The notes under the pieces: generated by a model | Told to the model about the DNA's origin: nothing | The model's input: the letters and a program-made list of their open reading frames with translations, nothing else | The model's database searches: none | From: an uncultured Eubacteriales bacterium | GTDB taxonomy: Bacteria > Bacillota > Clostridia > Christensenellales > Aristaeellaceae | Assembly (NCBI GenBank): GCA_900318145.1 | Contig: ONJM01000008.1 | Span: 19,388-83,387, forward strand | Length of the DNA stretch: 64,000 bases | Reading direction: 5' to 3' | Translations under genes and position numbers: made by a program | Shown: piece after piece, positions 1 through 64,000 of the stretch | Numbering within the stretch: position 1 is the first letter of the stretch | Layout of the letters: every line of letters starts with the position of its first letter

Positions 1-389
1 CCCGGGCCAAATCCGCCGCGCTGCGCACCGTGGCGGAGCCCCGCTGCAGCGAGCATCACCTGGGCCTCGCCTTCGATGTCAACGTTCCCGGCACCACCTT
101 CAAGGGGACGAAACAGTGCAAATGGCTCCACGCCCACTGCTGGGAATACGGCTTCATCGTCCGGTATCAGGAGGACAAAACCAAAGTCACGGGGTTTGCT
201 GCCGAAGCCTGGCATATCCGCTATGTCGGCGTGGAGCATTCCCTGTATATGCGCGACAACAATTTCTGCCTCGAGGAATACCTGGAGGCGGTGCAGGCGG
301 AGCCGGAGCCTGGCCTGATCGTTGAGGATATGGATGAAGATGAAATCGACTTCGAAACGCTTTTCGCCGGAAAAAAGCCGGCTGCCTGA
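1..389 (+). CDS. M15B/VanY-type D-alanyl-D-alanine carboxypeptidase, 3' part (truncated by window edge)
   Basis: SEHHLGLAFD (SxHxxGxAxD) and EAWHIRYVG zinc-peptidase motifs; acidic C-terminal tail. Confidence 0.88.
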   Translation, partial: RAKSAALRTVAEPRCSEHHLGLAFDVNVPGTTFKGTKQCKWLHAHCWEYGFIVRYQEDKTKVTGFAAEAWHIRYVGVEHSLYMRDNNFCLEEYLEAVQAEPEPGLIVEDMDEDEIDFETLFAGKKPAA

Positions 390-452
390 CGGAAACCGCC
401 GCAGCCGGCTGTAACAGTATGCTTCCCGGACCGGCACCCCGCCGGTTCTTTC

Positions 453-2375
453 TTATTCCAGTTCAAACGCGCCGGTATACAGCTGGTAATACTGCCCCTT
501 CTGGGCGATCAGCTGTTCGTGGCTGCCGCGCTCGATAATCCGTCCGTGGTCCAACACCATGATGACGTCGCTGTTCTGCACGGTGGACAGCCGGTGGGCG
601 ATCACGAACACCGTCCGGCCTTCCATCAGCTGGTCCATGCCCTTCTGCACCAGCGCCTCCGTGCGCGTGTCGATGGAGGAGGTCGCCTCGTCCAGGATCA
701 TGACCGGCGGATCCGCCACCGCCGCCCGGGCGATGGAAATCAGCTGCCGCTGTCCCTGGCTCAGGCCGCTGCCGTCGCCCTTGAGCACAGTCTGGTAGCC
801 TTCCGGCAGGCGGGTGATGAAATCGTCCGCGTTCGCCAGCTTTGCCGCGGCGATGCATTCCTCGTCCGTGGCGTCCAGCTTTCCGTAACGGATGTTGTCC
901 ATCACGGTGCCGGTAAACAGGTTCACGTCCTGCAGCACCACGCCCAGGGATTTGCGCAGGTCCGATTTGCAGATCTTGTTGATATTGATGCCGTCATAGC
1001 GGATCTTTCCGTCCGCGATATCGTAGAACCGGTTGATCAGATTGGTGATCGTCGTCTTTCCCGCGCCGGTGGCGCCGACAAAAGCGACCTTCTGCCCCGG
1101 CCGGGCGTACAGCGATATATCATGCAGCACGGGCTTTTCCGGAACGTACGCGAAATCCACGTCCACCATCACCACGTCGCCCGCCAGCTTCGTATAGGTC
1201 ACGCTGCCGTCGGCGCTGTGGGGATGCTTCCAGGCCCACATTCCGGTCCGCTCTTCGGCCTCCGTCAGTTCGCCGTTCACTTCCTTCGCGTTCACCAGGT
1301 GCACATAGCCATGGTCCTCTTCCGGTTCTTCGTCCATCAGCTTGAAAATCCGCTCCGCGCCGGCAACCGCCATGGCGATGAAGCTGATCTGCTGCGCCAT
1401 CTGGTTGATGGGCATCATGAAGTTCCGGCTCAGGGTCAGGAACGCGGCGATGCTGCCCAGCGTCAGCGGTCCGACGCCGCCCAGGCTCAGGTTGGTCACG
1501 TTGCTGATGGCCAGCGCGCCGCCCGCGATGGCAAGCACGATGTACAGCAGGTGGCCCATATTGTTGTTCACCGGGCCGAGGATGTTGCCCAGCTTGTTCG
1601 CTTCCGTGGCGTTTTCGCACAGCTCGTCGTTCCGCCGGTCGAATTCCTCCTTCGCTTCCGGTTCATGGTTGAACACCTTGACCACCTTCTGGCCGTTCAC
1701 CATCTCTTCCACATAGCCGTTCAGGGAGGCCAGGGATTTCTGCTGTTTCATGAAGAACTGCGCGCTGCCGCTGCCGATCTTCATCGTAACCTTCAGCATG
1801 AAGAAGGTGCCGGCGATCATCAGCAGTGTCAGCCATACGCTGCAGCGCAGCATGGAAATGAACACAACCGTCAGCGTGATCAGGGAGGAAACCGTCTGCG
1901 GCAGCACCTGGCTCACCAGCTGGCGCAGGGTGTCCGCGTCGTTGGTATAGTGGCTCATGACCTCGCCGTGGGTATGGGTGTCGAAATAACGGATCGGCAG
2001 AGTCTGCATATGCGTGAACATCTCGTCCCGCACCTTCCGCAGCACGCTCTGGCTGATCACAGCCATGATCCGGGCCTGCGCGTACGTGGCGATGATCGCC
2101 AGCGCGTAGATCACGGCCATCCGGATGATCGCGCTCACCAGCCCGCCGAAATCAGGATTGGCCTGGGCGAGCATCGGCATGATATGGTCGTCGATAACCT
2201 CTCCGAGGAAATTCGCCGCGGAAGCCGTCGCCACCGCGTTCAGGATCACGCAGCCGAACACCAGGATCAGCCGTGCCCAGTACGGTTTCACGTATCCCAG
2301 CAGGCGCTTCACGGTCTCTTTGCTGATCGGTTTGCGGGGCCCGCCCATTGCCATGGCCATTCTCCGGTTACTCAT
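453..2375 (-). CDS. ABC exporter, fused permease/ATPase (heterodimer subunit with consensus site)
   Basis: TM domain + GATGAGKT, LSQGQRQ, ILDEATS, IAHRLST. Start MSNRR at 2375 overlaps the stop of the upstream partner. Confidence 0.93.
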   Translation of the reverse strand: MSNRRMAMAMGGPRKPISKETVKRLLGYVKPYWARLILVFGCVILNAVATASAANFLGEVIDDHIMPMLAQANPDFGGLVSAIIRMAVIYALAIIATYAQARIMAVISQSVLRKVRDEMFTHMQTLPIRYFDTHTHGEVMSHYTNDADTLRQLVSQVLPQTVSSLITLTVVFISMLRCSVWLTLLMIAGTFFMLKVTMKIGSGSAQFFMKQQKSLASLNGYVEEMVNGQKVVKVFNHEPEAKEEFDRRNDELCENATEANKLGNILGPVNNNMGHLLYIVLAIAGGALAISNVTNLSLGGVGPLTLGSIAAFLTLSRNFMMPINQMAQQISFIAMAVAGAERIFKLMDEEPEEDHGYVHLVNAKEVNGELTEAEERTGMWAWKHPHSADGSVTYTKLAGDVVMVDVDFAYVPEKPVLHDISLYARPGQKVAFVGATGAGKTTITNLINRFYDIADGKIRYDGININKICKSDLRKSLGVVLQDVNLFTGTVMDNIRYGKLDATDEECIAAAKLANADDFITRLPEGYQTVLKGDGSGLSQGQRQLISIARAAVADPPVMILDEATSSIDTRTEALVQKGMDQLMEGRTVFVIAHRLSTVQNSDVIMVLDHGRIIERGSHEQLIAQKGQYYQLYTGAFELE

Positions 2376-4131
2376 CCGCGCCGCCCCCTTTCGTCTGGGA
2401 CTCGTAGACTTCCCGGTAGATTCCGCACCGCTCCAGCAGCTCCTCGTGGGTGCCGGTGTCCGCCACCCGGCCGTTGTCCAGCACGACAATCATGTCCGCG
2501 TCCTGCACGGAGGATACGCGCTGGGCGATAATCAGCTTGGTCGTCTCCGGAATGTAGCTCCGGAAGCCCGCGCGGATCAGCGCGTCCGTCCGGGTATCCA
2601 CGGCGCTGGTGCTGTCGTCCAGGATCAGGATTTTCGGTTTTTTCAGCAGCGCCCGGGCGATGCACAGCCGCTGCTTCTGCCCGCCGGAAACGTTGGTTCC
2701 GCCCTGTTCGATTTTCGTTTCATACTTGTCCGGGAAATCCTGGATAAACGGATCCGCCTGCGCCAGGCGGCAGGCCTCCTCCATCTCTTCGTCCGTGGCG
2801 TTCTCGTTGCCCCAGCGCAGGTTTTCACGGATCGTGCCGCTGAACAGCTCGTTCTTCTGCAGCACCATGGCCACGCTGTCCCGCAGCGCGGTCAGGTCAT
2901 ATTCCTTCGCGTCCACCCCGCCGATCCGGACTGTGCCCTTCGTCGCGTCGTACAGCCGGGGAATCAGCTGCACCAGCGAGCTCTTGCCGCTGCCGGTGCC
3001 GCCCAGGATACCGACCACCGCCCCGGAGGGAATATGCAGGTCGATGTCCTCCAGCGTCTCCCGTTCGCTGTCCTTCGCGTAGCTGAAGCTGACATGGTCA
3101 AAATCAATGGAGCCGTCCCGGACTTCCGTTACCGCGTTTTCGGGGGATTCGATGTCCGGCTCCTCCTCCAGCACCTCCACGATACGCTGGGCGGAAGCCC
3201 GGCTCATGGTAATCATCAGGAACGTGAAGGAGACCATCATCAGGCTGGAAAGGATCTGGATCACATAGGTGATCAGGCTCATCAGCTGCCCCGTCGTCAG
3301 GCCCGCTGCAGGATCGTTGCCGGAGGCGATGATCGCCTTCGCCCCCAGCCAGGAGATCACCAGCGTACAGGTGTAGATGCAGGTCATCATCAGCGGGCTC
3401 ATCAGGGCGATGTTCCGCTCCGCCTTGACAAAGTCCGTGTAAATGGAGCCGGAAATCCCGGTAAATTTCTTTGTCTCGTAATCCTCGCGCACGAAATTCT
3501 TGACCACCCGGATGCCGTGCAGGTTCTCCTGCACCACGTTGTTCAGCTTGTCGTAGGTCTTGAATACCCGCTGAAAAATCGGATGTGTCCGGCTCATGAT
3601 CATGTAGATCCCGAAGCCCAGCACCGGGAGCGTGAACAGGAATACCGTGGAAATCCGTGCGTTGATCGTCATTGCCATGATCAGCGAGAACAGCAGCGTC
3701 AGCGGCGCGCGCACCGCCATCCGCAGAATCGTCTGGAAGCTGTTCTGCACGTTCGTCACGTCCGTGGTCAGCCGCGTGATGATGGAGGAGGTGCTGAATT
3801 TATCGATATTGGAAAAGGAATAGTCCTGAATCCGGTAGTACATGTCGTGCCGCAGGTTCCGCGCGAAACCGGCGGAGGACACCGCTGCCATCCGTCCGCT
3901 CATCACACCCGAAAGCAGTGAAACCAAAGCGGCAGCCAGCAGGAGCCCGCCGTACAGAAAAACCTGTTCCATGCTGCCGGGCCGCGCGTCCGTCCCGATT
4001 CCCCGGTCGATCAGCATCGCCATAATCATCGGGATCAGCGCTTCCATCGCCACCTCTCCTACCATGAAAAGGGGCGTGGCGATCGCCTGTCTCTTATACT
4101 GCCGGACTCTTGACGCCAGTTTTTTGATCAT
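2368..4131 (-). CDS. ABC exporter, fused permease/ATPase (heterodimer subunit with degenerate site)
   Basis: GGTGSGKS, VSGGQKQR, degenerate ILDDSTS and IAQRVSS typical of TM287/TM288-type pairs. Confidence 0.93.
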   Translation of the reverse strand: MIKKLASRVRQYKRQAIATPLFMVGEVAMEALIPMIMAMLIDRGIGTDARPGSMEQVFLYGGLLLAAALVSLLSGVMSGRMAAVSSAGFARNLRHDMYYRIQDYSFSNIDKFSTSSIITRLTTDVTNVQNSFQTILRMAVRAPLTLLFSLIMAMTINARISTVFLFTLPVLGFGIYMIMSRTHPIFQRVFKTYDKLNNVVQENLHGIRVVKNFVREDYETKKFTGISGSIYTDFVKAERNIALMSPLMMTCIYTCTLVISWLGAKAIIASGNDPAAGLTTGQLMSLITYVIQILSSLMMVSFTFLMITMSRASAQRIVEVLEEEPDIESPENAVTEVRDGSIDFDHVSFSYAKDSERETLEDIDLHIPSGAVVGILGGTGSGKSSLVQLIPRLYDATKGTVRIGGVDAKEYDLTALRDSVAMVLQKNELFSGTIRENLRWGNENATDEEMEEACRLAQADPFIQDFPDKYETKIEQGGTNVSGGQKQRLCIARALLKKPKILILDDSTSAVDTRTDALIRAGFRSYIPETTKLIIAQRVSSVQDADMIVVLDNGRVADTGTHEELLERCGIYREVYESQTKGGGADE

Positions 4132-4348
4132 TCGTTCCGGTCCTCTCTTCCCCCGCGGAGTACCCGCGCTGTTATTGATTGCTTGCGGCTGCCGGCCGCC
4201 ATCCGCCGGCCTCTGACCATTAATCTACCACAAACCGGCCGCGACTTCAACGCAGAGTCCGGGTGTTTTTCATTCGTTTTTTTCTTGTTCCGCCCTGTGC
4301 TCCATGGTAAAATAATAAGGATATCCTGTATGGAAAGGACTTTGCCGC

Positions 4349-5335
4349 ATGAGGAAGCTGCTCGCCTGTCTGCTCTGCTTTTTCTGCCTGTTCAGCGCCG
4401 CTTCGGCCGGGCAGGTTTCTTTCGGCGATGTCTCCTTTGATTCGGCAGCCGAAACGGTCGATCTGGGGGACCGGGCCGTCGGATCGAAGGAATGGCCGGA
4501 ATTCATTGCCTTCCTGAAGGAGTTCCCGAACCTGAAAAGGGTGGATATGTTCGCCACGCAGATCGACCGGGATCATGTGAGCCTGCTGGAAAATGCCCTG
4601 CCGGGCGTGGCGTTCGGCTGGAAGCTGCAGCTCATGAAGTATAAAAACAAACACATCGTCCGCACCGACGCGGACTATTTCTCCACCCTGCACGGCCAGT
4701 GTCCGAACCATAATGACAGCGATTTCCTGCTGATCGGATACTGCACCGGCCTCCTGGCCCTGGATCTGGGGCACAACTACCTGAAGGACCTTTCTTTCCT
4801 GCGGAACATGCCGCGCCTGCGGGTGCTGATCCTGGGTGAAAACCCGACCCTGAAAAACATCGACCCCATCTCGGAGCTGCGGGACCTGGAATATCTGGAG
4901 CTCTTCACCTGCGGCATCACGGACATCTCTCCCCTCGCGAAGCTCCCGAACCTGACCGACCTGAATCTGTGCAACAACAAGGTGCAGGACTGGCGCCCGC
5001 TGAAAGAGATGAAACAGCTCCGGCGCCTGTGGATCTCTGGCATGTGCGCGAAAAAGATGACCGCGGAGGAAAGGCGGGAGCTTCAGGAAGCGCTGCCGGA
5101 TACGGAAATCGTATTCAGCAGCAAAAGCCCGACCTCCGGCGGCTGGCGCTTCTTTAACGACAGCAAAGGCAACAAGGACCCGGAAAACAGGGTCCCCCAC
5201 TATGACGTGATTTACAGGATGTCCCAGGAAAACCGCTATATCCCGTTTGAGGAATCTCCGCCGCTTCCCGGGGAGGAAGCGCCTTCTCTCGTCACAGAAG
5301 ATATTGAAGAAATACTTCCTGTCCCCGGCGAATGA
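4349..5335 (+). CDS. Secreted leucine-rich-repeat protein
   Basis: Signal peptide MRKLLACLLCFFCLFSAASA; internalin-like LRRs (LxxLDLGHN, LEYLELFTCGITDISPL, LTDLNLCNN). Confidence 0.8.
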   Translation: MRKLLACLLCFFCLFSAASAGQVSFGDVSFDSAAETVDLGDRAVGSKEWPEFIAFLKEFPNLKRVDMFATQIDRDHVSLLENALPGVAFGWKLQLMKYKNKHIVRTDADYFSTLHGQCPNHNDSDFLLIGYCTGLLALDLGHNYLKDLSFLRNMPRLRVLILGENPTLKNIDPISELRDLEYLELFTCGITDISPLAKLPNLTDLNLCNNKVQDWRPLKEMKQLRRLWISGMCAKKMTAEERRELQEALPDTEIVFSSKSPTSGGWRFFNDSKGNKDPENRVPHYDVIYRMSQENRYIPFEESPPLPGEEAPSLVTEDIEEILPVPGE

Positions 5336-5350
5336 TCCCGCCGCCTGTCG

Positions 5351-5383
5351 CTCCCCGTGTCATCCTGAACGCGGTAAAGCATC
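5351..5383 (+). repeat. REP-like dispersed repeat, copy 1 (CCCGTGTCATCCTGA-N8-AAG.ATC)
   Basis: Similar sequence at 12507-12539, 12542-12575 and 26369-26400. Confidence 0.7.
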
Positions 5384-5427
5384 TTCCTTTACCCTGAAGA
5401 ATCATATAAAGAAAGAAGGAACCAGCC

Positions 5428-6699
5428 ATGCCATCCATCGAGACCCTCTGCATCCAGAGCGGCTATACGCCGAAGAACGGAGAACCCCGCCAGATCCCGA
5501 TCATCCAGTCCACCACCTTCAAGTATGACACCAGCGAAGATATGGGAAAGCTGTTCGATCTGGAAGCTTCCGGATATTTCTATTCCCGCCTGCAGAACCC
5601 CACCTGCGACATGGTCGCCGCGAAAATCTGCGCGCTGGAGGGCGGATCCGCCGCGATGCTGACCTCCTCCGGCCAGGCCGCCAATTTCTACGCGGTGTTC
5701 AACATCGCCAACGTCGGGGATCATGTGGTGGCCTGCTCCGCCATCTACGGCGGCACCTACAATCTCTTTGCCGTCACCATGAAAAAAATGGGAATCGATT
5801 TTACTTTCGTTTCCCCGGACTGCACCGCGGAGGAGCTGGACGCCGCCTTCCGGCCCAACACAAAGGCTGTCTTCGGCGAGACCATTGCCAATCCCGCGCT
5901 GTGCGTGCTGGATATTGAGCTGTTTGCCGAAGCGGCGCACCGTCACGGTGTTCCGCTGATCGTGGACAACACCTTCGCCACACCTGTCAACTGCCGTCCC
6001 ATCGAATGGGGCGCGGATATCGTAACCCATTCCACCACCAAGTACATGGACGGGCACGGCAGCGCCGTGGGCGGCTGTATCGTGGACAGCGGCAGGTTCG
6101 ACTGGACCGCGGATCCGGAAAAGTTCCCCGGCCTCACCACGCCGGATGAAAGCTACCACGGCATCGTCTACACCGAGAAATTCGGCCTGGCCGGCGCCTT
6201 TATCACCAAGGCGACCAGCCAGCTCATGCGCGACTTCGGTTCCGTCCAGAGCCCGCAGAGCGCCTTCCTGCTGAATCTGGGGCTGGAAAGCCTGCATGTC
6301 CGGATGCACCGCCACTGCGAAAACGCCCAGGCTGTCGCGGAATTCCTTTCCGGCCATGAAAAAATCGCCTGGGTCAGCTACTGCGGCCTCCCCGGCGATA
6401 AATACCATGAACGGGCCCGGAAGTATCTTCCGGAAGGTTCCTGCGGCGTTGTCTCCTTCGGCGTCAAAGGCGGCCGGAAAGCGGCGGAAGCCTTCATGAA
6501 GAAGCTGAAGGTGGCCGCCATCGAGACGCATGTGGCGGATGCCCGCACCTGCTGCCTCCATCCCGCCAGCGCCACCCACCGCCAGATGAACGATGAGGAG
6601 CTGCTGGCCGCCGGTGTCTCGCCGGATCTGGTCCGTCTCAGCGTCGGCCTGGAAAGCAAAGAGGACCTGATCGCCGACCTGGCGCAGGCCCTCTCATAA
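5428..6699 (+). CDS. metY: O-acetylhomoserine aminocarboxypropyltransferase (sulfhydrylase)
   Basis: Cys/Met PLP family: YSRLQNPT, IVDNTFATP, HSTTKY, HPASATH, RLSVGLE. Confidence 0.92.
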   Translation: MPSIETLCIQSGYTPKNGEPRQIPIIQSTTFKYDTSEDMGKLFDLEASGYFYSRLQNPTCDMVAAKICALEGGSAAMLTSSGQAANFYAVFNIANVGDHVVACSAIYGGTYNLFAVTMKKMGIDFTFVSPDCTAEELDAAFRPNTKAVFGETIANPALCVLDIELFAEAAHRHGVPLIVDNTFATPVNCRPIEWGADIVTHSTTKYMDGHGSAVGGCIVDSGRFDWTADPEKFPGLTTPDESYHGIVYTEKFGLAGAFITKATSQLMRDFGSVQSPQSAFLLNLGLESLHVRMHRHCENAQAVAEFLSGHEKIAWVSYCGLPGDKYHERARKYLPEGSCGVVSFGVKGGRKAAEAFMKKLKVAAIETHVADARTCCLHPASATHRQMNDEELLAAGVSPDLVRLSVGLESKEDLIADLAQALS

Positions 6700-6720
6700 G
6701 AAGCACTGAACCGTAAACGC

Positions 6721-7185
6721 TTAATCCTGCTTTTCCTTCCCCGCCCTGTGCGCGTGCAGGCCGATCTCGCCGATTTTCAGCAGGTGCAGCAGCTTCAGAA
6801 ACTGGAAGAATTCCGCGAGCTCAATGAACCGCTCGTGCTGAACAAGCCCGAGATAGAAAGGCAGGATCGCCAGAATCTGGATATTTGTCATGAAATCTAT
6901 CATATACCGCCAGTGCGGCCGCGGGTGCCCCTTAAACCGGATGTCCGCTGTCCAGAAGCCGAGGATCAGCTCCAGCGTAAAGATTCCCACCGTGATCGTC
7001 TCAATGATCTCAAAAGTCTCGTGATACGGTTCAAACCGCTCGATATCCCAGATCAGAAAAAAAGTAATGCTCAGAAGGATCAGGACGATCAGCATCCAGC
7101 TGAAAATCCGCGCGGCGGTATTTCCCCGCAGTCCGCCTTCCAGCACTTCCAGCACCCGGTGCTTCAGTCCCTTCCTGCCTTCCAC
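6721..7185 (-). CDS. Ion-transport (Kv S1-S4 voltage-sensor-like) membrane protein without pore domain
   Basis: IFTLELILGFWTAD and ILAILPFYL match Kv S2/S3. GTG start at 7185 follows a G-rich SD; no TxGYG pore. Confidence 0.7.
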   Translation of the reverse strand: MEGRKGLKHRVLEVLEGGLRGNTAARIFSWMLIVLILLSITFFLIWDIERFEPYHETFEIIETITVGIFTLELILGFWTADIRFKGHPRPHWRYMIDFMTNIQILAILPFYLGLVQHERFIELAEFFQFLKLLHLLKIGEIGLHAHRAGKEKQD

Positions 7186-7360
7186 GGAACGTCCCCCCTG
7201 TTTTGTTTTTTCAGAATACACTGCCGGCTCTCTCAACTGTCAGTATATCACTTTTCCTTTGCGATGGCTACCCTCTTCCGCGGCGGCGGGCCTGTCCTTT
7301 TTCCGGATGCTCCGTCGTTCCCCGGCGGCCCTTCCGGCCGTTTTTTTGTCCGGGTGCGGG

Positions 7361-7389
7361 TTGAATTCGTCCGTTGGTACGTTTATAAT
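7361..7389 (+). promoter_or_regulatory. sigma-A promoter of L,D-transpeptidase gene
   Basis: TTGAAT-17 bp-TATAAT. Confidence 0.7.
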
Positions 7390-7452
7390 ATGGAGCAATA
7401 CTTTTTCGCGCTGCTCAGCGGAAACGCGTAAAGGAGTTAAAGGAGTATTTTC

Positions 7453-8769
7453 ATGATTCGGTTCCGGAAACCCGCGGCGCTGTTTGCTGCCGTTCTGATT
7501 CTTTTCTCCGCCGCTCTGGCGGAAGACAACATGGAGGTCGACGATATTTCCATCGATGACCTGCTGGACCAGCCCGCTCCCGAGGAAGAGCAGGCGCCGG
7601 AATCTTCCGGCGAAGTCTTCATCCCATCCCACGGCAGTCCCTGGGATCATGATCTCGGTTCCTCCTACTGGACCACGCCGATGGATATCACCGATGAGGA
7701 AACCGTCTGGAATATGCTGATGGAGCCCATCAATGTAATCGACCTGGGCAGCGGCGCCGGGAAGAACCATTCCCAGCGGACGAAAAAGAACCTGTATATG
7801 TACCGGGAACCGGACGAAAATTCCAAAATCGTCGGGGAAATCACCAATCTTTCCCAGGGTGTCCGCGTCATCGAACACCTGGATAACGGCTGGTCCCTGG
7901 TGGAGTGCTATTCAAGTTCCTTCGCCAACCATCCGAAAACGATGATTTCCGCCTGGAACATTCTGGTTTCCGGCTACATCCGGTCTAAATATCTGACCCA
8001 GGTGCAGCCGACGGATCAGCTTGCCCTCGTTGTGGACAAGCTCTCCCAGCGTCTCTATGTCTTTGCGGAAGGTAAAATGATCGCCGAACTGCTGTGTTCC
8101 ACCGGTCTGGTGCAGAAAAACAGCGACGGGAAATGGCAGCCCTATAACGAGACGCGGTCCGGCGAATTCCTGATCATCAACATGACCGGCAGCCTGGACA
8201 GCGATAAGCTGAAATGCGCCTACGCGATGCGTTTCAACGCGGGAGATGAGATTCACGAAGTCCCCCACATGGTGGACCCCAGGGATAAAACCTGGAAATA
8301 CAACACCACGGAGCCGTCCCTCGGCTCGAAGAAAAGCCACGGATGCATCCGTGTCCAGCGGCTGACCAACCCCGACGGCATCAACATGAAATGGATCTAT
8401 AACCGGATCTACAGCAAAAAGCTCGTCGGAAAAGTTAAAATCGTAATCTGGGAGGACTGGCAGGGGCGCCAGCTCCCGGTTCCCTCCCCCGACACCGTCC
8501 TGTATTACAATCCGAACAAAGGGCAGTATTACCACAGCGCGGAGCACTGCAACATGGCTTCGAAAATCACCTTCACCCCTTTCCTGTATTCCCAGCTGGA
8601 GGAGGAAGGCTTCTCGAAGCTGAAGGCCTGCAATTTCTGCTCTCCGCCCCGCCGCGAATCGGAGATCCAGGCGATCAACGAAGTCTATGCCCCCGGCGGC
8701 GATCATGAGGAGCGGCTGAATATTCTCCGCCAGGGCTATTATGATTATCTTGCGAAACCCGATCCCTGA
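7453..8769 (+). CDS. L,D-transpeptidase (YkuD) with signal peptide, SH3-like domain and C-terminal Cys/His metal-binding domain
   Basis: IHEVP...SHGCIR catalytic motif; VVDKLSQRLYVF; C-terminal YYHSAEHC...CNFC. Confidence 0.88.
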   Translation: MIRFRKPAALFAAVLILFSAALAEDNMEVDDISIDDLLDQPAPEEEQAPESSGEVFIPSHGSPWDHDLGSSYWTTPMDITDEETVWNMLMEPINVIDLGSGAGKNHSQRTKKNLYMYREPDENSKIVGEITNLSQGVRVIEHLDNGWSLVECYSSSFANHPKTMISAWNILVSGYIRSKYLTQVQPTDQLALVVDKLSQRLYVFAEGKMIAELLCSTGLVQKNSDGKWQPYNETRSGEFLIINMTGSLDSDKLKCAYAMRFNAGDEIHEVPHMVDPRDKTWKYNTTEPSLGSKKSHGCIRVQRLTNPDGINMKWIYNRIYSKKLVGKVKIVIWEDWQGRQLPVPSPDTVLYYNPNKGQYYHSAEHCNMASKITFTPFLYSQLEEEGFSKLKACNFCSPPRRESEIQAINEVYAPGGDHEERLNILRQGYYDYLAKPDP

Positions 8770-8784
8770 TACAGCACTTTTCCC

Positions 8785-8813
8785 TTGCCCTTCCTCCGCA
8801 GGTTTGGTATAAT
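8785..8813 (+). promoter_or_regulatory. sigma-A promoter with extended -10
   Basis: TTGCCC-17 bp-TATAAT, with TGn before the -10. Confidence 0.65.
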
Positions 8814-8856
8814 GGCAAAAGTGTTCCGATATTACTTTATGAACGGAGAGATACCC

Positions 8857-10209
8857 ATGAAAAAGAAAGCTTTGCTGGCCGTTCTCCTGGCCATGTCCCT
8901 GCTGCTTTCCTCCTGTGCCCTCATCGTGAAGGATCCGGCGGTGGACGCCGCTACCGTGATCCTGAAGCTTGGTGACAGGGAAGTCACCAAGGCGGAGGTG
9001 CAGAGAAGCACCACCTACTACCTGAATCAGATGGAGCAGTATAATGCCATGTTCGGCCAGAACCTGGACATCACCAGCCCCGACGTGATCGCCTCCGCGC
9101 AGGATACCGCCGTCGCTCAGCTGAAGCAGGATATGGTGCTGCGCGCCAAGTCCGCGGAGCTGCAGCTGGATCAGCTGACAGAGGAAGAACTTGCCTCCGC
9201 GGAAGAAGACGCTCAGGCAAGCTGGGAAGAACTCAAGGACGATATTAAAAACTACGACCTGTCCGATGAGGAAAAGGCGCTGGAGGGTGAGGAACTGGAA
9301 GCCGCGATCCAGGCCAAGCTGGATGAATACGGCATCAAGTATGAGACCTATCAGGCCCAGGCAAAGGACAATATCGTCAGCAAAAAGCTGAAGGACTATG
9401 TGATCAAAGACGTCGCCGTTACTGACGAGGAAGTCAAAGCCGATTACGACAGCAAGGTGGCCGCCGACGAGGAAAAGTACAAGGAAGACGCGAACGCATG
9501 GGTCTCCGCGGACCAGAACAGCACCACCTTCTACTATACGCCCGCCGGTATCCGCCGCGTGAAGCAGATTCTCATCAAGTTCAAGGCGGACGATCAGGCG
9601 GCGATCGACGAAGCGAAGAAAGCGGTCACCGAAGCCAATAACAATCTGACCGCCGCCCAGGACATCCTAGATGACGAGGAAGCGTCCGCGGAAGACAAGG
9701 CGAAGGCGGAAGAGGATAAGGCAGCCGCGCAGGAAGCCCTGGACGCCGCCAACGCCGCCGTGAAGGAAGCGACCGAAAAGGCTTTTGAAAACCTGGACGC
9801 TGATGCCGATGCCGTACTGGAAGCCCTGGCCGCCGATCCCGACAGCTGGGACAAGCTGCAGGAGGAGAAGAACGAGGATCCCGGCATGAAGCCCGGCGCC
9901 GCTCACGCCGAAAAGGGCTACTCCGTCTGCGAAGGCATGACAAGCTTTGACAGCGCCTTTGTGGAAGCCGCCATGGCCCTGCAGTCCGTTGGGGACACAA
10001 CCGGCAAGATCCGGGGCGAATCCTACGGTTACTACATCATCCGCTATGTGGGCGACGAGCCCGAAGGCCCCGTGGATTTTGATTCCGTAAAGGAAGATCT
10101 TCACAGCAAGCTGCTTTCTGACAAGCAGGATGAAACCTATAAAACCACCGTTGACGGCTGGATCGCCAACGCGGGGATCAAAGAAGATCTGGGAGCCTTG
10201 AAAAACTGA
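8857..10209 (+). CDS. PrsA/SurA-like peptidyl-prolyl isomerase foldase lipoprotein
   Basis: Lipobox LLLSSC; parvulin features (VKQILIK, EDPG, FDSAFVEAA, YGYYII); Ala/Glu coiled-coil insertion. Confidence 0.82.
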   Translation: MKKKALLAVLLAMSLLLSSCALIVKDPAVDAATVILKLGDREVTKAEVQRSTTYYLNQMEQYNAMFGQNLDITSPDVIASAQDTAVAQLKQDMVLRAKSAELQLDQLTEEELASAEEDAQASWEELKDDIKNYDLSDEEKALEGEELEAAIQAKLDEYGIKYETYQAQAKDNIVSKKLKDYVIKDVAVTDEEVKADYDSKVAADEEKYKEDANAWVSADQNSTTFYYTPAGIRRVKQILIKFKADDQAAIDEAKKAVTEANNNLTAAQDILDDEEASAEDKAKAEEDKAAAQEALDAANAAVKEATEKAFENLDADADAVLEALAADPDSWDKLQEEKNEDPGMKPGAAHAEKGYSVCEGMTSFDSAFVEAAMALQSVGDTTGKIRGESYGYYIIRYVGDEPEGPVDFDSVKEDLHSKLLSDKQDETYKTTVDGWIANAGIKEDLGALKN

Positions 10210-11126
10210 TGTTTTATTCTGCCGTATTTAAGGCAAAAGCGCGCGCGGTCCTCCAGCAACACTGGCAGACCGCGCTGCTTATTGCGCTGATTGTCAATCT
10301 GCCTTCCCTGCTGGTGCAGGGAATCGCCGCGTTCACCAATACCGATCCGATCATCCGTCTGGAAAATCTGGTGCTGGACGCCTCCCGCAGCACAGCTGCC
10401 ATGAACGCCCTGCCGGATACAGTCCGCGCGATGCTTTCGGAAACCGGTATCCTGGTGATGGCCGGCCTTGGCATTCTCGCCTGGCTGGTAACGCCCGCCC
10501 TTTCGCTGGGCATGAATCACTGGACGCTGGACCGGATCCGCGGTGAGGAAGAACCTGTCTCCGCCGTATTCAGCCGGCTGAGCATTTTCCTGAAGGGAAT
10601 CGGCCTGCGCCTGATGATTGCGCTGAAGGTGCTGCTGTGGATGCTGCCCGGGATCGCTGTTTTCCTGGCGGGTTTAATCCCCCTCTACACGACGGATTTC
10701 GCATCCAGGGAAGCGGCTCTCTCCGCGGCGAATACCAGCCTGCTGATCATGTACGCCGCGATGATGGCCATGCTGGTGCTGGGGCTCATGGGTTACCTTC
10801 GCTACGCCCTGGCGGATTTTATTCTGGCGGATGAGCCGGAGGAGCGCGTTCTTTCCTGCCTCCGCCGCAGCCGGGAACTGATGAACGGCCGCCGCGGCGC
10901 CCTGCTCGGGCTGCTGGTCAGCTTCATTCTCTGGTATCTGCTCATCAGCATCGTTTCATCCTTTGCGGCCGGATTCGGCGGAAGTGTTTTCTCGCTGATG
11001 GTCCAGATGCTGGGCAGCCTGTTTGTAAGCGTTTATATGCTCACTTCCGAGGGTGTCTTCTATGAGGGACTGCGCACGGCGCCGGTGCAGGCGCCTCCGG
11101 CGGAGGATGCTCCCGAAATTCAGTAA
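10209..11126 (+). CDS. DUF975-like integral membrane protein
   Basis: KAKARAVL..HW N-terminus, YALADFILAD...SRELMNG motif, multiple TM helices; overlaps the PPIase stop (TGATG). Confidence 0.75.
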   Translation: MFYSAVFKAKARAVLQQHWQTALLIALIVNLPSLLVQGIAAFTNTDPIIRLENLVLDASRSTAAMNALPDTVRAMLSETGILVMAGLGILAWLVTPALSLGMNHWTLDRIRGEEEPVSAVFSRLSIFLKGIGLRLMIALKVLLWMLPGIAVFLAGLIPLYTTDFASREAALSAANTSLLIMYAAMMAMLVLGLMGYLRYALADFILADEPEERVLSCLRRSRELMNGRRGALLGLLVSFILWYLLISIVSSFAAGFGGSVFSLMVQMLGSLFVSVYMLTSEGVFYEGLRTAPVQAPPAEDAPEIQ

Positions 11127-11231
11127 ACCGCGCGGTCTGAGTCACCCGCTCCGCTTTTCGGATCATCATATGAGCTGTTTCGTAATAGTGCATTTTTTCC
11201 ATTCGAAAAATGCACTATTTTCGTATTCTCC

Positions 11232-11260
11232 TTGCCTTTTCCGGCGCCGACCGCTATAAT
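11232..11260 (+). promoter_or_regulatory. sigma-A promoter of aminotransferase/Re-citrate synthase operon
   Basis: TTGCCT-17 bp-TATAAT. Confidence 0.7.
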
Positions 11261-11301
11261 ACGGACATTCGCATGAATCCAGGACGATTGGAGGCATTTC
11301 C

Positions 11302-12501
11302 ATGGCGCTGACGATTTCCCACCGTTGTCTCAATATAACCCCTTCCCTGACGCTGCAGATTGATACCCGGGCAAAGGAAATGGCCGCTGCCGGCGTAAAC
11401 GTAATCGGTTTCGGCGCCGGAGAGCCCGATTTTCCGACCCCGCCGCATATCTGCAAAGCCGCGAAGGAAGCGCTGGATCTGGGGATGACGCGGTATACTC
11501 CCGTTCCCGGCACCATGGAGCTCCGGATGGCCATTACCCGGAAAATGGAACGCGATCACGGGCTGACTTACTCGCCGCAGGAGATTCTCGTCTCCAACGG
11601 TGCCAAGCATTCCCTTTTCACGATTTTCCAGACGATTCTGGATCCAGGGGATGAAGTGCTGATTCCCACTCCCTGCTGGGTTTCCTATCCGGAAATGGTC
11701 CGAATGGCCGGCGGCGTCCCGGTCTTTATCCCCACGAACGAAGAAAACCGCTTTATCCCCAGCAACCGGGATATCGCGTCCCATATCACCCGGCGTACAA
11801 AGGCGATTGTCATTACTTCGCCTTCCAACCCCAACGGCTCCATCTGGTCCAGGGAGCAGCTCCAGTATGTAGGCAATCTTGCCGTGGCCCATCCCTTCTA
11901 TATCGTATCGGACGAAATTTACGAAAAGCTGATCTATGACGGAAAGGAGCACCTCTCCATCGCCCAGCTCGGCGAGCAGATCAAGGCGCAGACCTTTATC
12001 GTCAACGGCGTAAGCAAAACCTTCGCCATGACCGGCTGGCGCATCGGCTACTGCGCCGCGCCGCGGCAGGAAATCGCCGCGATGAGCGCTTTCCAGTCCC
12101 AGGCCACCAGCAATGCCAACGCCATGGCGCAGCATGCTGCCGCCGTCGCGCTGGACGGGGATCAGAGCTGTGTGGATGAGATGCGGGAGCAGTTCCAGAT
12201 CCGCCGGGACACCATGGTGGACGGAATCAACCGGATTAACGGCATAAGCTGCCTGAAACCCGAGGGCGCCTTCTACGTAATGATGAACATCCGTTCCCTC
12301 CTCGGCCGCAGCTACAACGGCCGGAAGCTGGAGGATTCCATGGACTTCGCGGAGCTGCTGCTGGCGGAGAAGCACGTGGCCGTCGTACCCGGCATCGCCT
12401 TCGAGGCGGAAGGCTTCTGCCGGCTGTCCTACGCCATCTGCACCGAAAAGATCGAGGAAGGCCTTTCCCGGATCGAGGATTTCATCAAGGAGCTGAAATA
12501 A
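11302..12501 (+). CDS. Class I/II PLP aminotransferase (aspartate aminotransferase-like)
   Basis: GEPDF, SPSNPNG, SDEIY, SKTFAMTGWRIG. Confidence 0.92.
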   Translation: MALTISHRCLNITPSLTLQIDTRAKEMAAAGVNVIGFGAGEPDFPTPPHICKAAKEALDLGMTRYTPVPGTMELRMAITRKMERDHGLTYSPQEILVSNGAKHSLFTIFQTILDPGDEVLIPTPCWVSYPEMVRMAGGVPVFIPTNEENRFIPSNRDIASHITRRTKAIVITSPSNPNGSIWSREQLQYVGNLAVAHPFYIVSDEIYEKLIYDGKEHLSIAQLGEQIKAQTFIVNGVSKTFAMTGWRIGYCAAPRQEIAAMSAFQSQATSNANAMAQHAAAVALDGDQSCVDEMREQFQIRRDTMVDGINRINGISCLKPEGAFYVMMNIRSLLGRSYNGRKLEDSMDFAELLLAEKHVAVVPGIAFEAEGFCRLSYAICTEKIEEGLSRIEDFIKELK

Positions 12502-12506
12502 CGGTC

Positions 12507-12575
12507 TTCCCCGTGTCATCCTGAACCAGGCAAAGGACCAACTCCCCCGTGTCATCCTGAGCAAAGCGAAGGATC
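12507..12575 (+). repeat. Tandem pair of REP-like repeats (copies 2 and 3)
   Basis: CCCCGTGTCATCCTGAACCAGGCAAAGGACC and CCCCGTGTCATCCTGAGCAAAGCGAAGGATC. Confidence 0.75.
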
Positions 12576-12603
12576 CTATCAAAAGAGTCAGGAGCTTAAA
12601 TAG

Positions 12604-13998
12604 ATGCTGAAATTTGACCAGACCACCAATCTGCTGATGCAGTCGAAATACCACTACTCCCTCCAGGACGTGGAGGAGCCGAATCTCTACCGGGAAATCT
12701 ACGACTATTCCCACATCCCGAAGGTTGCCTTCAACATGCGGCATGTTCCCATGCGGATGCCGGATGAAATCTGGATGACCGACACCACTTTCCGGGACGG
12801 GCAGCAGTCCGTCAGTCCCTTCACGCCGGAGCAGATTCTGCATCTGTTCAGGCTCATGAGCCGCCTCGGCGGCCCGAACGGCATGATCCGCCAGAGTGAG
12901 TTCTTCCTCTATACCGCCAACGACCAGAAGGCGCTGCGGCTCTGCCAGGACGCGGATCTCCCCTTCCCGGAGATCACCGCCTGGATCCGGGCCAATGAAA
13001 AGGATTTTGAGCTGGTAAAGAAGGCCGGCGTGCCGGAAACAGGAATTCTTGTATCCTGCAGCGACTATCATATTTTCAACAAGATGCACCTGACCCGTTC
13101 CCAGGCGATGGATAAATATCTGGGCATCGTGAAATCCGCGCTGGAATACGGAATCCGTCCCCGCTGCCATTTTGAGGACATCACCCGCGCCGATTTCTAC
13201 GGCTTTGTGGTTCCCTTTGCCACCGAGCTCATGAAGCTTTCCCGGGAAAGCGGCATCCCCATCAAAATCCGCGCCTGCGATACGATGGGTTACGGCGTCA
13301 GCTATCCCGGCGCCGCCCTGCCTCGCAGCGTTCCCGGCATCATCTACGGCCTGACCCATTACGCCGAAGTGCCTTCCGCCATGCTGGAATGGCACGGCCA
13401 TAACGATTTCTATAAGGTTGTTTCCAACGCCGCCACCGCATGGCTCTACGGCTGCTCCAGCATCAACTGCAGCCTTCTGGGCATCGGGGAGCGCACCGGC
13501 AACTGCCCGCTCGAGGCGATGGCGGTCGAATATGAGTCTCTCCGGGGTGAAAGCAACGGGATGGATCTCACGGCGATCACCGAAATCGCGGATTATATGG
13601 AGCGGGAAATCGGCATCGAAATCAGTCCCCGCCAGCCGTTCGTCGGCCGCCATTTCAACGTGACCCGCGCCGGTATCCACGCGGATGGAATGCTGAAGGA
13701 TGAAGAGATTTACAACATTTTCGATACAGCCGCCATTCTGAACCGCCCCGCTTCCGTTGCCGTGGACAGCCGCGGCGGCACCGCCTCTGTGGCCCACTGG
13801 ATCAACGCCTACTTCCGTCTCACCGGCGAGCACACCATCGACAAGAACGATCCGCTGGTCCTGGAAGTCCGGAAAAATGTGGATCGGCTGTACGCGGACG
13901 GCCGCAACACCGTCATGGGCGATGAAGAGCTGGAAGTAATGGTCCGCCGTGCCGATGTGGCCCGCTACGAACGCCTGCTGTTCCATAAGAGCAAATAA
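12604..13998 (+). CDS. Re-citrate synthase (DRE-TIM family, often misannotated as 2-isopropylmalate synthase)
   Basis: TDTTFRDGQQS, RCHFEDITRADFYGFVVPF, IRACDT, EWHGHNDF, GERTGNCPLE; closely resembles Clostridium kluyveri Re-citrate synthase as I recall it; no LeuA regulatory domain. Confidence 0.85.
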   Translation: MLKFDQTTNLLMQSKYHYSLQDVEEPNLYREIYDYSHIPKVAFNMRHVPMRMPDEIWMTDTTFRDGQQSVSPFTPEQILHLFRLMSRLGGPNGMIRQSEFFLYTANDQKALRLCQDADLPFPEITAWIRANEKDFELVKKAGVPETGILVSCSDYHIFNKMHLTRSQAMDKYLGIVKSALEYGIRPRCHFEDITRADFYGFVVPFATELMKLSRESGIPIKIRACDTMGYGVSYPGAALPRSVPGIIYGLTHYAEVPSAMLEWHGHNDFYKVVSNAATAWLYGCSSINCSLLGIGERTGNCPLEAMAVEYESLRGESNGMDLTAITEIADYMEREIGIEISPRQPFVGRHFNVTRAGIHADGMLKDEEIYNIFDTAAILNRPASVAVDSRGGTASVAHWINAYFRLTGEHTIDKNDPLVLEVRKNVDRLYADGRNTVMGDEELEVMVRRADVARYERLLFHKSK

Positions 13999-14006
13999 CC
14001 GCACCG

Positions 14007-14053
14007 AAAAAAATGAGCGGCGCCGGATTCATTTCCGGCGCCGCGTTTTTCAT
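14007..14053. terminator. Intrinsic terminator
   Basis: GCGGCGCCGGA-loop-TCCGGCGCCGC stem followed by a T-run. Confidence 0.75.
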
Positions 14054-14493
14054 ATGATCAACAGCTGTCTCTGTGCCCGCCCGTCCTTTGCCGCTCCCGG
14101 GGAAACCGTATTGCCATGAGCGCCTCCGGCTGCTTCAAACAGTTCTGGTTCGGAATTCCTGTATCCTTTCAAAAGGTCTCCTCTTCAGCCGCTCACCCCC
14201 TGCATGCTTTGTAACGTTCCTTTATCCTGGCATCATTATTGCACAATATATTTCATTTGTCAACAATTTTTTAATATTTTTGTAAAATATTTTCTCGTTT
14301 TATGTCTCATTCATGCTGCAAAACATCGATATGTAACAATTTTATTATACAATTTCTTCATATCTCTTTACAAATAAGAAATACTATTGTAATATATAGA
14401 TGCATTCCTGCACACTGTCTGAAAACAGCCGGGAATGAACTGACAGAAATGACGCAACTGTGAGAATCAGGAAACTGTGAGAGGTGAAACGCT

Positions 14494-15528
14494 TTGAAGA
14501 AACGTTCAGTAAGAATCCTGTCGGTTCTTTTGATCCTCATATTCTGTATGAGCTCCGGTCTGTGCGAAACGCTCCGTTTCGGCATGGACGGAGAAAATGT
14601 CCGGACGCTGCAGCAGGCGCTGATTGACACAGGCTATCTGGCCGGCAGGGCGGACGGCATTTTCGGCGCAAAGACGGAAGCGGCTGTAATTGCCTTCCAG
14701 CGGGAAAACGGGCTGAAAGCGGACGGCCTCGCGGGGAAAAAAACGCAGGCGGCGCTGAATATCACGATCGTTGACAGCAGCCAACCCGGCTGGTTTTCCA
14801 ACGATTACAGCCTGATCAGGGATACATCGGATCCGGCCAGGATCCGGCTGCTCCAGCGCGCGCTGATCAAAATGAATTACCTGAAAGGCTCCGAGGACGG
14901 TTCTTTCGGTACGGTCACCCGCTCCGCGGTCAAAACCTTCCAGCAGTGCAATAAGCTGAAGGCGGACGGTAAGCCCGGCGAAAAAACGCTGAAGGCCATT
15001 GAAAACGCTCTGGCTTCGGGCCATAAGGCCGTCAGTCTGCTGGACGCGGAACCGCTGCCGAAGGACGCCGGAAAAATGGACGCTCCCCCGAAGAGCAGTA
15101 TTGAACTGCTCCACTGGTACGATGATATCAAGCCATCCCTGAAAAGCGGCGCGAAAGTGCTGGTATACGAACCGGTTTCCGGCCTCGCCTGGACGCTGAT
15201 GGTTCACTCCAAAGGCCGCCACTGCGATCTGGAACCGCTGACGCTGACGGATACGCAGATCATGCTGAAAGCCTTTGGCAACAAGAACACCTGGTCCCAG
15301 AAAGGCGTATACGTCCAGCTGCCGGACGGCCGCTGGACCGTCGGCGCCACGCACACCGTTCCCCATCTCACCGGGTATATTAAAAACAACGGCTTTGACG
15401 GCCATCTGTGCGTCCATTTCTTCCGGGATATGGATGAATGTGCGGAAAAGGATCCGAATTACGGCGTAAGCAACCAGCTCACCATCCGTGCGCTGTGGAA
15501 AAAAGTTTCCGGCCAGAGCGTGCAGTAA
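14494..15528 (+). CDS. Secreted protein with two peptidoglycan-binding domains and a His/Cys C-terminal catalytic-like domain
   Basis: TTG start after GAGGTG; two PG_binding_1 repeats (LQQAL..GY..ADGIFG.KT..AV..FQ..NGLKADG); C-terminal GHLCVHF. Confidence 0.82.
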   Translation: MKKRSVRILSVLLILIFCMSSGLCETLRFGMDGENVRTLQQALIDTGYLAGRADGIFGAKTEAAVIAFQRENGLKADGLAGKKTQAALNITIVDSSQPGWFSNDYSLIRDTSDPARIRLLQRALIKMNYLKGSEDGSFGTVTRSAVKTFQQCNKLKADGKPGEKTLKAIENALASGHKAVSLLDAEPLPKDAGKMDAPPKSSIELLHWYDDIKPSLKSGAKVLVYEPVSGLAWTLMVHSKGRHCDLEPLTLTDTQIMLKAFGNKNTWSQKGVYVQLPDGRWTVGATHTVPHLTGYIKNNGFDGHLCVHFFRDMDECAEKDPNYGVSNQLTIRALWKKVSGQSVQ

Positions 15529-15537
15529 ACCGCCCGC

Positions 15538-16137
15538 TCAGGCGTTCTGCAGGGCCATCAGCGCCATGCAGACCAGAAAGGTGCCGGCCAGCATCACAAT
15601 ACTGGATACCGCCATCTTCCCGCCCTTGTTGAATCCGTAAAAATCCTCCCAGCGTTTTTCAGCCGGCGCGTATATGTTTTTACGGATATACAGGAGCCCG
15701 TACAGGAAAACCGGAAGCAGTCCTGTCAGGGACTGCGTGAAAGTCATTCCCCGCCTTTCAAAAGCAGAAAAGGAAACAATTGCGAGCACCGGTGTGATCA
15801 GGTGCATCGCCAGATCGTGCGCGGTGCCGGTCAAAAGCTTTTTTTCCCAGCCTTCCCCGATGCTCGGCGCCAGGAAAAGAAACACGGTCAGCAGGGTGAC
15901 GGTCACCGCGGCTGTACCGGTGTATTTCAGCAGCCACACCCATTCCGGCACTTCCCCGGCAACGGTGAAAACAGCGGTCAGCAGGCATCCCGCCGCGCAC
16001 AGCACATTGCTCTGGCAGGTGAAAAACCGTAAAGCTGTCTTCAGCCTCTCCGGCGTCCGCCGGCCGTCCTTCCGCGAAAAGCCCGTGAGGATCGCGGCTG
16101 TAACCAGAAAGATAAACAGGTTCATCACAATATCCAT
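15538..16137 (-). CDS. Integral membrane protein (FAR-17a/AIG1-like, Pr6Pr-type)
   Basis: FFTCQSN and MHLITP motifs, final FYGF, about 6 TM helices. Confidence 0.65.
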   Translation of the reverse strand: MDIVMNLFIFLVTAAILTGFSRKDGRRTPERLKTALRFFTCQSNVLCAAGCLLTAVFTVAGEVPEWVWLLKYTGTAAVTVTLLTVFLFLAPSIGEGWEKKLLTGTAHDLAMHLITPVLAIVSFSAFERRGMTFTQSLTGLLPVFLYGLLYIRKNIYAPAEKRWEDFYGFNKGGKMAVSSIVMLAGTFLVCMALMALQNA

Positions 16138-16349
16138 TTTCCGCCTCCGGATCCGCCCGTCTGATATTCTTTTCTGATATTACCCCATCTCCCGCCAAAA
16201 TACAAACACTTCCTTCTTTTCCGGAACTTCCGCCGCGAATCCGCATGAAATGTTTGAATTATGTGTTTAAAGTGAGTATGATAAAAAAGGTCCGCTGCAG
16301 AGTTCATAAAAGCCGCGGATGATTTGCCGGATTTGTGGGGGATTTTTCA

Positions 16350-17168
16350 ATGAAAAAGTACGCTCTGCCCGTCCTGATGCTGGCGGTCTTTGAGGCGGTG
16401 GCCGTTACGCTGTGGCTGACAAAGGACAACATCTTTTATCTTTTCAATTTCAGTTACATCGGGTGCTCAATTGCGCTGGGAATGTTTCTGTATATCCGGA
16501 AAAACAAGTATGCCCGGCGGGTTGTGCAGCTGCTGGTCGGGCTGTATATGCTGGTTTACCTCGGCCTGATCTGCGGGGAAAATATGCAGATCGAAGGTTT
16601 CTGGTATTATCTGTTCACCGGCGTTTTTGAGGCTGCGACGATTCATTACGCGGTCGCGAAGATTTTCGGGCCGGTCCTTTTCGGTCGGGGCTGGTGCGGC
16701 TACGCCTGCTGGACGGCGATGGTGCTTGATTTTCTCCCCTACAGGGTGCCGGCGCGCCCCCGGAAGAAGCTGGGATGGATCCGTTATGTTACTTTTGCCC
16801 TGTCGCTGGGGTTCGTTGCCGCGCTGTTTCTGGCGCATGTCGGAAACATCGGGAGAATCATGTTCTGGGCGTTCATCGTCGGCAACGTCCTGTATTACGC
16901 CTCCGGAATCATCCTCGCGTTTGTCTTTAAGGACAACCGGGCGTTCTGCAAATATGTCTGCCCCGTTGCGGTTTTCCTGAAGCCCATGAGCTATTTTGCG
17001 GTCATGCGGATAAAATGCGACAGGGAAAAATGCATTTCATGCGGGAAATGCAAACGTGTCTGCCCGATGGACGTGGATGTCACCGACAATTCCAGGAAAC
17101 GGGAAAACGGCACCGAATGCATCCTCTGCATGGAATGCGTCAAAAACTGTCCGAAAGGCGCGCTTTAA
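16350..17168 (+). CDS. Membrane polyferredoxin, 4Fe-4S binding (NapH/MauN/YccM-like)
   Basis: GRGWCGYACW, FCKYVCP, CISCGKCKRVCP, CILCMECVKNCP; TM helices. Confidence 0.85.
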   Translation: MKKYALPVLMLAVFEAVAVTLWLTKDNIFYLFNFSYIGCSIALGMFLYIRKNKYARRVVQLLVGLYMLVYLGLICGENMQIEGFWYYLFTGVFEAATIHYAVAKIFGPVLFGRGWCGYACWTAMVLDFLPYRVPARPRKKLGWIRYVTFALSLGFVAALFLAHVGNIGRIMFWAFIVGNVLYYASGIILAFVFKDNRAFCKYVCPVAVFLKPMSYFAVMRIKCDREKCISCGKCKRVCPMDVDVTDNSRKRENGTECILCMECVKNCPKGAL

Positions 17169-17227
17169 GGACGCGCGGGCAATACAGGACAGGCAGCAAA
17201 ACCATATTAAGCCAAAGGAAACAGGAA

Positions 17228-17258
17228 TGCGGCCTCCGGACATTCTCCGAAGGCCGCA
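17228..17258. terminator. Hairpin between convergent polyferredoxin gene and tRNA
   Basis: TGCGGCCTCCGGA...TCCGAAGGCCGCA. Confidence 0.6.
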
Positions 17259-17273
17259 ACCTTTATAAAACAG

Positions 17274-17359
<86 letters not shown>

Positions 17360-17372
17360 TCGCAACGCACGG

Positions 17373-17401
17373 ATTATATCATAATCCGGAGTACTTGACA
17401 A
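17373..17401 (-). promoter_or_regulatory. sigma-A promoter of tRNA-Leu
   Basis: TTGTCA-17 bp-TATAAT on minus strand. Confidence 0.7.
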
Positions 17402-17458
17402 GGAATCAGCGGGCTGTCCGTAGAAATTTAGTGTGTTACGCATTTGGAAGGAAGTGTC

Positions 17459-18529
17459 ATGCTGATGAAGAAAATCGTCCTGACCGGCGGAGGTACCCTG
17501 GGGCATGTAACGCCCCATCTGGCGCTGATTCCGCGCCTGCGGGAAAAAGGATATGAAATCCACTATATCGGCACGGAGAACGGGATGGAGGCTCCGAAAA
17601 TGCGCGCCGTCCCCGGTGTCACCTACCATGCGGTAAAAAGCGGAAAGCTCCGCCGTTATTTCTCCTGGCAGAATTTTACCGATCCCTTCCGGGTCATCGC
17701 CGGCGCTTTCCAGTCCGCCCATCTGATGGGAAAGATTAAACCGGACGTGGTTTTTTCAAAGGGCGGTTTCGTAGCGGTTCCCGTTGTCTTCGGCGCCTGG
17801 CTGCACCGGATCCCCGTACTCTGCCACGAAAGCGACCTGACTCCCGGCCTGGCGAACAAGCTCTGTAAACCGTTCGCCCGGCGCTTCGCCACCACCTTCC
17901 CGGAATGTGCCCGCGCATTGGGCGCCAAAGCGGAAATGACCGGCACACCCCTGCGTCCGGAGCTCTTTACCGGCGTCCGGGAAAAAGGCCTCTCTCTGCT
18001 CGGTTTTGACGGAAGCAAGCCGGTCCTGCTGATGATGGGCGGTTCTTCCGGCGCGCAGAGCGTGAACGCCTGCCTCCGCAAATCTCTTCCGGCACTGACG
18101 CGGGATTTTGATATCGCGCACATCTGCGGAAAAGGCAACCTGGATGATTCCGTCGAAGGCACACCCGGCTACCGGCAGATCGAATTCCTGGACGCGGAAC
18201 TACCGGATGTGCTGGCCTGCACCGATCTCGTCCTCAGCCGTGCCGGCGCCAACGCTCTGTGTGAGTTTCAGGCCCTTGGACGTCCGATGCTGCTGATCCC
18301 CTACCCGAAAGGCGCCAGCCGGGGAGACCAGATTCTGAATGCCCAAAGCCTTGAAACGCGCGGTCTCTGCCGTGTCCTGCTGCAGGAAAACATGAATGAG
18401 GATTCCCTTATCGCGGCTGTCCGGAAAACCTGGGAAGACCGGGAAATCCTCGAAAAAGCCCTCCGGGACGCGCCGCCGGCCGACGGCACCGCCCGCGTTC
18501 TCGAAATGATCGAAGAAATACAGAAATAA
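17459..18529 (+). CDS. murG: UDP-GlcNAc:lipid I N-acetylglucosaminyltransferase
   Basis: TGGGTLGHVTP, KGGFVAVP, HESD, GGSSGA, SRAGA, RGDQ..NA. Confidence 0.95.
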   Translation: MLMKKIVLTGGGTLGHVTPHLALIPRLREKGYEIHYIGTENGMEAPKMRAVPGVTYHAVKSGKLRRYFSWQNFTDPFRVIAGAFQSAHLMGKIKPDVVFSKGGFVAVPVVFGAWLHRIPVLCHESDLTPGLANKLCKPFARRFATTFPECARALGAKAEMTGTPLRPELFTGVREKGLSLLGFDGSKPVLLMMGGSSGAQSVNACLRKSLPALTRDFDIAHICGKGNLDDSVEGTPGYRQIEFLDAELPDVLACTDLVLSRAGANALCEFQALGRPMLLIPYPKGASRGDQILNAQSLETRGLCRVLLQENMNEDSLIAAVRKTWEDREILEKALRDAPPADGTARVLEMIEEIQK

Positions 18530-18536
18530 CGCCGCC

Positions 18537-20276
18537 TTACCGCGGATTATATTCCACCGTCTCCTGATAGGCTTTGTACGTCGTGGTGTGCAGCAGCTCC
18601 CGCCGGATCTCGCGGTCGCCCTGATACCAGATCTTCCAGGTATCCACCACGTACCCTTTCCGTCCGGTGACGGTCTTTTTGCTTTCACCCGGAGCCAGGC
18701 TCGTGTTCACCACATAATTGGTGCCCTCCGGCTGCGGCAGGGTGCGGGTCACTTCGCTCGCCAGGTCAATTTTGATGCCGGCGCCCAGGCTCATGCCGTA
18801 GATGTTCACCGTGACCTTCTGGTTGCTGTATCCGGCAACGATGAATACAGGCCAGTCCGTATTGTTCCTGAACTTGAAATCCAGCCCCGGCCAGTTCACC
18901 GTGGCGTCGAACCCTTTCTCAACATAATTGGAAGGCCAGGCGTGGGCGTTCCGCTCGATAATCTCCAGATCCGCCCGCACCACTGCGTTGAACAGCGTGG
19001 AACTCGTCTGGCAGACGCCTCCGCCGATTTCATCCTTGCTCTGTCCGCCGGAAATCGCCGCCGCTTCCTTGTACCCTTTCTCCGCGGTCCGCTCGCCGGT
19101 TGTTCCGTTGAAGGAGAAGATTTCTCCGGCGTTTACGGTCTTTCCGTTGATCGCCGCCGCGCTCAGCTGGATATTGTTGTTCCGGTTGCTGTTTTTTGTG
19201 GTGTTGGTGGTATAGGAGGAAATCAGGCCGAAACGGTTCATCAGCTCCGCCTTGGTCATTTCCGCCTCAATGCGTTCCGGCACCACCCGCACCGTGGAAT
19301 TGCTCACGCCGGTATCCAGCATCGTCGCCAGCCGGGAATACAGGTCCTCCGGATCAACCTTCGCGCCCGGACGGTCTTCCGTGAACGTAAAGGTCTTGGT
19401 GCTGAAGTTGAAGCTTTCCACCGTGCTGTTCACAGGTTTCCGGTCCACATAATTCACAATGCTGTCCGTCATGGTCCGCAGCGCCTGGTGGTCATAATCC
19501 TGTTTTGTCACATAGGTCTGCGGATAAGAGCGCATTTCCGATACCTGCTGTACCCGCTCCTCAAAGGGCGTCTTTCCGCTGCCCCGCACGGTATCCGTAT
19601 TGCTCCGGCCGTAAGCCCAGGCCTTCTCCACGGTCTCCCTGGTATTGCGGGAGATCGGGACGCGTTCATTGTTTACATGCCAGTATTCATTGCCGATGGA
19701 CACAACCAGGTCGAACTGCGCGTCAATATCCTCGTTGACCGCTTCCACCGCCCGCACCGCTTCGTCCCGGGTCATGCCGCCCACATGAATATTGTCAATA
19801 TAGACGCCCTGGTATATCCGGTCCGTGTAGATTTCCTGCCTGCACGCGTCGTGGATCTGTTCCTTTTCCTGATCCAGGGATATGATCGCGCCGTTCACGA
19901 ATCCGATATTCGGCAGAAACTTGTACCGCACGCCCGTCAGCTGGGGAACCATCAGCACGCCCAGGCCGAACAGGATCACCAGGCAGATCACAATCGTCGC
20001 GACCCAGCCGCCGTTGTAGTGTTTCGGGTCCTTTTTCCGGGCCCGGTTTTCCAGCTCCGGAATACTGCTGAACCGGTCGAAATCGTCAAACAGCGGAGAG
20101 GACGCGCCCAGGCCGTCATGCTCGTTCCGGGCGAAATAGCGGTTGCGCGGCTCCCGGGGATTCGGGGAAACCGGTTTCTTTTCCCCGGTTTCCTCCCGTT
20201 CCTCCGGGGGCGTGTACTTTTCAGGGATAATATCCCCGTCCCCCTCGTAGAGTTCGTATCTTTTCAGTCTCGCCAT
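18537..20276 (-). CDS. VanW family membrane protein (PG-binding_4 + VanW + G5; YoaR-like)
   Basis: One TM helix; FSFN.TTG, GGGVCQTSSTLFNA, DATV..PGLDFKFRNN; G5-like C-terminus. Confidence 0.88.
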   Translation of the reverse strand: MARLKRYELYEGDGDIIPEKYTPPEEREETGEKKPVSPNPREPRNRYFARNEHDGLGASSPLFDDFDRFSSIPELENRARKKDPKHYNGGWVATIVICLVILFGLGVLMVPQLTGVRYKFLPNIGFVNGAIISLDQEKEQIHDACRQEIYTDRIYQGVYIDNIHVGGMTRDEAVRAVEAVNEDIDAQFDLVVSIGNEYWHVNNERVPISRNTRETVEKAWAYGRSNTDTVRGSGKTPFEERVQQVSEMRSYPQTYVTKQDYDHQALRTMTDSIVNYVDRKPVNSTVESFNFSTKTFTFTEDRPGAKVDPEDLYSRLATMLDTGVSNSTVRVVPERIEAEMTKAELMNRFGLISSYTTNTTKNSNRNNNIQLSAAAINGKTVNAGEIFSFNGTTGERTAEKGYKEAAAISGGQSKDEIGGGVCQTSSTLFNAVVRADLEIIERNAHAWPSNYVEKGFDATVNWPGLDFKFRNNTDWPVFIVAGYSNQKVTVNIYGMSLGAGIKIDLASEVTRTLPQPEGTNYVVNTSLAPGESKKTVTGRKGYVVDTWKIWYQGDREIRRELLHTTTYKAYQETVEYNPR

Positions 20277-20286
20277 ACCGTTCCCC

Positions 20287-21516
20287 TTATTTCCGGTGGT
20301 TCCGGACCGGTCCGCGCAGCAGATCCCCCGCTTCGCAGGAGGGCAGATCCATCAGTATCGTTTCGCCCGCTATCCCCAGCGTCTCCAGTTCCTCCCCTGT
20401 TTTTTCACGGATCAGGGCGGACGCTGTGACCTCCCGGATACCGTTCCGGGTCATCAGTTCAAGTGTTTCGCCCGCAAAAAAGCGATTTTTCAGTTCAAGC
20501 CTTGTTTTTCCGGTTTTTTCGTCCCGCCCCAGCACCCGCGCGGTATACTCCCGCTCCTGGTGGAAACCTTCCGCTTCCCCGGGAACCTCCGGCTGCCCCA
20601 GCAGAAATCCCGTATCGCTGTCCCGGTGGCTGGCGCTCCGCAGCTCCCGCATCAGTTCCGGCAGCGCGCTGTCAAACGCCTCCCGGCTTTCCGCCAGCAG
20701 ATCCAGCGCCCGCCGGTACGCGCCGGTTACAACCGCCACATAGTATTCGCCCTTCATCCGGCCTTCGATCTTCAGGCTGGAAACGCCTGCTTCGCACAGC
20801 TCCGGCAGAATCGGCATCAGGCACAGATCCCTTGCGGAAAACAGGTATGTTCCGCGTTCGTCTTCCGCCACGGGAAAGTATTCGCCCGGCCGTTTTTCCT
20901 CCATCACGGCGTACTGCCATCTGCAGGGCTGGGCGCATTCGCCGCGGTTGCCGCTGCGGCCGGTCAGATAGGCCGAAAGCATGCACCGGCCGGAATACGC
21001 CATGCAGCTGGCGCCGTGTACAAAGGTTTCCAGCTGGATGCTGTCCCCCAGCTTCTTCCTCATCGCGCGGATCCGTTCCAGGCTGACCTCCCTTGCCAGG
21101 ATCACCCGCTCGCAGCCCATTTCCCTGTACATTTCAGCGGCGGGGGTATTCACCGTGTTCGCCTGTGTGCTGACATGCACCGCAAGCCCGGGAACTTCCC
21201 TGCGCAGCAGGCGGATCGCGCCCGGATCGCTGACAATCGCCGCGTCCGCGCCGGCGGCTTCCGCTTCCCGCGCCGCGGCGGCAAATCCTTCCAGCTCATC
21301 GTCGAAAGGATAGATATTCATCGTCACATAGAAACGGGCGCCGGCTTCATGCGTCCGGCGCACAGCGTCCCGCAGGCCTTCCGTGTCAAAGTTCCCCGCG
21401 AAAGCCCGCAGCCCGTAGCGTTTCATTCCGCCGTATACGGCGTCCGCGCCGAAATGCAGCGCCGCCTCCAGTGATTCACGGCTTCCCGCCGGGCACAGCA
21501 GCTCCGGCTTTTTCAT
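20287..21516 (-). CDS. U32 family protein (TrhP-like tRNA hydroxylation protein)
   Basis: ELLCPAG, HVSTQAN, FVHGASCMAYSGRC, NRGECAQPCR, LKIEGRMK. Confidence 0.9.
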   Translation of the reverse strand: MKKPELLCPAGSRESLEAALHFGADAVYGGMKRYGLRAFAGNFDTEGLRDAVRRTHEAGARFYVTMNIYPFDDELEGFAAAAREAEAAGADAAIVSDPGAIRLLRREVPGLAVHVSTQANTVNTPAAEMYREMGCERVILAREVSLERIRAMRKKLGDSIQLETFVHGASCMAYSGRCMLSAYLTGRSGNRGECAQPCRWQYAVMEEKRPGEYFPVAEDERGTYLFSARDLCLMPILPELCEAGVSSLKIEGRMKGEYYVAVVTGAYRRALDLLAESREAFDSALPELMRELRSASHRDSDTGFLLGQPEVPGEAEGFHQEREYTARVLGRDEKTGKTRLELKNRFFAGETLELMTRNGIREVTASALIREKTGEELETLGIAGETILMDLPSCEAGDLLRGPVRNHRK

Positions 21517-22697
21517 TGCTCAATCCCTCTGTCCTGATCGTACTGCTTCCACAGCGGCGCGTAGACCGCCACCGCGCGCTCATGCTCCTCCAGTGTCCTG
21601 GAGAAATAGAGTTCTCCGCTCTCCGGCTCCTTCGCGCAGAAGAACAGGTATTTTTCCGAGATCATCATGGAATCCGGATACAGCGCGGCCTTGATAGCCG
21701 CGGGGGACGGATTGCAGATGGGGCCCGGCGGCAGTCCTCTGTACAGATAGGTATTGTACGCGTTCTGCTGGTTCAGGTCCTGTTCGGACAGCGACATTCT
21801 GCGCACGCCAGTGATATAGTGGATCGTCACGTCGCTCTGCAGCATCATTCCGGATTTCAGCCGGTTATGGAACACCGCGCTGACCCGGGCGAAGTCACCT
21901 TCCTTGGCTTCCTTCTCGATCATGCTGGCCAGGGTCAGCACCTGGTCCATGGTCATACCCAGCGTTTCCGCCCGGTCCATGTATTCCTCCGGGAAAACCG
22001 CTTCCGTCTGGCTCAGCAGTTTCCGGATCATCTCCTCTTCCGTCGCGCTGGTATAGACCTCATAGGTATTCGGGGCCAGGTATCCTTCCAGCACATACTT
22101 CCGCGCCTGGGCATTTCCCCCGGCCAGCACGTCCGCGATGTAGTAATAATCACTGAATTCCGTACCGGTCCGGCAAAGCTCCAGGAAATGGTCCGGGCTG
22201 TCCAGCGCACCGGTCTTCACAAGTTTCGCGGCGAAATCCTCCACGGTCTCACCCGGAATCAGCGTAATGTTCCGCACCAGCGGATTTCCGTCGCCGGCGG
22301 TCAGGCGCTCCGCGATTTCCGTCATGGTCATATCTTTCCGCAGCGCGTAAGTGCCGACCTGAATCTTCTGGCCCATGCCGGCGAAATCGCAGTAATACTT
22401 GAAAACCGTCCTGCTGCGGATCAGCCCCGCCGCTTCCAGGTTGGAAGCAACCCGGTTCAGGCTCTGCCCGGAAGTGATCTCAAACGTGTATTCAGCGCTG
22501 TCCTCAGTATCCGCGGGCGCGGCAAACTCACCGTACAGTTTGTTCCATACGGTCATGCAGATCCCGACCACCAGCACCAGCACCGTTATGGCCACGAGCA
22601 CCGGCCGCAGCGCCTTCCACAGTGCGCTGTACCAGAAAAACCCGTACTGCCGCTCATCCCGGATGCTTCGGTACGTATACTCTTTCCCGTCGTTCAA
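21513..22697 (-). CDS. mltG: Endolytic transglycosylase MltG
   Basis: LEGYLAPNTY, LASMIEKE, VFHNRL, LQSD.T, YNTY...GLPPGPICNP. Confidence 0.93.
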   Translation of the reverse strand: MNDGKEYTYRSIRDERQYGFFWYSALWKALRPVLVAITVLVLVVGICMTVWNKLYGEFAAPADTEDSAEYTFEITSGQSLNRVASNLEAAGLIRSRTVFKYYCDFAGMGQKIQVGTYALRKDMTMTEIAERLTAGDGNPLVRNITLIPGETVEDFAAKLVKTGALDSPDHFLELCRTGTEFSDYYYIADVLAGGNAQARKYVLEGYLAPNTYEVYTSATEEEMIRKLLSQTEAVFPEEYMDRAETLGMTMDQVLTLASMIEKEAKEGDFARVSAVFHNRLKSGMMLQSDVTIHYITGVRRMSLSEQDLNQQNAYNTYLYRGLPPGPICNPSPAAIKAALYPDSMMISEKYLFFCAKEPESGELYFSRTLEEHERAVAVYAPLWKQYDQDRGIEQ

Positions 22698-22700
22698 TGC

Positions 22701-23051
22701 TTACCCCTCTAAGCCCGGAATGCCCAGCTCCACGTCAGCCGCTTCCGTAACAATTTTGAAAATGTCCGCCATCGCCTGCTGCAGCCGCATCTCCGCCATC
22801 AGGAAATTGCTCACTTCCTGCTTGGAAAACAGCAGCGTGGAGATGCCGGAAAAGCGCTGCATGGTCTCCGCGTCCGCGCTCTGCCCGCTGACGGCGGACA
22901 TCTGCAGCGTCACCTGCAGTTTCCGGTATTCCCGGATCAGGGCGGCTGTCGTCTCTTCCCCCATCACGGATTCCTTCAGCGCGTGATAGGTTTTGTATTC
23001 CTCGCTTTCGCGGATATCCTTCGCCAGCCTGTATGCCGATGCGTAGTCCAC
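22701..23051 (-). CDS. YlbF/YmcA (Com_YlbF) family regulator
   Basis: AYRLAKDIRESEEY N-terminus, FLMAEMRL; 116 aa. Confidence 0.82.
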   Translation of the reverse strand: MDYASAYRLAKDIRESEEYKTYHALKESVMGEETTAALIREYRKLQVTLQMSAVSGQSADAETMQRFSGISTLLFSKQEVSNFLMAEMRLQQAMADIFKIVTEAADVELGIPGLEG

Positions 23052-23150
23052 AGCTTCGCCCTCCTCACAGAAAAAAACGGTCAGAAAGGGGATTTTCTTC
23101 CCTTTCCGACCTGTATTATACCGATTTTTGCTGTTTTCCGCAACGCTGCC

Positions 23151-24830
23151 TCAGACGTCGAGAATAATGGGCAGGATCATCGGATTCCGCTTGATCCTGT
23201 CAAAAATAAACTGATGCACCTCGTCCTTGATGATATTCTTCAGATCCGGCCAGTCCTCGCCCGCCAGGCTGCTGCTCGCCAGGATCTCGCGCACAAGGTT
23301 CTGGGTCTCGTCGATAATATCCTCGTTCTCCTTGACGTAGATGAAGCCGCGGCTGACAATGTCCGGCCCGCTGACGATCTTCTGTTCGTCGCGGTTGATG
23401 GCGATCGCCACGATCACCAGGCCGTCCTGACTCAGGTGCTTCCGGTCCCGCAGCACGACGTTCCCGACGTCGCCCACGCCCAGGCCGTCCACCAGCACGC
23501 CGCCCACCGGCACCTGCTCGCCCAGTGCCAGCACATCCTGGTTCATTTCGATCACCTGGCCCAGTTCCGGAATCACGATGTTCTGGCTCGGAATGCCCAT
23601 GGATTCCGCCAGAATCGCGTGCTGCCACATCATCCGGTATTCGCCGTGTACGGGAATGAAGTATTTCGGCCGGATCAGGGAATGCAGCAGCTTCAGCTCC
23701 TCCTGGCAGGCGTGGCCGGAAACGTGCACCTCCGCCATCGCGCTGTATACGACCTGCGCGCCCAGCCGGTACAGCTGGTTGATGACCCTGGAGATGAATT
23801 TTTCATTTCCGGGAATCGGCGTGGCCGAAATGATCACCATGTCGCTCTGTCGGATCTGGAGTTTCCGGTGTTCCGCGTATGCCATCCGCGTCAGGCCGGC
23901 CATGGGCTCGCCCTGGCTGCCGGTGGTCATCACCAGGATCTCGTTGTCCGGATACTGGTCCAGCACGTCCATATCGATGAGGTATCCCTCGGGAATCTGA
24001 AGCTCACCGATGCTCATCGCGACGCGGCTGACGTTCACCATGCTGCGCCCGATGAAACATACGCGCCGGCCGTACCGGATCGCGCTGTCGATGATCATCT
24101 GCATCCGGTGGATATTGCTGGCGAACATGGCGACGATCACACGGCCTTCCGCCTGCGCGAACATCTTCTCAAAGGTCTCGCCGACCTTCAGCTCGCTCAT
24201 CGTGTATCCGGACCGTTCCACGTTCGTGGATTCGCAGAGGAACGCCAGCACGCCCCTCTCCCCGTATCGGGCAAAGGTCTGCAGGTCCGTCACCTGCCCG
24301 TCGATGGGTGTATAGTCCACCTTGAAGTCGCCGCTGCAGATCACCGTGCCCGCCGGGCAGGTAATGGCAATGGCGCAGGCTCCCGCGATGGAATGGCTCA
24401 CATGAATGAACTGGCAGCTGAACTGCCCCAGCTGGACCGTGTCCCTGGGCTGGACTACATGCATCGGAATCCCTTCCACCCGGTACTCCTTCAGCTTCAG
24501 GTCCACCAGCGCCATCGTCAGTTTTGTCCCGTAGATATGGGCCGGCGCCTGTTTCAGGATGTATGGCGTCGCGCCGATATGGTCTTCGTGTCCGTGTGTG
24601 AAAAGATATCCGCGGATATGATCCCGTTTCCCCATCAGGTAGGTGATATCCGGAATTACCAGGTCGACGCCCAGCATATCCTCCTTCGGGAATACGCTGC
24701 CGCAGTCCACAATGACAATGTCGTCCTCATACTCGAAGACGTACATATTTTTTCCGATCTCGTCCACACCGCCGAGGGAAACAATTCGAAGCCGGCTGAT
24801 CTCCTTTTCCTTCTGAACTTTTGTGCTCAC
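23151..24830 (-). CDS. rnj: Ribonuclease J
   Basis: LGGVDEIGKNM, THGHEDHIG, TGSQGEPMA, HVSGHA, PVHGEYR. Confidence 0.96.
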   Translation of the reverse strand: MSTKVQKEKEISRLRIVSLGGVDEIGKNMYVFEYEDDIVIVDCGSVFPKEDMLGVDLVIPDITYLMGKRDHIRGYLFTHGHEDHIGATPYILKQAPAHIYGTKLTMALVDLKLKEYRVEGIPMHVVQPRDTVQLGQFSCQFIHVSHSIAGACAIAITCPAGTVICSGDFKVDYTPIDGQVTDLQTFARYGERGVLAFLCESTNVERSGYTMSELKVGETFEKMFAQAEGRVIVAMFASNIHRMQMIIDSAIRYGRRVCFIGRSMVNVSRVAMSIGELQIPEGYLIDMDVLDQYPDNEILVMTTGSQGEPMAGLTRMAYAEHRKLQIRQSDMVIISATPIPGNEKFISRVINQLYRLGAQVVYSAMAEVHVSGHACQEELKLLHSLIRPKYFIPVHGEYRMMWQHAILAESMGIPSQNIVIPELGQVIEMNQDVLALGEQVPVGGVLVDGLGVGDVGNVVLRDRKHLSQDGLVIVAIAINRDEQKIVSGPDIVSRGFIYVKENEDIIDETQNLVREILASSSLAGEDWPDLKNIIKDEVHQFIFDRIKRNPMILPIILDV

Positions 24831-25067
24831 TATTTTCGCCTTTCATCTGCACATGTACGACCGGGGAAGCACAGGTTTCCAATCCCGCGTTTTCCCGGGT
24901 CGCTCTATGAAACTTACACTTAATAGGAGTATAGCATGTTTTTCCTTTTTTCGCTACCCTGTTTCCCCGGGAAAATTGTTACGAAAAAATAAAATCAGAA
25001 AAAGGAGCGGCCGCTTTGAACCGCTCCTGAATTGCCTGGTGCTGCGCCGGGCGTTCGCCCGTCCGGC

Positions 25068-26288
25068 TCAGCCGTTTCCTTCGTCCTCCTCAAGGGAGTT
25101 TACCGGAACCCATACCCGCCGGTATTGTCCCCTGCTTCCGTCATAGTATTCAAACTGCGCGTACAGTCCTTCATATGCCCATACGGTTCCGGATGTTCCG
25201 GCCGGAATCTGGTCGTTGTACATGGAATAGCCGTATCCCGGCCCCCAGTACGGATAGACGGAACAGGTCAGCTTCGCGACCTCCTGCGGTTCCTCCGTCC
25301 GCACCATGTCCGCGCTCATCTCCAGCCGTTTCACGCCGGTGTAGACCCTGCGCTGCTCGTTCAGGTAGGTCAGCTCCACCTGGATCCACCAGATCCCGTT
25401 CTTGCTGTCGTACGCGGCGGAAAGGGCTCTGACCCACGTTCCCTGCTGGAAATAGGACCCCAGCTCCGTGTAGTCCGTTCCGGGGCCGGAACGGGTTGCC
25501 AGCCGTTCCTTTGTGAGCACCTGAATACCGGCGTTTGGATTGGCTGTCGGGCCCATCGTCGGCCGGGGCGTTGCGGTCGGAATCAGTGTCGGTGCCCAGG
25601 GCTGCGGCGTCGGTGTCCATACCGGATAGGGATAATACCCGCCGCCGTTGAAGATGTTCGGTCCGTACAGTTCCTCCGGCGTCGCCGACAGGAACACCAT
25701 ATCCGCGATCCGCATTTCGTACTTCTTGTTGCCTTCTCCCTGGTACCAGCCCTTGATGAACAGGTCCACCCGGGTCACGTTGTCGTACCGCATCGGCAGT
25801 GACAGCCGCTGGTATCCGTCAATCCAGTTCTGGTTGAACAGCGTGGTATCGATGGAATCCTGCAGTTTAAAGCGCGGAATCACATAAGCGGTATCCCCGC
25901 ACCAGACGGTCATATCCAGAATCATGATCCGGGCGTATTCGGTGTAATACTCAGAATCCCACCCGTTCCGGATCCACAGGTCCCGGATGCTCGCTCCGTT
26001 GAAATAGAAGGAGATATCCGGAATATCGTCCAGCGCCTCCGTATTCCAGCCCATAAAGCCCATGGACGTGCTCCAGTTGCCGTCCAGCGCGTACTGAATC
26101 CCCCAGCCGATCGGCGCACCGTTATGCTGCTGTACTTCCCAGTTGCTGTTGGGCATAACGCGGTCCAGCCAGATATTCACCGGAGCGACGGAATAGCCGG
26201 AATACGCTCCGTCCGCGCCGGCCGCGGAACATACGGAGCACAGGACGCAGAGCGCAGCCGCAATGCACAGAATCTTCCTGATCTTCAT
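25068..26288 (-). CDS. Secreted modular protein: discoidin/glycan-binding-like domain, Pro/Thr linker, SH3-like domains
   Basis: Start MKIRKIL (26288) with signal peptide; ALDGNWST...WIRNG; PTPTPQP linker; LATRSGPGTDY. Confidence 0.7.
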   Translation of the reverse strand: MKIRKILCIAAALCVLCSVCSAAGADGAYSGYSVAPVNIWLDRVMPNSNWEVQQHNGAPIGWGIQYALDGNWSTSMGFMGWNTEALDDIPDISFYFNGASIRDLWIRNGWDSEYYTEYARIMILDMTVWCGDTAYVIPRFKLQDSIDTTLFNQNWIDGYQRLSLPMRYDNVTRVDLFIKGWYQGEGNKKYEMRIADMVFLSATPEELYGPNIFNGGGYYPYPVWTPTPQPWAPTLIPTATPRPTMGPTANPNAGIQVLTKERLATRSGPGTDYTELGSYFQQGTWVRALSAAYDSKNGIWWIQVELTYLNEQRRVYTGVKRLEMSADMVRTEEPQEVAKLTCSVYPYWGPGYGYSMYNDQIPAGTSGTVWAYEGLYAQFEYYDGSRGQYRRVWVPVNSLEEDEGNG

Positions 26289-26368
26289 ATTTCTTCCCCC
26301 TTTGCCTATAAAACGGGAAAAACAGGCCTTCCCTTCCCGTCTTCCCTGAAAAACAATACGTTTTGATG

Positions 26369-26400
26369 TCTCCGTGCCATCCTGAACACGGCAAGGCATC
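26369..26400 (+). repeat. REP-like dispersed repeat, copy 4
   Basis: TCCGTGCCATCCTGAACACGGCAAGGCATC. Confidence 0.6.
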
Positions 26401-26416
26401 ACACCGGCCGCCGGCC

Positions 26417-28714
26417 TCACAGCAGCGCCCGCTGGATCTTCCCGCTCACGGTCTTGGGCAGCTCGTCCCGGAAAACAACGATCCGGGGATACTTGTACGG
26501 CGCGGTATGCTGCTTGACGTAGTTCTGGATTTCCTTCTTCAGTTCCTCCGTCGGTTCCGTTCCCTTCGTCAGCACGATGCTCGCCTTGACCACCTGGCCG
26601 CGCACCTCGTCCGGCGCGGCGCTGACACCGCACTCCAGCACATAGGGCAGCTCCATGATCACGCTCTCGATCTCGAACGGCCCGATCCGGTAGCCGCTGG
26701 ATTTGATCACGTCGTCCGCCCGGCCCACGTACCAGTAGAAGCCGTCCTCGTCGCACCATGCCAGATCGCCGGTATGGTACCAGCCGTCGTGCATAACCTC
26801 GTTCGTCTTTTCCTCGTCCCGGTAATACATCCGGAACAGGCCGATCGGAATGCCGTTGGAGATATCCACGCAGATCTCGCCTGTCGTACCGGCGGGCACA
26901 GGATTGCCTTCCGGACTCAGCAGCGCGACGTTGTAGATCGGCGCGACTTTGCCCATGGAACCAAGCTTGTGGTCCGCGCCGGCCAGGTTGCCGATGATCA
27001 TGGTACTCTCCGTCTGGCCGAAGCCTTCCATCACCTGCAGCCCGGTCTGCTTCTCGATCTGGCGGAAAACCTCCGGGTTCAGCGCTTCGCCGGCGCTGGA
27101 CGCATGGGTCACGGAACTCAGGTCGTATCTGCTCAGATCCTGCTTGATCAGCATCCGGTACATCGTGGGCGGCGCGCAGAAGGTGGTGATATGGTACTTC
27201 GCGAACAGCGGCAGGATATCCGCCGCGTCAAAGCGGTCAAAGTCGTATACGAAAATGGCGGCTTCGCACAGCCACTGGCCGTAGATCTTGCCCCATCCAG
27301 CCTTTGCCCATCCGGTGTCGGAAATCGTCAGGTGCAGCCCGTTCGGATTCACGCAGTGCCAGTACTTGGCGGTGTGCAGGTGTCCCAGGGGATGCTTGTA
27401 GCTGTGGGCGGCGATCTTCGGATAGCCCGTGGTGCCGGAGGTGAAATACATCAGCATCAGATCGTCGCCGCAGGGCGTTTCATCCGTCCGTTTGAAATGG
27501 GTGGAATACATCTGGTATTCCTCGTCGAAGTTTTTCCAGCCTTCCCGCTCCCCGTTCACGATCAGCTTCAGCTCCAGGCTCGGGGCGTTCTTCGCGGCCA
27601 GCTCCGCCTGGTGCGCGGTGTCCCCGTCCGCGGTGCAGATGATCGCCTTCACGCCGGCGGCGTTGAAGCGGTATTCAAAGTCGTGCTCCTGCAGCTGGGC
27701 CACAGCCGGGATCGCGACGGCGCCGATCTTCTCCAGGGCCAGGATCGCGAACCAGAACTGGTAGTGCCGTTTCAGCACCAGCATCACCCGGTCGCCCTTT
27801 TTGATGCCCAGGGATTTGAAATAGTTCGCGCAGCGGTTGGACGCGCGCTTCATATCGTTGAAGGTGAACCGGTGCTCGTTCTTTTCCCGGTCCAGGTGCA
27901 GCATCGCGAGCTTGTTCGGCACTTCCTCCGCGATCGCGTCGATAACGTCGAAGGCGAAGTTGAACTTCTCGGTGTTCTTGAAAGTGATTTTCACGGGCGT
28001 GCCGTTCTCATCCTTTTCCACATCCGCGTAGCGGTGCCACACGCGGGTGCGGCCCTGCTCCGCCGGGAATTCCTGCAGGGCTGTGCCGGGCATGGCCTTC
28101 TCCGGCGTCAGCTCGGGAATCGGCGCGCCGGTGGGATTCAGGACAATCGCGTAGAACAGGCAGTCCTTGCCGCCCACGGCGATCATCCCGTGAGGCGTGC
28201 CGGAATCGTAGTAGATGCTGTCCCCGGGATTCAGGATGCTGATGTGTTCCCCCACCTGCACCTTCAGGCTTCCGTCGATAACGATATCGCACTCCTGCCC
28301 CTCGTGGGTGGTCAGCTTAATGTCTTCCTTCTCCGCTTCCGCGCTGTAGGCCGCCTGTACGTACAGAGGCTCCGCGATCCGGTTCCGGAAGGAGGCCGCC
28401 ATGTTATAGTAGACCATGTCGTGCGCTTCCTCGATCCGCTGCCCTTCGCCCTTCCGGGTTACGGTAAAGGAGTTCAGGTTCGGGCTGGAACCTTCGATGA
28501 TGTCCCCGACGTCGACGCCGAACGCCAGCGCGCAGCGGTACAGGAACGCGAAGTTCAGGTCGCTCCGGCCCATTTCGCATTCAATATATTCCTGTTCGCT
28601 GACGCCCGTCTTTGTCGCCATCTCCGCGATGGTGAAGTTCTCGATCTCCCGCAGTTCGCGGATCCGGTGCGCCATCTCCTGAATCTTGTAGTTCAGTCCG
28701 GTCATCTGTGCCAT
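26417..28714 (-). CDS. XRE-HTH/cupin regulator fused to medium/branched-chain acyl-CoA synthetase (AAE_MA/ACSM type)
   Basis: Residues ~1-190: HTH (RIRELR...IAEMA.KTGVS) and cupin (HEGQE...GDSIYYDSGTPH). Then YFTSGTTGYPK, SDTGWAK, EGFGQTE, YHTGD, GRADD, KTVSGKIQR. Confidence 0.9.
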   Translation of the reverse strand: MAQMTGLNYKIQEMAHRIRELREIENFTIAEMATKTGVSEQEYIECEMGRSDLNFAFLYRCALAFGVDVGDIIEGSSPNLNSFTVTRKGEGQRIEEAHDMVYYNMAASFRNRIAEPLYVQAAYSAEAEKEDIKLTTHEGQECDIVIDGSLKVQVGEHISILNPGDSIYYDSGTPHGMIAVGGKDCLFYAIVLNPTGAPIPELTPEKAMPGTALQEFPAEQGRTRVWHRYADVEKDENGTPVKITFKNTEKFNFAFDVIDAIAEEVPNKLAMLHLDREKNEHRFTFNDMKRASNRCANYFKSLGIKKGDRVMLVLKRHYQFWFAILALEKIGAVAIPAVAQLQEHDFEYRFNAAGVKAIICTADGDTAHQAELAAKNAPSLELKLIVNGEREGWKNFDEEYQMYSTHFKRTDETPCGDDLMLMYFTSGTTGYPKIAAHSYKHPLGHLHTAKYWHCVNPNGLHLTISDTGWAKAGWGKIYGQWLCEAAIFVYDFDRFDAADILPLFAKYHITTFCAPPTMYRMLIKQDLSRYDLSSVTHASSAGEALNPEVFRQIEKQTGLQVMEGFGQTESTMIIGNLAGADHKLGSMGKVAPIYNVALLSPEGNPVPAGTTGEICVDISNGIPIGLFRMYYRDEEKTNEVMHDGWYHTGDLAWCDEDGFYWYVGRADDVIKSSGYRIGPFEIESVIMELPYVLECGVSAAPDEVRGQVVKASIVLTKGTEPTEELKKEIQNYVKQHTAPYKYPRIVVFRDELPKTVSGKIQRALL

Positions 28715-28853
28715 GGTCTTTCTCCCTTTCTCTGTCCGCGGCAGAATGCTCAGTCCGCAATTTCTTCAGGCCGTTGGGATCCGGAGGCTTCCAAAGGGCG
28801 CTTATACCGCCGGCTTCGGAAAAACTGATCCCGGAAAGTCCTTTGGGCTGACG

Positions 28854-29117
28854 AAAAAAGCCCGTCTCAAATTGCTTTGAGACGAGCGTATCAGCATAAT
28901 ACACCCGCGGTACCACTCAAATTGCGGCGTTCCGCCGCCCCTTCAGGCTCCCGTGAAGCCCTTTTGCCCTTACGCGGCTGATTCGGGAAGGTTCTACTTG
29001 CTTTCGCTTTCTTCCTTCCGGCTCCGGAGCTACAGCCATCGGTCCCGTCCCGCGGCTCGCACCGTCCGCCGCGTCTCTGTTCTCAGGGATTCCGCCGCCC
29101 TCTCCTTCAAGGCCTTT
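28854..29117 (-). ncRNA. T-box riboswitch (transcription antitermination leader), probable Val (GUA) specifier
   Basis: Minus strand: K-turn GA motif, AG bulge ACAGAGA, GGTGCGA loop, stem II GGAAGG..AGTAGAA..CCTTCC, T-box AATTTGAGTGGTACCGCG (28906-28923), terminator GCTCGTCTCAAA..TTTGAGACGGGC-T6. Confidence 0.92.
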
Positions 29118-29123
29118 ATCGGG

Positions 29124-29152
29124 AGTTTACGCTTTTCCCCGCCGCTTGTCAA
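29124..29152 (-). promoter_or_regulatory. sigma-A promoter of T-box leader
   Basis: TTGACA-17 bp-TAAACT ending just upstream of stem I. Confidence 0.8.
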
Positions 29153-29261
29153 CTCCCGCGGGCGTTTTTTGCTGTTTCTTTCCTGTATGCCGGAACGGCA
29201 GGGACGCTCTGGTTTCGTTCCCGCTTTATGAAACAATTCCGGATGCCGTGCAAAATCAGGC

Positions 29262-30086
29262 TCAGCTCAGCTTTCTGTACTCCCGCGGGGACAGGCCTGT
29301 GGCTTTTTTAAACGCGTCCCCGAAGTAATTGCTGTCGCTGAATCCGCATCGGTCCGCAATCTGTGTCACGGTCAGCCCTGAATTCAGCAGCAGATCGCAG
29401 GCTTGCCGGATCCGGTACTGAATCAGATATTCCCGGACGCCGAAACCTGTCTCCTGATGAAAAACCCGGGAGAGATGCGACGGACTGACCGCAAAATGGG
29501 CAGCCACCTCTGTCAGGGTAATCTGTTCTCCCGCATGCTCGCAGAGATATGCCGCCACTTCCCGCATACGGCTGTGGGATATGTCCTCGTTTCCGTCGTT
29601 TTCTTCCTGTCCGTCGCGGTATCGGTGCAGGGAAATCAGCAGTTCAGCCAGAAGCGTCATGCAAAGGCTTCTTCCAAGGGCAGGCTGGTTCTCAAATTCA
29701 TACAGCATCCGGTTTACCTGCAGCAGAATCGCTTCCTGGCGCTGAACCGGAGCTTTTATTTTTCCTGCCCGGAATTCCGTTTCCGCCACTTTCGCTTCCA
29801 GAAACGCGTCAATCTTTTTAGCGGTATCCGTGGAAAAGGAGATAACGTACTTTGTATTCTGCCCATGGGAAGTAAAATCCGTCTTATGCAGCGTTCCGGC
29901 GGGAATCAGAGCAAAGTCCCCGGTTTGCAGCCGGTATGTTCTCTGTCCGATAAATACACTGCAGCGGCCTTCCGCGATATAATAAAGCTCATGGTATCTG
30001 TGAAAGCGTTCGTTCTCTTCGCGGGCCTGGCCGATCTGGCTTTCTTTCAGGATTTTGAAGTCAACTGTCCGGTGTTTTCGCTCCAT
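29262..30086 (-). CDS. AraC family transcriptional regulator (cupin + HTH)
   Basis: FHRYHELYYI..G cupin; C-terminal IADRCGFSDSNYF..AFKK.TGLSPREYR. Confidence 0.92.
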   Translation of the reverse strand: MERKHRTVDFKILKESQIGQAREENERFHRYHELYYIAEGRCSVFIGQRTYRLQTGDFALIPAGTLHKTDFTSHGQNTKYVISFSTDTAKKIDAFLEAKVAETEFRAGKIKAPVQRQEAILLQVNRMLYEFENQPALGRSLCMTLLAELLISLHRYRDGQEENDGNEDISHSRMREVAAYLCEHAGEQITLTEVAAHFAVSPSHLSRVFHQETGFGVREYLIQYRIRQACDLLLNSGLTVTQIADRCGFSDSNYFGDAFKKATGLSPREYRKLS

Positions 30087-30331
30087 GGTTTTCCTTCCCC
30101 TTTCCGTGCCCTGTTTTGCCTTTTCCCGGCTGCGGATCACCTCCCGCACGGGATATTATACCTCTGATTCGCTTTCCGGAACAACAATAAATCTGTAGTT
30201 TTTAAGAATTATGGCATACTTTCAGTAGATTTTCATTTATTTTTGCTGTATGATCTCTGGCGTTCCCGGAAATACCGGTTATCCTCTCCGGGAACAGAAT
30301 TATTCCGGCAGTAAAGGAGATTTGAAATAAG

Positions 30332-30505
30332 ATGAACACCATTATAAAGAATTCGGAAAACAACGCCAGTGTCTGGAGCCGCTTCTATGAAATGGTCCGG
30401 AAAACGGCCGCGCGTTCTTCCCGCAGCGATCTGGAGTTTTTCAGCTACAGTACCCTGCCCGCGCTGCTGACCATGCAGTCCGATTTCAGATCCGAACAGC
30501 TCTGA
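30332..30505 (+). CDS. Putative 57-aa small protein (below the ORF-track cutoff)
   Basis: AAAGGAG SD, ATG...TGA, upstream TATGAT -10-like element, own terminator. Confidence 0.55.
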   Translation: MNTIIKNSENNASVWSRFYEMVRKTAARSSRSDLEFFSYSTLPALLTMQSDFRSEQL

Positions 30506-30543
30506 GTCAGCATTCGGAATCAAGTAATTTCCAGGCTGTTTCG

Positions 30544-30583
30544 AAAAAAGGGGCGCTTTTCATTGCGAAAAGCGCTCCTTTTT
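30544..30583. terminator. Bidirectional intrinsic terminator
   Basis: AAAAAAGGGGCGCTTTTC-attgc-GAAAAGCGCTCCTTTTT. Confidence 0.8.
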
Positions 30584-30665
30584 CATGGATAATCCTCGCG
30601 AAGCCATTGCGGAATCCGTCAGCGGGCAGGAAAAAGCAGACTGCGGCGTCCTGTCCGGTCCTCCC

Positions 30666-33044
30666 TTACTCGATCCAGAGGATCCGCAGGTCGGATTCCC
30701 GCAGTTCCCGGTCCGCTGTCAGTTCTTTTTTCTCCCCGGGATACAGTGAAATCCAGTTGTCGGAAAACCTGGCGTCGCCTGCCTGCAGCTCTACGCCTGT
30801 GCAGAAGGTGTCCGCCTCCAGGAGAATCTTCGTCCCCGCGCAGGAAACCCTGATTTCCGGCTTTTCAAAAGGAAAGTATTTCGGCAGGGTGTACAGCTCC
30901 TCGCATTCGCTGACCGTACTGCCGTCCTCATCCCGCAGCACGCACTGCACGATTTTCATTTCCTCCCCGTTCTCCGGCAGGATCGTTCCGGCGCGTATGC
31001 TGCTCATCGCCGGGCATCGGACATCCAGCAGGCATTCCCGGATCCGTCTGCCCTTCTCGTCGCGGACAATACAGACTGCCTTTCCCCGGAAAGCTTCCCT
31101 GCGCTCGTTGGCCACCCATACGGAATAACCGTTCTCCTCCGGCCGGAGCGTCACAGCTGCCGGCGCGAAAAAGCGCCTGGACGCGTACTGGAGCGCTTTC
31201 CATCTTCCGGCCGAATCAATCCCGGCCCAGCTTGCCACCGGCCAGCAGTCGTTGATCTGCCAGTAAATCGCGCCCATGCAGCGGCCCCGGTTCCTCCGCC
31301 AGTGCTCCACCCCGGCCCGCACCGCTTCCGCCTGCAGCCATTGACTCGCGTGAACCAGCTTCTCCATCGAGAACGGATACCGGAGCGTCTGGCTCAGGTA
31401 GTACAGCGTTGTCGCGTTCCCGGACCGGCACTTCTGGTGGCTTTCCATGGTCCTGGAAAAAGGATTCATCTCCCGCTCCTCATGTACAAATGTCCGCAGC
31501 GTATCCATGCAGGGGAAGGACTCAAAGCCGAACTCCGAGCAGAACCGCGGATACCGCTTCGTAAAGTCTGAGAACGGTCTCCGTCCGTGCCAGACGGACC
31601 AGTCATGCACGTCTCCCCGGTCCAGGCTGTTCGGGTCGTCAAACCCGCCGCCGGAAGAGGGAGAGGACGGCCAGTAAAAGCTGTCCGGCGCTTCCCGCGC
31701 GCTGACCTCCTTCAGCAGGTGCTCAAACTGTTCCAGATAATCCTGCTTCAGGCCGTCCGGCTGGTTCTTTACGCCGCCCCAGTCCATCCAGGCCGTTTCC
31801 ATTTCATTGTTCCCACAGATCAGCCCCAGGGAGGCATGATGGCGGATCCGGCGCAGATTGTCCTCTGCCTCCCGGACAATGTTTTCCCGGAACGCGTCCG
31901 TCAGCTTGTAGGTATTGCAGGCAAACATCAGATCCTGCCAGACAACCAGACCCATTTCGTCGCACAGGTCGTAGAAATCATCGTTCGGATAGATGCCCCC
32001 GCCCCATACCCGGATTGTGTTGAAGTGGCAGTCCCTGCAGTCCCGCAGCAGCCGCCTGGTTTTTTCCCGGTTCATCCGCGTCAGCAGGCTGTCCTCCGGA
32101 ATGTAGTCCCCGCCCATGGCAAAGAACTCCGTTCCGTTGCAGCACAGGGCAAAGCTTTCGCCCCATTCGTCCTTTTTCCGGGAAACGGTCATGGTGCGCA
32201 GGCCCAGCCGGAGCGTCTTCACGTCCTCTGTTTTTCCGCCGGTCAGAGCTTCGACCTTCAGGGTATACAGCGGCTGTTCCCCCAGCCCGTTCGGCCACCA
32301 CAGCCGCGGGTGTTCCGCCCGCAGGCGCAGTACCCCGCCGGATTCCCCGCCTGCTTCCGAGACCGCCCTGCCTTCCGGGTCTGTCAGTTCCGCGCGGATC
32401 TGCTCCGCGCCGGTCTGTACGCGGATCTCCAGGTCCGCATGGTCCGGGCCGTGCTCCTGGTGCACCCGGATGTCCTCCAGCCGGATTTTGTAGAATTCAA
32501 TCCGGACCTCCCGCCAGATGCCCGCGTCCGGAAGTCTCGGACCCCAGTCCCATCCGAACATGTAGTGCGCCTTCCGCAGAAATCCGGTTCCCTTCAGCTC
32601 GCTGCCGCCGTCATAGGATACTTCCGGGTTTTCCCGCGCTGCTTTCCCGACGTAATCCATCGCCGGGTCAAAGAAAACGCGCAGGCTGTTTTCCCCGCTG
32701 CGGAGCGCCTGCTTCACCGGAATCCGCCACGTCCGGTGCATATTGTCTGTCCGGGCAATCGTCCGCCCGTTCAGTTCCACCGCGGCCAGGGTGTCCAGCC
32801 CTTCGAACACCAGGTCCGCGAAGGGGTTTTCCAGCGCTTCATCCGAAACCGTGAACGTACGCTGAAAACACCACCTGCGCCGGGTTTCCGCGCAGGCGGC
32901 GAATTCATTCAGTCCGTCAAACGGATCCGGAAGTACTCCGTGGTCCAGCAGCGTCCGCAGCACGCTTCCCGGCACTTCGGCCGGAAAGCTGCGTCCGTCC
33001 TCCCCGGTCATCTCCCAGGTTCCGCACAGATTCAGTTTTTTCAT
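30666..33044 (-). CDS. GH2 beta-mannosidase
   Basis: RKAHYMFGWDWGP, IRVWGGG, WQDLMFAC, CGNNE, SEFGFES, YWQINDCWP; no signal peptide. Confidence 0.93.
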   Translation of the reverse strand: MKKLNLCGTWEMTGEDGRSFPAEVPGSVLRTLLDHGVLPDPFDGLNEFAACAETRRRWCFQRTFTVSDEALENPFADLVFEGLDTLAAVELNGRTIARTDNMHRTWRIPVKQALRSGENSLRVFFDPAMDYVGKAARENPEVSYDGGSELKGTGFLRKAHYMFGWDWGPRLPDAGIWREVRIEFYKIRLEDIRVHQEHGPDHADLEIRVQTGAEQIRAELTDPEGRAVSEAGGESGGVLRLRAEHPRLWWPNGLGEQPLYTLKVEALTGGKTEDVKTLRLGLRTMTVSRKKDEWGESFALCCNGTEFFAMGGDYIPEDSLLTRMNREKTRRLLRDCRDCHFNTIRVWGGGIYPNDDFYDLCDEMGLVVWQDLMFACNTYKLTDAFRENIVREAEDNLRRIRHHASLGLICGNNEMETAWMDWGGVKNQPDGLKQDYLEQFEHLLKEVSAREAPDSFYWPSSPSSGGGFDDPNSLDRGDVHDWSVWHGRRPFSDFTKRYPRFCSEFGFESFPCMDTLRTFVHEEREMNPFSRTMESHQKCRSGNATTLYYLSQTLRYPFSMEKLVHASQWLQAEAVRAGVEHWRRNRGRCMGAIYWQINDCWPVASWAGIDSAGRWKALQYASRRFFAPAAVTLRPEENGYSVWVANERREAFRGKAVCIVRDEKGRRIRECLLDVRCPAMSSIRAGTILPENGEEMKIVQCVLRDEDGSTVSECEELYTLPKYFPFEKPEIRVSCAGTKILLEADTFCTGVELQAGDARFSDNWISLYPGEKKELTADRELRESDLRILWIE

Positions 33045-33106
33045 ATGGCTGATTCCTCTCTGTCGGAGAAATTCCTGACAAAGCAATCGGTTCCGTCCGG
33101 TGCCGG

Positions 33107-34279
33107 TTACCGCTTCATGTATTCCAGGTTCCTGCGGATCAGTTCCGCCCGCTGGCGCACGCAGTCCGGACTGCGCAGAGGATCCTCCGGCGTGTTGAAA
33201 ACATAGTCCTTCAGCCGTTCCACGTCCGTCTCCGCCACATGCATCCGGGTATCGGAGGACGCGTAGTAGATGTACACTTTTCCGTCGTCATCCGCGATGG
33301 CGCCGTTGGTAAACACCACGTTGCTGACGTCGCCGGTCCGTTCCCGGCCCATCGGCCCCAGCAGCATTCCGGAAGGCTCCGCGATAAGCTTCGAGGGATC
33401 CTGCAGGTCTGTCGCGAAGGCGTACAGCACATACCGCAGCCCCGCCGCCGTATTCCGCACGCCGTGGGCAATGTGAATCCATCCCCAGTCGGTTCTGATC
33501 GGCACCGCGCCGGCGCCATTCTTCGCTTCCGTAATCGTATGGTATTTCCGGCGGGAGATGATCTTTTCCTCCCCGATCACCGGATGCGTGATGTCCGCGC
33601 ACAGCCCGAAGCCAATGCCACCGCCGCTTCCCGTCTCTATGAAGTCATCCATCGGCCGGGTATAGAACGCGTATTGCCCGTCCACAAATTCCGGATGCAG
33701 CACCACGTTCCGCTGCTGCGGGGAATTCAGTGTCACAAGGTTCGGCAGCCGTTCCCACGTTTCAAGGTCCTTCGTCCGGACGATCCCGGCCGCGGCCACC
33801 GCGGCTGACAGGTCCGCGTTGTCCGGATCCTTGCTCTCCGAGCAGAATACGCCGTAGATCCATCCATCCGCGTGCTGCGTCAGCCGCATGTCATAGACGT
33901 TGGTTTCCGCTTTTTCCGTATCCGGCAGAATAACCGGATAGTCCCGGAACCGGAAGCCTTCCGTGGGCCGGTCGCTCTCAGCCACCGCAAAGAAGCTTTT
34001 CCGGTCCATGCCTTCCACCCGGACCACCAGGCAGTATTTGTTCCCCAGTTTGATGGCGCCGCTGTTCAGCGTAGCGTTCACGCCCAGCCGCTGCATCATG
34101 AAGGGGTTCGACTCCGGGTTTGCGTCATACATCCAGAACGGCGGAATATGCTCCCGGGTCAGCACCGGGTTCCGGTACCGGGTAAACAACCCGTTGTAGA
34201 ATCGCTCGTCCGCGGGATTCGGCCTTGCCAGCAGCCGCTCATAGGATTCCATCAGGGAATCAAAACTTCTGCTTCTCAT
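33107..34279 (-). CDS. 4-O-beta-D-mannosyl-D-glucose phosphorylase (GH130_1)
   Basis: [42 protein letters not shown]; start MRSRSF at 34279. Confidence 0.92.
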
Positions 34280-34309
34280 TTTGTTTCTCTCCAAAAATGG
34301 TTTCTTTAT

Positions 34310-34478
34310 GTGCCCGAAGGGGATCCTAAGGGGCGCAGGCCACAGTGCGGCCTGCATTGGTTCCGACCGGAAAGCCCCCTTAGCAGCTCTCCATTGCTTC
34401 ACCAAAAGCGACAGTGCCCGAAGGGGATCCTAAGGGGGCGACCGGAAAGCCCCCTTAGTAATTCTGCACTGCTTCATC
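34310..34478. repeat. Tandem hairpin repeat (2 copies): GTGCCCGAAGGGGATCCTAAGGGG(G)CG...ACCGGAAAGCCCCCTTAG
   Basis: Copies start at 34310 and 34414; copy 1 carries an extra GCAGGCC..GGCCTGC hairpin. Confidence 0.85.
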
Positions 34479-35486
34479 GTCCCCGCCGTGGAGCACGCTG
34501 TGTTCCTTGATATAGTTCACAACGCTGTCCGCCGTCGTAAACGCCAGTCCCACGTTCGTATCAGCGGCGCCGTAATAGATGGCGATCCGCCCCGTCTCCC
34601 CGTCCTGCAGCGTCGCGCAGGGGAAGACCACATTCGGCACGAATCCCGTCACCTCGTAATTCTCTTCCGGTGTCAGCAGGTGATTCGCGCAGCGGTACAG
34701 CACCTTGCTCGGCTCGTTGATATCCAGGATCGCCGCCCCCATGGAGTACACAAATCCGTTGCACGTAGTGGCCACGCCGTGGTAGAACATCAGCCAGCCT
34801 TCGCTGGTTTCGATCGGGGCCGCGCCGGCGCCGATCTTAACGCTCTCCCACCATTCCCCGCCGCTGCCCATCACGTGGCGGTGTTTGCCCCAGAAAGTCA
34901 TGTCCGGGCTCTCGCTGATAAAGATATCGCCGAAGGGGGTATGTCCGCTGTCGGAAGGCCGGCTCAGCAGCCGGTAGGTGCCGTTGATCTTCCGCGGGAA
35001 CAGCACCGCGTTCCGGTTGAACGGAATAAAGGGGTTCTCAATCCGGGTGAATGTTTTGAAATCCTTCGTCTTTGCCATGCCGATGGACGCGCCGTAGAAG
35101 TCGCCGCACCAGATGATGTAGTAGGTATCCTCCACCTTCACCAGCCGGGGGTCATAGGCGTAATGCGGCATCTTCGGATTTCCGTTTTCGTCCGTAAAGG
35201 GAACCTTCTCCCGTTCCACGTCCCAGTGGATGCCGTCCTTTGAATGCCCGAGATACACGTACGGAATGCCGTTGATCTGTTCCCCGCGGAGCACCGCGAT
35301 ATATCCGTCCTCCCACGGAACCACCGCGCTGTTGAAGATCCGCGCGATTTCCGGCGTGGGATTCCTGCCCATCACCGGGTTGCCGGAATACCGCCATACA
35401 GGGCTTTCCGTCTTCAGGTCCGCAGGCCTTTCCTGCCACGGGATATTGGGGAGCGCGTCCACGTTGATCATTTTCACTTCAGGCAT
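34455..35486 (-). CDS. beta-1,4-mannooligosaccharide phosphorylase (GH130_2)
   Basis: IPWQERP, RIFNSAVV, YAYDPR, NRNAVLFP, SRPSDSGHTPFGD, VPNVVFP. Confidence 0.92.
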   Translation of the reverse strand: MPEVKMINVDALPNIPWQERPADLKTESPVWRYSGNPVMGRNPTPEIARIFNSAVVPWEDGYIAVLRGEQINGIPYVYLGHSKDGIHWDVEREKVPFTDENGNPKMPHYAYDPRLVKVEDTYYIIWCGDFYGASIGMAKTKDFKTFTRIENPFIPFNRNAVLFPRKINGTYRLLSRPSDSGHTPFGDIFISESPDMTFWGKHRHVMGSGGEWWESVKIGAGAAPIETSEGWLMFYHGVATTCNGFVYSMGAAILDINEPSKVLYRCANHLLTPEENYEVTGFVPNVVFPCATLQDGETGRIAIYYGAADTNVGLAFTTADSVVNYIKEHSVLHGGDDEAVQNY

Positions 35487-35489
35487 TTT

Positions 35490-36527
35490 TTATACTTCCT
35501 TTCTGTTTGTCTGTTCCGCTGTTTCGTTCAAAGCTTTTTCCGATTCCCGGTAGACCGGCTGTCCGCCCACCACGATCCGGCCGAACGGCTGATCTGTTCC
35601 CGCGCATCGTTCCAGCAGCTTCTGGATGGCCAGGGCGATCATCTGATCTGTATTGATCCGGAACGTGCTGAGTCCGATTTCGTTTTCCCTGCCCGGCGGA
35701 TAGTCATCGAATCCGGTTACGGATACATCCTCCGGCACCCTGTATCCCCTCTCCTGCAGCCGGTCAATCAGCAGCCTGGCTGCAAGGTCGCAGTCGCATA
35801 CGAATGCCGTGGGCATTTCCTCCGGAAGCTCCGGCGCCTTCAGGTCTCCTGCCGGTTCCCGGTCCGGCAGCGTCCAGTCCTCCCGGATCGGCAGTCCGTG
35901 CGTCAGCATGGCCCTGCAGTATCCCAGGTACCGGTCCATGATGCTCGCCGTAGCCAGCCGGTTCCCCACAAAACCGATCTTCCGGTGCCCCTGCCGGATC
36001 AGATGGCTCGTCAGTCTGTAGGATCCGTAGGTGTTGTCGCCGGCTACCGCGTCGGCATTGGCCTGCTCGTCATAGAAATCCAGGAATACCACCGGAGTCC
36101 CGGCCAGGGCGATCTTCCTGTAATAGGCCTTTTCCGGCTCTCCCAGGAGGATCAGCCCGTCCACGCGTTCTTCCTTCAGCAGGTTCGGTATTGCCAGATT
36201 CTGCTCGTCTTTTGCGTTCAGGATCTCCAGCAGCCCGAAGTGGCCCTGGCCTGAAAGCTTCCGGATCAGTTTTCTGTACATCTCCGCGTAAAAGGAATCC
36301 GCCTGGAAATACCTTTCCGGAATAAGAATCCCGATGTTCATGTGCTCCGGCAGAACCCTCCGCCCGCTTTGGGGATACCGGTATCCCATTTCTTCCGCTT
36401 TCCGGAGAATTCTGGCGCGCAGCTTGTCGCTCATGCCGGCTTTCCCGGCAAGGGCTTTGGAAACAGTCACCGCGCTTGTTCCTACTGCCCGCGCGATATC
36501 CCGCATGGCAGGCTTCTTTGCCGACAT
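35490..36527 (-). CDS. LacI family repressor
   Basis: MRDIARAVGTSAVTVSKAL HTH; VPEDVSVTGFDD. Confidence 0.93.
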   Translation of the reverse strand: MSAKKPAMRDIARAVGTSAVTVSKALAGKAGMSDKLRARILRKAEEMGYRYPQSGRRVLPEHMNIGILIPERYFQADSFYAEMYRKLIRKLSGQGHFGLLEILNAKDEQNLAIPNLLKEERVDGLILLGEPEKAYYRKIALAGTPVVFLDFYDEQANADAVAGDNTYGSYRLTSHLIRQGHRKIGFVGNRLATASIMDRYLGYCRAMLTHGLPIREDWTLPDREPAGDLKAPELPEEMPTAFVCDCDLAARLLIDRLQERGYRVPEDVSVTGFDDYPPGRENEIGLSTFRINTDQMIALAIQKLLERCAGTDQPFGRIVVGGQPVYRESEKALNETAEQTNRKEV

Positions 36528-36552
36528 CTTTTCCTGTCCTTTCCCGTCCGCG

Positions 36553-37722
36553 TCAGATTTCTTCCGGCAGGTCCGCGGCAATCAGCCGAAGGCACATCCT
36601 GCCGTTATGGTACGGGCATTTCCATTCCTCAACGATCGGTTTATGGACAGAGGTGCCGTCCTCCCGGATCTCGTTGAACCATTCGCTTCCCTCCCGGGGA
36701 TCCACGATCGCCCGAAGGATATAGCCCCACTGGATTTTCATCCTGTCCGGCCACGCCCGGTCTCCCGTCATCCGCCAGCCGAACTCAAACCCCAGCATAG
36801 CCTCCGCCTGCGGCCACCAGGCCCGGATGGTGTTCACCTCTCCGTTCACGATTTCATAGTGCAGCCCGTGGTCCGTAAAGGCGCGCTCCGTGGGGCTCGT
36901 CAGCAGGTCCAGGCACATTGCCCGGTAAGCCGGAAGCTCCTGCCTGTCCAGCATCGTTTCCGCCGCGTCCCAGATCAGCCAGCTGCCTTCAATGTCGTGC
37001 CCATAGCTCTGCATATCCAGGATCGGCCGGTAATCATTGTCAAAGAATACCTCCATCCGCCGTTTCACTGGATTGTAAACCGTCTGCAGCGCCTGTGCCA
37101 TGCAGAACCGCCCTGCCTTGCGGACTTCTTCCGCGGGGTTTGCCCGGTACAGTTCGGCATAGGCTTCCGCCACATGCAGCAGCGTATTCATGGTCCGGGA
37201 CGCCATGACCCCGTTTTCGCTCAGCTTCTCATTGCTTTCCGGGGTGAAATCCGCCTTCAGCGCCTCCAGGTACCCCTTTTCGTCCCGGCATTTTGTTTCA
37301 ATCACCCGGAAAAGGTCCATGGCTTTTTCCAGCGCTTCCCGCTTTCCGGTCAGCCGGTAATAGGCCGCGAGGCCGTAAACGGCGAAAGCCTGGCAGTAGG
37401 TGTGCTTTGTGGTATCCGCCGGCTCCCCGCCGGAAGTCACCGACCAGAACACCCCGCCGTTCACCGGATCCAGGAATTTATCCAGGAATGCGTAGGCATG
37501 GTCCGCGTAAAGCCGGAGGCCGTCCTGTTTCAGCACCCGGGCCGCTGTGGCGAAGGTCCAGAGAATGCGGCTGTTCAGGATGCAGCCCTTGTCCGCGTCC
37601 TTTTTCAGGTTCAGTTCCTCGTCCATATATCCGAAGAAACCGCCCTGCGCGTCATCCTTCAGCTTCTCCCAGAACGGAAGAATTTTCTTCTCCAGATGTT
37701 CCCTGATTTCATTTTTAATCAT
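36553..37722 (-). CDS. Cellobiose/mannobiose 2-epimerase (AGE family)
   Basis: ILPFW, KGCILNSRILW, TMNTLLH, SYGHDIE, WWPQAE, WKCPYHNGR. Confidence 0.92.
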   Translation of the reverse strand: MIKNEIREHLEKKILPFWEKLKDDAQGGFFGYMDEELNLKKDADKGCILNSRILWTFATAARVLKQDGLRLYADHAYAFLDKFLDPVNGGVFWSVTSGGEPADTTKHTYCQAFAVYGLAAYYRLTGKREALEKAMDLFRVIETKCRDEKGYLEALKADFTPESNEKLSENGVMASRTMNTLLHVAEAYAELYRANPAEEVRKAGRFCMAQALQTVYNPVKRRMEVFFDNDYRPILDMQSYGHDIEGSWLIWDAAETMLDRQELPAYRAMCLDLLTSPTERAFTDHGLHYEIVNGEVNTIRAWWPQAEAMLGFEFGWRMTGDRAWPDRMKIQWGYILRAIVDPREGSEWFNEIREDGTSVHKPIVEEWKCPYHNGRMCLRLIAADLPEEI

Positions 37723-37734
37723 GGAAGGCACCTC

Positions 37735-37783
37735 TTGTTAACCTGTTTGTTAACCATTGTACATTGTTTCCCGCAAATGTCAA
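37735..37783 (-). promoter_or_regulatory. Internal promoter with tandem GGTTAACAA operator-like sites
   Basis: TTGACA-16 bp-TACAAT immediately followed by GGTTAACAA-ACA-GGTTAACAA. Confidence 0.65.
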
Positions 37784-37830
37784 CCGCCTGCAGCACCGGG
37801 CAGGAGGCTCACCCGGCGCCGCGGACGGAT

Positions 37831-38727
37831 TCAGCCCTTGACCGCGCCTGCCACCATACCCCTGATGATCTGGTTGCTGAAGGCAAAATACAGAACCACG
37901 ATCGGGCTCATGGTAATCAGCATGGCTGTCATCTGCAGCGGATAGTCGGATCCGAACTGGCCCTTGAACTGGGTCAGCGCCAGCGGAACAGTCTGCAGAT
38001 GCACATTCTGGATCAGTACCAGCGCGAAGGAGAATTCGTTCCAGCATCCGAAAATCTGGATAATCGCCACGGTGACAAGGATCGGCTTGCACAGCGGCAT
38101 GATGATGGACCACAGCGTCCGGCTGAAACTGGATCCGTCGATCGCCGCCGCTTCCTCCAGGGAAATGGGAATCCCTTTTACATAACCCTCCACCAGGAAA
38201 ATTCCCATCGGAAGGCCGAAGGAAACATACGGCATCAGGAGGGTATACCACTGGTTGCTGATGCCAAGGTTCCGGAACAGCACATACATCGGGACCAGCA
38301 GGGAGTGGATCGGAATCAGCATGCCCATCAGGAACATGACATACAGCGGCCGGTTGAGCCTGAACCGGACCCTGGCAAGGATGTATCCGACGATAAATGT
38401 GAACAGGACAATCAGAACAATGCTGATCGCCGTCGTCCGGAAGCTGTTCCACATGGATTCGCTGAGATGGTAGTCCGGATTGTTCAGGATGTCCGTATAG
38501 TTCTGCAGCGTGGCTGTCCCGAACGGGATGCTGATTACGTCCGCGTTGAACTGCCGTTTCAGCTTCAGCGAGGAATAGAACATCCAGACCAGCGGGAAAA
38601 TGCAGCTGAGGGAGAAAATCCACAGTACAATATTGATGCATATTTTGCCGATGTAATATCCCGCGCCTTTGCTGCCGCGTCCCGCGGGACTGAAGCTGCT
38701 TCCTGCGTAATGTTTCTTTCTGCTCAT
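37831..38727 (-). CDS. Carbohydrate ABC (CUT1) permease, MalG-like
   Basis: EAA motif LEEAAAIDGSS; WNEF. Confidence 0.93.
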   Translation of the reverse strand: MSRKKHYAGSSFSPAGRGSKGAGYYIGKICINIVLWIFSLSCIFPLVWMFYSSLKLKRQFNADVISIPFGTATLQNYTDILNNPDYHLSESMWNSFRTTAISIVLIVLFTFIVGYILARVRFRLNRPLYVMFLMGMLIPIHSLLVPMYVLFRNLGISNQWYTLLMPYVSFGLPMGIFLVEGYVKGIPISLEEAAAIDGSSFSRTLWSIIMPLCKPILVTVAIIQIFGCWNEFSFALVLIQNVHLQTVPLALTQFKGQFGSDYPLQMTAMLITMSPIVVLYFAFSNQIIRGMVAGAVKG

Positions 38728-38730
38728 CGA

Positions 38731-39630
38731 TTATCCCTCCAGTCCGCGCGTGGCTCTTTTCACAATTGCCTGGCTTCCGCCGATAACCAGCAGCGACAGC
38801 ACAAAGATGCCCACGGAAATCGCGCTGCCGTATCCCAGGTTGCTTTGCTGGAAGGATGTGGTATATCCGTACAGCGCCATCACATAGGAGGAATATCCGG
38901 GTCCGCCCGCCGTCATGGTCCAGATGCTGTCGAAAGCCTTCATGTTGCCGGCGATGCACAGCGTCAGGCAGACCAGCAGTGTGGGACTGATCATGGGAAG
39001 GGTGATATAGATTGCTTTTTTAAAGCCGTTTGCCCCGTCAATCTCCGCCGATTCGAAGATTTCCTGGTCAATGCCCGCGATAGCGGAGAAAAGGATTACC
39101 ATGTAATACCCGATGTACTGCCAGACCAGGGGAATGGATACATACAGCATGACGTGGTTCGCGTCCCCCAGCCATGTCTGCTTCGTGCCTCCCAGCACAT
39201 TTACCACAAACCAGTTCAGCAGGCCGTATTTGGAATGGAAAATGATACTCCAGATCAGGCCGATGCAGACCGCGGAGATGGTACTCGGAAAGAAACCGAA
39301 GGTACGGTGAACCGCCTTGCCCACCGCGAGCTTGGAGTTGGCAAACAGCACAAAAACGAAGGCAAGGCCGATCTGCCCGATGATACACACGACCACCAGG
39401 TAAATGTTGTTCCAGAAGGAATTCCAGAAAATCGAATCAGCGATCAGCGCCTTATAATTTTCCACCCCGTTGAAAACTGCCGTGTAGATTGTCTGTCCGC
39501 TTTTCAGTTCAAAAAAGCTTAAGTAGACCGCCGTCAGCAGCGGTACAAATACAGAGAATACAAACAGTGCCACCGGAACGAGCAAATAAAGCCAGATCGT
39601 GGTTCTTCTTGGTTTGATGGCATCGAGCAC
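38731..39630 (-). CDS. Carbohydrate ABC (CUT1) permease, MalF-like
   Basis: WQYIGYYMVI, IFESAEIDGAN, ITLPMI. Confidence 0.93.
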   Translation of the reverse strand: MLDAIKPRRTTIWLYLLVPVALFVFSVFVPLLTAVYLSFFELKSGQTIYTAVFNGVENYKALIADSIFWNSFWNNIYLVVVCIIGQIGLAFVFVLFANSKLAVGKAVHRTFGFFPSTISAVCIGLIWSIIFHSKYGLLNWFVVNVLGGTKQTWLGDANHVMLYVSIPLVWQYIGYYMVILFSAIAGIDQEIFESAEIDGANGFKKAIYITLPMISPTLLVCLTLCIAGNMKAFDSIWTMTAGGPGYSSYVMALYGYTTSFQQSNLGYGSAISVGIFVLSLLVIGGSQAIVKRATRGLEG

Positions 39631-39778
39631 GCCCTGTCCCCCCTTTTTTCTCTTTTGAAAAAACGCCCTGTCCGCACAACACGGGCAGGGCGGCCGGTAT
39701 TGACTGGTCGTTTTTGTTCCGCTGATTTTCCGCTCCCCGCGAGGGGGAGCGGAGCTTCAGCGTCAGGCAGCACCGGGA

Positions 39779-41134
39779 TTATTCAGCCTTCAGGTAATTT
39801 TCCTCGTAGGCAGCCTGGGTATCCGCGGCTACTTTTTCAGGATCCATCTGGCCGTTCAGCATCGCCTGGACTTCCGTGTTGAACACGCTCCAGACAGCGG
39901 AATTGATGTAGGAGTCATAGATTTCGCAGGTGGTGGTATCAACATAGGACCAGTTATAGAACGCGACGGTGATCGGGTCAAACTTGGAGAAGTCGACTTC
40001 ACCGGCAGCGGTCAGTCCGCCCAGGGCATAGTTCTCCGCGACGTAGCTGGAGAAGGCGGGGCCGGTCAGTTCCTGAGCCAGGTCGATGGCGGCAGCCAGC
40101 TTATCGGGATCCTCTGCAACCTTGGGATTGATGGCCACAGCGTAGCCCAAGCCGATATTCTGGGAGTTGGGGGCTTCGGTGGCGTCCGCGGGCTGCGGCA
40201 GCACAGCAAAGGCCATGTTGTTCCACTTTTCTTCGTTGGTGTCCTTCAGGGTCTGCCAGATGTATGCTTCGTCCCAGTTGCCGCCGATGAACGCGGCAGC
40301 GTCTCCGGAGATGTAATACTCACGGGCATCCTCATTCGTCACGGTGTTGAAGTCATCGTTGAAAATCTTGGTTTCGGTAAAGAGGCGCTTGGTCTCCTTC
40401 AGGGCTTTCACAAAAGCTTCGTCGGTGAAAGCGGCGCCGCTCTTGGCAATCAGGCTGGCGAACCAGTCGGGGCCGGTGTAGCGGTTGCCCAGGGTGGAAA
40501 TAAAGTCAGAGTTCATCTGCCACTGGCCGCCGTTGCCGAAGGAGATCGTGTCGATGCCTTTGCCTTCGAAATACTCGTCAGCCTTTTCCACTTCTTCCCA
40601 GGTGGTGGGGAAAGCGTCGTATCCGGCTTCTTTCCACATGGCCTTGTCGTAGATCACTACGGTGCAGGTACCGCCGGTCAGGACGGGGTAGCCGTAGATT
40701 TTTCCTTCAGAGGTAAAGGGGGTGAAGTAGGCGGTATTGTAATCATTGTAGTAGGGAGACGCCTTGATGATGTCGGTCAGGTCCATCACCAGATTACCCT
40801 TCGCCCAGGCAATGGTGTTCATGCCCTGGAGCAGGAATACGTCCGGCAGGTCATTCGCGGTAGACCGTGTCGCGATGGTCGTCTTGTATTCGGCGTTAGC
40901 CAGTACTTCTTCTTCCAGTTCAATGTCCGGATGGGCAGCCTTCCAGGCAGCCAGGGTGGTGCGGAATCCGTCGGAACCGCCGTTGCCTTCGGACTCTTCG
41001 GAAGTGGAGAAGTGCATCAGATGCAGCTTGCCTTTGTAGGCCAGTTCAGTTGCCGCGACAGGGGTAGCCGCAAAAGCGGAAACGATCCCCATCGTCAGGG
41101 CCAGTGCCAGGACCAGAGCTACGAGTTTCTTCAT
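39779..41134 (-). CDS. Oligosaccharide ABC substrate-binding protein
   Basis: Signal peptide; LPDVF, GKIYGYP, PTTWEE; first gene of the mannan locus. Confidence 0.9.
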
Positions 41135-41160
41135 AATCCAGTTTCCTCCTAAATTTTATT

Positions 41161-41217
41161 AAGTTAACAAGTAAACTTGTTGTTTGGATTATATAATACT
41201 TTTCAGGAAGCTGTCAA
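41161..41217 (-). promoter_or_regulatory. Promoter of mannan ABC operon with GTTAAC/GTTTAC operator-like sites
   Basis: TTGACA-18 bp-TATAAT, then CAAGTTTACTTGTTAACT. Confidence 0.6.
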
Positions 41218-41470
41218 TATGTTATTTTTACTTGCTTTTTGTTCGTACAAGTATCTTTCAGGAGTCCTCTTTCTGGCTTTCCGCAAGATATTATGCCCGT
41301 TTTTGATTTACAAATTAATTTACAATATTCCGTTCGCGACGAAAAAATTTTTTTGAAGAAACGACAAGAGGTGTCCCCGCCGGTCCGAAGAAGCCGTCAG
41401 GTGCTTGGCACGGGGATTCAAAATTAATTTTTTTGAAAACTTCTTTTTGCATTTTTGTCATCGTTGCTGA

Positions 41471-41499
41471 TTGACACATACTGCCGTTTTTTCTATTAT
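41471..41499 (+). promoter_or_regulatory. sigma-A promoter of GMP synthase gene
   Basis: TTGACA-17 bp-TATTAT. Confidence 0.7.
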
Positions 41500-41534
41500 A
41501 CAAAGAAGTTTTTTCGTATGAAGGAGGGCATCAC

Positions 41535-42521
41535 ATGGAGAACAACAGGCGTCCTGACGATATGCGGCGGATTACGACTCCCGAACTGGCGGAAGCGTTT
41601 ATTGAGGAACAGGTTGCGGCCATCCGGCAGCAGGTTGGAAACAGAAAGGTTCTGCTCGCCCTCTCCGGCGGTGTGGACAGTTCTGTGGTAGCCGCCCTGC
41701 TGATCAAAGCCATCGGGCAGCAGCTTGTGGCCGTGCACGTCAACCATGGCCTGCTCCGCAAAGGCGAACCCGAGCAGGTGATCGAGGTTTTCCGCAACCA
41801 GATGAAAGCCAATCTGGTATATGTGGACGCGGTGGACCGTTTTCTGGACAAGCTGGCCGGTGTCAGCGATCCGGAGCAGAAGCGGAAGATCATCGGTGCT
41901 GAGTTTATCCGTGTGTTTGAGGAAGAAGCCCGCAAGCAGGACGATATCGCGTTCCTCGCCCAGGGCACGATCTATCCCGATATTACCGAGAGCGTCGGCG
42001 TCAAGGCGCACCACAATGTAGGCGGCCTGCCCGACGATCTGCAGTTTGAACTGGTCGAGCCTGTCAGGCTGCTCTACAAGGATGAAGTGCGTGTCGTCGG
42101 CAAAGCCCTCGGCCTGCCTGACAGCATGGTATACCGCCAGCCCTTCCCCGGTCCCGGCCTGGGCGTGCGCTGCGTCGGTGCCATTACCCGCGACCGGCTG
42201 GAAGCGCTCCGTGAGGCGGACGCTGTCGTCCGTGAGGAAATCGGCTCCCTGCCGGAAATTCCGTGGCAGTACTTCTGCGTCATTCCGGACTTCAGGTCCA
42301 CCGGTATCAAGTATGTGGACGGCAAGGGCGTCCGCTACATGGGCTGGGCTGTAATCATCCGTGCCGTCAACACGGTCGACGCTGTCACCGCCACCGTTCC
42401 GGAAATTCCCTTCAGCGTTCTGTGCCGCATCCGCGACCGTATCATTGCCGGCGTCGACGGCGTTAACCGCGTCCTTTGGGATATCAGCGAGAAACCCGTC
42501 GCCACCATCGAGTTTGAATGA
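41535..42521 (+). CDS. guaA: GMP synthase, ATP-pyrophosphatase/dimerisation part only (no glutaminase domain)
   Basis: LSGGVDSSV, NHGLLRKGE, PEQKRKIIG, QGTIYPD, HHNVGGLP, RQPFPGPGL, KPVATIEFE. Confidence 0.9.
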   Translation: MENNRRPDDMRRITTPELAEAFIEEQVAAIRQQVGNRKVLLALSGGVDSSVVAALLIKAIGQQLVAVHVNHGLLRKGEPEQVIEVFRNQMKANLVYVDAVDRFLDKLAGVSDPEQKRKIIGAEFIRVFEEEARKQDDIAFLAQGTIYPDITESVGVKAHHNVGGLPDDLQFELVEPVRLLYKDEVRVVGKALGLPDSMVYRQPFPGPGLGVRCVGAITRDRLEALREADAVVREEIGSLPEIPWQYFCVIPDFRSTGIKYVDGKGVRYMGWAVIIRAVNTVDAVTATVPEIPFSVLCRIRDRIIAGVDGVNRVLWDISEKPVATIEFE

Positions 42522-42580
42522 TCGCCAAAAACCCCGGGCGCCTTGTTTTTTTAAAGGCACCCGGGGGTTCTTTTTGCTTT
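42522..42580. terminator. Intrinsic terminator (near-duplicate of 46153-46211)
   Basis: CCCCGGGCGCCTT...AAGGCACCCGGGG followed by a T-run. Confidence 0.75.
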
Positions 42581-42888
42581 GGATCAGCTTTTAATCCACT
42601 TTTCCGGACTCATTATTTTAATATACGTGAACGATCAGGACGCCCCTTATCGTTCCCTTTTTATCTGCTCTCCGGCTGTCCCTTCGGATACTGCCGGCAG
42701 AAACCCGCCGGAATATCGTCTGACCAGGGTGCCCTTCACCGGCACGCCGGAGGGGACCATGTTCTGCGGGCGCCGGGAAACGGGGCTTTAAGCAATAAGA
42801 CACACTCTGCTTCACGGAACGTTATCAGCAAACACCCGTGATCCTGTCGCGGGCGTTTTACAGGATTAAGCAATAAGAAAGGCATACG

Positions 42889-44031
42889 ATGATGAAACCG
42901 GTTTTCGCTTTTTTGAAGAAGGAAATGATGCTGACGCTGTCCTTGCTGGCCGCGCTGGCGGCGCTGATCATTACGCCTCCCTCGCCGCGGCTTCTTGAGG
43001 ATATCGACTGGCGCACGCTGGGAACGCTGCTGATGATGCTGTGTGTTCTGGAGGGCTTCAAGCAGGAAAATGTTCTCCGTCCGCTGGTCGGCCTGGCCGG
43101 CAGCCTGAAACGGATGACATCCCTTTCACTTTTCCTGATCTTCGGCGTTTTCTTTTCCTCCATGTTCGTAACGAACGATGTTTCACTGATCATCTTTGTC
43201 CCGCTGACCATCATGCTGTTCCGGGACGGCGGAAAGGAAAAATACATCCTGCCGGTTATCTCCATGGAAAACATTGCCGCGATCCGCGGATCACTCCTGA
43301 TGCCCTTCGGCAGTCCCCAGAATCTTTTCCTGTATGGGAAAGCCGGCGTCAGCGCCGGACATTTCATGCTCCATATGCTGCCGCTGTGCGCAATGTCAGC
43401 GCTGCTGCTGATCGCGTTTGTCCTTGTTCTTTACCGGAAGGATCCGAAGGAAGGGATCTCCGCCTCCGCGGACCGGATGCCCTGGCCGCCGGATGGAAAA
43501 ATCCGCCGGATCGGCTATGTCTGCCTGTTTGTGCTGATCCTGGCCGTGATCGTCACCCGGACTTCGCTGTGGCCCTGGGCAGTCGCCGTCGTGTTGGCCG
43601 GTATGCTGATCCTGGACCGGAGGATCCTCCTGAAGGTCGACTATGTGCTGCTGGTGACCTTTCTGTGCTTTTTCATCTTTTCCTCCTCCATCGCCGCCAA
43701 TCCCGGCATTTCCGGCTTCCTGAAAAAGGCGGTCGCCGGCAATGAATACTGGTGGAGCATCGGAATCAGCCAGATCATTTCCAACGTGCCGGCTACGATC
43801 GTGCTTTATCCGTTCACGGAAAACTTTTCCGGCCTGATCTACGGTGCGGATACCGCCGGCCTCTGTTCCCTGATCGGTTCACTGGCTTCCGTGATCAATT
43901 ACCGCATCTATGTCCGGGAATATCCGGGCAGCGGAAAAGCCTTCATCAAAACCTTCACGCTGGTCAGCTGGGCGTTTTTCCTGATCGTGGTCCTCCCCGG
44001 CTTCCTGCTGTCCCGCTGGCCCTTCTTCTGA
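42889..44031 (+). CDS. ArsB/NhaD/CitMHS (SLC13-like) anion permease
   Basis: IDWRTL, SMFVTNDV, PFGSPQN, SQIISNVPA, SLIGSLAS. Confidence 0.85.
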   Translation: MMKPVFAFLKKEMMLTLSLLAALAALIITPPSPRLLEDIDWRTLGTLLMMLCVLEGFKQENVLRPLVGLAGSLKRMTSLSLFLIFGVFFSSMFVTNDVSLIIFVPLTIMLFRDGGKEKYILPVISMENIAAIRGSLLMPFGSPQNLFLYGKAGVSAGHFMLHMLPLCAMSALLLIAFVLVLYRKDPKEGISASADRMPWPPDGKIRRIGYVCLFVLILAVIVTRTSLWPWAVAVVLAGMLILDRRILLKVDYVLLVTFLCFFIFSSSIAANPGISGFLKKAVAGNEYWWSIGISQIISNVPATIVLYPFTENFSGLIYGADTAGLCSLIGSLASVINYRIYVREYPGSGKAFIKTFTLVSWAFFLIVVLPGFLLSRWPFF

Positions 44032-44336
44032 TCCGCCGTCTGCCGGTTTGATCCCTGCTGGAAACCGCCGGAACGTCTCAAACGCCGACAAATGTTTTCC
44101 ATTTCCTGGATATTTCAGCTGTCATTTCATTTTGTTCCTGCGTATAAAGAGATGTCAGCGCCAAAACAGGCGCTGTGAAAAAGCCGGTTCTGAAATATGG
44201 ACCGGCTTTTTCGGCGCCCTTTTGTTTTTGTTACTGTCAGTATATAAAAATATTATTCTGTTAGTATTACCGGTATGTTCATTTCCCCATGCTGTTCTGA
44301 TACAATACAACCGGAATATCAAAGGAGGCCGTATGG

Positions 44337-46091
44337 ATGGAAATAGAACTTTCCGAAAACAAAACCGGTGCCAAAGAAATCAAAGCGCTTCGCCGCCCGT
44401 TCCTGCGGGAGCTTTTCCGGGAGAACAGGTTCAATCTGGCGATGACCCTGGTCTCGGCAGCCCTCATGGCCGCCGGGGAGCTGGTCGTCTCCTGGCTGAT
44501 CAAGGAGATTGTCGACCTGATCTCCGGCACCGGCGGATATACCTTTGGTGTGTTGCTGGCCATTGCCGGGGGCGGACTGGCGCTGATGGCGCTCGCCGCG
44601 GTGATTGACTATGTCTTCCTGTCCCGCTTCCGGGCAAAAGCCATGAAGCAGTACCGGGAATACGTGTTCCGCAGGCTGCTGGACAAAGGCATCCAGGCGT
44701 TTTCCGGTGAAAACAGTTCCCTTTATCTTTCCGCCCTTTCAAATGATGTTAACACCATCGAACGGGATTTCATTTCTCCGCTTCAGAACATCATCGGCAC
44801 AACCCTCGCGTTTGCCGGAGCGCTGGGGCTCATGCTGTGGTACAGTCCGCTGCTGACGCTTATTTCCATCGGTTTTTCTCTCCTGCCGGTTATCGTTTCG
44901 ATTGTGTTCGGCAGCAAAGCGGAGAAAGCCGAAAAAGCGGTTTCTGACCGTAAAGAGCATTACACCGGCATGCTCAAGGATACGCTCACCGGTTTTGCGG
45001 TGATCAAAAGCTCCAAAGCGGAGCAGAGCATTGCCCGGATGCACGATGCGCAGAATGAAAGCGTGGCGGATGCGTCCGAAAGGCGGACCGGGATCGGCGT
45101 GCTGATCGGGTATTCCTCCGGAATCTCCGGCGGCGTTCTCCAGTTCGGCGTATTCTTCGTCGCCGCCGCGATGGCGCTTTCCGGAAACAACAGCGTTACC
45201 GGCGGTACAGCCATTGTTTTCGTGCAGCTGCTGAACTATGTCCTCGGGCCGATCCAGGCCTTTCCCACCTTCTTTGCCGGGGCAAAATCCTCCTTCGGCC
45301 TGATCGGCAAGCTGGCTGAAGCCCTGAACCGGAACATTCCGGACGAAGGGGACCCCATCGCACCTTCACTCACGGACAGCATCTCGGTCCGGAACCTTCA
45401 TTTCGCCTATGAGGAAGGGAAACCGGTCCTGGACGGTGTAAATATGGAACTGCCCGCGGGTGGCTGCTACGCGCTCGTCGGCGGATCCGGCAGCGGTAAA
45501 TCAACGATTCTGAATCTTCTCATGGCCTCCTCCCGGGATTATCAGGGCGAAATCCGCTATGACGGAAAGGAGCTGAAAACCGTTTCCCCGGGTTCACTCT
45601 ATGACCTGGTATCCATCATCCAGCAGAACGTATTCGTGTTCAACAGCACGATCCGCAACAACATCACCATGTTCTCGGACTTCCCGAAGGAGGAGGTGGA
45701 CCGGGCGGTGCGCATGTCCGGTCTTGAAAAGCTGATCCGTGAGAAGGGTGAAGATTATCTGTGCGGTGAAAACGGATCCGGTCTGTCCGGCGGCGAACGG
45801 CAGCGAATCTCCATTGCCAGGGCGCTGCTGCGCAAAACGCCGGTGCTGTTTGTCGACGAGGCTACCGCTTCCCTCGATGCTGAGACAAGCTTTGAAGTTC
45901 TGGACGCGATCCTGAAGCTGGACGGATATACCCGCGTAATCGTCACTCACGATCTGGACGAGAACATCCTCCGCCGCTGCACCGGTCTGTTTACACTGAA
46001 AAACGGCGCGGTTGCGGAGAAGGGTACTTTTGATAACCTGATGGAAAAGAAAGGCTACTTCTATTCGCTGTTCACCGTTTCCCAGCGATGA
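44337..46091 (+). CDS. ABC exporter, fused permease/ATPase
   Basis: GGSGSGKST, LSGGERQR, VDEATASLD, VTHD. Confidence 0.92.
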   Translation: MEIELSENKTGAKEIKALRRPFLRELFRENRFNLAMTLVSAALMAAGELVVSWLIKEIVDLISGTGGYTFGVLLAIAGGGLALMALAAVIDYVFLSRFRAKAMKQYREYVFRRLLDKGIQAFSGENSSLYLSALSNDVNTIERDFISPLQNIIGTTLAFAGALGLMLWYSPLLTLISIGFSLLPVIVSIVFGSKAEKAEKAVSDRKEHYTGMLKDTLTGFAVIKSSKAEQSIARMHDAQNESVADASERRTGIGVLIGYSSGISGGVLQFGVFFVAAAMALSGNNSVTGGTAIVFVQLLNYVLGPIQAFPTFFAGAKSSFGLIGKLAEALNRNIPDEGDPIAPSLTDSISVRNLHFAYEEGKPVLDGVNMELPAGGCYALVGGSGSGKSTILNLLMASSRDYQGEIRYDGKELKTVSPGSLYDLVSIIQQNVFVFNSTIRNNITMFSDFPKEEVDRAVRMSGLEKLIREKGEDYLCGENGSGLSGGERQRISIARALLRKTPVLFVDEATASLDAETSFEVLDAILKLDGYTRVIVTHDLDENILRRCTGLFTLKNGAVAEKGTFDNLMEKKGYFYSLFTVSQR

Positions 46092-46152
46092 CCGGCCGGA
46101 GCATCCGTACACTTTTATCGTGATTTCATCAACGTGCTGTCAGTGCTCCGTT

Positions 46153-46211
46153 TCGCGAAAAAGCCCCGGGCCGCCTTATAGGATAAGACGCCCGGGGTTC
46201 TTTTCTGCCTT
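46153..46211. terminator. Bidirectional terminator (near-duplicate of 42522-42580)
   Basis: AAAAAGCCCCGGGCCGCCTT...AAGACGCCCGGGGTTCTTTT. Confidence 0.7.
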
Positions 46212-46263
46212 GCGGCCTGTTTTGGCCCAACGCTTTCTCAAATGACTTTCATGTCTTCCGGAA

Positions 46264-47118
46264 TCACACGCCGGAATAGGCTGAGAACCCGCCGTCAATC
46301 GGAATCGTCACGCCGGTAATGAAGCTGGCGGCTTCATTGTTCAGCAGGAACAGCACCGCGCCGCTGAGCTCCTTTTCACTGTCGCCGAAGCGTCCCATGG
46401 GGGTCGCCGCCAGGATCTTGCCGGTACGCGCCGTGGGCGTTCCGTCCGGATTGAACAGCAGCGCCTGGTTCTGCTTCGTGGAGAAGAAACCGGGAGCGAT
46501 GGCGTTCACCCGGATCCCGGCTTTGCTGAAGTGCACCGCCAGCCACTGGGTGAAGTTGGTCACGGCCGCTTTTGCCCCGGAATAGGCCGGAATCTTTGTC
46601 AGCGGGCAGTAGGCGTTCATGGAGCTGATGTTCAGGATGCTGCAGCCTTCCCTTCCCACCATCTGCCGGGCAAACGCCTGGGTCGGCAGCAGCGTGCCGA
46701 TGAAATTCAGGTTGAAAACGAATTCCACGCCGGATTTGTCCAGATCGAAGAAGGATTTGGTATCGCTCTCGATGTCGCCCGGCTCAAAGTACTCCTTGTC
46801 CGTCGTGGCTCGGGGATTGTTGCCGCCCGCGCCGTTCAGCAGGATATCGCAGGGGCCGAGATCCGCCAGCACCTGGTCTGCCACGGAATAGCAGATATCC
46901 TTGTCCAGCACATTGCAGCTGTACGCTTTGGCAATCCCGCCTTCGGCCGTAATTTCTTCCGCGAACTGATTGGCCGCGTCGAAGTTCAGGTCCAGCAGCG
47001 CCACCTTCGCGCCTGCCCGGGCCAGCACCTTCGCGAAATAGGAGCACAGGACGCCGCCCGCGCCGGTAACGACGGCCACCTTGCCCGTCAGATCGGTATT
47101 CAGCACATTCTTCTGCAT
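46264..47118 (-). CDS. uxuB: D-mannonate oxidoreductase (SDR type)
   Basis: VTGAGGVLC, NGAGGNNP.ATT, PLTKIPAYSGAK, DGGFSAYSGV; next to uxuA. Confidence 0.88.
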   Translation of the reverse strand: MQKNVLNTDLTGKVAVVTGAGGVLCSYFAKVLARAGAKVALLDLNFDAANQFAEEITAEGGIAKAYSCNVLDKDICYSVADQVLADLGPCDILLNGAGGNNPRATTDKEYFEPGDIESDTKSFFDLDKSGVEFVFNLNFIGTLLPTQAFARQMVGREGCSILNISSMNAYCPLTKIPAYSGAKAAVTNFTQWLAVHFSKAGIRVNAIAPGFFSTKQNQALLFNPDGTPTARTGKILAATPMGRFGDSEKELSGAVLFLLNNEAASFITGVTIPIDGGFSAYSGV

Positions 47119-47122
47119 TTTC

Positions 47123-48202
47123 TTATTTCCCTTTCTGCTCTTTGTCGATCGCTTCCCACAGGCCGTTGATATAGGCGGCGCCCAGCGCGCGGTCATACAG
47201 GCCGTATCCCGGGCGGCCCTGCTCGTCCCAGATCATGCGCCCGTGGTCGGGGCGGATATAGGTATCCGGGCAGGTGTCGTAAATGGCCTTCACGATCTCG
47301 TACAGGTCCAGATCCCCGGTGCTGCTCAGGTGGGCCGCCTCCCGGAAATGATGGTAGCCCAGGTACTTGACGTTCCGCACATGCATGGCCCCGATGCGGT
47401 TCATCCCGCCGAAGTGGCGGATGATGGCCGGAATGTCGTTGTCCGGATTGGATCCCAGGGAACCGGTGCACAGGCAGAGCGTGTTCGCCGGGCTGTCGTG
47501 CAGCTGCACCATTTTGTCAAAATCGTCCTGGCTGTGGGTAATGCGGGGCAGGCCGAAGATCGGCCAGGCGGGATCGTCCGGGTGGCACGCCATGCGCATG
47601 CCGACTTCCTCGCACACCGGAATCACCGCGTCCAGGAAGTATTTGAAATTCTTCCGCAGATCGTCCGGTCCGATATTTTCGTACTGCTTCAGAGTCGTCT
47701 CCAGCAGTGCCAGGCGTTCCGGCTCCCATCCGGGCAGGGTGAAGCCCTTGCTGTCCTCGGCGGTTTTGCGCACGATTTCCAGCGGACCCATTTCGCCCAG
47801 GTCCTTCTCGTCAAAGTACAGGCTGTTGCTGCCGTCTTCCGGAATCACCCGCGCCAGATCCGTCCGCAGCCAGTCGAACACCGGCATGAAGTTATAGATA
47901 ATCACTTTAACGCCGTGCTTCGCCAGCATCCGGATGGTGCTGATGTAGTTCGCGATGTACTCTTCCCGGCTGGGCAGGCCCATTTTGATGTCCTCATGCA
48001 CGTTGACGGACTCGATGACCTCGATCTCCAGTCCGGCTTCGTTCACTTCCTTCTTCAGCGCCGCGAATTCCTCCTCCGGCCAGTCCACGCCCGCGGGTTT
48101 GTCCAGCAGGCCCATCAGGCCGGACATGCCGGGAATCTGTTTCACGTATTTCAGCGGGATCGGGTCGATTGCGCTGCCGTACCAGCGGAATGTCATTTTC
48201 AT
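47123..48202 (-). CDS. uxuA: Mannonate dehydratase
   Basis: [50 protein letters not shown]. Confidence 0.96.
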
Positions 48203-48290
48203 CGTTGTTTCCTCCTTTTCTTTTTAACAGGCCGCAAAGAAGATTCCGGGAATGCGCTTTGCGTCCTTTCGGATCAGAAAAACCTTCTTT

Positions 48291-49118
48291 TCATCCGAGC
48301 ATTTCCTTCAGGATGCCGTAATATTTTGCTTCTTCCTCCGGGCCGTATTTTCCTGCCAGGAACAGCGGCAGGATCTCCTCGCTGAACCGTTTCCAGGAAG
48401 CGGCTTCGTCACCCGGCATAATGGGATAGAACAGGGCGCCTGCTTCATGCGCTGAAATACCGTCGCTGTCGGTATCCCCGAGCATCAGCGCCTTCACATG
48501 ATCCCCGCACCGGGACATGGCTTTTTTCAGCTGCGCTGTCTTGCTCCCGTCCTCCTGGCTCATCATATAGTCCACAAACGGGGTCAGTCCCCCGGCCGCC
48601 CAGTCTTTTTCCAGTCCCGCTTTTGCGGCGGAGGACACCACGGCGATCGCCGCGGACGGCCATGCTTTCTCCATGGCCTCCCGGACGCCCGGATAAGGCA
48701 TCAGCCCCTCGCACGCTTTGGTGAACAGTTCGTCCGCCCGGTCCGACCAGGCCAGTACCCGGTCCAGCTCAGCGGAGGGATGGCCTTCCGTCCAGGCCTT
48801 CAGCGTTGCGGGCGAATAGCGGGTCTCCCCCTGAATATAGGCGCGCAGGTCTTGAAGTTCAGGGAGCCCTTTTTCTTCCGGGAATTCTTTCGCAAGCCGT
48901 TCAAACACCTCCAGCAGTCCCGGAAAACGGTTGATTCCCCGCAGGGAGGAGAAAAGGTTTACCGTCTTTTCGATTTCCGTAAAGCGCGCGGCTGTTTCCT
49001 CCCGCATGGGCCATATTTCAAGCGCCGCGGGAATAAACGCGTCCAGGTGTTTGATATTCATGCTGTCGAAAGCGGTACCGTCCGAATCGATACCGATCAG
49101 AAAACCGGATGGCGTCAT
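48291..49118 (-). CDS. HAD-superfamily phosphatase
   Basis: Motif I DSDGT, motif II VVSS, motif III K, motif IV LGDTDSD. Confidence 0.85.
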   Translation of the reverse strand: MTPSGFLIGIDSDGTAFDSMNIKHLDAFIPAALEIWPMREETAARFTEIEKTVNLFSSLRGINRFPGLLEVFERLAKEFPEEKGLPELQDLRAYIQGETRYSPATLKAWTEGHPSAELDRVLAWSDRADELFTKACEGLMPYPGVREAMEKAWPSAAIAVVSSAAKAGLEKDWAAGGLTPFVDYMMSQEDGSKTAQLKKAMSRCGDHVKALMLGDTDSDGISAHEAGALFYPIMPGDEAASWKRFSEEILPLFLAGKYGPEEEAKYYGILKEMLG

Positions 49119-49133
49119 CAGATTTCCCCCCTG

Positions 49134-50126
49134 TCAGTTGTTTTCAATCGCGTGCAGCCTTTCCTCGACCGCTTTTGTCTTTTCCGCGTCAAGCCCCATA
49201 TAAGCCAGGCTGTCCCGCAGGGTGATCACGCTGGCTGCTGCCGCCGGCGCCGCCTGCTGCCCGCCCGTAATCTCCTCCAGGATCTTTTTCCCTTCGGGAT
49301 GCTCCGCCAGGTACAGCAGTGTGCAGTCCAGGTTCAGGGTTTTCTCCCGGTTGCCGTTGATTTTTCTGCCGAATCGCGGCTCTGTCAGGCCGCTGCTGTC
49401 CATTCCGCCCATCACGTCCGCCAGCCAGCCGATGCTGTCCTCCACCCAGGAAGGGTAGCGGCTGCAGAAGCCCGGGCGGTTGACGCTCGGATCCCCGGTG
49501 GAAAGGCCGTGCGCGCCGTTTGAATAGATATGGCTTTCAAAGGCGATGCCCTGCGCGCAGAGCGCGTCGATCATATGCACCGCGTTGGCAACCGGCACCA
49601 GGTTGTCGGTCCGGGTGGCGAAAACGAAGCAGGGGCACGTGTTCCGGTCCACCGCGGAGGGTACGTCCGGCGCGGAAGGCAGGTAGTCGCGGGCGCAGTC
49701 CCCGTCGATCACGGGGTAGCCCAGAATGGCTGCCGCGGGCCGGTGCCTGGACATCGTGGCCGCGCAGGCCGCCAGGTGTCCGCCGGCGGAGAAGCCGATC
49801 ACGGCAATCCGGTCCGGAACCACGTGCCATTCCTCCGCCCGTGCCAGGATCAGCTCCATAGCCTGCTCATAATCCTCCAGCGGCTGCGGCCACGCGGCCT
49901 GTTCGTTCAGGGAATACCGAAGGATGAATGCCTGGTATCCGGCCTTCAGGTAGGGAAAAGCCACCGGATCCGCCTCCCGGTCGGAGCAGAAATGGTATCC
50001 GCCTCCGGGGATGACCAGCACGGCAGGCCGCGCGGTAATCCCGCCGAATTCACCGCCCGCCGCCTGGAGATATGCGGTAAGGCTGACCTTCCGCGTTTCG
50101 TTCAGGACAATATACTCTTTCTGCAT
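49134..50126 (-). CDS. alpha/beta-hydrolase esterase (acetyl/feruloyl esterase-like)
   Basis: PGGGY oxyanion hole, GFSAGGHL nucleophile, D.LVP, GAHG. Confidence 0.85.
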   Translation of the reverse strand: MQKEYIVLNETRKVSLTAYLQAAGGEFGGITARPAVLVIPGGGYHFCSDREADPVAFPYLKAGYQAFILRYSLNEQAAWPQPLEDYEQAMELILARAEEWHVVPDRIAVIGFSAGGHLAACAATMSRHRPAAAILGYPVIDGDCARDYLPSAPDVPSAVDRNTCPCFVFATRTDNLVPVANAVHMIDALCAQGIAFESHIYSNGAHGLSTGDPSVNRPGFCSRYPSWVEDSIGWLADVMGGMDSSGLTEPRFGRKINGNREKTLNLDCTLLYLAEHPEGKKILEEITGGQQAAPAAAASVITLRDSLAYMGLDAEKTKAVEERLHAIENN

Positions 50127-50138
50127 AGCCGATCCTCC

Positions 50139-51887
50139 TTACAGTCTTGTATCCCACCGTCCGCAGAACACGGTGTCGTCCGCCGTTCCCCGGAAGGCGC
50201 TTTTCCCGGTGATTTTCTCCACAGCTGCCCGGATGTTTTCGCGGTTCGGTCCGTAGGCGTTCACAAAGGTGTGGATGTTCGCGCAGTCAGCCAGGTGATT
50301 GGTGTAGTTCAGGCTGACGCCGACCGTCGGCACCTCTTCCGTATACCAGGGCATCTCCATGCTGTGGCCGCTGCTCCAGCTGAGTCGTTCCACGTTCCGC
50401 TGGGCATATCCCTTGATATTGATGAACACGAACACGATATCGTAATTCTTCCGGAAATCCTCCCGCCGCCCCGGTTGCATCATCCGGACGAAATTCATGG
50501 GGTGTACGCCGTTCTCAATCTCCAGGTCGTAGAAGCTGGGGCACTGGGTAACCGTGAAGCCGGCCCGTTCCAGCTCCTCCGTAATCAGCTGCCGCACGCC
50601 GTCGCCCCGGTAGCCTTTGCTGTTGGGGGTGCTCTGGACGTAGACCAGCAGCGCCCGTTTCCGCTCCGCCGGGCGCACAGGCAGCAGTTGCCGGGTATCC
50701 TTCACCAGGGTCACGCCCCTGTCGGCAGCTTCGGCGGTGTATTGCCTGTGTTCCGCGCAGCCGACCGCTTCCAGCCCGGCTTTTTCCGGATACCGTACGG
50801 AATCCCGGTACAGCTTCAGGTGCGCTTTCAGTCCCAGGATGCGGTGCAGCGCGTCGTCCAGCCGCGCCTCCGTCACGATTCCCCGCTCCATTCCGGCTTT
50901 CAGATATCCCAGGTCTTCCTCGGTGTCGTTGGTGAACAGGAACATATCGCATCCGGCGGCGATGCATTTCGGCACCGCCTCGCTCCGCTTCATCACGCCC
51001 GCCATTCCGATCATATGGGATGCGTCGGAAATGATCAGGCCGTTGAATCCCATCTGTTCCCGCAGCAGATCCTGCAGCAGCTCCGGCGCCAGGGACGCGG
51101 GCATGATCTCCTCGTTCCGGATCCCGGGGCGCAGCTTCCGGCTCATCTGCGGCAGGGAGATCTGCCCGGTCATGATGGTCTCCAGGCCTTCGTCAATCAT
51201 CGTCCGGTATACCCGGCCGTAGCTTTCGGACCATTCCTCCGGGTCCGCTTCGTTATGCGCCGGTGAATTGTGGGGATCCAGCTCGTCCCATCCGTCTCCC
51301 GGGAAATGCTTGCACGTGCAGGCCATGTTCGGCGCCGCGTCCTTGATGCCCCGGATATAGGCCCGTACGCAGTCCGTCACCCGGTCCGCGTCGCTGCCGA
51401 AGGAACGGGTGTTTACAATGGTATTTCGCCAGTTCCGGTATACATCCGCCACCGGGTTGAACATCCAGTTCACGCCGATGGCCGCCGCTTCTTTCCCGGC
51501 TACATACCCCATCCGGTACGCCGTCTCAGTTCCCTCTTCGGCCCCGGCTTCCGCGGCTGTCGCCACAAAGGTGCCTTCCTGCGGCAGCACGCCGTTGCCG
51601 CCTTCGTCGCAGTTCCCGGCGATCAGTACGGGAATCCTGCTGTACCGCTGGAAGAGCGTGTTCTGCCGGAACACGGTTTCCTTGTCTCCGCCCTGCCAGC
51701 GCATTCCGCCCGGCCGGGCGCTTTCCATCAGCGCCCGGATCTGTTCCTCGTCCGCCCCCGGAACCGGCTTGAGCAGCACGAACAGCTGCCTGAGCTTTTC
51801 GTCCATGGTCATGGATCCGATTGTATCCTCCACCCAGCGGATCTCCTCATCGTTGAGGTAAAAAGGCTTTGCTTTCAGGTCAACCAT
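50139..51887 (-). CDS. GH3, Nag3/BglP-like subgroup (variant acid/base loop DPH)
   Basis: KHFPGDGWDELDPH, NTRSFG, LIISDASHM; no signal peptide. Confidence 0.88.
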   Translation of the reverse strand: MVDLKAKPFYLNDEEIRWVEDTIGSMTMDEKLRQLFVLLKPVPGADEEQIRALMESARPGGMRWQGGDKETVFRQNTLFQRYSRIPVLIAGNCDEGGNGVLPQEGTFVATAAEAGAEEGTETAYRMGYVAGKEAAAIGVNWMFNPVADVYRNWRNTIVNTRSFGSDADRVTDCVRAYIRGIKDAAPNMACTCKHFPGDGWDELDPHNSPAHNEADPEEWSESYGRVYRTMIDEGLETIMTGQISLPQMSRKLRPGIRNEEIMPASLAPELLQDLLREQMGFNGLIISDASHMIGMAGVMKRSEAVPKCIAAGCDMFLFTNDTEEDLGYLKAGMERGIVTEARLDDALHRILGLKAHLKLYRDSVRYPEKAGLEAVGCAEHRQYTAEAADRGVTLVKDTRQLLPVRPAERKRALLVYVQSTPNSKGYRGDGVRQLITEELERAGFTVTQCPSFYDLEIENGVHPMNFVRMMQPGRREDFRKNYDIVFVFINIKGYAQRNVERLSWSSGHSMEMPWYTEEVPTVGVSLNYTNHLADCANIHTFVNAYGPNRENIRAAVEKITGKSAFRGTADDTVFCGRWDTRL

Positions 51888-51899
51888 CGGTCTTCTCCC

Positions 51900-52544
51900 T
51901 CATCCTTTTACAATCTCAGTCAGTTCCCGGATGCTTTCCATGTTCCAGTCCCCCGCGCCGTTCTTCGCGGCGTCTCCGACGCAGGCCACCATCATGCCGC
52001 CCCGGTGGCCGGCTTCGGCGCCGGAAACCGCGTCTTCCACCACCAGGCACCGGTCCGCCGGAATTCCCAGCATCTCCGCCGCTTTGACGAACACCTCCGG
52101 ATCCGGCTTGGACCGGGTAATATTGTTGCCGTCGCTCACCGCGTCAAAGTAGTTTCCCAGCCCGATCTGCCCCAGGATAAACGGCGTGTTCTTGGAAGAG
52201 GATCCGATCGCCAGCTTTAGTCCTTTGCCCCGCAGCGCGTCCAGCGTTTCCTTTACCTCCTCCGGCAGGTCCGCCGTACTCATCTCCCGCAGGGATTCCC
52301 GGTACAGGTCGTTTTTCTCCCGGGCCAGATCCTCTTTCTGTTCGGGGCTCAGCGCCGGCCCCTTGTATTTCTCCAGGATGATCTCGAGGCTCGCCATCCG
52401 GCTCACGCCCCGCAGCCGGTTGTTGACTGTCCGGTCAAACGGGATCCCCATGCCGTCCGCCATGGTTTTCCAGGCTTTGTAGTGGTATTCGTCCGTCGAG
52501 CAGATCACCCCGTCCAGGTCAAAGATCACCGCGTCAAACTTCAT
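51900..52544 (-). CDS. pgmB: beta-phosphoglucomutase
   Basis: FDLDGVI, HYKAW, LRGVSRMASL, SSSKN, SKPDPEVF, VEDA. Confidence 0.92.
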   Translation of the reverse strand: MKFDAVIFDLDGVICSTDEYHYKAWKTMADGMGIPFDRTVNNRLRGVSRMASLEIILEKYKGPALSPEQKEDLAREKNDLYRESLREMSTADLPEEVKETLDALRGKGLKLAIGSSSKNTPFILGQIGLGNYFDAVSDGNNITRSKPDPEVFVKAAEMLGIPADRCLVVEDAVSGAEAGHRGGMMVACVGDAAKNGAGDWNMESIRELTEIVKG

Positions 52545-52556
52545 GGTTCTGCCTCC

Positions 52557-54311
52557 TTAATATTTCAGGTATTCTTTGCCGCAGTAGGGATCGACAGGGC
52601 TCACGCCCCTGAATTCGCTGCGGCCCATGATTTTTTCCATAACCGCGAGCCGGTACTGCGGTTCGCTGCTGTATGCGTTGATAAAGGTTTCGGCCATCGG
52701 CGCGTCAAAAAGATGGTAGGGATAACCCGTGGAAATCATCAGCACCGGAACCTCCGCCGTAAGCCACGGCGCGTCGTCGCCCAGGCCGAACACCACATTC
52801 CAGTTGAGGCGCAGGGTTGTGTTGTTGGAGGCGTTCTGCATGTTGCAGATATAGACATAAAGATCGTAGCACTTTCGCGTATCCTCAACGCCCCGGTAAA
52901 GCTCGCCCATCAGGGCGGCCTTCTCCGGGCTGAGCGCCGGCGCGTCAAAATCCGAAGGTTCAATGCTGACGCGCCGGTCGCGTACAGTCACCTCGAAACC
53001 TTCTTTTTCGAAAGCTTCCTTCCACGCAAGGACGAAGGAATCGTCCGGGTCGCAGCTCTTCTGGATCACATTCAGGTACAGGCGGGGATACTTCGCCGGG
53101 GAAATGGGCAGCAGCCCCTGGCGGTCATGCACCAGTGTGACCGCCTGATCGGCGACCGCGCGGCTCCAGGCGCGGAATTCCGGCTTTCCGACTTCCGCCA
53201 GCGCTTCGGGCGGCGGAACCAGCGTTCCTTCCTTTTGTTTTCTGTGCAGGCCGAGGGAAGCTTTCGTCGCGAGAATCCTCGTCACAGCTTCGTCAAGCCG
53301 CTCCATGCTCAGCAGCCCTTCACGAAGGCCCGCGAGCAGATATCCGTAATCCTCCTTCAGGTCCTTGTTGAACAGGAACATATCCGCGCCGGCTTCGATC
53401 GCTGTCGGAACCGCCAGGCGGCGCGGCATGGCGGCGGTAAAGCCGATCATGGCGGAGGAGTCCGTTGAAATCAGGCCGTTGAATCCCAGTTCGCCCCGCA
53501 GCAGCCCGGTCATCAGCTCGCGGCTCAGGCTGGCGGGCCGCGTCATTTCACGGCGGGATGCGTCCGGATTCAGTTTTTTCACCCAGGCGGGCTGGGCTAT
53601 GTGGCCGACCATCACCGTCTTTGCTCCCTTTTCGATCAGTGTCCTGTAAACCCGTCCGTAGGTCTTCATATACGTCTCGCAGTCCAGGGAGTTCACGCTG
53701 GTGACAATATGCTGATCGCGCTCGTCCACGCCGTCCCCCGGAAAATGCTTGATGGACACAGCCACGCCGCATTCGTCCGCGGCATCCAGGTAGCGGGATG
53801 CGCAGGCGATCACCCGGTCCGGATCGGAGCCGAAAGTGCGGGTGTTGGTAATCGGGTTGTGGAAATCCATGTCGATATCCACAATCGGCGCAAAGGACCA
53901 GTTGAGGCCCATCATTGCGCCTTCATGGCATGCGGTATAGGCCATCCGGTAAGCGTTTTCCGGATCGCCGGTTGCCGCGACCGCCATCGGCGCGCCGAAT
54001 CCTGTGCCCTCGAAGGACAGGCCGCTGCCGCCCGCTTCTGTGTTCGCCGCCAGCAGCAGCGGGATCTTTGCCATCTCCTGGATACGGCGGTGCGTCTCCT
54101 GGATCGCCGCCTTCGGTCCGGGCCTGTACATGATGCCGCCGATCCCGAGGCCGCAGACCATGCCGCGGAGTGCTTCCTCGCTGCCGGCGAGCCCCAGGGG
54201 GCAGAAAACCTGGCCGGCCTTCTCCTCCACGGTCATGGAGGCAAGGGTTTCGTTTACCCACCGGACCCCTTCGTCGTCGAGAAAAAACGGATTTGCCCTA
54301 AGATCGATCAT
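52557..54311 (-). CDS. GH3 Nag3/BglP-like, probable retaining beta-glucoside phosphorylase
   Basis: KHFPGDGVDERDQH loop, NTRTFG, LISTDS; adjacent to pgmB. Confidence 0.85.
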   Translation of the reverse strand: MIDLRANPFFLDDEGVRWVNETLASMTVEEKAGQVFCPLGLAGSEEALRGMVCGLGIGGIMYRPGPKAAIQETHRRIQEMAKIPLLLAANTEAGGSGLSFEGTGFGAPMAVAATGDPENAYRMAYTACHEGAMMGLNWSFAPIVDIDMDFHNPITNTRTFGSDPDRVIACASRYLDAADECGVAVSIKHFPGDGVDERDQHIVTSVNSLDCETYMKTYGRVYRTLIEKGAKTVMVGHIAQPAWVKKLNPDASRREMTRPASLSRELMTGLLRGELGFNGLISTDSSAMIGFTAAMPRRLAVPTAIEAGADMFLFNKDLKEDYGYLLAGLREGLLSMERLDEAVTRILATKASLGLHRKQKEGTLVPPPEALAEVGKPEFRAWSRAVADQAVTLVHDRQGLLPISPAKYPRLYLNVIQKSCDPDDSFVLAWKEAFEKEGFEVTVRDRRVSIEPSDFDAPALSPEKAALMGELYRGVEDTRKCYDLYVYICNMQNASNNTTLRLNWNVVFGLGDDAPWLTAEVPVLMISTGYPYHLFDAPMAETFINAYSSEPQYRLAVMEKIMGRSEFRGVSPVDPYCGKEYLKY

Positions 54312-54325
54312 CTCGCTTTGCCTCC

Positions 54326-57073
54326 TTAAAAAGCTCTCAGTTCAAACAGCCGGCGGGTGCCCTCCGCCACCATCTGCGGATTGAATCCGCGGAAGAACAG
54401 GAACTGCAGTTCCCGCAGGGACATGCTCAGGAATTCCGCGTCCCCGGAGCGGATCAGCCCAAGGGCTTGCGGCAGGTCCTTCTCCAGAACCGCCAGCGCT
54501 TCCGGATCCTCCCGCATCTCGTCCAGCCGGCTTTCCATGCTGTACTTCATCCGGTAATCCCTGTCCGGCCGGTAGGTCTCCTCATATTCGCCGGCCGCCA
54601 GCTCAACCGTCCTGCCCGCTCCCGGCAGCGCGGCTTCCGCGCTGCAGCCAAAGGGAACCCGGAACCGGACCGTCAGCGTTCCGTCCTCATTGATCCGCCA
54701 GCCGGAAGCGTACTCCCCGCTCACGGAATCGTAGGCGCATGAAACCTCCTGCACCCGGAAGGTGGGCTGGGGCTCGAAGCGCACCCGGGTGAAGCCGGGT
54801 TCCGTTCCCCGGATCCCCGCCAGGTCCCGGTATACGTATTCCATCACGGAGCCGTAGGAATAGTGGTTCAGGGAATTCATTTCCGTGCCGGAGATCGTTC
54901 CGTCGTCCAGCACCGAATTCCAGCGTTCCCAGATGGTGGTGGCCCCCAGGCCGACGCAGTGCATCCATCCCGGGAAACCCTTCTGGAAGAGGAAATAGGC
55001 CGCCAGGTCCTCCATCCCGTTCTCCGCCATTACCCGGCACATCATCGTGGCTCCGACAAAGCCGCCCTTGATCCGGTAGCAGTCCTTCTGCAGCCGGGTC
55101 CGGAAATCCGCGGTAATCCGGTCCTTATCGATGTACACCCCGAAGTTCAGGCACAGCAGGTACGCCGTCTGGGTTGTGACAGCCAGCCGTCCGCTGGGGG
55201 TGAAATATTCCCGCAGGATCGCCTCCCGGATCTCCCCGGCAAGCTTTCCGTAATCCGCCGCGTCGCCGTCCTTCCCCAGGATCCGCGCTGCCCGCTCCGT
55301 CTTCCGGGCGGACGCGTAATAGTACATGCTGGCGACGAAATAGTCGTCCGTGCCGCCCTTCATGCTCTGGGGCGTCACCCCGTCCTGGGCCAGCCAGTCG
55401 CCGAAGTGGAAGCCGAAGTTCCACAGCCGGCCGCCGCCCCGCTCATCGTCCTGCCGCCGGATCCACTCCAGCCAGTCCCGCATCATGGGATACTGTACCT
55501 CCAGGTCCGTCCGGTTTCCGTAGAAGTCGTACAGCGTCATCGGCAGGAAGGTGGCGATATCTCCCCATACGCTGGATCCGCCCGGCATCCCGCCCAGGTT
55601 CGGCAGGAAGTTGGCAACCGCGCCGCCGCTTTTCACCTGGTCCGCCCGCAGGTCCCGCAGGAATTTCCGGTAGAATGCCCGGGTGTCCATCTGGAAGCAC
55701 GCCGTAGGCGAGAAAACCTGGGCGTCCCCGGTCCATCCCAGCCGTTCGTCCCGCTGCGGGCAGTCCGTGGGCATATCCAGGAAATTGCTCCGCTGGCCCC
55801 AGAAGGCGTTCTTCGCCAGCCGGTTCAGGGCCGCGTCGGAGGAGCGGAAGCGGATGGAGGTATCCAGCTCTGAGTAAACCACCCGCCCGGTGAAATCCTC
55901 CTTCCGGACCTCCCCGGGCCATCCGGTCACCCGCACATAGCGGAAGCCGAAATACGTGAAGTGGGCCCGCACCGTTTCCTTCCGGCCGTCCGACACGTAA
56001 ATCATCTGCGCCTTCGCGGTGCGGTAGTTGTCGTTGTAGAAGTTTCCTCCCTGCAGGATCTCCCCGTGGTCCAGGACAATCCGCGTCCCGGCAGGGAAAT
56101 CAGCGGTGTATTCCGCGTATCCGGTGAAGTTCTGCCCGAAATCCAGCACCGTTTCCCCGGCAGGGGTCCGGATCACTTCCTGTACAGGCAGGCTGTCCAT
56201 CACGGTCACCGGCAGGCTGCGGCGGTCTGCCAGGGGACGGTCCGGCATCAGCACGGCTGCCCGGTCCGGGTTTTCCTTCCCGTGCCACAGCATCCGGTCC
56301 AGCGTTTCGCCGTCGTAGATATCCGTGGCCGCGAAGTCGCTGCCCCGGTAGCGCCACGTTTCATCCGTGGCGACAATCTGCTCCGTTCCGTCCGCCAGCC
56401 GGATCCGCAGCTCCGCCAGGACCTGGAACCGGTTTCCGAACACTTCCCGCGCGCCTTCATATCCCAGCCGTCCCTTGTACCAGCCGTTCCCGGTAAGGAT
56501 TTCGATCCGGTTTTCCCCGGCGCGGAGCATTCCGCCGGCGTCGTAGGTCTGTACCTGGACCGCTTCGTTATAGTCGTTGCAGAAAGGCGCCAGCAGATCA
56601 TTGCCGGCCTTTTCACCGTTCACATACGCCTCGTAAAGTCCCAGCCCGCTCACGTACAGCCGGGCGGATACCGCCTCCGCCGGCAGTGTGAACGTCCGGA
56701 AGAACACGGGATGAAAACGGTCCTCCTCCCGGGTCCCGATCCATTTTCCGGCCCAGGGCTCATCCATTTTTCCGGTTTCGAAGAAAGAGGTGCCTTCCGC
56801 CCGGTCCCCGGCGTCGCCTTTCACCTCCGCCCGCCAGTAATAGCGGGTGCGCGGCGCGGGAGTAAGCGGAATCTCTTCTCCGGAAGAGCGTAGGACTTCC
56901 CCTGCTTTTTCGTACAGGATACCTTTGAATTCCGGATCTGCCGCCACGGTGATTTTCGTTTCGGCGGGCTTTGCCGATGCGGTTTCCCGGACCTTCCAGG
57001 ACAGGGAAAAATGCGGCAGCGCGAATCCGATCGGTTCACGGATGCCGTTGATGCGGAGGTCGGTCACTTTCAT
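54326..57073 (-). CDS. GH78 alpha-L-rhamnosidase
   Basis: DFGQN, FTYFGFRY, PTDCPQRDERLGWTGDAQ, GATTIWERW, MNSLNHY; no signal peptide. Confidence 0.94.
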   Translation of the reverse strand: MKVTDLRINGIREPIGFALPHFSLSWKVRETASAKPAETKITVAADPEFKGILYEKAGEVLRSSGEEIPLTPAPRTRYYWRAEVKGDAGDRAEGTSFFETGKMDEPWAGKWIGTREEDRFHPVFFRTFTLPAEAVSARLYVSGLGLYEAYVNGEKAGNDLLAPFCNDYNEAVQVQTYDAGGMLRAGENRIEILTGNGWYKGRLGYEGAREVFGNRFQVLAELRIRLADGTEQIVATDETWRYRGSDFAATDIYDGETLDRMLWHGKENPDRAAVLMPDRPLADRRSLPVTVMDSLPVQEVIRTPAGETVLDFGQNFTGYAEYTADFPAGTRIVLDHGEILQGGNFYNDNYRTAKAQMIYVSDGRKETVRAHFTYFGFRYVRVTGWPGEVRKEDFTGRVVYSELDTSIRFRSSDAALNRLAKNAFWGQRSNFLDMPTDCPQRDERLGWTGDAQVFSPTACFQMDTRAFYRKFLRDLRADQVKSGGAVANFLPNLGGMPGGSSVWGDIATFLPMTLYDFYGNRTDLEVQYPMMRDWLEWIRRQDDERGGGRLWNFGFHFGDWLAQDGVTPQSMKGGTDDYFVASMYYYASARKTERAARILGKDGDAADYGKLAGEIREAILREYFTPSGRLAVTTQTAYLLCLNFGVYIDKDRITADFRTRLQKDCYRIKGGFVGATMMCRVMAENGMEDLAAYFLFQKGFPGWMHCVGLGATTIWERWNSVLDDGTISGTEMNSLNHYSYGSVMEYVYRDLAGIRGTEPGFTRVRFEPQPTFRVQEVSCAYDSVSGEYASGWRINEDGTLTVRFRVPFGCSAEAALPGAGRTVELAAGEYEETYRPDRDYRMKYSMESRLDEMREDPEALAVLEKDLPQALGLIRSGDAEFLSMSLRELQFLFFRGFNPQMVAEGTRRLFELRAF

Positions 57074-57158
57074 AGGCTGTTTTTCCTTTCAAAAATGGCG
57101 GGCGAGGTTGTCTTGCCGTCGCCCGCCGTTCAGGTGGTTGCAGGGTGGCCGGAACCGG

Positions 57159-58172
57159 CTATGCTTTAAGCGGTTCCCGCTTCCCGAATATTTTTCCGGT
57201 CAGTTTCCGGATATTCTGTCCCTGCCCGGCCACAAAGTTAACCAGGAACACGAACAGGCCCATCATTGCGGTGGAAATTGCGGCGCCGAGCTCCGCCTTG
57301 AAAACCAGCTGCAGGCCGTATTTCATCAGGCAGATGGAAATGGAGCCCATAATGATGCCGATGGTATCACCGCAGAATACTCCGATATACAGTCCCACAA
57401 ACACCGGCAGGATATTGCTGAACAGCTCGCCCACCGTGCTCAGCGAGGAGAAGATCGCGTCGCGTTTCCCCAGTGAACTCCAGATAATCGTTGCGAATCC
57501 GAAGATCAGGCCGCTGTAGATATAGCTGATAATCACGTTCCGGTTTTCTTTCACGCCGATGTTCACCGCGGACTGCTGGTTCTTCGCCAGCAGTACGCTC
57601 TGCTTGCCTGTGGTTGTCAGGTAATTGTATACCGCGTATACACCCACGGCGCCCGCCAGGGGAATCAGCACCAGCGGATAAGCGGACAGCTGCTTGATGA
57701 ATTTGACGGAAACCAGGTTGATTCCGCCGCCGCCGAAGATCTGGCTGGTAATGGATTCATACAGCAGCGCCATACCGATGGTGGCGATCATGATCGGCAG
57801 CCGCCCGTAAACGTATACCAGGGCCACCAGCACGCTGAAGGCTACGCACAGGCCGACGCAAAGTACCCCGAAGAGCAGGGGGCTGCCTGTTCCGGAGTTC
57901 TTCGCGACGTTTCCCGCGATAATGGCGGAAAGCAGCATGATCGAACCGCCGGAGAAGTCAAACCGCCCGCTCTTGAACTGGAGGCCGATGCCCATGGCGC
58001 AGGCAATGGATACCGCGATACTGGGAATCAGCGCCTGCCACATTTTCATCGTTCCGAAAAAGGTATAGCCGTTGGCGTCGCACAGAATCTTCATGATCAC
58101 GAACATGATCACGGGGAGCATCAGCGTACCGGCCACGCGCTTAAGGATTTCCAATGTTTTCTTCATGGGCAT
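57159..58172 (-). CDS. CUT2 (RbsC-like) ABC permease
   Basis: GRFDFSGG, LPIMIATIG, multi-TM. Confidence 0.85.
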   Translation of the reverse strand: MPMKKTLEILKRVAGTLMLPVIMFVIMKILCDANGYTFFGTMKMWQALIPSIAVSIACAMGIGLQFKSGRFDFSGGSIMLLSAIIAGNVAKNSGTGSPLLFGVLCVGLCVAFSVLVALVYVYGRLPIMIATIGMALLYESITSQIFGGGGINLVSVKFIKQLSAYPLVLIPLAGAVGVYAVYNYLTTTGKQSVLLAKNQQSAVNIGVKENRNVIISYIYSGLIFGFATIIWSSLGKRDAIFSSLSTVGELFSNILPVFVGLYIGVFCGDTIGIIMGSISICLMKYGLQLVFKAELGAAISTAMMGLFVFLVNFVAGQGQNIRKLTGKIFGKREPLKA

Positions 58173-58222
58173 CAGCCTCTTATCATTCGTCGTTCAGGAA
58201 ACAGGGAACAGGGAATCCGTTC

Positions 58223-59377
58223 TTATTTCATGTAGCCTTCCACAGTGAAGCTCTGGCAGTATTCGGTCAGGGCCTTGTAGCTGGCGTCGGGGTTGACGGA
58301 GGTGAAGTAGTCCTTCATGTCGTCCCACTGCGCCTGGGCTTTGCTCACGTCCAGCGTGGGTCCCATGGGGGAATTTTCGATCATGGCCTGGAACTTCGCG
58401 CTGCTGTTGATATCAAACACGGAGGAGTCCATCCGTTCCTTTCCGGGATAGTCCTTGTACATGTTGCCGGAGATGGCGGCATCCAGCATCGCGATGGGCC
58501 AGATGGCGCTTTCAATGCCCTGGATGGTCAAGGAGACGATGTTCTTGTCGTCGCCACAGTCCGCCAGCAGGTCAGGATCGTTGTCAAAACCTCCGGTGAT
58601 CAGCTGCAGGTCTTCGCGGCAGAAGCCCATGGCCTTGGCTTCGATCATCTTGGGATAGATGAAGGTGGTGCCGGCGCAGAAGCCGACGATGCATTCCAGT
58701 TCGTCACGGCCGGGCTCCAGGAAGTAGCTGTCGCTCAGGGGCTGGAAGGCCAGGACTTCCGCGTCGCCGACGATTTCAATGGGTTCCGCGGCAGTCTCGT
58801 TGTAGGCAGCGATCGCGGCACGGAAGGACGCGTCCGCAACCGTGTGCTTCGGATAGGCGAATGCCGGGAAGATGCAGGTAGCAACCTTCTTGTAGCCGCG
58901 GGCGATGACTTCCTTCGCGTATGCTTCGCCCAGGGCCTGGCCGCTGATGTAGTTGTCGCCCATGTTGCCCAGGAACTTTTCCCGGTTCATGGCATCGTGG
59001 CTGGGGCCGTTCTCTTCGAACACGGAATCCATATCGGAGAAGAAGCCGACCACCCACAGGTCCGGATATTCATCCATGATGTTGATCACGCCGCCGTCCA
59101 TGGAAATGATGATTCCCTTGACATCCGAGGTGTAGGAATTCTTGACCTGTTTCAGGTTTCCGGCGGGGTCGTTGGACATATCGCCGTATACAACGTCGAA
59201 GGTGTAGCCCAGGTTTTCGGCGATCATCTTCCAGTACGCGACATAGAACTCATACTGGATTCCGCTGTTCAGGTTGGACAGCCACAGGATCTTGCCTTTG
59301 GACTCGGCGGATGCGGGAGCGATCGCCAGTCCCAGGAGCAGGGCCAGGGTCAGGAGCAGGGCAGTCAGTTTTTTCAT
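58223..59377 (-). CDS. Divergent class I sugar-binding protein of the CUT2 ABC system
   Basis: Signal peptide ending ASA-E; VKGIII and ITGGFD PBP1-like segments; position between the permeases. Confidence 0.75.
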   Translation of the reverse strand: MKKLTALLLTLALLLGLAIAPASAESKGKILWLSNLNSGIQYEFYVAYWKMIAENLGYTFDVVYGDMSNDPAGNLKQVKNSYTSDVKGIIISMDGGVINIMDEYPDLWVVGFFSDMDSVFEENGPSHDAMNREKFLGNMGDNYISGQALGEAYAKEVIARGYKKVATCIFPAFAYPKHTVADASFRAAIAAYNETAAEPIEIVGDAEVLAFQPLSDSYFLEPGRDELECIVGFCAGTTFIYPKMIEAKAMGFCREDLQLITGGFDNDPDLLADCGDDKNIVSLTIQGIESAIWPIAMLDAAISGNMYKDYPGKERMDSSVFDINSSAKFQAMIENSPMGPTLDVSKAQAQWDDMKDYFTSVNPDASYKALTEYCQSFTVEGYMK

Positions 59378-59449
59378 TTGGGGGTTCCTCCTTTATTGTC
59401 TTTGGGGTTAATTTCTCAGGACAGGCGTTCCTGCCTGTTGAAAACGGAA

Positions 59450-60442
59450 TCAGCGGGGCAGCGGGCCGCTCTTCTGGCGGCAGGTAATCAGCACGACCAC
59501 CAGGAAGATAATCGCCTTGATCATGAAGGTCATGCGCGTGGGCACGCCGATGATCGGCAGGCCGACCGCCAGCAGGGAGAACGTCAGGGCGCCGATCACG
59601 GCGCAGGACAGGCGGGACTTCATGCCGCCCTTAAGCGGCATGCCGCCCAGGATCAGGGATACCATGACGTTCATTTCAAATCCGGTTCCCGTGGCGTCCG
59701 AAGCGGCGCCGGTGTAGCCCATCTGGAACAGGGAGGCTGTTACCAGGCAGAAGGCCAGGAAGATGTAGGGGATCACCCGGTACTTGATGATGTTGACGCC
59801 GCTCTGCGCCGCCGCGGTCTGGTTGGCGCCGATGGAACGGGCATACTTGCCGAACTTCGTGAAGTAGAAGAAATAGCCGATTACCAGGTACTCGATCACC
59901 AGCACGATCACCATGTTGACCGGCGACCGGAAGAAGCTCAGGTCCACCCCGGACAGGATGATGTTCTTGCTGCCCACGTTGGAGTAGATGATCGTCGTGA
60001 TCCCGCTGATCACCATCATGAACACCACGGAGGAGATGACGGAATACATGTGCAGCAGCTCGCCCGCGGCGCCGTTGATAATACCGATAATCACGGCGAC
60101 CGCGATGCACGCCAGGATGCCGGGAAGCAGGCTGCCTGTCGCGTTGCCGATCAGCACCAGCATCGTGCTGTACAGGCCTATCTGCCGGCCGATACTTACG
60201 TCCATGTTCCCCAGGGAGTAGATGAATACGGCGCCGACCGCCATCAGTGCGGTCACGATCACGTCTCCGATCAGCGTGGAGAGCTTGTCGCCGGACCAGA
60301 TGCTTTCGCCCTTCAGTCCGGTGCCGATCGTGAAGAAAATAATGCAGAAGACCAGGCCGCCCAGGGAGGCAACGGTGGAACTGTGTTTTTTAATCCACTG
60401 GGTCAGGCTTTGCTTTTCTCTCTCCTGTGCAATCGCAGTCAT
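59450..60442 (-). CDS. CUT2 (RbsC-like) ABC permease
   Basis: GNMDVSIG, TKFGKYARSIGAN..AA..SG, GFEMNV, LGGMPL.GG. Confidence 0.9.
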   Translation of the reverse strand: MTAIAQEREKQSLTQWIKKHSSTVASLGGLVFCIIFFTIGTGLKGESIWSGDKLSTLIGDVIVTALMAVGAVFIYSLGNMDVSIGRQIGLYSTMLVLIGNATGSLLPGILACIAVAVIIGIINGAAGELLHMYSVISSVVFMMVISGITTIIYSNVGSKNIILSGVDLSFFRSPVNMVIVLVIEYLVIGYFFYFTKFGKYARSIGANQTAAAQSGVNIIKYRVIPYIFLAFCLVTASLFQMGYTGAASDATGTGFEMNVMVSLILGGMPLKGGMKSRLSCAVIGALTFSLLAVGLPIIGVPTRMTFMIKAIIFLVVVLITCRQKSGPLPR

Positions 60443-60452
60443 AGCGGCCTCC

Positions 60453-61958
60453 TTAAATCATGTATTCAATCAGGTCGGTTTGCTGCAGTCCCGGATTGCG
60501 CTCCACCTGATGGGTCACCTGAAAGTCCTTCATGATGATCAGCCGGTCCGCCATGCCGATCAGCTCGCTCAGCTCTTCGGAAATCATCAGGATGGCCTTC
60601 CCCTGCTTCTTCATTTCCTCAATCAGCGAGTACATGGCCTGCTTTACGCCGATATCCACGCCGCGGGTCGGGCAGTCCATGATGATGACCTCGGATCCCT
60701 TCGCGGTCCATTTCCCGAAGGAAACCTTCTGCTTGTTGCCGCCGGAAAGCGTATTCACGTACTGTTTCCCGCCGTGGCACTTGATGCGGTAGTTGTCGAT
60801 TTCCCGGTCGCTCAGCTTCTTTTCCGCCCGGGGGCTGATGAAAGTTTTCCGGATCAGCGCCGGAATGGAGGGAAGCACGATATTGTCCTGGATCGGCCCG
60901 TTCAGGATCAGAGCCTCGGTATCCCGGTTCTTGGAGATGTATCCGATGCCGCTGTTGATGGCCTGCAGGGGCGTTTTGATTTCCTTCCCGTTCCGGACAA
61001 CCCGGCCGCCGCTCAGCTTTTCCAGTCCGTAGGCAATACGCCCGATATCGTGCATGCCGCAGCCGCTCAGGCCGCCCATGCCGATGATTTCGCCCTTGTG
61101 CAGCTTCAGGTTGAAATGCTGAATCCTGCCCAGGGATACGTCCTCCAGCTCCAGGGCGACTTCATCCCGGTGGCTGGTGTCGTAATCCTCGCGGTAATAC
61201 TTGTCGCCGATCTCCCGGCCAACCATCATGTACCGGATGGTTTTCACCGAATCCGGAGCGTCCATTTCCGCCCGGTTCAGGTGGCCGATGATTTCGCCGT
61301 CCCGCAGCACGGTCAGGTCGGTGCACTGCTCGAGGATCTCGTCCATGTCGTGGGATACGAAAACGATGCCCTTTCCTTCGTCAGCCATCCTGTGAATCAG
61401 CTTGTACAGGATCTCACGGCCTTCCAGGGACAGCGCCGTGGTGGTTTCGTCCACCACCAGGATTTCCGTCCGGTCCGTCACGCAGCGGACCAGTTCGACG
61501 AGCTTCCGGTCCTCGAAGGTGTATTTGTCGATCAGGTCGCCCGCCTTGATGTGTCCGATGCCGAAGCTCTCCAGCACCTTCCGGGCTTCCTTCTTCATCT
61601 TCTGCATATTGATGATGCCGAATTTCGAGAACTCTGCCTCATGGCCGGAAAAAATATTCTGGGCCACGGTCACGCCCGGAATGGTGTTCGCCTCCTGCAG
61701 GATCATGGAGATCCCGGCATCCTGGGCTTCCACCATGCTGCCCGGCTTCCAGGGCTGACCCTTGTAGAACATTTCGCCCCTTGTCGCTGGCTGCATGCCG
61801 GAGGCTATGGACATGATCGTTGATTTTCCGGATCCGTTCTCCCCGACCAGCCCGCGGATCTCTCCCCTGCGCAGGGTAAAATCCACATCCTTCAGGGCGA
61901 TCGTCGGGCCGAATTCCTTCCGCATGTGCTTCGCTTCAAAAATGATTTCCTTTTCCAT
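60453..61958 (-). CDS. CUT2 sugar ABC ATP-binding protein (RbsA/MglA-like, two NBDs)
   Basis: GENGSGKST, VDETTTAL, LSGGNKQK, DCPTRGVDIG; alternative starts at 61967 and 61979. Confidence 0.93.
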   Translation of the reverse strand: MEKEIIFEAKHMRKEFGPTIALKDVDFTLRRGEIRGLVGENGSGKSTIMSIASGMQPATRGEMFYKGQPWKPGSMVEAQDAGISMILQEANTIPGVTVAQNIFSGHEAEFSKFGIINMQKMKKEARKVLESFGIGHIKAGDLIDKYTFEDRKLVELVRCVTDRTEILVVDETTTALSLEGREILYKLIHRMADEGKGIVFVSHDMDEILEQCTDLTVLRDGEIIGHLNRAEMDAPDSVKTIRYMMVGREIGDKYYREDYDTSHRDEVALELEDVSLGRIQHFNLKLHKGEIIGMGGLSGCGMHDIGRIAYGLEKLSGGRVVRNGKEIKTPLQAINSGIGYISKNRDTEALILNGPIQDNIVLPSIPALIRKTFISPRAEKKLSDREIDNYRIKCHGGKQYVNTLSGGNKQKVSFGKWTAKGSEVIIMDCPTRGVDIGVKQAMYSLIEEMKKQGKAILMISEELSELIGMADRLIIMKDFQVTHQVERNPGLQQTDLIEYMI

Positions 61959-62175
61959 CTGCACCATCCCGCTTTTCAATGAGTCGTCAGTTATGGAGGA
62001 TATGTATTCAGGCGCACCGTTATCTTCATGTACAATATATCATCTTAAATTCCCAAATAACACATACTCGTTTCACTTGTTTTAGCACAATATTCACATT
62101 CTGTTGAAATGATCCTGTTTTCATGATAATGTTAGCACAGAATTAACCTGAGCAATAACGCAAGGGGTGAAATCT

Positions 62176-63396
62176 ATGATCCTGCTGGATCTGCAGGATG
62201 TCTTCCGGATCATCCTGGGTGCGCATCGTGTGCAGTATCTTCTGCTGCGGTCGGACTGTTCCTCTCCCGAGGCTTCCGCCCTGGATTTCCAGTTCCGGGA
62301 CAGGCTGTATGAAAATTTTGATTACGCGGCCTTTGCCCGCGGAATCATGGAGGTCGTCCCGGAGGAATCCGTCATCGATTACAAGGATTCCTTCAGCCTG
62401 CATTATCTTGTTTTCAGGGGGCGGAACACGGAAGCCGGTTCCTTCTTTTTCTTCGGACCCTTCCTGTATCATTCATACGGGGAGGAGGATTTCCTGCGGA
62501 TGGCTGAACGCCATTCGCTGCCGCCGGACGCTCTGGAAGCCATCCGCTGGTATTTCAAGCGGATTCCGATCCTGCACGATTACCTGGCCTGGCAACAGAT
62601 CCTCGCTTCCTTTCTGGCCCGCTATCTGGCCAATCCCGGCCTGGAGATCCTCCGCGTGACCTGGGACAGTCCGGAGCGGTATGAGCGTAAGCCGTCGGTT
62701 GCCCTGTCGGCAATCCCGTATGCCTCTGTGGAAGCCCGTTACGCGGTGGAGGAATCCATGCTGGATGCCATCCGGCGGGGTGATATTGCCGAAGCAACCT
62801 ATCAGCAGAACCTGTTCATGGGTTTCTCACTGGACCAGCGGATCCCGGACCGGCTGCGGGATGCCAAGGATATGGTGATCGCTTTCAACACACTCTGCCG
62901 CAAGGCGATCCAGCAGGCTGCCGTCCATCCGCTGTATATCGACGGGATCAGCGGACAGTTTGTCACGGAAATCGAGGCCGCGGAAAACCCGGAACAGGTG
63001 AATGCCCTGATTCCGAAAATGATCCGCCACTACTGTCTCCTGGTGCAGCAGCATTCGCTGTCCCGCTATTCGGCAACCGTGCGGGACTGCCTGAACTATA
63101 TTGACTTCCATTATATGGAGCCGCTGAACCTGGAAAGTCTCGCCGCCCGTTTTTCCGTGAACAAGAATTACCTTTCAGCCCGTTTTCACAGGGAAGCGGG
63201 CATGACAGTCACGGATTATATCAATCAGATCCGTGTCAACCGGGCCTCCGCCCTGCTCCGCCATTCCTCCCTGTCCATCCGGGAGATCGCCGAGCAGTGC
63301 GGGTTTGCGGACGGCAACTACTTTACGCGGATCTATAAAAAGGTACAGGGCTTCACCCCCAACGACTACCGGAAATCCGCCCAGCGGAACCGCTGA
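62176..63396 (+). CDS. AraC family regulator with large N-terminal sensor domain
   Basis: C-terminal YLSARFHREAG, IAEQCGFADGNYF; divergent from the glycoside operon. Confidence 0.88.
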   Translation: MILLDLQDVFRIILGAHRVQYLLLRSDCSSPEASALDFQFRDRLYENFDYAAFARGIMEVVPEESVIDYKDSFSLHYLVFRGRNTEAGSFFFFGPFLYHSYGEEDFLRMAERHSLPPDALEAIRWYFKRIPILHDYLAWQQILASFLARYLANPGLEILRVTWDSPERYERKPSVALSAIPYASVEARYAVEESMLDAIRRGDIAEATYQQNLFMGFSLDQRIPDRLRDAKDMVIAFNTLCRKAIQQAAVHPLYIDGISGQFVTEIEAAENPEQVNALIPKMIRHYCLLVQQHSLSRYSATVRDCLNYIDFHYMEPLNLESLAARFSVNKNYLSARFHREAGMTVTDYINQIRVNRASALLRHSSLSIREIAEQCGFADGNYFTRIYKKVQGFTPNDYRKSAQRNR

Positions 63397-63439
63397 CCGC
63401 GGGAGCTTCCGCCGCGAAGCACCGAAAGGAGAATGCGTC

Positions 63440-64000
63440 ATGAAGGAAATCAGTCTGAACAGCGGGTGGATCTTTGATGCCCTGCCGGAGGACGCGCCGG
63501 AAGCGTTCCCGGAATCCCCCGCGGAGCTTCCCGGAACACCCGTTTCCCTGCCCCATGTGTTCTCGAGGGATGGAAAGCCCTGCCGGGGCAGGGGGATCTA
63601 TTCCCGCCTCGTGGAAGGGGACGCTTCCTGGAAAGCCGCTTACCTTTCCTTTGAGGCGGTGGACCAGTGCTGCCGGATCCGGATTGACGGGGCGGAAGCC
63701 GGGCATCATGAAGGCGGCTATTCCCGGTTCCGGGTTCCTGTTCCGGAAAGCGCCCTGCGGAAGGGGAACTTCCGGGTCGACGTCCTCGTGGACAACCGGC
63801 TGAATGAGCATGTCAGCCCGCATTTCGGGGATTTCACCGTCTTCGGCGGTATCCTGCGGCCGGTTTCCCTGCTCGTCTGCGATGAAACGCGTTTCGACCG
63901 GGCTTACTTCGGCACGGACGGCCTGATTCTCCGGGCTTCGGTGGACGGGAACGGCAGCGGCCTGGTCCGCCTGGAGCCGCATATTATCGGCGGAGAACAG
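63440..64000 (+). CDS. GH2 glycosidase (beta-galactosidase/beta-glucuronidase-like), N-terminal part; runs off window, so absent from the ORF track
   Basis: AAAGGAG SD; MKEISLNSGWIF...VSLPH...LSFEAV...HEGGYSRF...VDN...GDFTVFGGILRPV. Confidence 0.88.
   Translation, partial: MKEISLNSGWIFDALPEDAPEAFPESPAELPGTPVSLPHVFSRDGKPCRGRGIYSRLVEGDASWKAAYLSFEAVDQCCRIRIDGAEAGHHEGGYSRFRVPVPESALRKGNFRVDVLVDNRLNEHVSPHFGDFTVFGGILRPVSLLVCDETRFDRAYFGTDGLILRASVDGNGSGLVRLEPHIIGGEQ

Follow-up and report, generated by a model that had tools for sequence, protein, structure and literature searches.

The window, by which we mean the whole 64,000-nucleotide stretch of DNA that was analyzed, carries on its minus strand the open reading frame P0001, with a promoter, a T-box leader, an intrinsic terminator and a ribosome-binding site ahead of it (Table 1). 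An earlier reading of the letters alone, hereafter the sequence-only reading, had described a sigma-A promoter, a complete T-box leader and a terminator before an acyl-CoA synthetase gene; all were found on the minus strand at the positions it had listed. Because a terminator-like hairpin follows the stop codon, the unit is monocistronic in this genome. No recognizable gene was seen on the same strand between P0001 and RNase J (24830), and a Pfam search of the 1.5 kb that follows the gene returned zero matches.

Table 1. Positions of the features of the T-box-ligase locus within the window
Feature	Position	Strand	Basis and details
Sigma-70-type promoter	29124..29152	(-)	Consensus scan, 10/12 matches; TTGACA 29152-29147, 17-nt spacer, TAAACT 29129-29124
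T-box leader (Stem I, Stem II, Stem III, antiterminator)	28875..29119	(-)	RF00230 match, 64.5 bits, E 1e-13, whole model 1-219
Specifier GUA (Val)	29031..29033	(-)	Direct reading and Rfam register; followed by purine G29030
Conserved T-box sequence AAUUUGAGUGGUACCGCGGG	28904..28923	(-)	UGGU bulge 28915-28912, predicted to pair with tRNA 3' end ACCA
Intrinsic terminator	28854..28887	(-)	Terminator scan; 12-bp stem 28887-28860, 4-nt loop, U6 28859-28854
Ribosome-binding site AAGGGAG	28722..28728	(-)	Read from sequence; 7 nt before ATG
ORF P0001, 765 aa, HTH-cupin-acyl-CoA synthetase fusion	26417..28714	(-)	Translation, ATG 28714, stop 26417; Pfam domains
XRE-type helix-turn-helix, residues 17-73	28496..28666	(-)	PF12844 at 3.7e-8, PF01381
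Cupin_2 domain, residues 131-190	28145..28324	(-)	PF07883 at 4e-12
Adenylate-forming ligase core, Macs/MbcS type	26438..27934	(-)	AMP-binding residues 261-630, AMP-binding_C residues 681-759
Terminator-like hairpin after stop codon	26315..26333	(-)	Terminator scan

Classified by its motifs and covariation, the leader is a class I transcriptional T-box riboswitch. Stem I contains a UGA/GA K-turn, the specifier loop, an AGAGA bulge (29078-29074) and a GGUGCGA distal loop. The canonical S-turn (loop E) AGUA/GAA was not found in the specifier loop, as had been noted before; the 5' and 3' sides of the loop read AGGG and GGCU, and the corresponding sides in orthologous leaders are AG(G/U)N and UUU. 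The RF00230 match covered the full length of the model, but its score was under the Rfam gathering score of 93. Scores under 93 were obtained for 4 of the 7 T-boxes of the genome, the thrS leader among them. At the gathering threshold the leader was missed by Rfam, and it was recovered with an E-value threshold. TTGACA/TATAAT-like boxes also lie upstream of orthologous leaders, and of 74 orthologous upstream regions, 67 carry the T-box sequence AAUUUGAGUGGUACCGCGGG in almost unchanged form.

Folding Stem I as a single sequence gave no useful signal (z -0.52), and we turned to covariation. Among 35 aligned orthologs, compensatory changes were present in 25 of 50 predicted pairs. Covariation occurred in Stems I, II and III, including the distal hairpin of Stem I, and in the terminator, whose pairs were kept in the 35 orthologs. 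The base and closing helices of Stem I were 99% paired across orthologs, with compensatory changes. The terminator has its 5' strand in common with the antiterminator. When 28926-28850 was folded, the terminator dominated (-24.6 kcal/mol), and an antiterminator with a 7-nt UGGUACC bulge (-18.3 kcal/mol) formed once the terminator 3' strand was omitted from the fold; in these models the two are alternative, competing folds. RNAalifold also proposed that GCUUCCGAGCC pairs over a long range with the T-box region; this pairing had zero compensatory changes and was rejected as an artefact.

The purine after the GUA specifier is directly followed by a CUCC strand (29029-29026) that pairs with GGAG (29105-29102) in a 4-bp closing helix. 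This helix was 100% paired in the orthologs, where GAAG/CUUC, GGAG/CUCC, GAAA/UUUC and GGAA/UUCC variants occur, compared to 23-56% for slid controls. The GUA register is fixed, since the covarying closing helix sits directly after GUN and one purine. Specifiers were then called in 242 T-box-led ligase genes by requiring the pyrimidine 3' strand to pair with the K-turn-adjacent purine strand; a more permissive caller gave multiple candidates. Unambiguous calls comprised 84 GUA, 3 GUC and 1 GUG in the P0001-like group, and 111 AUC and 1 CUC in the group resembling P0122, a paralog in the same genome. In the other leaders the call was ambiguous or the sequence incomplete; the codon of the opposite clade was read in none of them. 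The leaders that gave no call were truncated or had helix variants, and by eye they carried the same codons. Conservation across homologous leaders, a check suggested by the sequence-only reading, upheld its valine specifier, with synonymous GUA/GUC/GUG variation and a covarying closing helix. Likewise, its proposal that the UGGU bulge fits an A discriminator agrees with the tRNA-Val(UAC) of this genome (G000:C61:367276-367351), which ends in A73-CCA. Judged by its specifier and bulge, the switch is set for tRNA-Val.

The paralog P0122 is 61% identical to P0001 and lies behind an isoleucine (AUC) T-box. A midpoint-rooted ML tree divided the sequences exactly into 79 of the Val clade and 111 of the Ile clade, and this split is one ancient duplication rather than many independent events. 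The two units occur in tandem, the Ile unit and then the Val unit, in 69 related loci. Thirteen residues cleanly separated the clades; 11 of these fall in residues 11-133, and the ligase core contributes just two, at positions 470 and 485. At position 470, Val-clade proteins have Ala; Ile-clade proteins share Gly with MacsMa.

More than 590 full-length relatives of P0001 were present in genome_contigs. The ligase core matched PF00501 (1.3e-62) and PF13193 (6e-21), the N- and C-terminal domains of the ANL fold, and its TSGTTG-PK, GQTE and SGKI motifs were invariant in 9 homologs. The best NCBIfam match was MbcS (NF047394) at 443.5 bits, which did not reach the equivalog cutoff of 850. The best PDB match was 3ETC (MacsMa) at 599 bits over residues 248-763; FGQTE and KYW were conserved in the alignment, so that Gly566 and Trp452 of P0001 correspond to the pocket hallmarks of MacsMa, in keeping with the enzyme type suggested earlier. 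MacsMa prefers 2-methylbutyrate and has a Gly in place of the Acs Trp, together with Trp259 (PMC10455477), and MbcS activates 2-methylbutyrate and isobutyrate, and not acetate (PMC10026030). By homology, P0001 is a Macs/MbcS-type short branched-chain acyl-CoA synthetase. From the same comparisons we infer its substrate preference, the most likely reaction being isobutyrate to isobutyryl-CoA.

We searched the genome, an assembly that is 88% complete, for the genes that valine synthesis would require. A vorABCD-type 2-oxoacid:ferredoxin oxidoreductase, for which the sequence-only reading had advised a search, was present as VorD, VorB, VorA and VorC (G000:C35:27998-30573), with VorB scoring 562 bits against a cutoff of 399 for model NF005507. 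An IlvE-type aminotransferase (Aminotran_4) was found at C11:22375-23097. The presence or absence of ilvBNCD had been raised in the same way. In the 88%-complete assembly ilvD had zero matches, the best score for ilvC was at chance level (21.8 bits), and the best for ilvB was 37 bits against a cutoff of 538. The missing ilvBCD could partly reflect assembly gaps. Fourteen genomes of the order with tandem units were sampled, and 13 of them had no match to ILVD_EDD; overall, 74 of 151 genomes had a match. Part of the classical branch persists in this genome, since a LeuA-like gene lies behind a Leu T-box.

The Val and Ile units are dispersed in this genome, each monocistronic, and the ligase gene has no linkage to vorDBAC or ilvE. 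A T-box search of the genome (7 found) placed none before vorDBAC or ilvE; tRNA gating here concerns the activation step only. Among 80 Val-unit loci from genome_contigs, approximately 50 continue with a gene for a 227-aa P-loop protein and then VorD, VorB, VorA and VorC, and in some of these linked loci IlvE lies between the ligase and VorD. Further metagenome loci also link the Val unit to Vor genes. The Ile-specifier paralog and the loci in which relatives carry the Val unit in an operon with VorDBAC and IlvE are stronger evidence than the vor and ilvBCD checks.

Taken together, these data suggest a tRNA-Val-specific T-box that gates isobutyrate activation for valine synthesis via VorDBAC and an IlvE-type aminotransferase, a reading to which we assign a probability of roughly 0.78. 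Transcription would start at the promoter near 29124, and the GUA specifier in Stem I would pair with the tRNA-Val anticodon, UAC. When tRNA-Val is uncharged, its free ACCA end would pair with the UGGU bulge and stabilize the antiterminator, allowing read-through into the gene; when it is charged, the terminator would form and transcription would stop. P0001 would turn scavenged isobutyrate into isobutyryl-CoA, VorDBAC would reductively carboxylate this to 2-oxoisovalerate, and the IlvE-type aminotransferase would produce valine. The P0122 unit would provide a parallel route from 2-methylbutyrate to isoleucine. The predicted direction of carbon flux is from acid to amino acid, and the induction of isobutyrate activation for valine synthesis by uncharged tRNA-Val is, as a proposal, well supported by comparative genomics.

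The description of the gene product as an acyl-CoA synthetase was correct for the ligase core and incomplete for the remainder, as residues 1 to approximately 200 form an XRE-HTH and cupin module and the protein is not a plain ligase. The similarity of this module to solved XRE-HTH and cupin members is weak (E 0.004). Because most of the clade-separating residues (11 of 13) fall in it, the module could be a branch-specific small-molecule sensor that distinguishes the valine from the isoleucine branch, for example by feedback from the amino acid, the 2-oxoacid or the acyl-CoA, although we regard this as tentative and somewhat doubtful. If it were true, the ligase would be under two controls, with the RNA responding to tRNA charging and the protein to a metabolite. 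The same residues, together with an intact XRE-HTH and cupin in a PuuR-like repressor architecture and the occurrence of the module in some genomes as its own gene directly preceding that of the ligase, could also be taken to mean that the protein is mainly a transcription factor, in which the HTH-cupin part binds DNA, the ligase domain is a BirA-like sensor, and the T-box sets the regulator level. However, ligase-only forms occur behind both Ile and Val T-boxes, therefore the T-box-ligase pairing works without the module, and the ligase core motifs are all conserved. A role mainly as a transcription factor is thus unlikely.

Somewhat less probable still is that the isobutyryl-CoA made by the ligase primes branched-chain fatty acid synthesis and does not serve valine synthesis. 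MbcS, the best NCBIfam match, supplies such primers in Staphylococcus aureus (PMC10026030), and in this genome the ligase is unlinked to vor or ilvE. Against this, a lipid primer role gives no reason for control by uncharged tRNA-Val, or by tRNA-Ile in the case of the paralog. VorDBAC and sometimes IlvE directly follow the Val unit in the same orientation in most relatives, and ilvBCD were not found in the 88%-complete genome. Use of isobutyryl-CoA as a fatty acid primer and its use for valine are not mutually exclusive.

The ligase could instead act on another small acid, for example propionate or butyrate, in a role outside branched-chain amino acids, with an accidental T-box link, given that the first half-reaction of MacsMa accepts C3-C8 acids for adenylation (PMC10455477). 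This is very improbable, as the T-box-ligase pairing is kept in hundreds of genomes from several families of Clostridia, the specifier follows the clade, and the linkage to Vor and IlvE gives a pattern beyond chance. The weakest alternative is the CUG (Leu) or AUG (Met) register that the sequence-only reading had left possible, in which the switch would sense another tRNA; the specifier loop without a canonical S-turn and the one-base overlap of CUG with GUA in the window would allow it, but the shifted triplet NUG is non-synonymous across orthologs (CUG, UUG, AUG, CCG, CAG and GUG) while GUN is Val throughout, and the closing helix puts GUN and one purine in the standard +0 frame, which under the TBDB rule is a specifier and one purine directly before the helix (PMC7778990), so that we consider a different register scarcely credible.

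Returning to the valine-gating reading, we compared the unit with known systems. The leader resembles class I transcriptional T-boxes (RF00230; Bacillus subtilis tyrS and glyQS; ilv-leu, valS and ileS) in its K-turn Stem I, its specifier and purine, its AGAGA and GGUGNRA distal motifs, its Stems II and III, the UGGN bulge of an antiterminator competing with an intrinsic terminator, and the fit of specifier and discriminator to a host tRNA. It differs in its target, an acyl-CoA synthetase gene in place of one for a tRNA synthetase, classical biosynthesis or transport, in a score under the gathering threshold, and in a degenerate S-turn (AGGG / GGCU vs AGUA / GAA). P0001 shares with MacsMa of Methanosarcina acetivorans (3ETC) the FGQTE Gly and the alternate Trp (Trp259, equivalent to Trp452 of P0001); MacsMa, which is archaeal, has neither the HTH-cupin module nor a T-box, and has Gly at residue 470 where P0001 has Ala. 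The methylbutyryl-CoA synthetase MbcS of Staphylococcus aureus (NF047394) is the nearest NCBIfam family and is selective for isobutyrate and 2-methylbutyrate, but it feeds FabH for branched-chain fatty acids and not amino acids, is not reported to be T-box controlled and has no N-terminal regulator-like module, and P0001 scores under its equivalog cutoff. XRE-HTH and cupin regulators (PuuR-type; PDB 1Y9Q, a Vibrio cholerae HTH_3 family member) have the same domain order and the size of residues 1 to approximately 200; the module here differs in that it forms part of an enzyme polypeptide or is encoded directly ahead of the enzyme.

According to work reportedly done by Allison and co-workers in the 1960s-70s, rumen anaerobes make Val, Ile and Leu from branched-chain volatile fatty acids by reductive carboxylation. 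The route predicted here follows the same order, from acid to acyl-CoA, by a ferredoxin-dependent step to 2-oxoacid, and then to amino acid, in the same rumen or gut habitat. That pathway was known via physiology and labelling, whereas the present loci offer candidate activating genes and tRNA-sensing control from sequence. The requirement of rumen and gut fibre degraders for isobutyrate, 2-methylbutyrate and isovalerate has been recognized since the 1960s. In the literature searched we found no gene names for the activating enzyme and its regulation. The locus and its relatives offer candidate genes, namely specifier-matched Val and Ile ligases, VorDBAC and IlvE, as well as a control logic built on uncharged tRNA. 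T-box-ligase units in genomes where ilvBCD are not found may also serve as a genomic marker of branched-chain-acid dependence. These candidates are relevant to ruminant nutrition, in which branched-chain volatile fatty acid supplements are used, and to metabolic models of uncultured gut Clostridia.

No description of a T-box with an acyl-CoA synthetase, a ketoisovalerate oxidoreductase or reductive carboxylation was found in the literature searched, and an earlier listing is possible; the TBDB paper (PMC7778990) does not mention such targets. The unit would widen the T-box regulon past tRNA synthetase, biosynthesis and transporter genes. Matching RNA runs yielded short contigs only, 92-99% identical and mostly from related organisms, that covered the ORF and the conserved leader; such contigs are uninformative on starts, ends, attenuation or expression in the host organism. 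Aristaeella hokkaidonensis, a cultured close relative, carries an ortholog that is 95% identical.

The sequence-only reading had placed a sigma-A promoter, a complete T-box leader and a terminator upstream of an acyl-CoA synthetase gene, and we located all of them on the minus strand (table). The leader matched the whole RF00230 model, though its score falls under the Rfam gathering value for T-boxes (93 bits), and it was therefore absent from the default Rfam scan. Under this value lie 4 of the 7 T-boxes of the window's genome, the thrS leader included. The window's only match at gathering threshold was a tRNA-Leu(CAA) with a long variable arm (17277-17359, minus strand).

Features of the T-box unit, its protein P0001 (HTH-cupin-acyl-CoA synthetase) and related genes of the same genome (G000; C, contig; L, fetched locus)
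Feature	Position	Strand	Remark
Promoter TTGACA-17-TAAACT	29152-29124	minus	consensus boxes upstream of leader
T-box leader	29119-28875	minus	full-length covariance-model match, 64.5 bits, E 1e-13
K-turn base	within leader	minus	GGC-CUUGAA-GGAG ... CUCC-GGA-GCC
Specifier GUA (Val)	29033-29031	minus	then G, then CUCC pairing with GGAG 29105-29102
T-box core AAUUUGAGUGGUACCGCGGG	28923-28904	minus	inside antiterminator region
Intrinsic terminator	28887-28854	minus	12-bp stem + U6
Ribosome-binding site AAGGGAG	before ATG 28714	minus	
P0001 ORF	ATG 28714, ends 26417	minus	765 aa
Terminator-like hairpin	26333-26315	minus	after P0001 gene
XRE-type HTH	P0001 residues 17-73		Pfam
Cupin_2	P0001 residues 131-190		Pfam
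AMP-binding	P0001 residues 261-630		Pfam
AMP-binding_C	P0001 residues 681-759		Pfam
Second ligase T-box	G000:C25:31622-31860		heads 756-aa P0122
VorDBAC	C35:27998-30573		unlinked to ligase; VorB model 562 bits, cutoff 399
IlvE-type aminotransferase	C11		
TIGR03336 locus	G000:C38:8481-11989 (L126:2482-5990)		
TIGR03336 locus	G000:C35:55911-57728 (L127:3912-5729)		

The leader also carries an AGAGA bulge, a GGUGCGA distal loop and Stems II and III. When the 3' strand of the terminator was left out, the fold was an antiterminator with a 7-nt UGGUACC bulge (-18.3 kcal/mol); once it was included, the terminator was favoured (-24.6 kcal/mol). Orthologs were taken from 80 loci of the genome_contigs collection, out of at least 593 matches, all with a full-length protein (69-96% identity). 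An almost invariant T-box core lay about 100 nt before the ATG in 67 of the 74 loci with sufficient upstream DNA. RNAalifold was run on 35 leaders: of 50 pairs, 25 had compensatory changes, which were distributed over the terminator, Stems II and III and the distal hairpin of Stem I. RNA-library contigs matching the region were short and mainly from relatives, and are thus uninformative on expression in this organism.

The valine specifier proposed earlier held up. Its register agrees with the Rfam alignment and is the "+0" frame of TBDB (PMC7778990). Among the aligned orthologous leaders, five have GUC, one has GUG and most have GUA, and the next base is a purine in every case. The closing helix (GAAG/CUUC, GGAG/CUCC, GAAA/UUUC or GGAA/UUCC among orthologs; GAUG/CAUC elsewhere) was 100% paired, with compensatory changes at 2 of its 4 pairs, and pairing fell to 23-56% when the 3' strand was slid by 1-3 columns as a control, which fixes the register. 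The caveat that another register might specify leucine (CUG) or methionine (AUG) very probably does not apply: the overlapping triplet is CUG, UUG, AUG, CCG, CAG or GUG across orthologs, so this triplet cannot be the specifier. The suggested fit of the UGGU bulge to an A discriminator also agrees with the genome's tRNA-Val(UAC), which ends in A73-CCA. The leader is almost certainly a functional valine T-box working by transcription attenuation.

The assignment of the enzyme as a MACS-type acyl-CoA synthetase stands, and the N-terminal HTH and Cupin_2 domains, which it did not mention, have to be added. The top solved structure for P0001 was MacsMa (PDB 3ETC, 599 bits over residues 248-763), and the top NCBIfam model was MbcS (443 bits, under the equivalog cutoff of 850). 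MbcS is selective for 2-methylbutyrate and isobutyrate and does not activate acetate (PMC10026030), and MacsMa prefers 2-methylbutyrate; the latter has Gly at the pocket-Trp position of acetyl-CoA synthetase and uses Trp259 instead (PMC10455477). P0001 shares both the Gly, in FGQTE (residue 566), and the Trp (residue 452). We consider action on an unrelated substrate improbable.

The same genome encodes a paralog, P0122, which is 61% identical to P0001, has the same four domains and carries AUC (Ile) at the specifier position of its leader, followed by C and CUUC. We collected 242 T-box-led ligase-family genes from genome_contigs loci, 150 genomes of the same order and metagenome_contigs. Unambiguous specifier calls were 84 GUA, 3 GUC and 1 GUG for P0001-like genes, and 111 AUC and one CUC (Leu) for P0122-like genes; leaders that were ambiguous or cut off had, by eye, the codons of their own clade. 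No crossover between ligase clade and specifier occurred among the 242. In a midpoint-rooted maximum-likelihood tree, 190 full-length proteins fell cleanly into two groups, a Val clade of 79 and an Ile clade of 111. The split is one ancient duplication and not a series of independent events, and specifier and enzyme have remained matched since. The sole CUC-led Ile-clade HTH-cupin-ligase gene (G092:C6:203-5443, minus strand; locus L108) is followed by VorD and VorB, in a genome with an IlvD match.

Thirteen alignment positions were at least 90% conserved inside each clade and different between the two. Eleven of these fall in residues 11-133, and this concentration suggests that the N-terminal HTH-cupin module may recognise something branch-specific. 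At the 2 in the ligase core, residues 470 and 485, Val-clade proteins have Ala and Ile-clade proteins have Gly (MacsMa also has Gly at 470); a smaller residue where the assigned acid is larger would be compatible with a steric reading. Other families of the order encode the HTH-cupin on its own, in a gene of 182-211 aa directly before the ligase gene, and there too an Ile T-box precedes the pair; ligases lacking the module likewise occur after Ile or Val (GUC) T-boxes (split and ligase-only forms: loci L208, L209, L210, L214, L223 and L215, L216, L218). What stays constant is the combination of branched-chain T-box and Macs-type ligase, with the HTH-cupin as a frequent accessory; a mainly regulatory protein, as the HTH could imply, is thus a poor candidate.

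The Vor and IlvE proteins of the window's genome served as queries against the fetched loci. Downstream of the Val-unit ligase, and on its strand, about 50 of the 80 genome_contigs loci have a P-loop gene of 227 aa with a weak CbiA match and then VorD, VorB, VorA and VorC, these four being 48-79% identical to the window genome's proteins; in some of these loci, IlvE sits between ligase and VorD. Tandem units occurred in 69 loci, always Ile first and Val second. In contrast to this tandem operon, the Ile unit, the Val unit, which is monocistronic, and vor lie on three different contigs here. A 34%-identity homolog of the P-loop NTPase (G000:C57:304709-305314) is unlinked to ligase or VorD.

The vor-type oxidoreductase anticipated earlier is present, and ilvB, ilvC and ilvD were not found, although in an 88%-complete assembly this does not prove their absence: ILVD_EDD had no match, KARI_N a single 21.8-bit match, and the acetolactate synthase model at most 37 bits versus a cutoff of 538. 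ILVD_EDD was also without a match in 13 of 14 sampled tandem-unit genomes of the order (84-100% complete) and matched in 74 of 151 genomes of the whole sample, a comparison that is purely descriptive, since the genomes are related. Because of the enzyme family, the matched specifiers, the operon linkage that relatives show and the classical pathway not being found, we consider it probable (about 0.78) that the ligase activates isobutyrate, feeding Vor and IlvE for valine synthesis. A ligase supplying lipid primers would sit oddly with that linkage, even if the Val unit stands alone here, and is unlikely. Our literature search found no paper on a T-box before an acyl-CoA synthetase or Vor operon; one key comparative paper lay outside the search.

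At G000:C57:167333-171545 (L089:534-4745), a LeuA-like gene (475 aa, 290 bits versus a cutoff of 532) stands behind a Leu (CUG) T-box; the next gene encodes 838 aa in which a xylose-isomerase-like TIM barrel is fused to a PRK12583/YngI-type acyl-CoA ligase. This locus may be a leucine arm of the same logic. The genome also encodes two indolepyruvate:ferredoxin oxidoreductase alpha subunits (TIGR03336, 729 and 709 bits), one with a 565-aa acyl-CoA ligase directly upstream; we regard them as candidates for making aromatic amino acids from aryl acids by reductive carboxylation. Contig G000:C14 has a TPP riboswitch (L002:1273-1374, minus strand) and a T-box (L002:1501-1737, plus strand) arranged back to back; the T-box heads a sodium:solute symporter-like gene and has an ambiguous specifier register, UAC or ACC. 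Within the window, no Pfam-recognisable ORF was found on either strand in the approximately 1.5 kb between the ligase stop and RNase J (24830-26417). Upstream of the T-box unit (29262-34405, minus strand) are genes for an AraC-family regulator, a GH2-family glycosidase (806 aa) and a GH130 mannoside phosphorylase-like protein, which are unrelated to it.

Follow-up and report, generated by a model that had tools for sequence, protein, structure and literature searches.

The analysed window, a 64,000-nucleotide stretch of DNA from a rumen bacterium, carries five genes in a row on the minus strand, encoding GH3-B, an esterase, a HAD protein, UxuA, and UxuB. The short gaps described in the initial annotation were confirmed at 4–88 bp: 12 bp between GH3-B and the esterase, 15 bp between the esterase and the HAD, 88 bp between the HAD and uxuA, and 4 bp between uxuA and uxuB. 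This row constitutes the end of a longer operon, in which an ABC importer, GH78, GH3-A, and beta-PGM precede GH3-B (Table 1). The open reading frame of the divergent GH2 opens at 63233, has a likely start at about 63440, reaches 803 aa on the contig, and is followed beyond the window by nucleoside-hydrolase-like and PfkB kinase genes. The start of uxuB was corrected to the ATG at 47118, 4 bp past the uxuA stop and with AAAGGGAAA just before it; the listed start at 47196 was rejected as too early. A scan for promoters and terminators detected no signal above chance that splits the gene row. Contigs from sheep-gut RNA libraries extend over all of the operon and cross the junctions of GH3-B with the esterase and with beta-PGM; as all matches are contigs, from which depth, transcript ends, and co-transcription are not readable and which do not prove a single transcript, this coverage is weak evidence.

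Table 1. Genes of the operon and its divergent neighbours in the window
Feature	Coordinates	Strand	Supporting match
UxuB-function SDR-type D-mannonate oxidoreductase	46264..47118	-	NF006132, 425.2 bits (cut-off 281)
UxuA, D-mannonate dehydratase	47123..48202	-	PF03786 at 1e-138; NF003027, 454.7 (cut-off 191)
HAD (P0003), 275 aa, HAD-IA	48291..49118	-	HAD_2, weak match, 1e-6; NCBIfam none
Alpha/beta-hydrolase carbohydrate esterase, BD-FAE type	49134..50126	-	BD-FAE at 3e-20
GH3-B (P0001), 582 aa	50139..51887	-	PF00933 at 3.8e-57
Beta-phosphoglucomutase (beta-PGM; P0004), partner of GH3-A	51900..52544	-	TIGR01990, 220.5 (cut-off 189.4)
GH3-A (P0002), 584 aa	52557..54311	-	Closer BglP relative, 468 bits
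GH78 alpha-L-rhamnosidase	54326..57073	-	
CUT2-type ABC importer, whole	57159..61979	-	
Importer permeases (n = 2)	57159–58172 and 59450–60442	-	BPD_transp_2
Importer protein, 384 aa, probably binding protein	58223–59377	-	No Pfam match
Importer double ATPase	60453–61979	-	
AraC-family regulator, divergent from the importer/GH operon	62167..63396	+	
GH2, 5' part, beta-glucuronidase-like	63440..64000	+	NxK motif (GVNAKG)

GH3-B scores 194.5 bits with PF00933 over residues 28–352 (cut-off 27). Its catalytic motif, CKHFPGDGWDELDPH at residues 192–206, is that of the His-acid/base GH3s (NagZ/Nag3/BglP type), with KHFPGDGWDELDPH, K193, H194, D204, and H206 all present. The Asp-His dyad D204/H206 reads 'DPH', the KH pair corresponds to K193/H194, and the nucleophile D288 is invariant in the alignments; these residues, together with R161, are shared with the BglP family. 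The best PDB match was 5VQD/5VQE, a 'beta-glucoside phosphorylase' (E 6e-107), in which residues 4–582 of the query align with 6–567 of the chain, a full-length similarity of the BglP type. No signal peptide was found in the sequence. Judged by these features, GH3-B is a cytoplasmic BglP-family GH3. A complex prediction for GH3-B and the HAD scored 0.00 and gave no verdict.

GH3-B had been described as the second, paralogous GH3 with an altered DPH loop, and this description holds; it shares 39% identity with the upstream GH3-A. The latter has the DQH-type motif KHFPGDGVDERDQH and the beta-PGM-linked signature GGIMYR/FHNPITN, and the gene after it encodes a true beta-PGM (TIGR01990). Given that both GH3s are full-length BglP relatives, phosphate-dependent cleavage by GH3-B is plausible. 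Comparison of HAD-linked (n = 9) with beta-PGM-linked (n = 4) BglP-like GH3s revealed the fixed differences R63/M, W153/FY, R154/H, and H291/ACP, whose first-named residues are markers of the GH3-B clade and which offer testable specificity residues. Extra basic residues (R63, R154, H291, and R253) occur in the active-site motif regions of the HAD-linked clade. In the source genome, the HAD and beta-PGM each occur once and BglP-like GH3s just twice, and in a phylum-wide search of other genomes for BglP-like GH3s at 1e-80, only 2 of 400 matched.

The HAD P0003 carries motifs I–IV of the HAD phosphotransferase superfamily, namely DSDGT (D11-S-D13-G-T), S162, K193, and GDTDSD (G214-D215...D219), which are conserved across 64 sequences. 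In its cap, K23, R60, N63, R64, and W124 are invariant and H24 is nearly so. The structural model (pLDDT 95.5) displays a Rossmannoid core and a large helical C1 cap; on the strength of motifs and model, P0003 is a catalytically complete HAD-IA protein. By fold it comes closest to the MtlD phosphatase domain and to beta-PGM; Foldseek returned only generic HAD-IA folds (E ~1e-6), and the protein Atlas offers only 'HAD-like hydrolase'. No relative was found in the PDB by sequence, and no NCBIfam model matched at 1e-5, so that TIGR01990 did not match either. The subfamily comprises about 517 clusters at 50% identity and, as far as gene context tells, is an uncharacterised, recurrent neighbour of His-type GH3s.

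The initial annotation had regarded the HAD as dedicated to GH3-B, and comparative genomics bears this out by showing a HAD-GH3 pairing at the level of gene order. Among 76 loci fetched by HAD-only patterns, many of them from related ruminant-gut MAGs and thus not independent, 53 have a His-type GH3 of 540–580 aa immediately next to the HAD and co-directional with it, on one side or the other, and 57 have a GH3 within 3 kb. These loci are distributed over Bacillota, Lentisphaerota, Verrucomicrobiota, and Spirochaetota. Furthermore, the two proteins are fused in opposite orders, as HAD-GH3 (840 aa, the P0245 cluster, with single members on 21 and 15 contigs) and as GH3-HAD (846 aa, P0360). When GH3 partner subclades were placed on the HAD tree, 12 label changes were counted versus 43 after shuffling. 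The HAD of locus L021 has a dead nucleophile (D11N) in a genome without a BglP-like GH3, the HAD adjoining uxuA alone at L012 is degenerate (DPNGA, K193 lost), and a GH3-B-like gene is present in 4/4 genomes with an intact but unlinked HAD. It is therefore very likely that GH3-B has a HAD partner of its own, separate from beta-PGM.

Here, the esterase separates GH3-B from the HAD; it is missing at the corresponding position in L016 and L018, and in an 83%-identical ortholog operon the HAD lies on another contig. Because the HAD is also fused to a CE15 glucuronoyl esterase in some proteins and to a protein with a GH42-like N-terminus (seen by eye only), it is not exclusively tied to GH3. In a tally of 124 proteins neighbouring HAD-GH3 pairs, AraC regulators ranked highest (12), followed by transporters, and no single catabolic pathway stood out. 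Murein-recycling genes were not seen near these pairs.

As anticipated in the initial annotation, uxaC, kdgK, and eda lie elsewhere; they form part of a cluster on contig C35 that reads uxaB-uxaA-eda-kdgK-uxaC-GH28-kduI-kduD. The uxuA gene of the operon is the sole copy in the 88%-complete assembly. For the divergent GH2, the best PDB match was the beta-glucuronidase 6MVG (E 7.5e-140), whose GMNHKG aligns with GVNAKG, and the NxK motif together with closest similarity to a solved GUS marks it as a GH2 beta-glucuronidase. In GH2 GUS enzymes, the NxK motif contacts the glucuronate carboxylate. The divergently encoded GH2 can, by this likeness, supply glucuronate, and the circumstance named in advance as refuting a glucuronide-cleaving GH3-B, a GH2 as the source of glucuronate, is therefore present at the locus. 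Nothing about the uxuAB side of the finding is out of the ordinary.

We propose that GH3-B, a retaining GH3 with an Asp-His dyad, would cleave an imported beta-glycoside, most likely with phosphate rather than water, and that its family membership points to a beta-glycosyl-1-phosphate as the product. The HAD, encoded two genes downstream, would be the dedicated second enzyme of GH3-B, either dephosphorylating the beta-glycosyl-1-phosphate or shifting its phosphate to O6. With GH3-B paired with the HAD and GH3-A with beta-PGM, the operon would therefore hold two parallel GH3 modules, the former handling a different sugar and the latter beta-glucosides. As a rough estimate, a GlcNAc-type sugar carries the most weight, short of one half, for GH3-B and the HAD; some other sugar carries a smaller share, and glucuronate the smallest. 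The uxuA and uxuB genes, riding at the operon end, would represent the genome's only mannonate branch, with glucuronate released by the GH2 of the divergent AraC-linked operon passing through UxaC to UxuB and UxuA. We consider this explanation in its entirety moderately probable. That the second enzyme missing from GH3 glycoside-phosphorylase pathways is to be found in the 275-aa HAD subfamily, as a beta-glycosyl-1-phosphate mutase or phosphatase acting on a non-glucose sugar, is a tentative proposal to which we give slightly less than an even chance. The special case in which the sugar is glucuronate and GH3-B the first glucuronide phosphorylase appears improbable.

In the route favoured in the initial annotation, GH3-B is a beta-glucuronide phosphorylase, the HAD a beta-GlcA-1-phosphate phosphatase, and glucuronate proceeds to UxaC, UxuB, and UxuA; we judge this route unlikely. 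Its phosphorolytic part agrees with the BglP family, and its choice of sugar is not supported. GH3-B, the HAD, and the genome's only uxuA and uxuB do share one gene row. Additionally, SN243, the one characterised GH3 beta-glucuronidase, has a D-P-H dyad as well (KHFPGGGPQELGLDPH), and both SN243 and BglP-like enzymes have Asn in place of the Asp of NagZ DQEGG. The basic residues of the GH3-B clade and the HAD cap, rich in invariant Arg, Lys, and His, are in keeping with this route. In all four GH3 subclades, HAD-GH3 modules recurrently have uronate-related genes in their vicinity, including a CE15-HAD fusion adjoining GH3 (L108/L109), CE15 straight after the HAD (L042), PL6 and an alginate-lyase domain with a sulfatase (L073), GH28 (L057, L017), and GUS-like GH2 with uxuAB (L019–L022); neither nagA nor nagB turned up less than 8 kb from the HAD at any of 77 loci. 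However, the GH2 with NxK already explains the glucuronate supply, and linkage of HAD/GH3 to uxuAB is limited to one rumen Clostridia lineage, varies inside it, and is lost in the 83%-identical ortholog operon (GH31 instead) and in L016. The DPH variant is missing in orthologs of GH3-B at 66–67% identity, which read DQH. In SN243, Arg136 at the end of strand 1 ('FVFRN') binds the C6 carboxylate (10.1101/2022.04.25.489410). With the motif register set by eye rather than from structures, this Arg aligns with Gln65 of GH3-B (GGMRWQ, with an Arg two residues earlier), whereas GH3-A and BglP keep Arg. The HAD's other partner GH3s retain the NagZ Asp, and their nearest solved relatives, also in other phyla, are beta-N-acetylglucosaminidases rather than SN243, which is not a leading PDB match for any HAD-paired GH3. 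Other contexts of the HAD point to host-type or GlcNAc-containing glycans (GH29, GH95, GH35, SASA esterase, and SGSH-type sulfatases), and a phosphorylase followed by a phosphatase would bring no gain over a hydrolase and save no energy.

HAD phosphatases are common passengers of sugar operons, and GH3-B might be a plain hydrolytic exo-beta-glycosidase, a glucosidase or hexosaminidase, beside a mechanistically unconnected housekeeping sugar-phosphate phosphatase. The HAD is not adjacent to GH3-B here and is unlinked in several relatives, and several tested His-type GH3s are without phosphorylase activity (PMC6572805). Nevertheless, we assign this reading only a low probability, a shade below that of the glucuronide route, as it leaves unexplained the abutting pairs in four phyla, the two independent fusion orders, the way HAD clades group with GH3 subclades, and the decay of the HAD where a BglP-like GH3 was not found. 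It is highly improbable that the HAD of the Clostridia lineage serves hexuronate catabolism independently of GH3-B, acting on a phosphorylated metabolite of the uronate pathway. The HAD does occur there with uxuA/uxuB, GH2, and AraC but without GH3 in three arrangements (L019, L020/L022, and L021); HAD-uxuA-uxuB, uxuB-HAD-uxuA, and GH2-HAD orders are seen without GH3, and the branch leading to the P0003 clade in the HAD tree is long (1.08 changes per column). Yet the arrangements all come from one lineage, possibly from one ancestral locus, and two HADs beside uxuA without GH3 have lost catalytic residues while uxuA remains 93–95% identical; HAD-uxuA adjacency was set aside as weak independent evidence because of this single lineage and these two degenerate HADs. 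Moreover, the UxaC/UxuB/UxuA/KdgK/Eda pathway requires no phosphatase.

To our knowledge, only two GH3 phosphorylases have been characterised, and whether His-type GH3s act as phosphorylases in vivo is disputed. The conserved and sometimes fused partner from a phosphotransferase superfamily names a candidate for the next step of beta-sugar-1-phosphates and offers an independent, genetic line of evidence for the release of sugar phosphates by many His-type GH3s inside cells. If the proposed pairing is correct, GH3-B and the HAD would make up a new phosphorolytic route of two enzymes; should the HAD be a mutase, this route would save ATP and the pair would be of use in making beta-sugar phosphates. 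The chemistry of the HAD, as phosphatase or mutase, we infer. Two considerations count against phosphorolysis by this pair: a phosphatase partner would make it energetically pointless, and mutase activity is purely inferred. A literature search in which subscription journals were thinly covered found no described HAD partner of GH3 phosphorylases and, in agreement with the initial annotation, no glucuronide phosphorylase.

Among known systems, BglP (AUG44408; 5VQD/5VQE) is reportedly a metagenomic GH3 retaining beta-glucoside phosphorylase, described by Macdonald et al. in JBC in 2018. It resembles both GH3s in full-length homology (362 bits for GH3-B and 468 bits for GH3-A), two-domain size (~570 aa), the KHFPGDG...D-x-H dyad motif, and the Asn replacing the NagZ DQEGG Asp. 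GH3-B differs in DPH versus DQH, Arg63, Gln in place of the canonical strand-1 Arg, NWRNTIV versus NPENPIT, DASHM after the nucleophile, and a new HAD rather than beta-PGM as gene partner. SN243 (7QE1/7QE2) is a secreted, hydrolytic NagZ-type beta-glucuronidase of ~880 aa (10.1101/2022.04.25.489410); it shares the Asn at the O4-binding position, but GH3-B is only distantly homologous to it (E 5e-11 vs 6e-107 for BglP) and no closer to it than to enzymes of other specificity. P0003 resembles beta-PGM (PgmB), which acts together with phosphorylases yielding beta-Glc-1-P, in its HAD-IA fold, helical C1 cap, DxDGT/V motif, and gene position directly beside a phosphorylase; beta-PGM is among its best fold matches (TM 0.57/0.70), and by our own reading H24 lies one residue off beta-PGM His20. 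In contrast, P0003 has a cap ~50 residues longer and does not keep the distal-phosphate motif of beta-PGM, S-K-N following motif II. MupP, which dephosphorylates MurNAc-6-phosphate during cell-wall recycling in Pseudomonas (PMC5371407), is likewise an HAD-IA phosphatase sharing a pathway with a NagZ-type GH3, but P0003 does not match the MupP NCBIfam model. The His-type GH3s LpqI and Herbaspirillum NagZ are plain hydrolases (PMC6572805), and the dyad alone is therefore no guarantee of phosphorolysis. Nag3 of Cellulomonas fimi, a beta-N-acetylglucosaminide phosphorylase (Macdonald et al., JBC 2015, as summarised in PMC8950772), is a His-acid/base GH3 yielding a beta-sugar-1-phosphate; its proposed role is peptidoglycan recycling, and the accessible account does not describe the fate of beta-GlcNAc-1-P. 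Judging from that description, Nag3 differs from the present operon, which combines glycoside import with a rhamnosidase and an esterase, and the HAD is a candidate for the step after beta-GlcNAc-1-P.

The HAD protein encoded behind GH3-B (P0003, 275 aa) represents a previously undescribed HAD subfamily, a conserved and sometimes fused partner of His-type GH3 enzymes, which constitutes the new result of this analysis. All four HAD phosphotransferase motifs are present, and its AlphaFold model (pLDDT 95.5) shows an HAD-IA fold whose helical cap is enlarged. Its closest structural matches, at weak E-values, were to the MtlD phosphatase domain and to beta-PGM, and searches for relatives of the protein returned neither an NCBIfam match nor a PDB relative by sequence. 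A profile search across 1.84 billion representatives recovered approximately 517 HAD clusters at E<=1e-30.

Patterns derived from the HAD alone retrieved 77 genome loci, 76 of which hold a HAD. In 53 of these 76, the HAD gene has a same-strand GH3 of 540-580 aa as its immediate neighbor on one side or the other, and 57 have a GH3 within 3 kb. The pairs are known from Bacillota, Lentisphaerota, Verrucomicrobiota, and Spirochaetota, often as two-gene units that frequently adjoin an AraC regulator. The GH3 partners fall into four subclades, one BglP-like and three NagZ-like, which the HAD clades track (12 label changes versus 43 when shuffled). Fusions to NagZ-like GH3s occur in both orders: HAD-GH3 proteins of 840 aa (P0245, P0248, P0249, and L046:5627-8149), whose cluster includes single members found on 21 and 15 contigs, and a GH3-HAD protein of 846 aa (P0360). 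The source genome contains one HAD of this subfamily, one beta-PGM, and only two BglP-like GH3s; with GH3-A adjoining the beta-PGM, the HAD pairs naturally with GH3-B. In relatives, the HAD directly follows the GH3-B gene (L016, L018, L023, L026, L067, and L079) or precedes it (L006). The initial proposal of a HAD dedicated to GH3-B is very probably right with respect to the partnership, given the abutting genes, both fusion orders, and clade tracking, but its tie to glucuronides is not supported.

The fate of the HAD where the GH3 is missing points in the same direction. A HAD beside uxuA in L021 (3935-4840) has lost its nucleophile (D11N), and no BglP-like GH3 was found in that genome; another, alone beside uxuA (L012/L013:8001-8828), is degenerate, with DPNGA and a lost Lys. 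These genes resemble decaying remnants. In each of four genomes whose HAD is intact yet unlinked, a GH3-B-like gene is present. Although the numbers are small, their consistent direction suggests that the HAD depends on a GH3.

The five genes initially described on the minus strand were confirmed, and they form the tail of a longer row comprising a CUT2-type ABC importer, a GH78 rhamnosidase, GH3-A (P0002, 584 aa), a beta-PGM (P0004) scoring above the TIGR01990 cut-off, GH3-B (P0001, 582 aa), the esterase, the HAD, UxuA, and UxuB. The longest uxuB reading frame (46264-47196) overlaps uxuA by 74 bp and was rejected in favor of an ATG at 47118, which has a ribosome-binding site and lies 4 bp past the uxuA stop. 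A site scan detected no promoter-like or terminator-like sites above chance inside the row. Contigs from sheep-gut RNA libraries span all parts of the row and run across two of its gene junctions, although a single transcript is not provable from contigs. A 384-aa protein encoded between two permeases, lacking Pfam and NCBIfam matches, is probably the binding protein of the importer; in two RNA libraries, contig depth across the operon peaked at this gene. A separate mannan-type cluster in the window encodes a GH2 mannosidase-like protein, two GH130 enzymes, a LacI regulator, an N-acylglucosamine/cellobiose 2-epimerase-like protein, and two CUT1 permeases; a further product lacking a Pfam match is probably a binding protein.

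Coordinates of genes and clusters in the window
Feature	Positions	Strand	Remarks
GH3-B	50139-51887	minus	PF00933 at 3.8e-57; motif CKHFPGDGWDELDPH
Alpha/beta-hydrolase esterase, BD-FAE-type	49134-50126	minus	
HAD (P0003)	48291-49118	minus	weak score
UxuA	47123-48202	minus	
SDR-type D-mannonate oxidoreductase (uxuB)	46264-47118	minus	
384-aa protein	58223-59377	minus	
AraC regulator	62167-63396		divergent from gene row
Mannan-type cluster	30666-41134	minus	

The uxuAB portion of the row is ordinary. The source assembly is an 88%-complete, 3.2-Mb rumen Clostridia MAG, with close homologs in gut MAGs of goats, yaks, sheep, and deer, and its one uxuA copy lies inside the window. As anticipated, uxaC, kdgK, and eda reside elsewhere in the genome, on contig C35, in the cluster uxaB-uxaA-eda-kdgK-uxaC-GH28-kduI-kduD.

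Several loci displayed further associations. In P0268 and P0246 (L108:1626-3629 and L109:1226-3229), a CE15 domain (GCE_fung, 120 bits) and the HAD form a cytoplasmic fusion of 667 aa. An L009-type GH3 lies immediately downstream, and esterase genes of the CE4 and SGNH types precede the fusion gene. An esterase-rich operon (L042:1-13036) encodes a 710-aa protein, a GH29 fucosidase, two SGNH esterases, GH3, HAD, and CE15, followed by a beta-lactamase-fold protein and a further SGNH esterase. In Verrucomicrobia bacterium IMCC26134 (CP011265; L073:4917-13424), a PL6 chondroitinase-B-like protein, an SGSH-type sulfatase, HAD, GH3, an alginate-lyase domain, and an MFS transporter are encoded in a row that suggests a locus for acidic or sulfated glycans centered on the HAD-GH3 pair. 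The HAD also occupies the C-terminus of P0288 (981 aa), P0330 (575 aa), and P0322 (431 aa), behind N-terminal domains that by eye look like GH42, Cof-type HAD, and GNAT. Past the window, the source contig (C29; L091:1621-6161) carries a GUS-like GH2, an IU_nuc_hydro nucleoside-hydrolase-like gene, and a PfkB kinase, a trio not usually expected at a glucuronide locus; a comparable PfkB also lies close to the HAD in L027 and L028.

It is rather unlikely that the sugar handled by GH3-B is glucuronate, and the full route initially envisaged, a glucuronide phosphorylase with a dedicated HAD feeding uxuAB, is less probable still. The putative glucuronide specificity faces a simpler rival explanation. 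The contig continues with the AraC gene and, extending beyond the window, an 803-aa GH2 for which the beta-glucuronidase 6MVG is the top PDB hit (E 7.5e-140). This enzyme carries the NxK motif (GVNAKG) and can supply glucuronate by hydrolysis. A phosphorylase followed by a phosphatase would offer no saving over a hydrolase. The variable linkage of uxuAB among close relatives likewise argues against glucuronate: the 83% ortholog operon carries GH31 rather than uxuAB after the esterase, the L016 row ends at the HAD, and L015 and L018 carry an inserted GH39. The HAD-uxuA-uxuB, uxuB-HAD-uxuA, and GH2-HAD arrangements belong to a single lineage (UxuA 93-95% identical) and may stem from one ancestral AraC/GH2/HAD/uxuAB locus.

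Comparison with SN243, a NagZ-type enzyme (7QE1/7QE2) and the only characterized GH3 beta-glucuronidase, points both ways. It shares the D-P-H dyad variant with GH3-B and has Asn where NagZ has Asp, both counted for glucuronate together with the basic residues gained in the GH3-B clade; however, its carboxylate-binding Arg136 aligns by eye with Gln65 of GH3-B. Against glucuronate, the NagZ-like HAD partners elsewhere retain the DQEGG Asp, and the solved enzymes they resemble most are beta-N-acetylglucosaminidases (6K5J, YbbD) rather than SN243. Other HAD-GH3 contexts, with GH35, GH29, GH95, SASA esterase, and SGSH-type sulfatases, fit GlcNAc-containing glycans, and the presence of nagA and a nagB-like gene in the source genome counts against glucuronate. 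In its favor, nagA and nagB were absent from the 8-kb surroundings of the HAD in all 77 loci, L108 and L109 encode a CE15 glucuronoyl-esterase domain joined to the HAD immediately upstream of a GH3, CE15 follows the HAD in L042, and PL6 and alginate-lyase domains flank the verrucomicrobial pair.

The DPH variant is limited to the closest GH3-B clade; orthologs at 66-67% identity have DQH. Comparing nine HAD-adjacent with four beta-PGM-adjacent BglP-like GH3s revealed fixed differences at four GH3-B positions: 63 (R in HAD-linked, M in beta-PGM-linked enzymes), 153 (W versus F/Y), 154 (R versus H), and 291 (H versus A/C/P). The sites map to strand 1, to the loop that leads into the substrate-binding R161, and to a point three residues past the nucleophile. 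Such differences argue for a GH3-B product other than beta-Glc-1-P and provide residues that can be tested. GH3-B conserves the KH pair, R161, the D204/H206 dyad, and the nucleophile D288, and no signal peptide was found in its sequence. Phosphorolysis is plausible and may fairly be drawn from the family as treated in a review (PMC8950772), yet family membership gives no certainty, as phosphorylase activity was not seen for LpqI or for another NagZ (PMC6572805). The solved beta-glucoside phosphorylase BglP (5VQD/5VQE) matches both paralogs, which are 39% identical, over their full length (GH3-A, 468 bits; GH3-B, 362 bits), and the phosphorylase reading of GH3-B, though plausible, places it in a known enzyme class.
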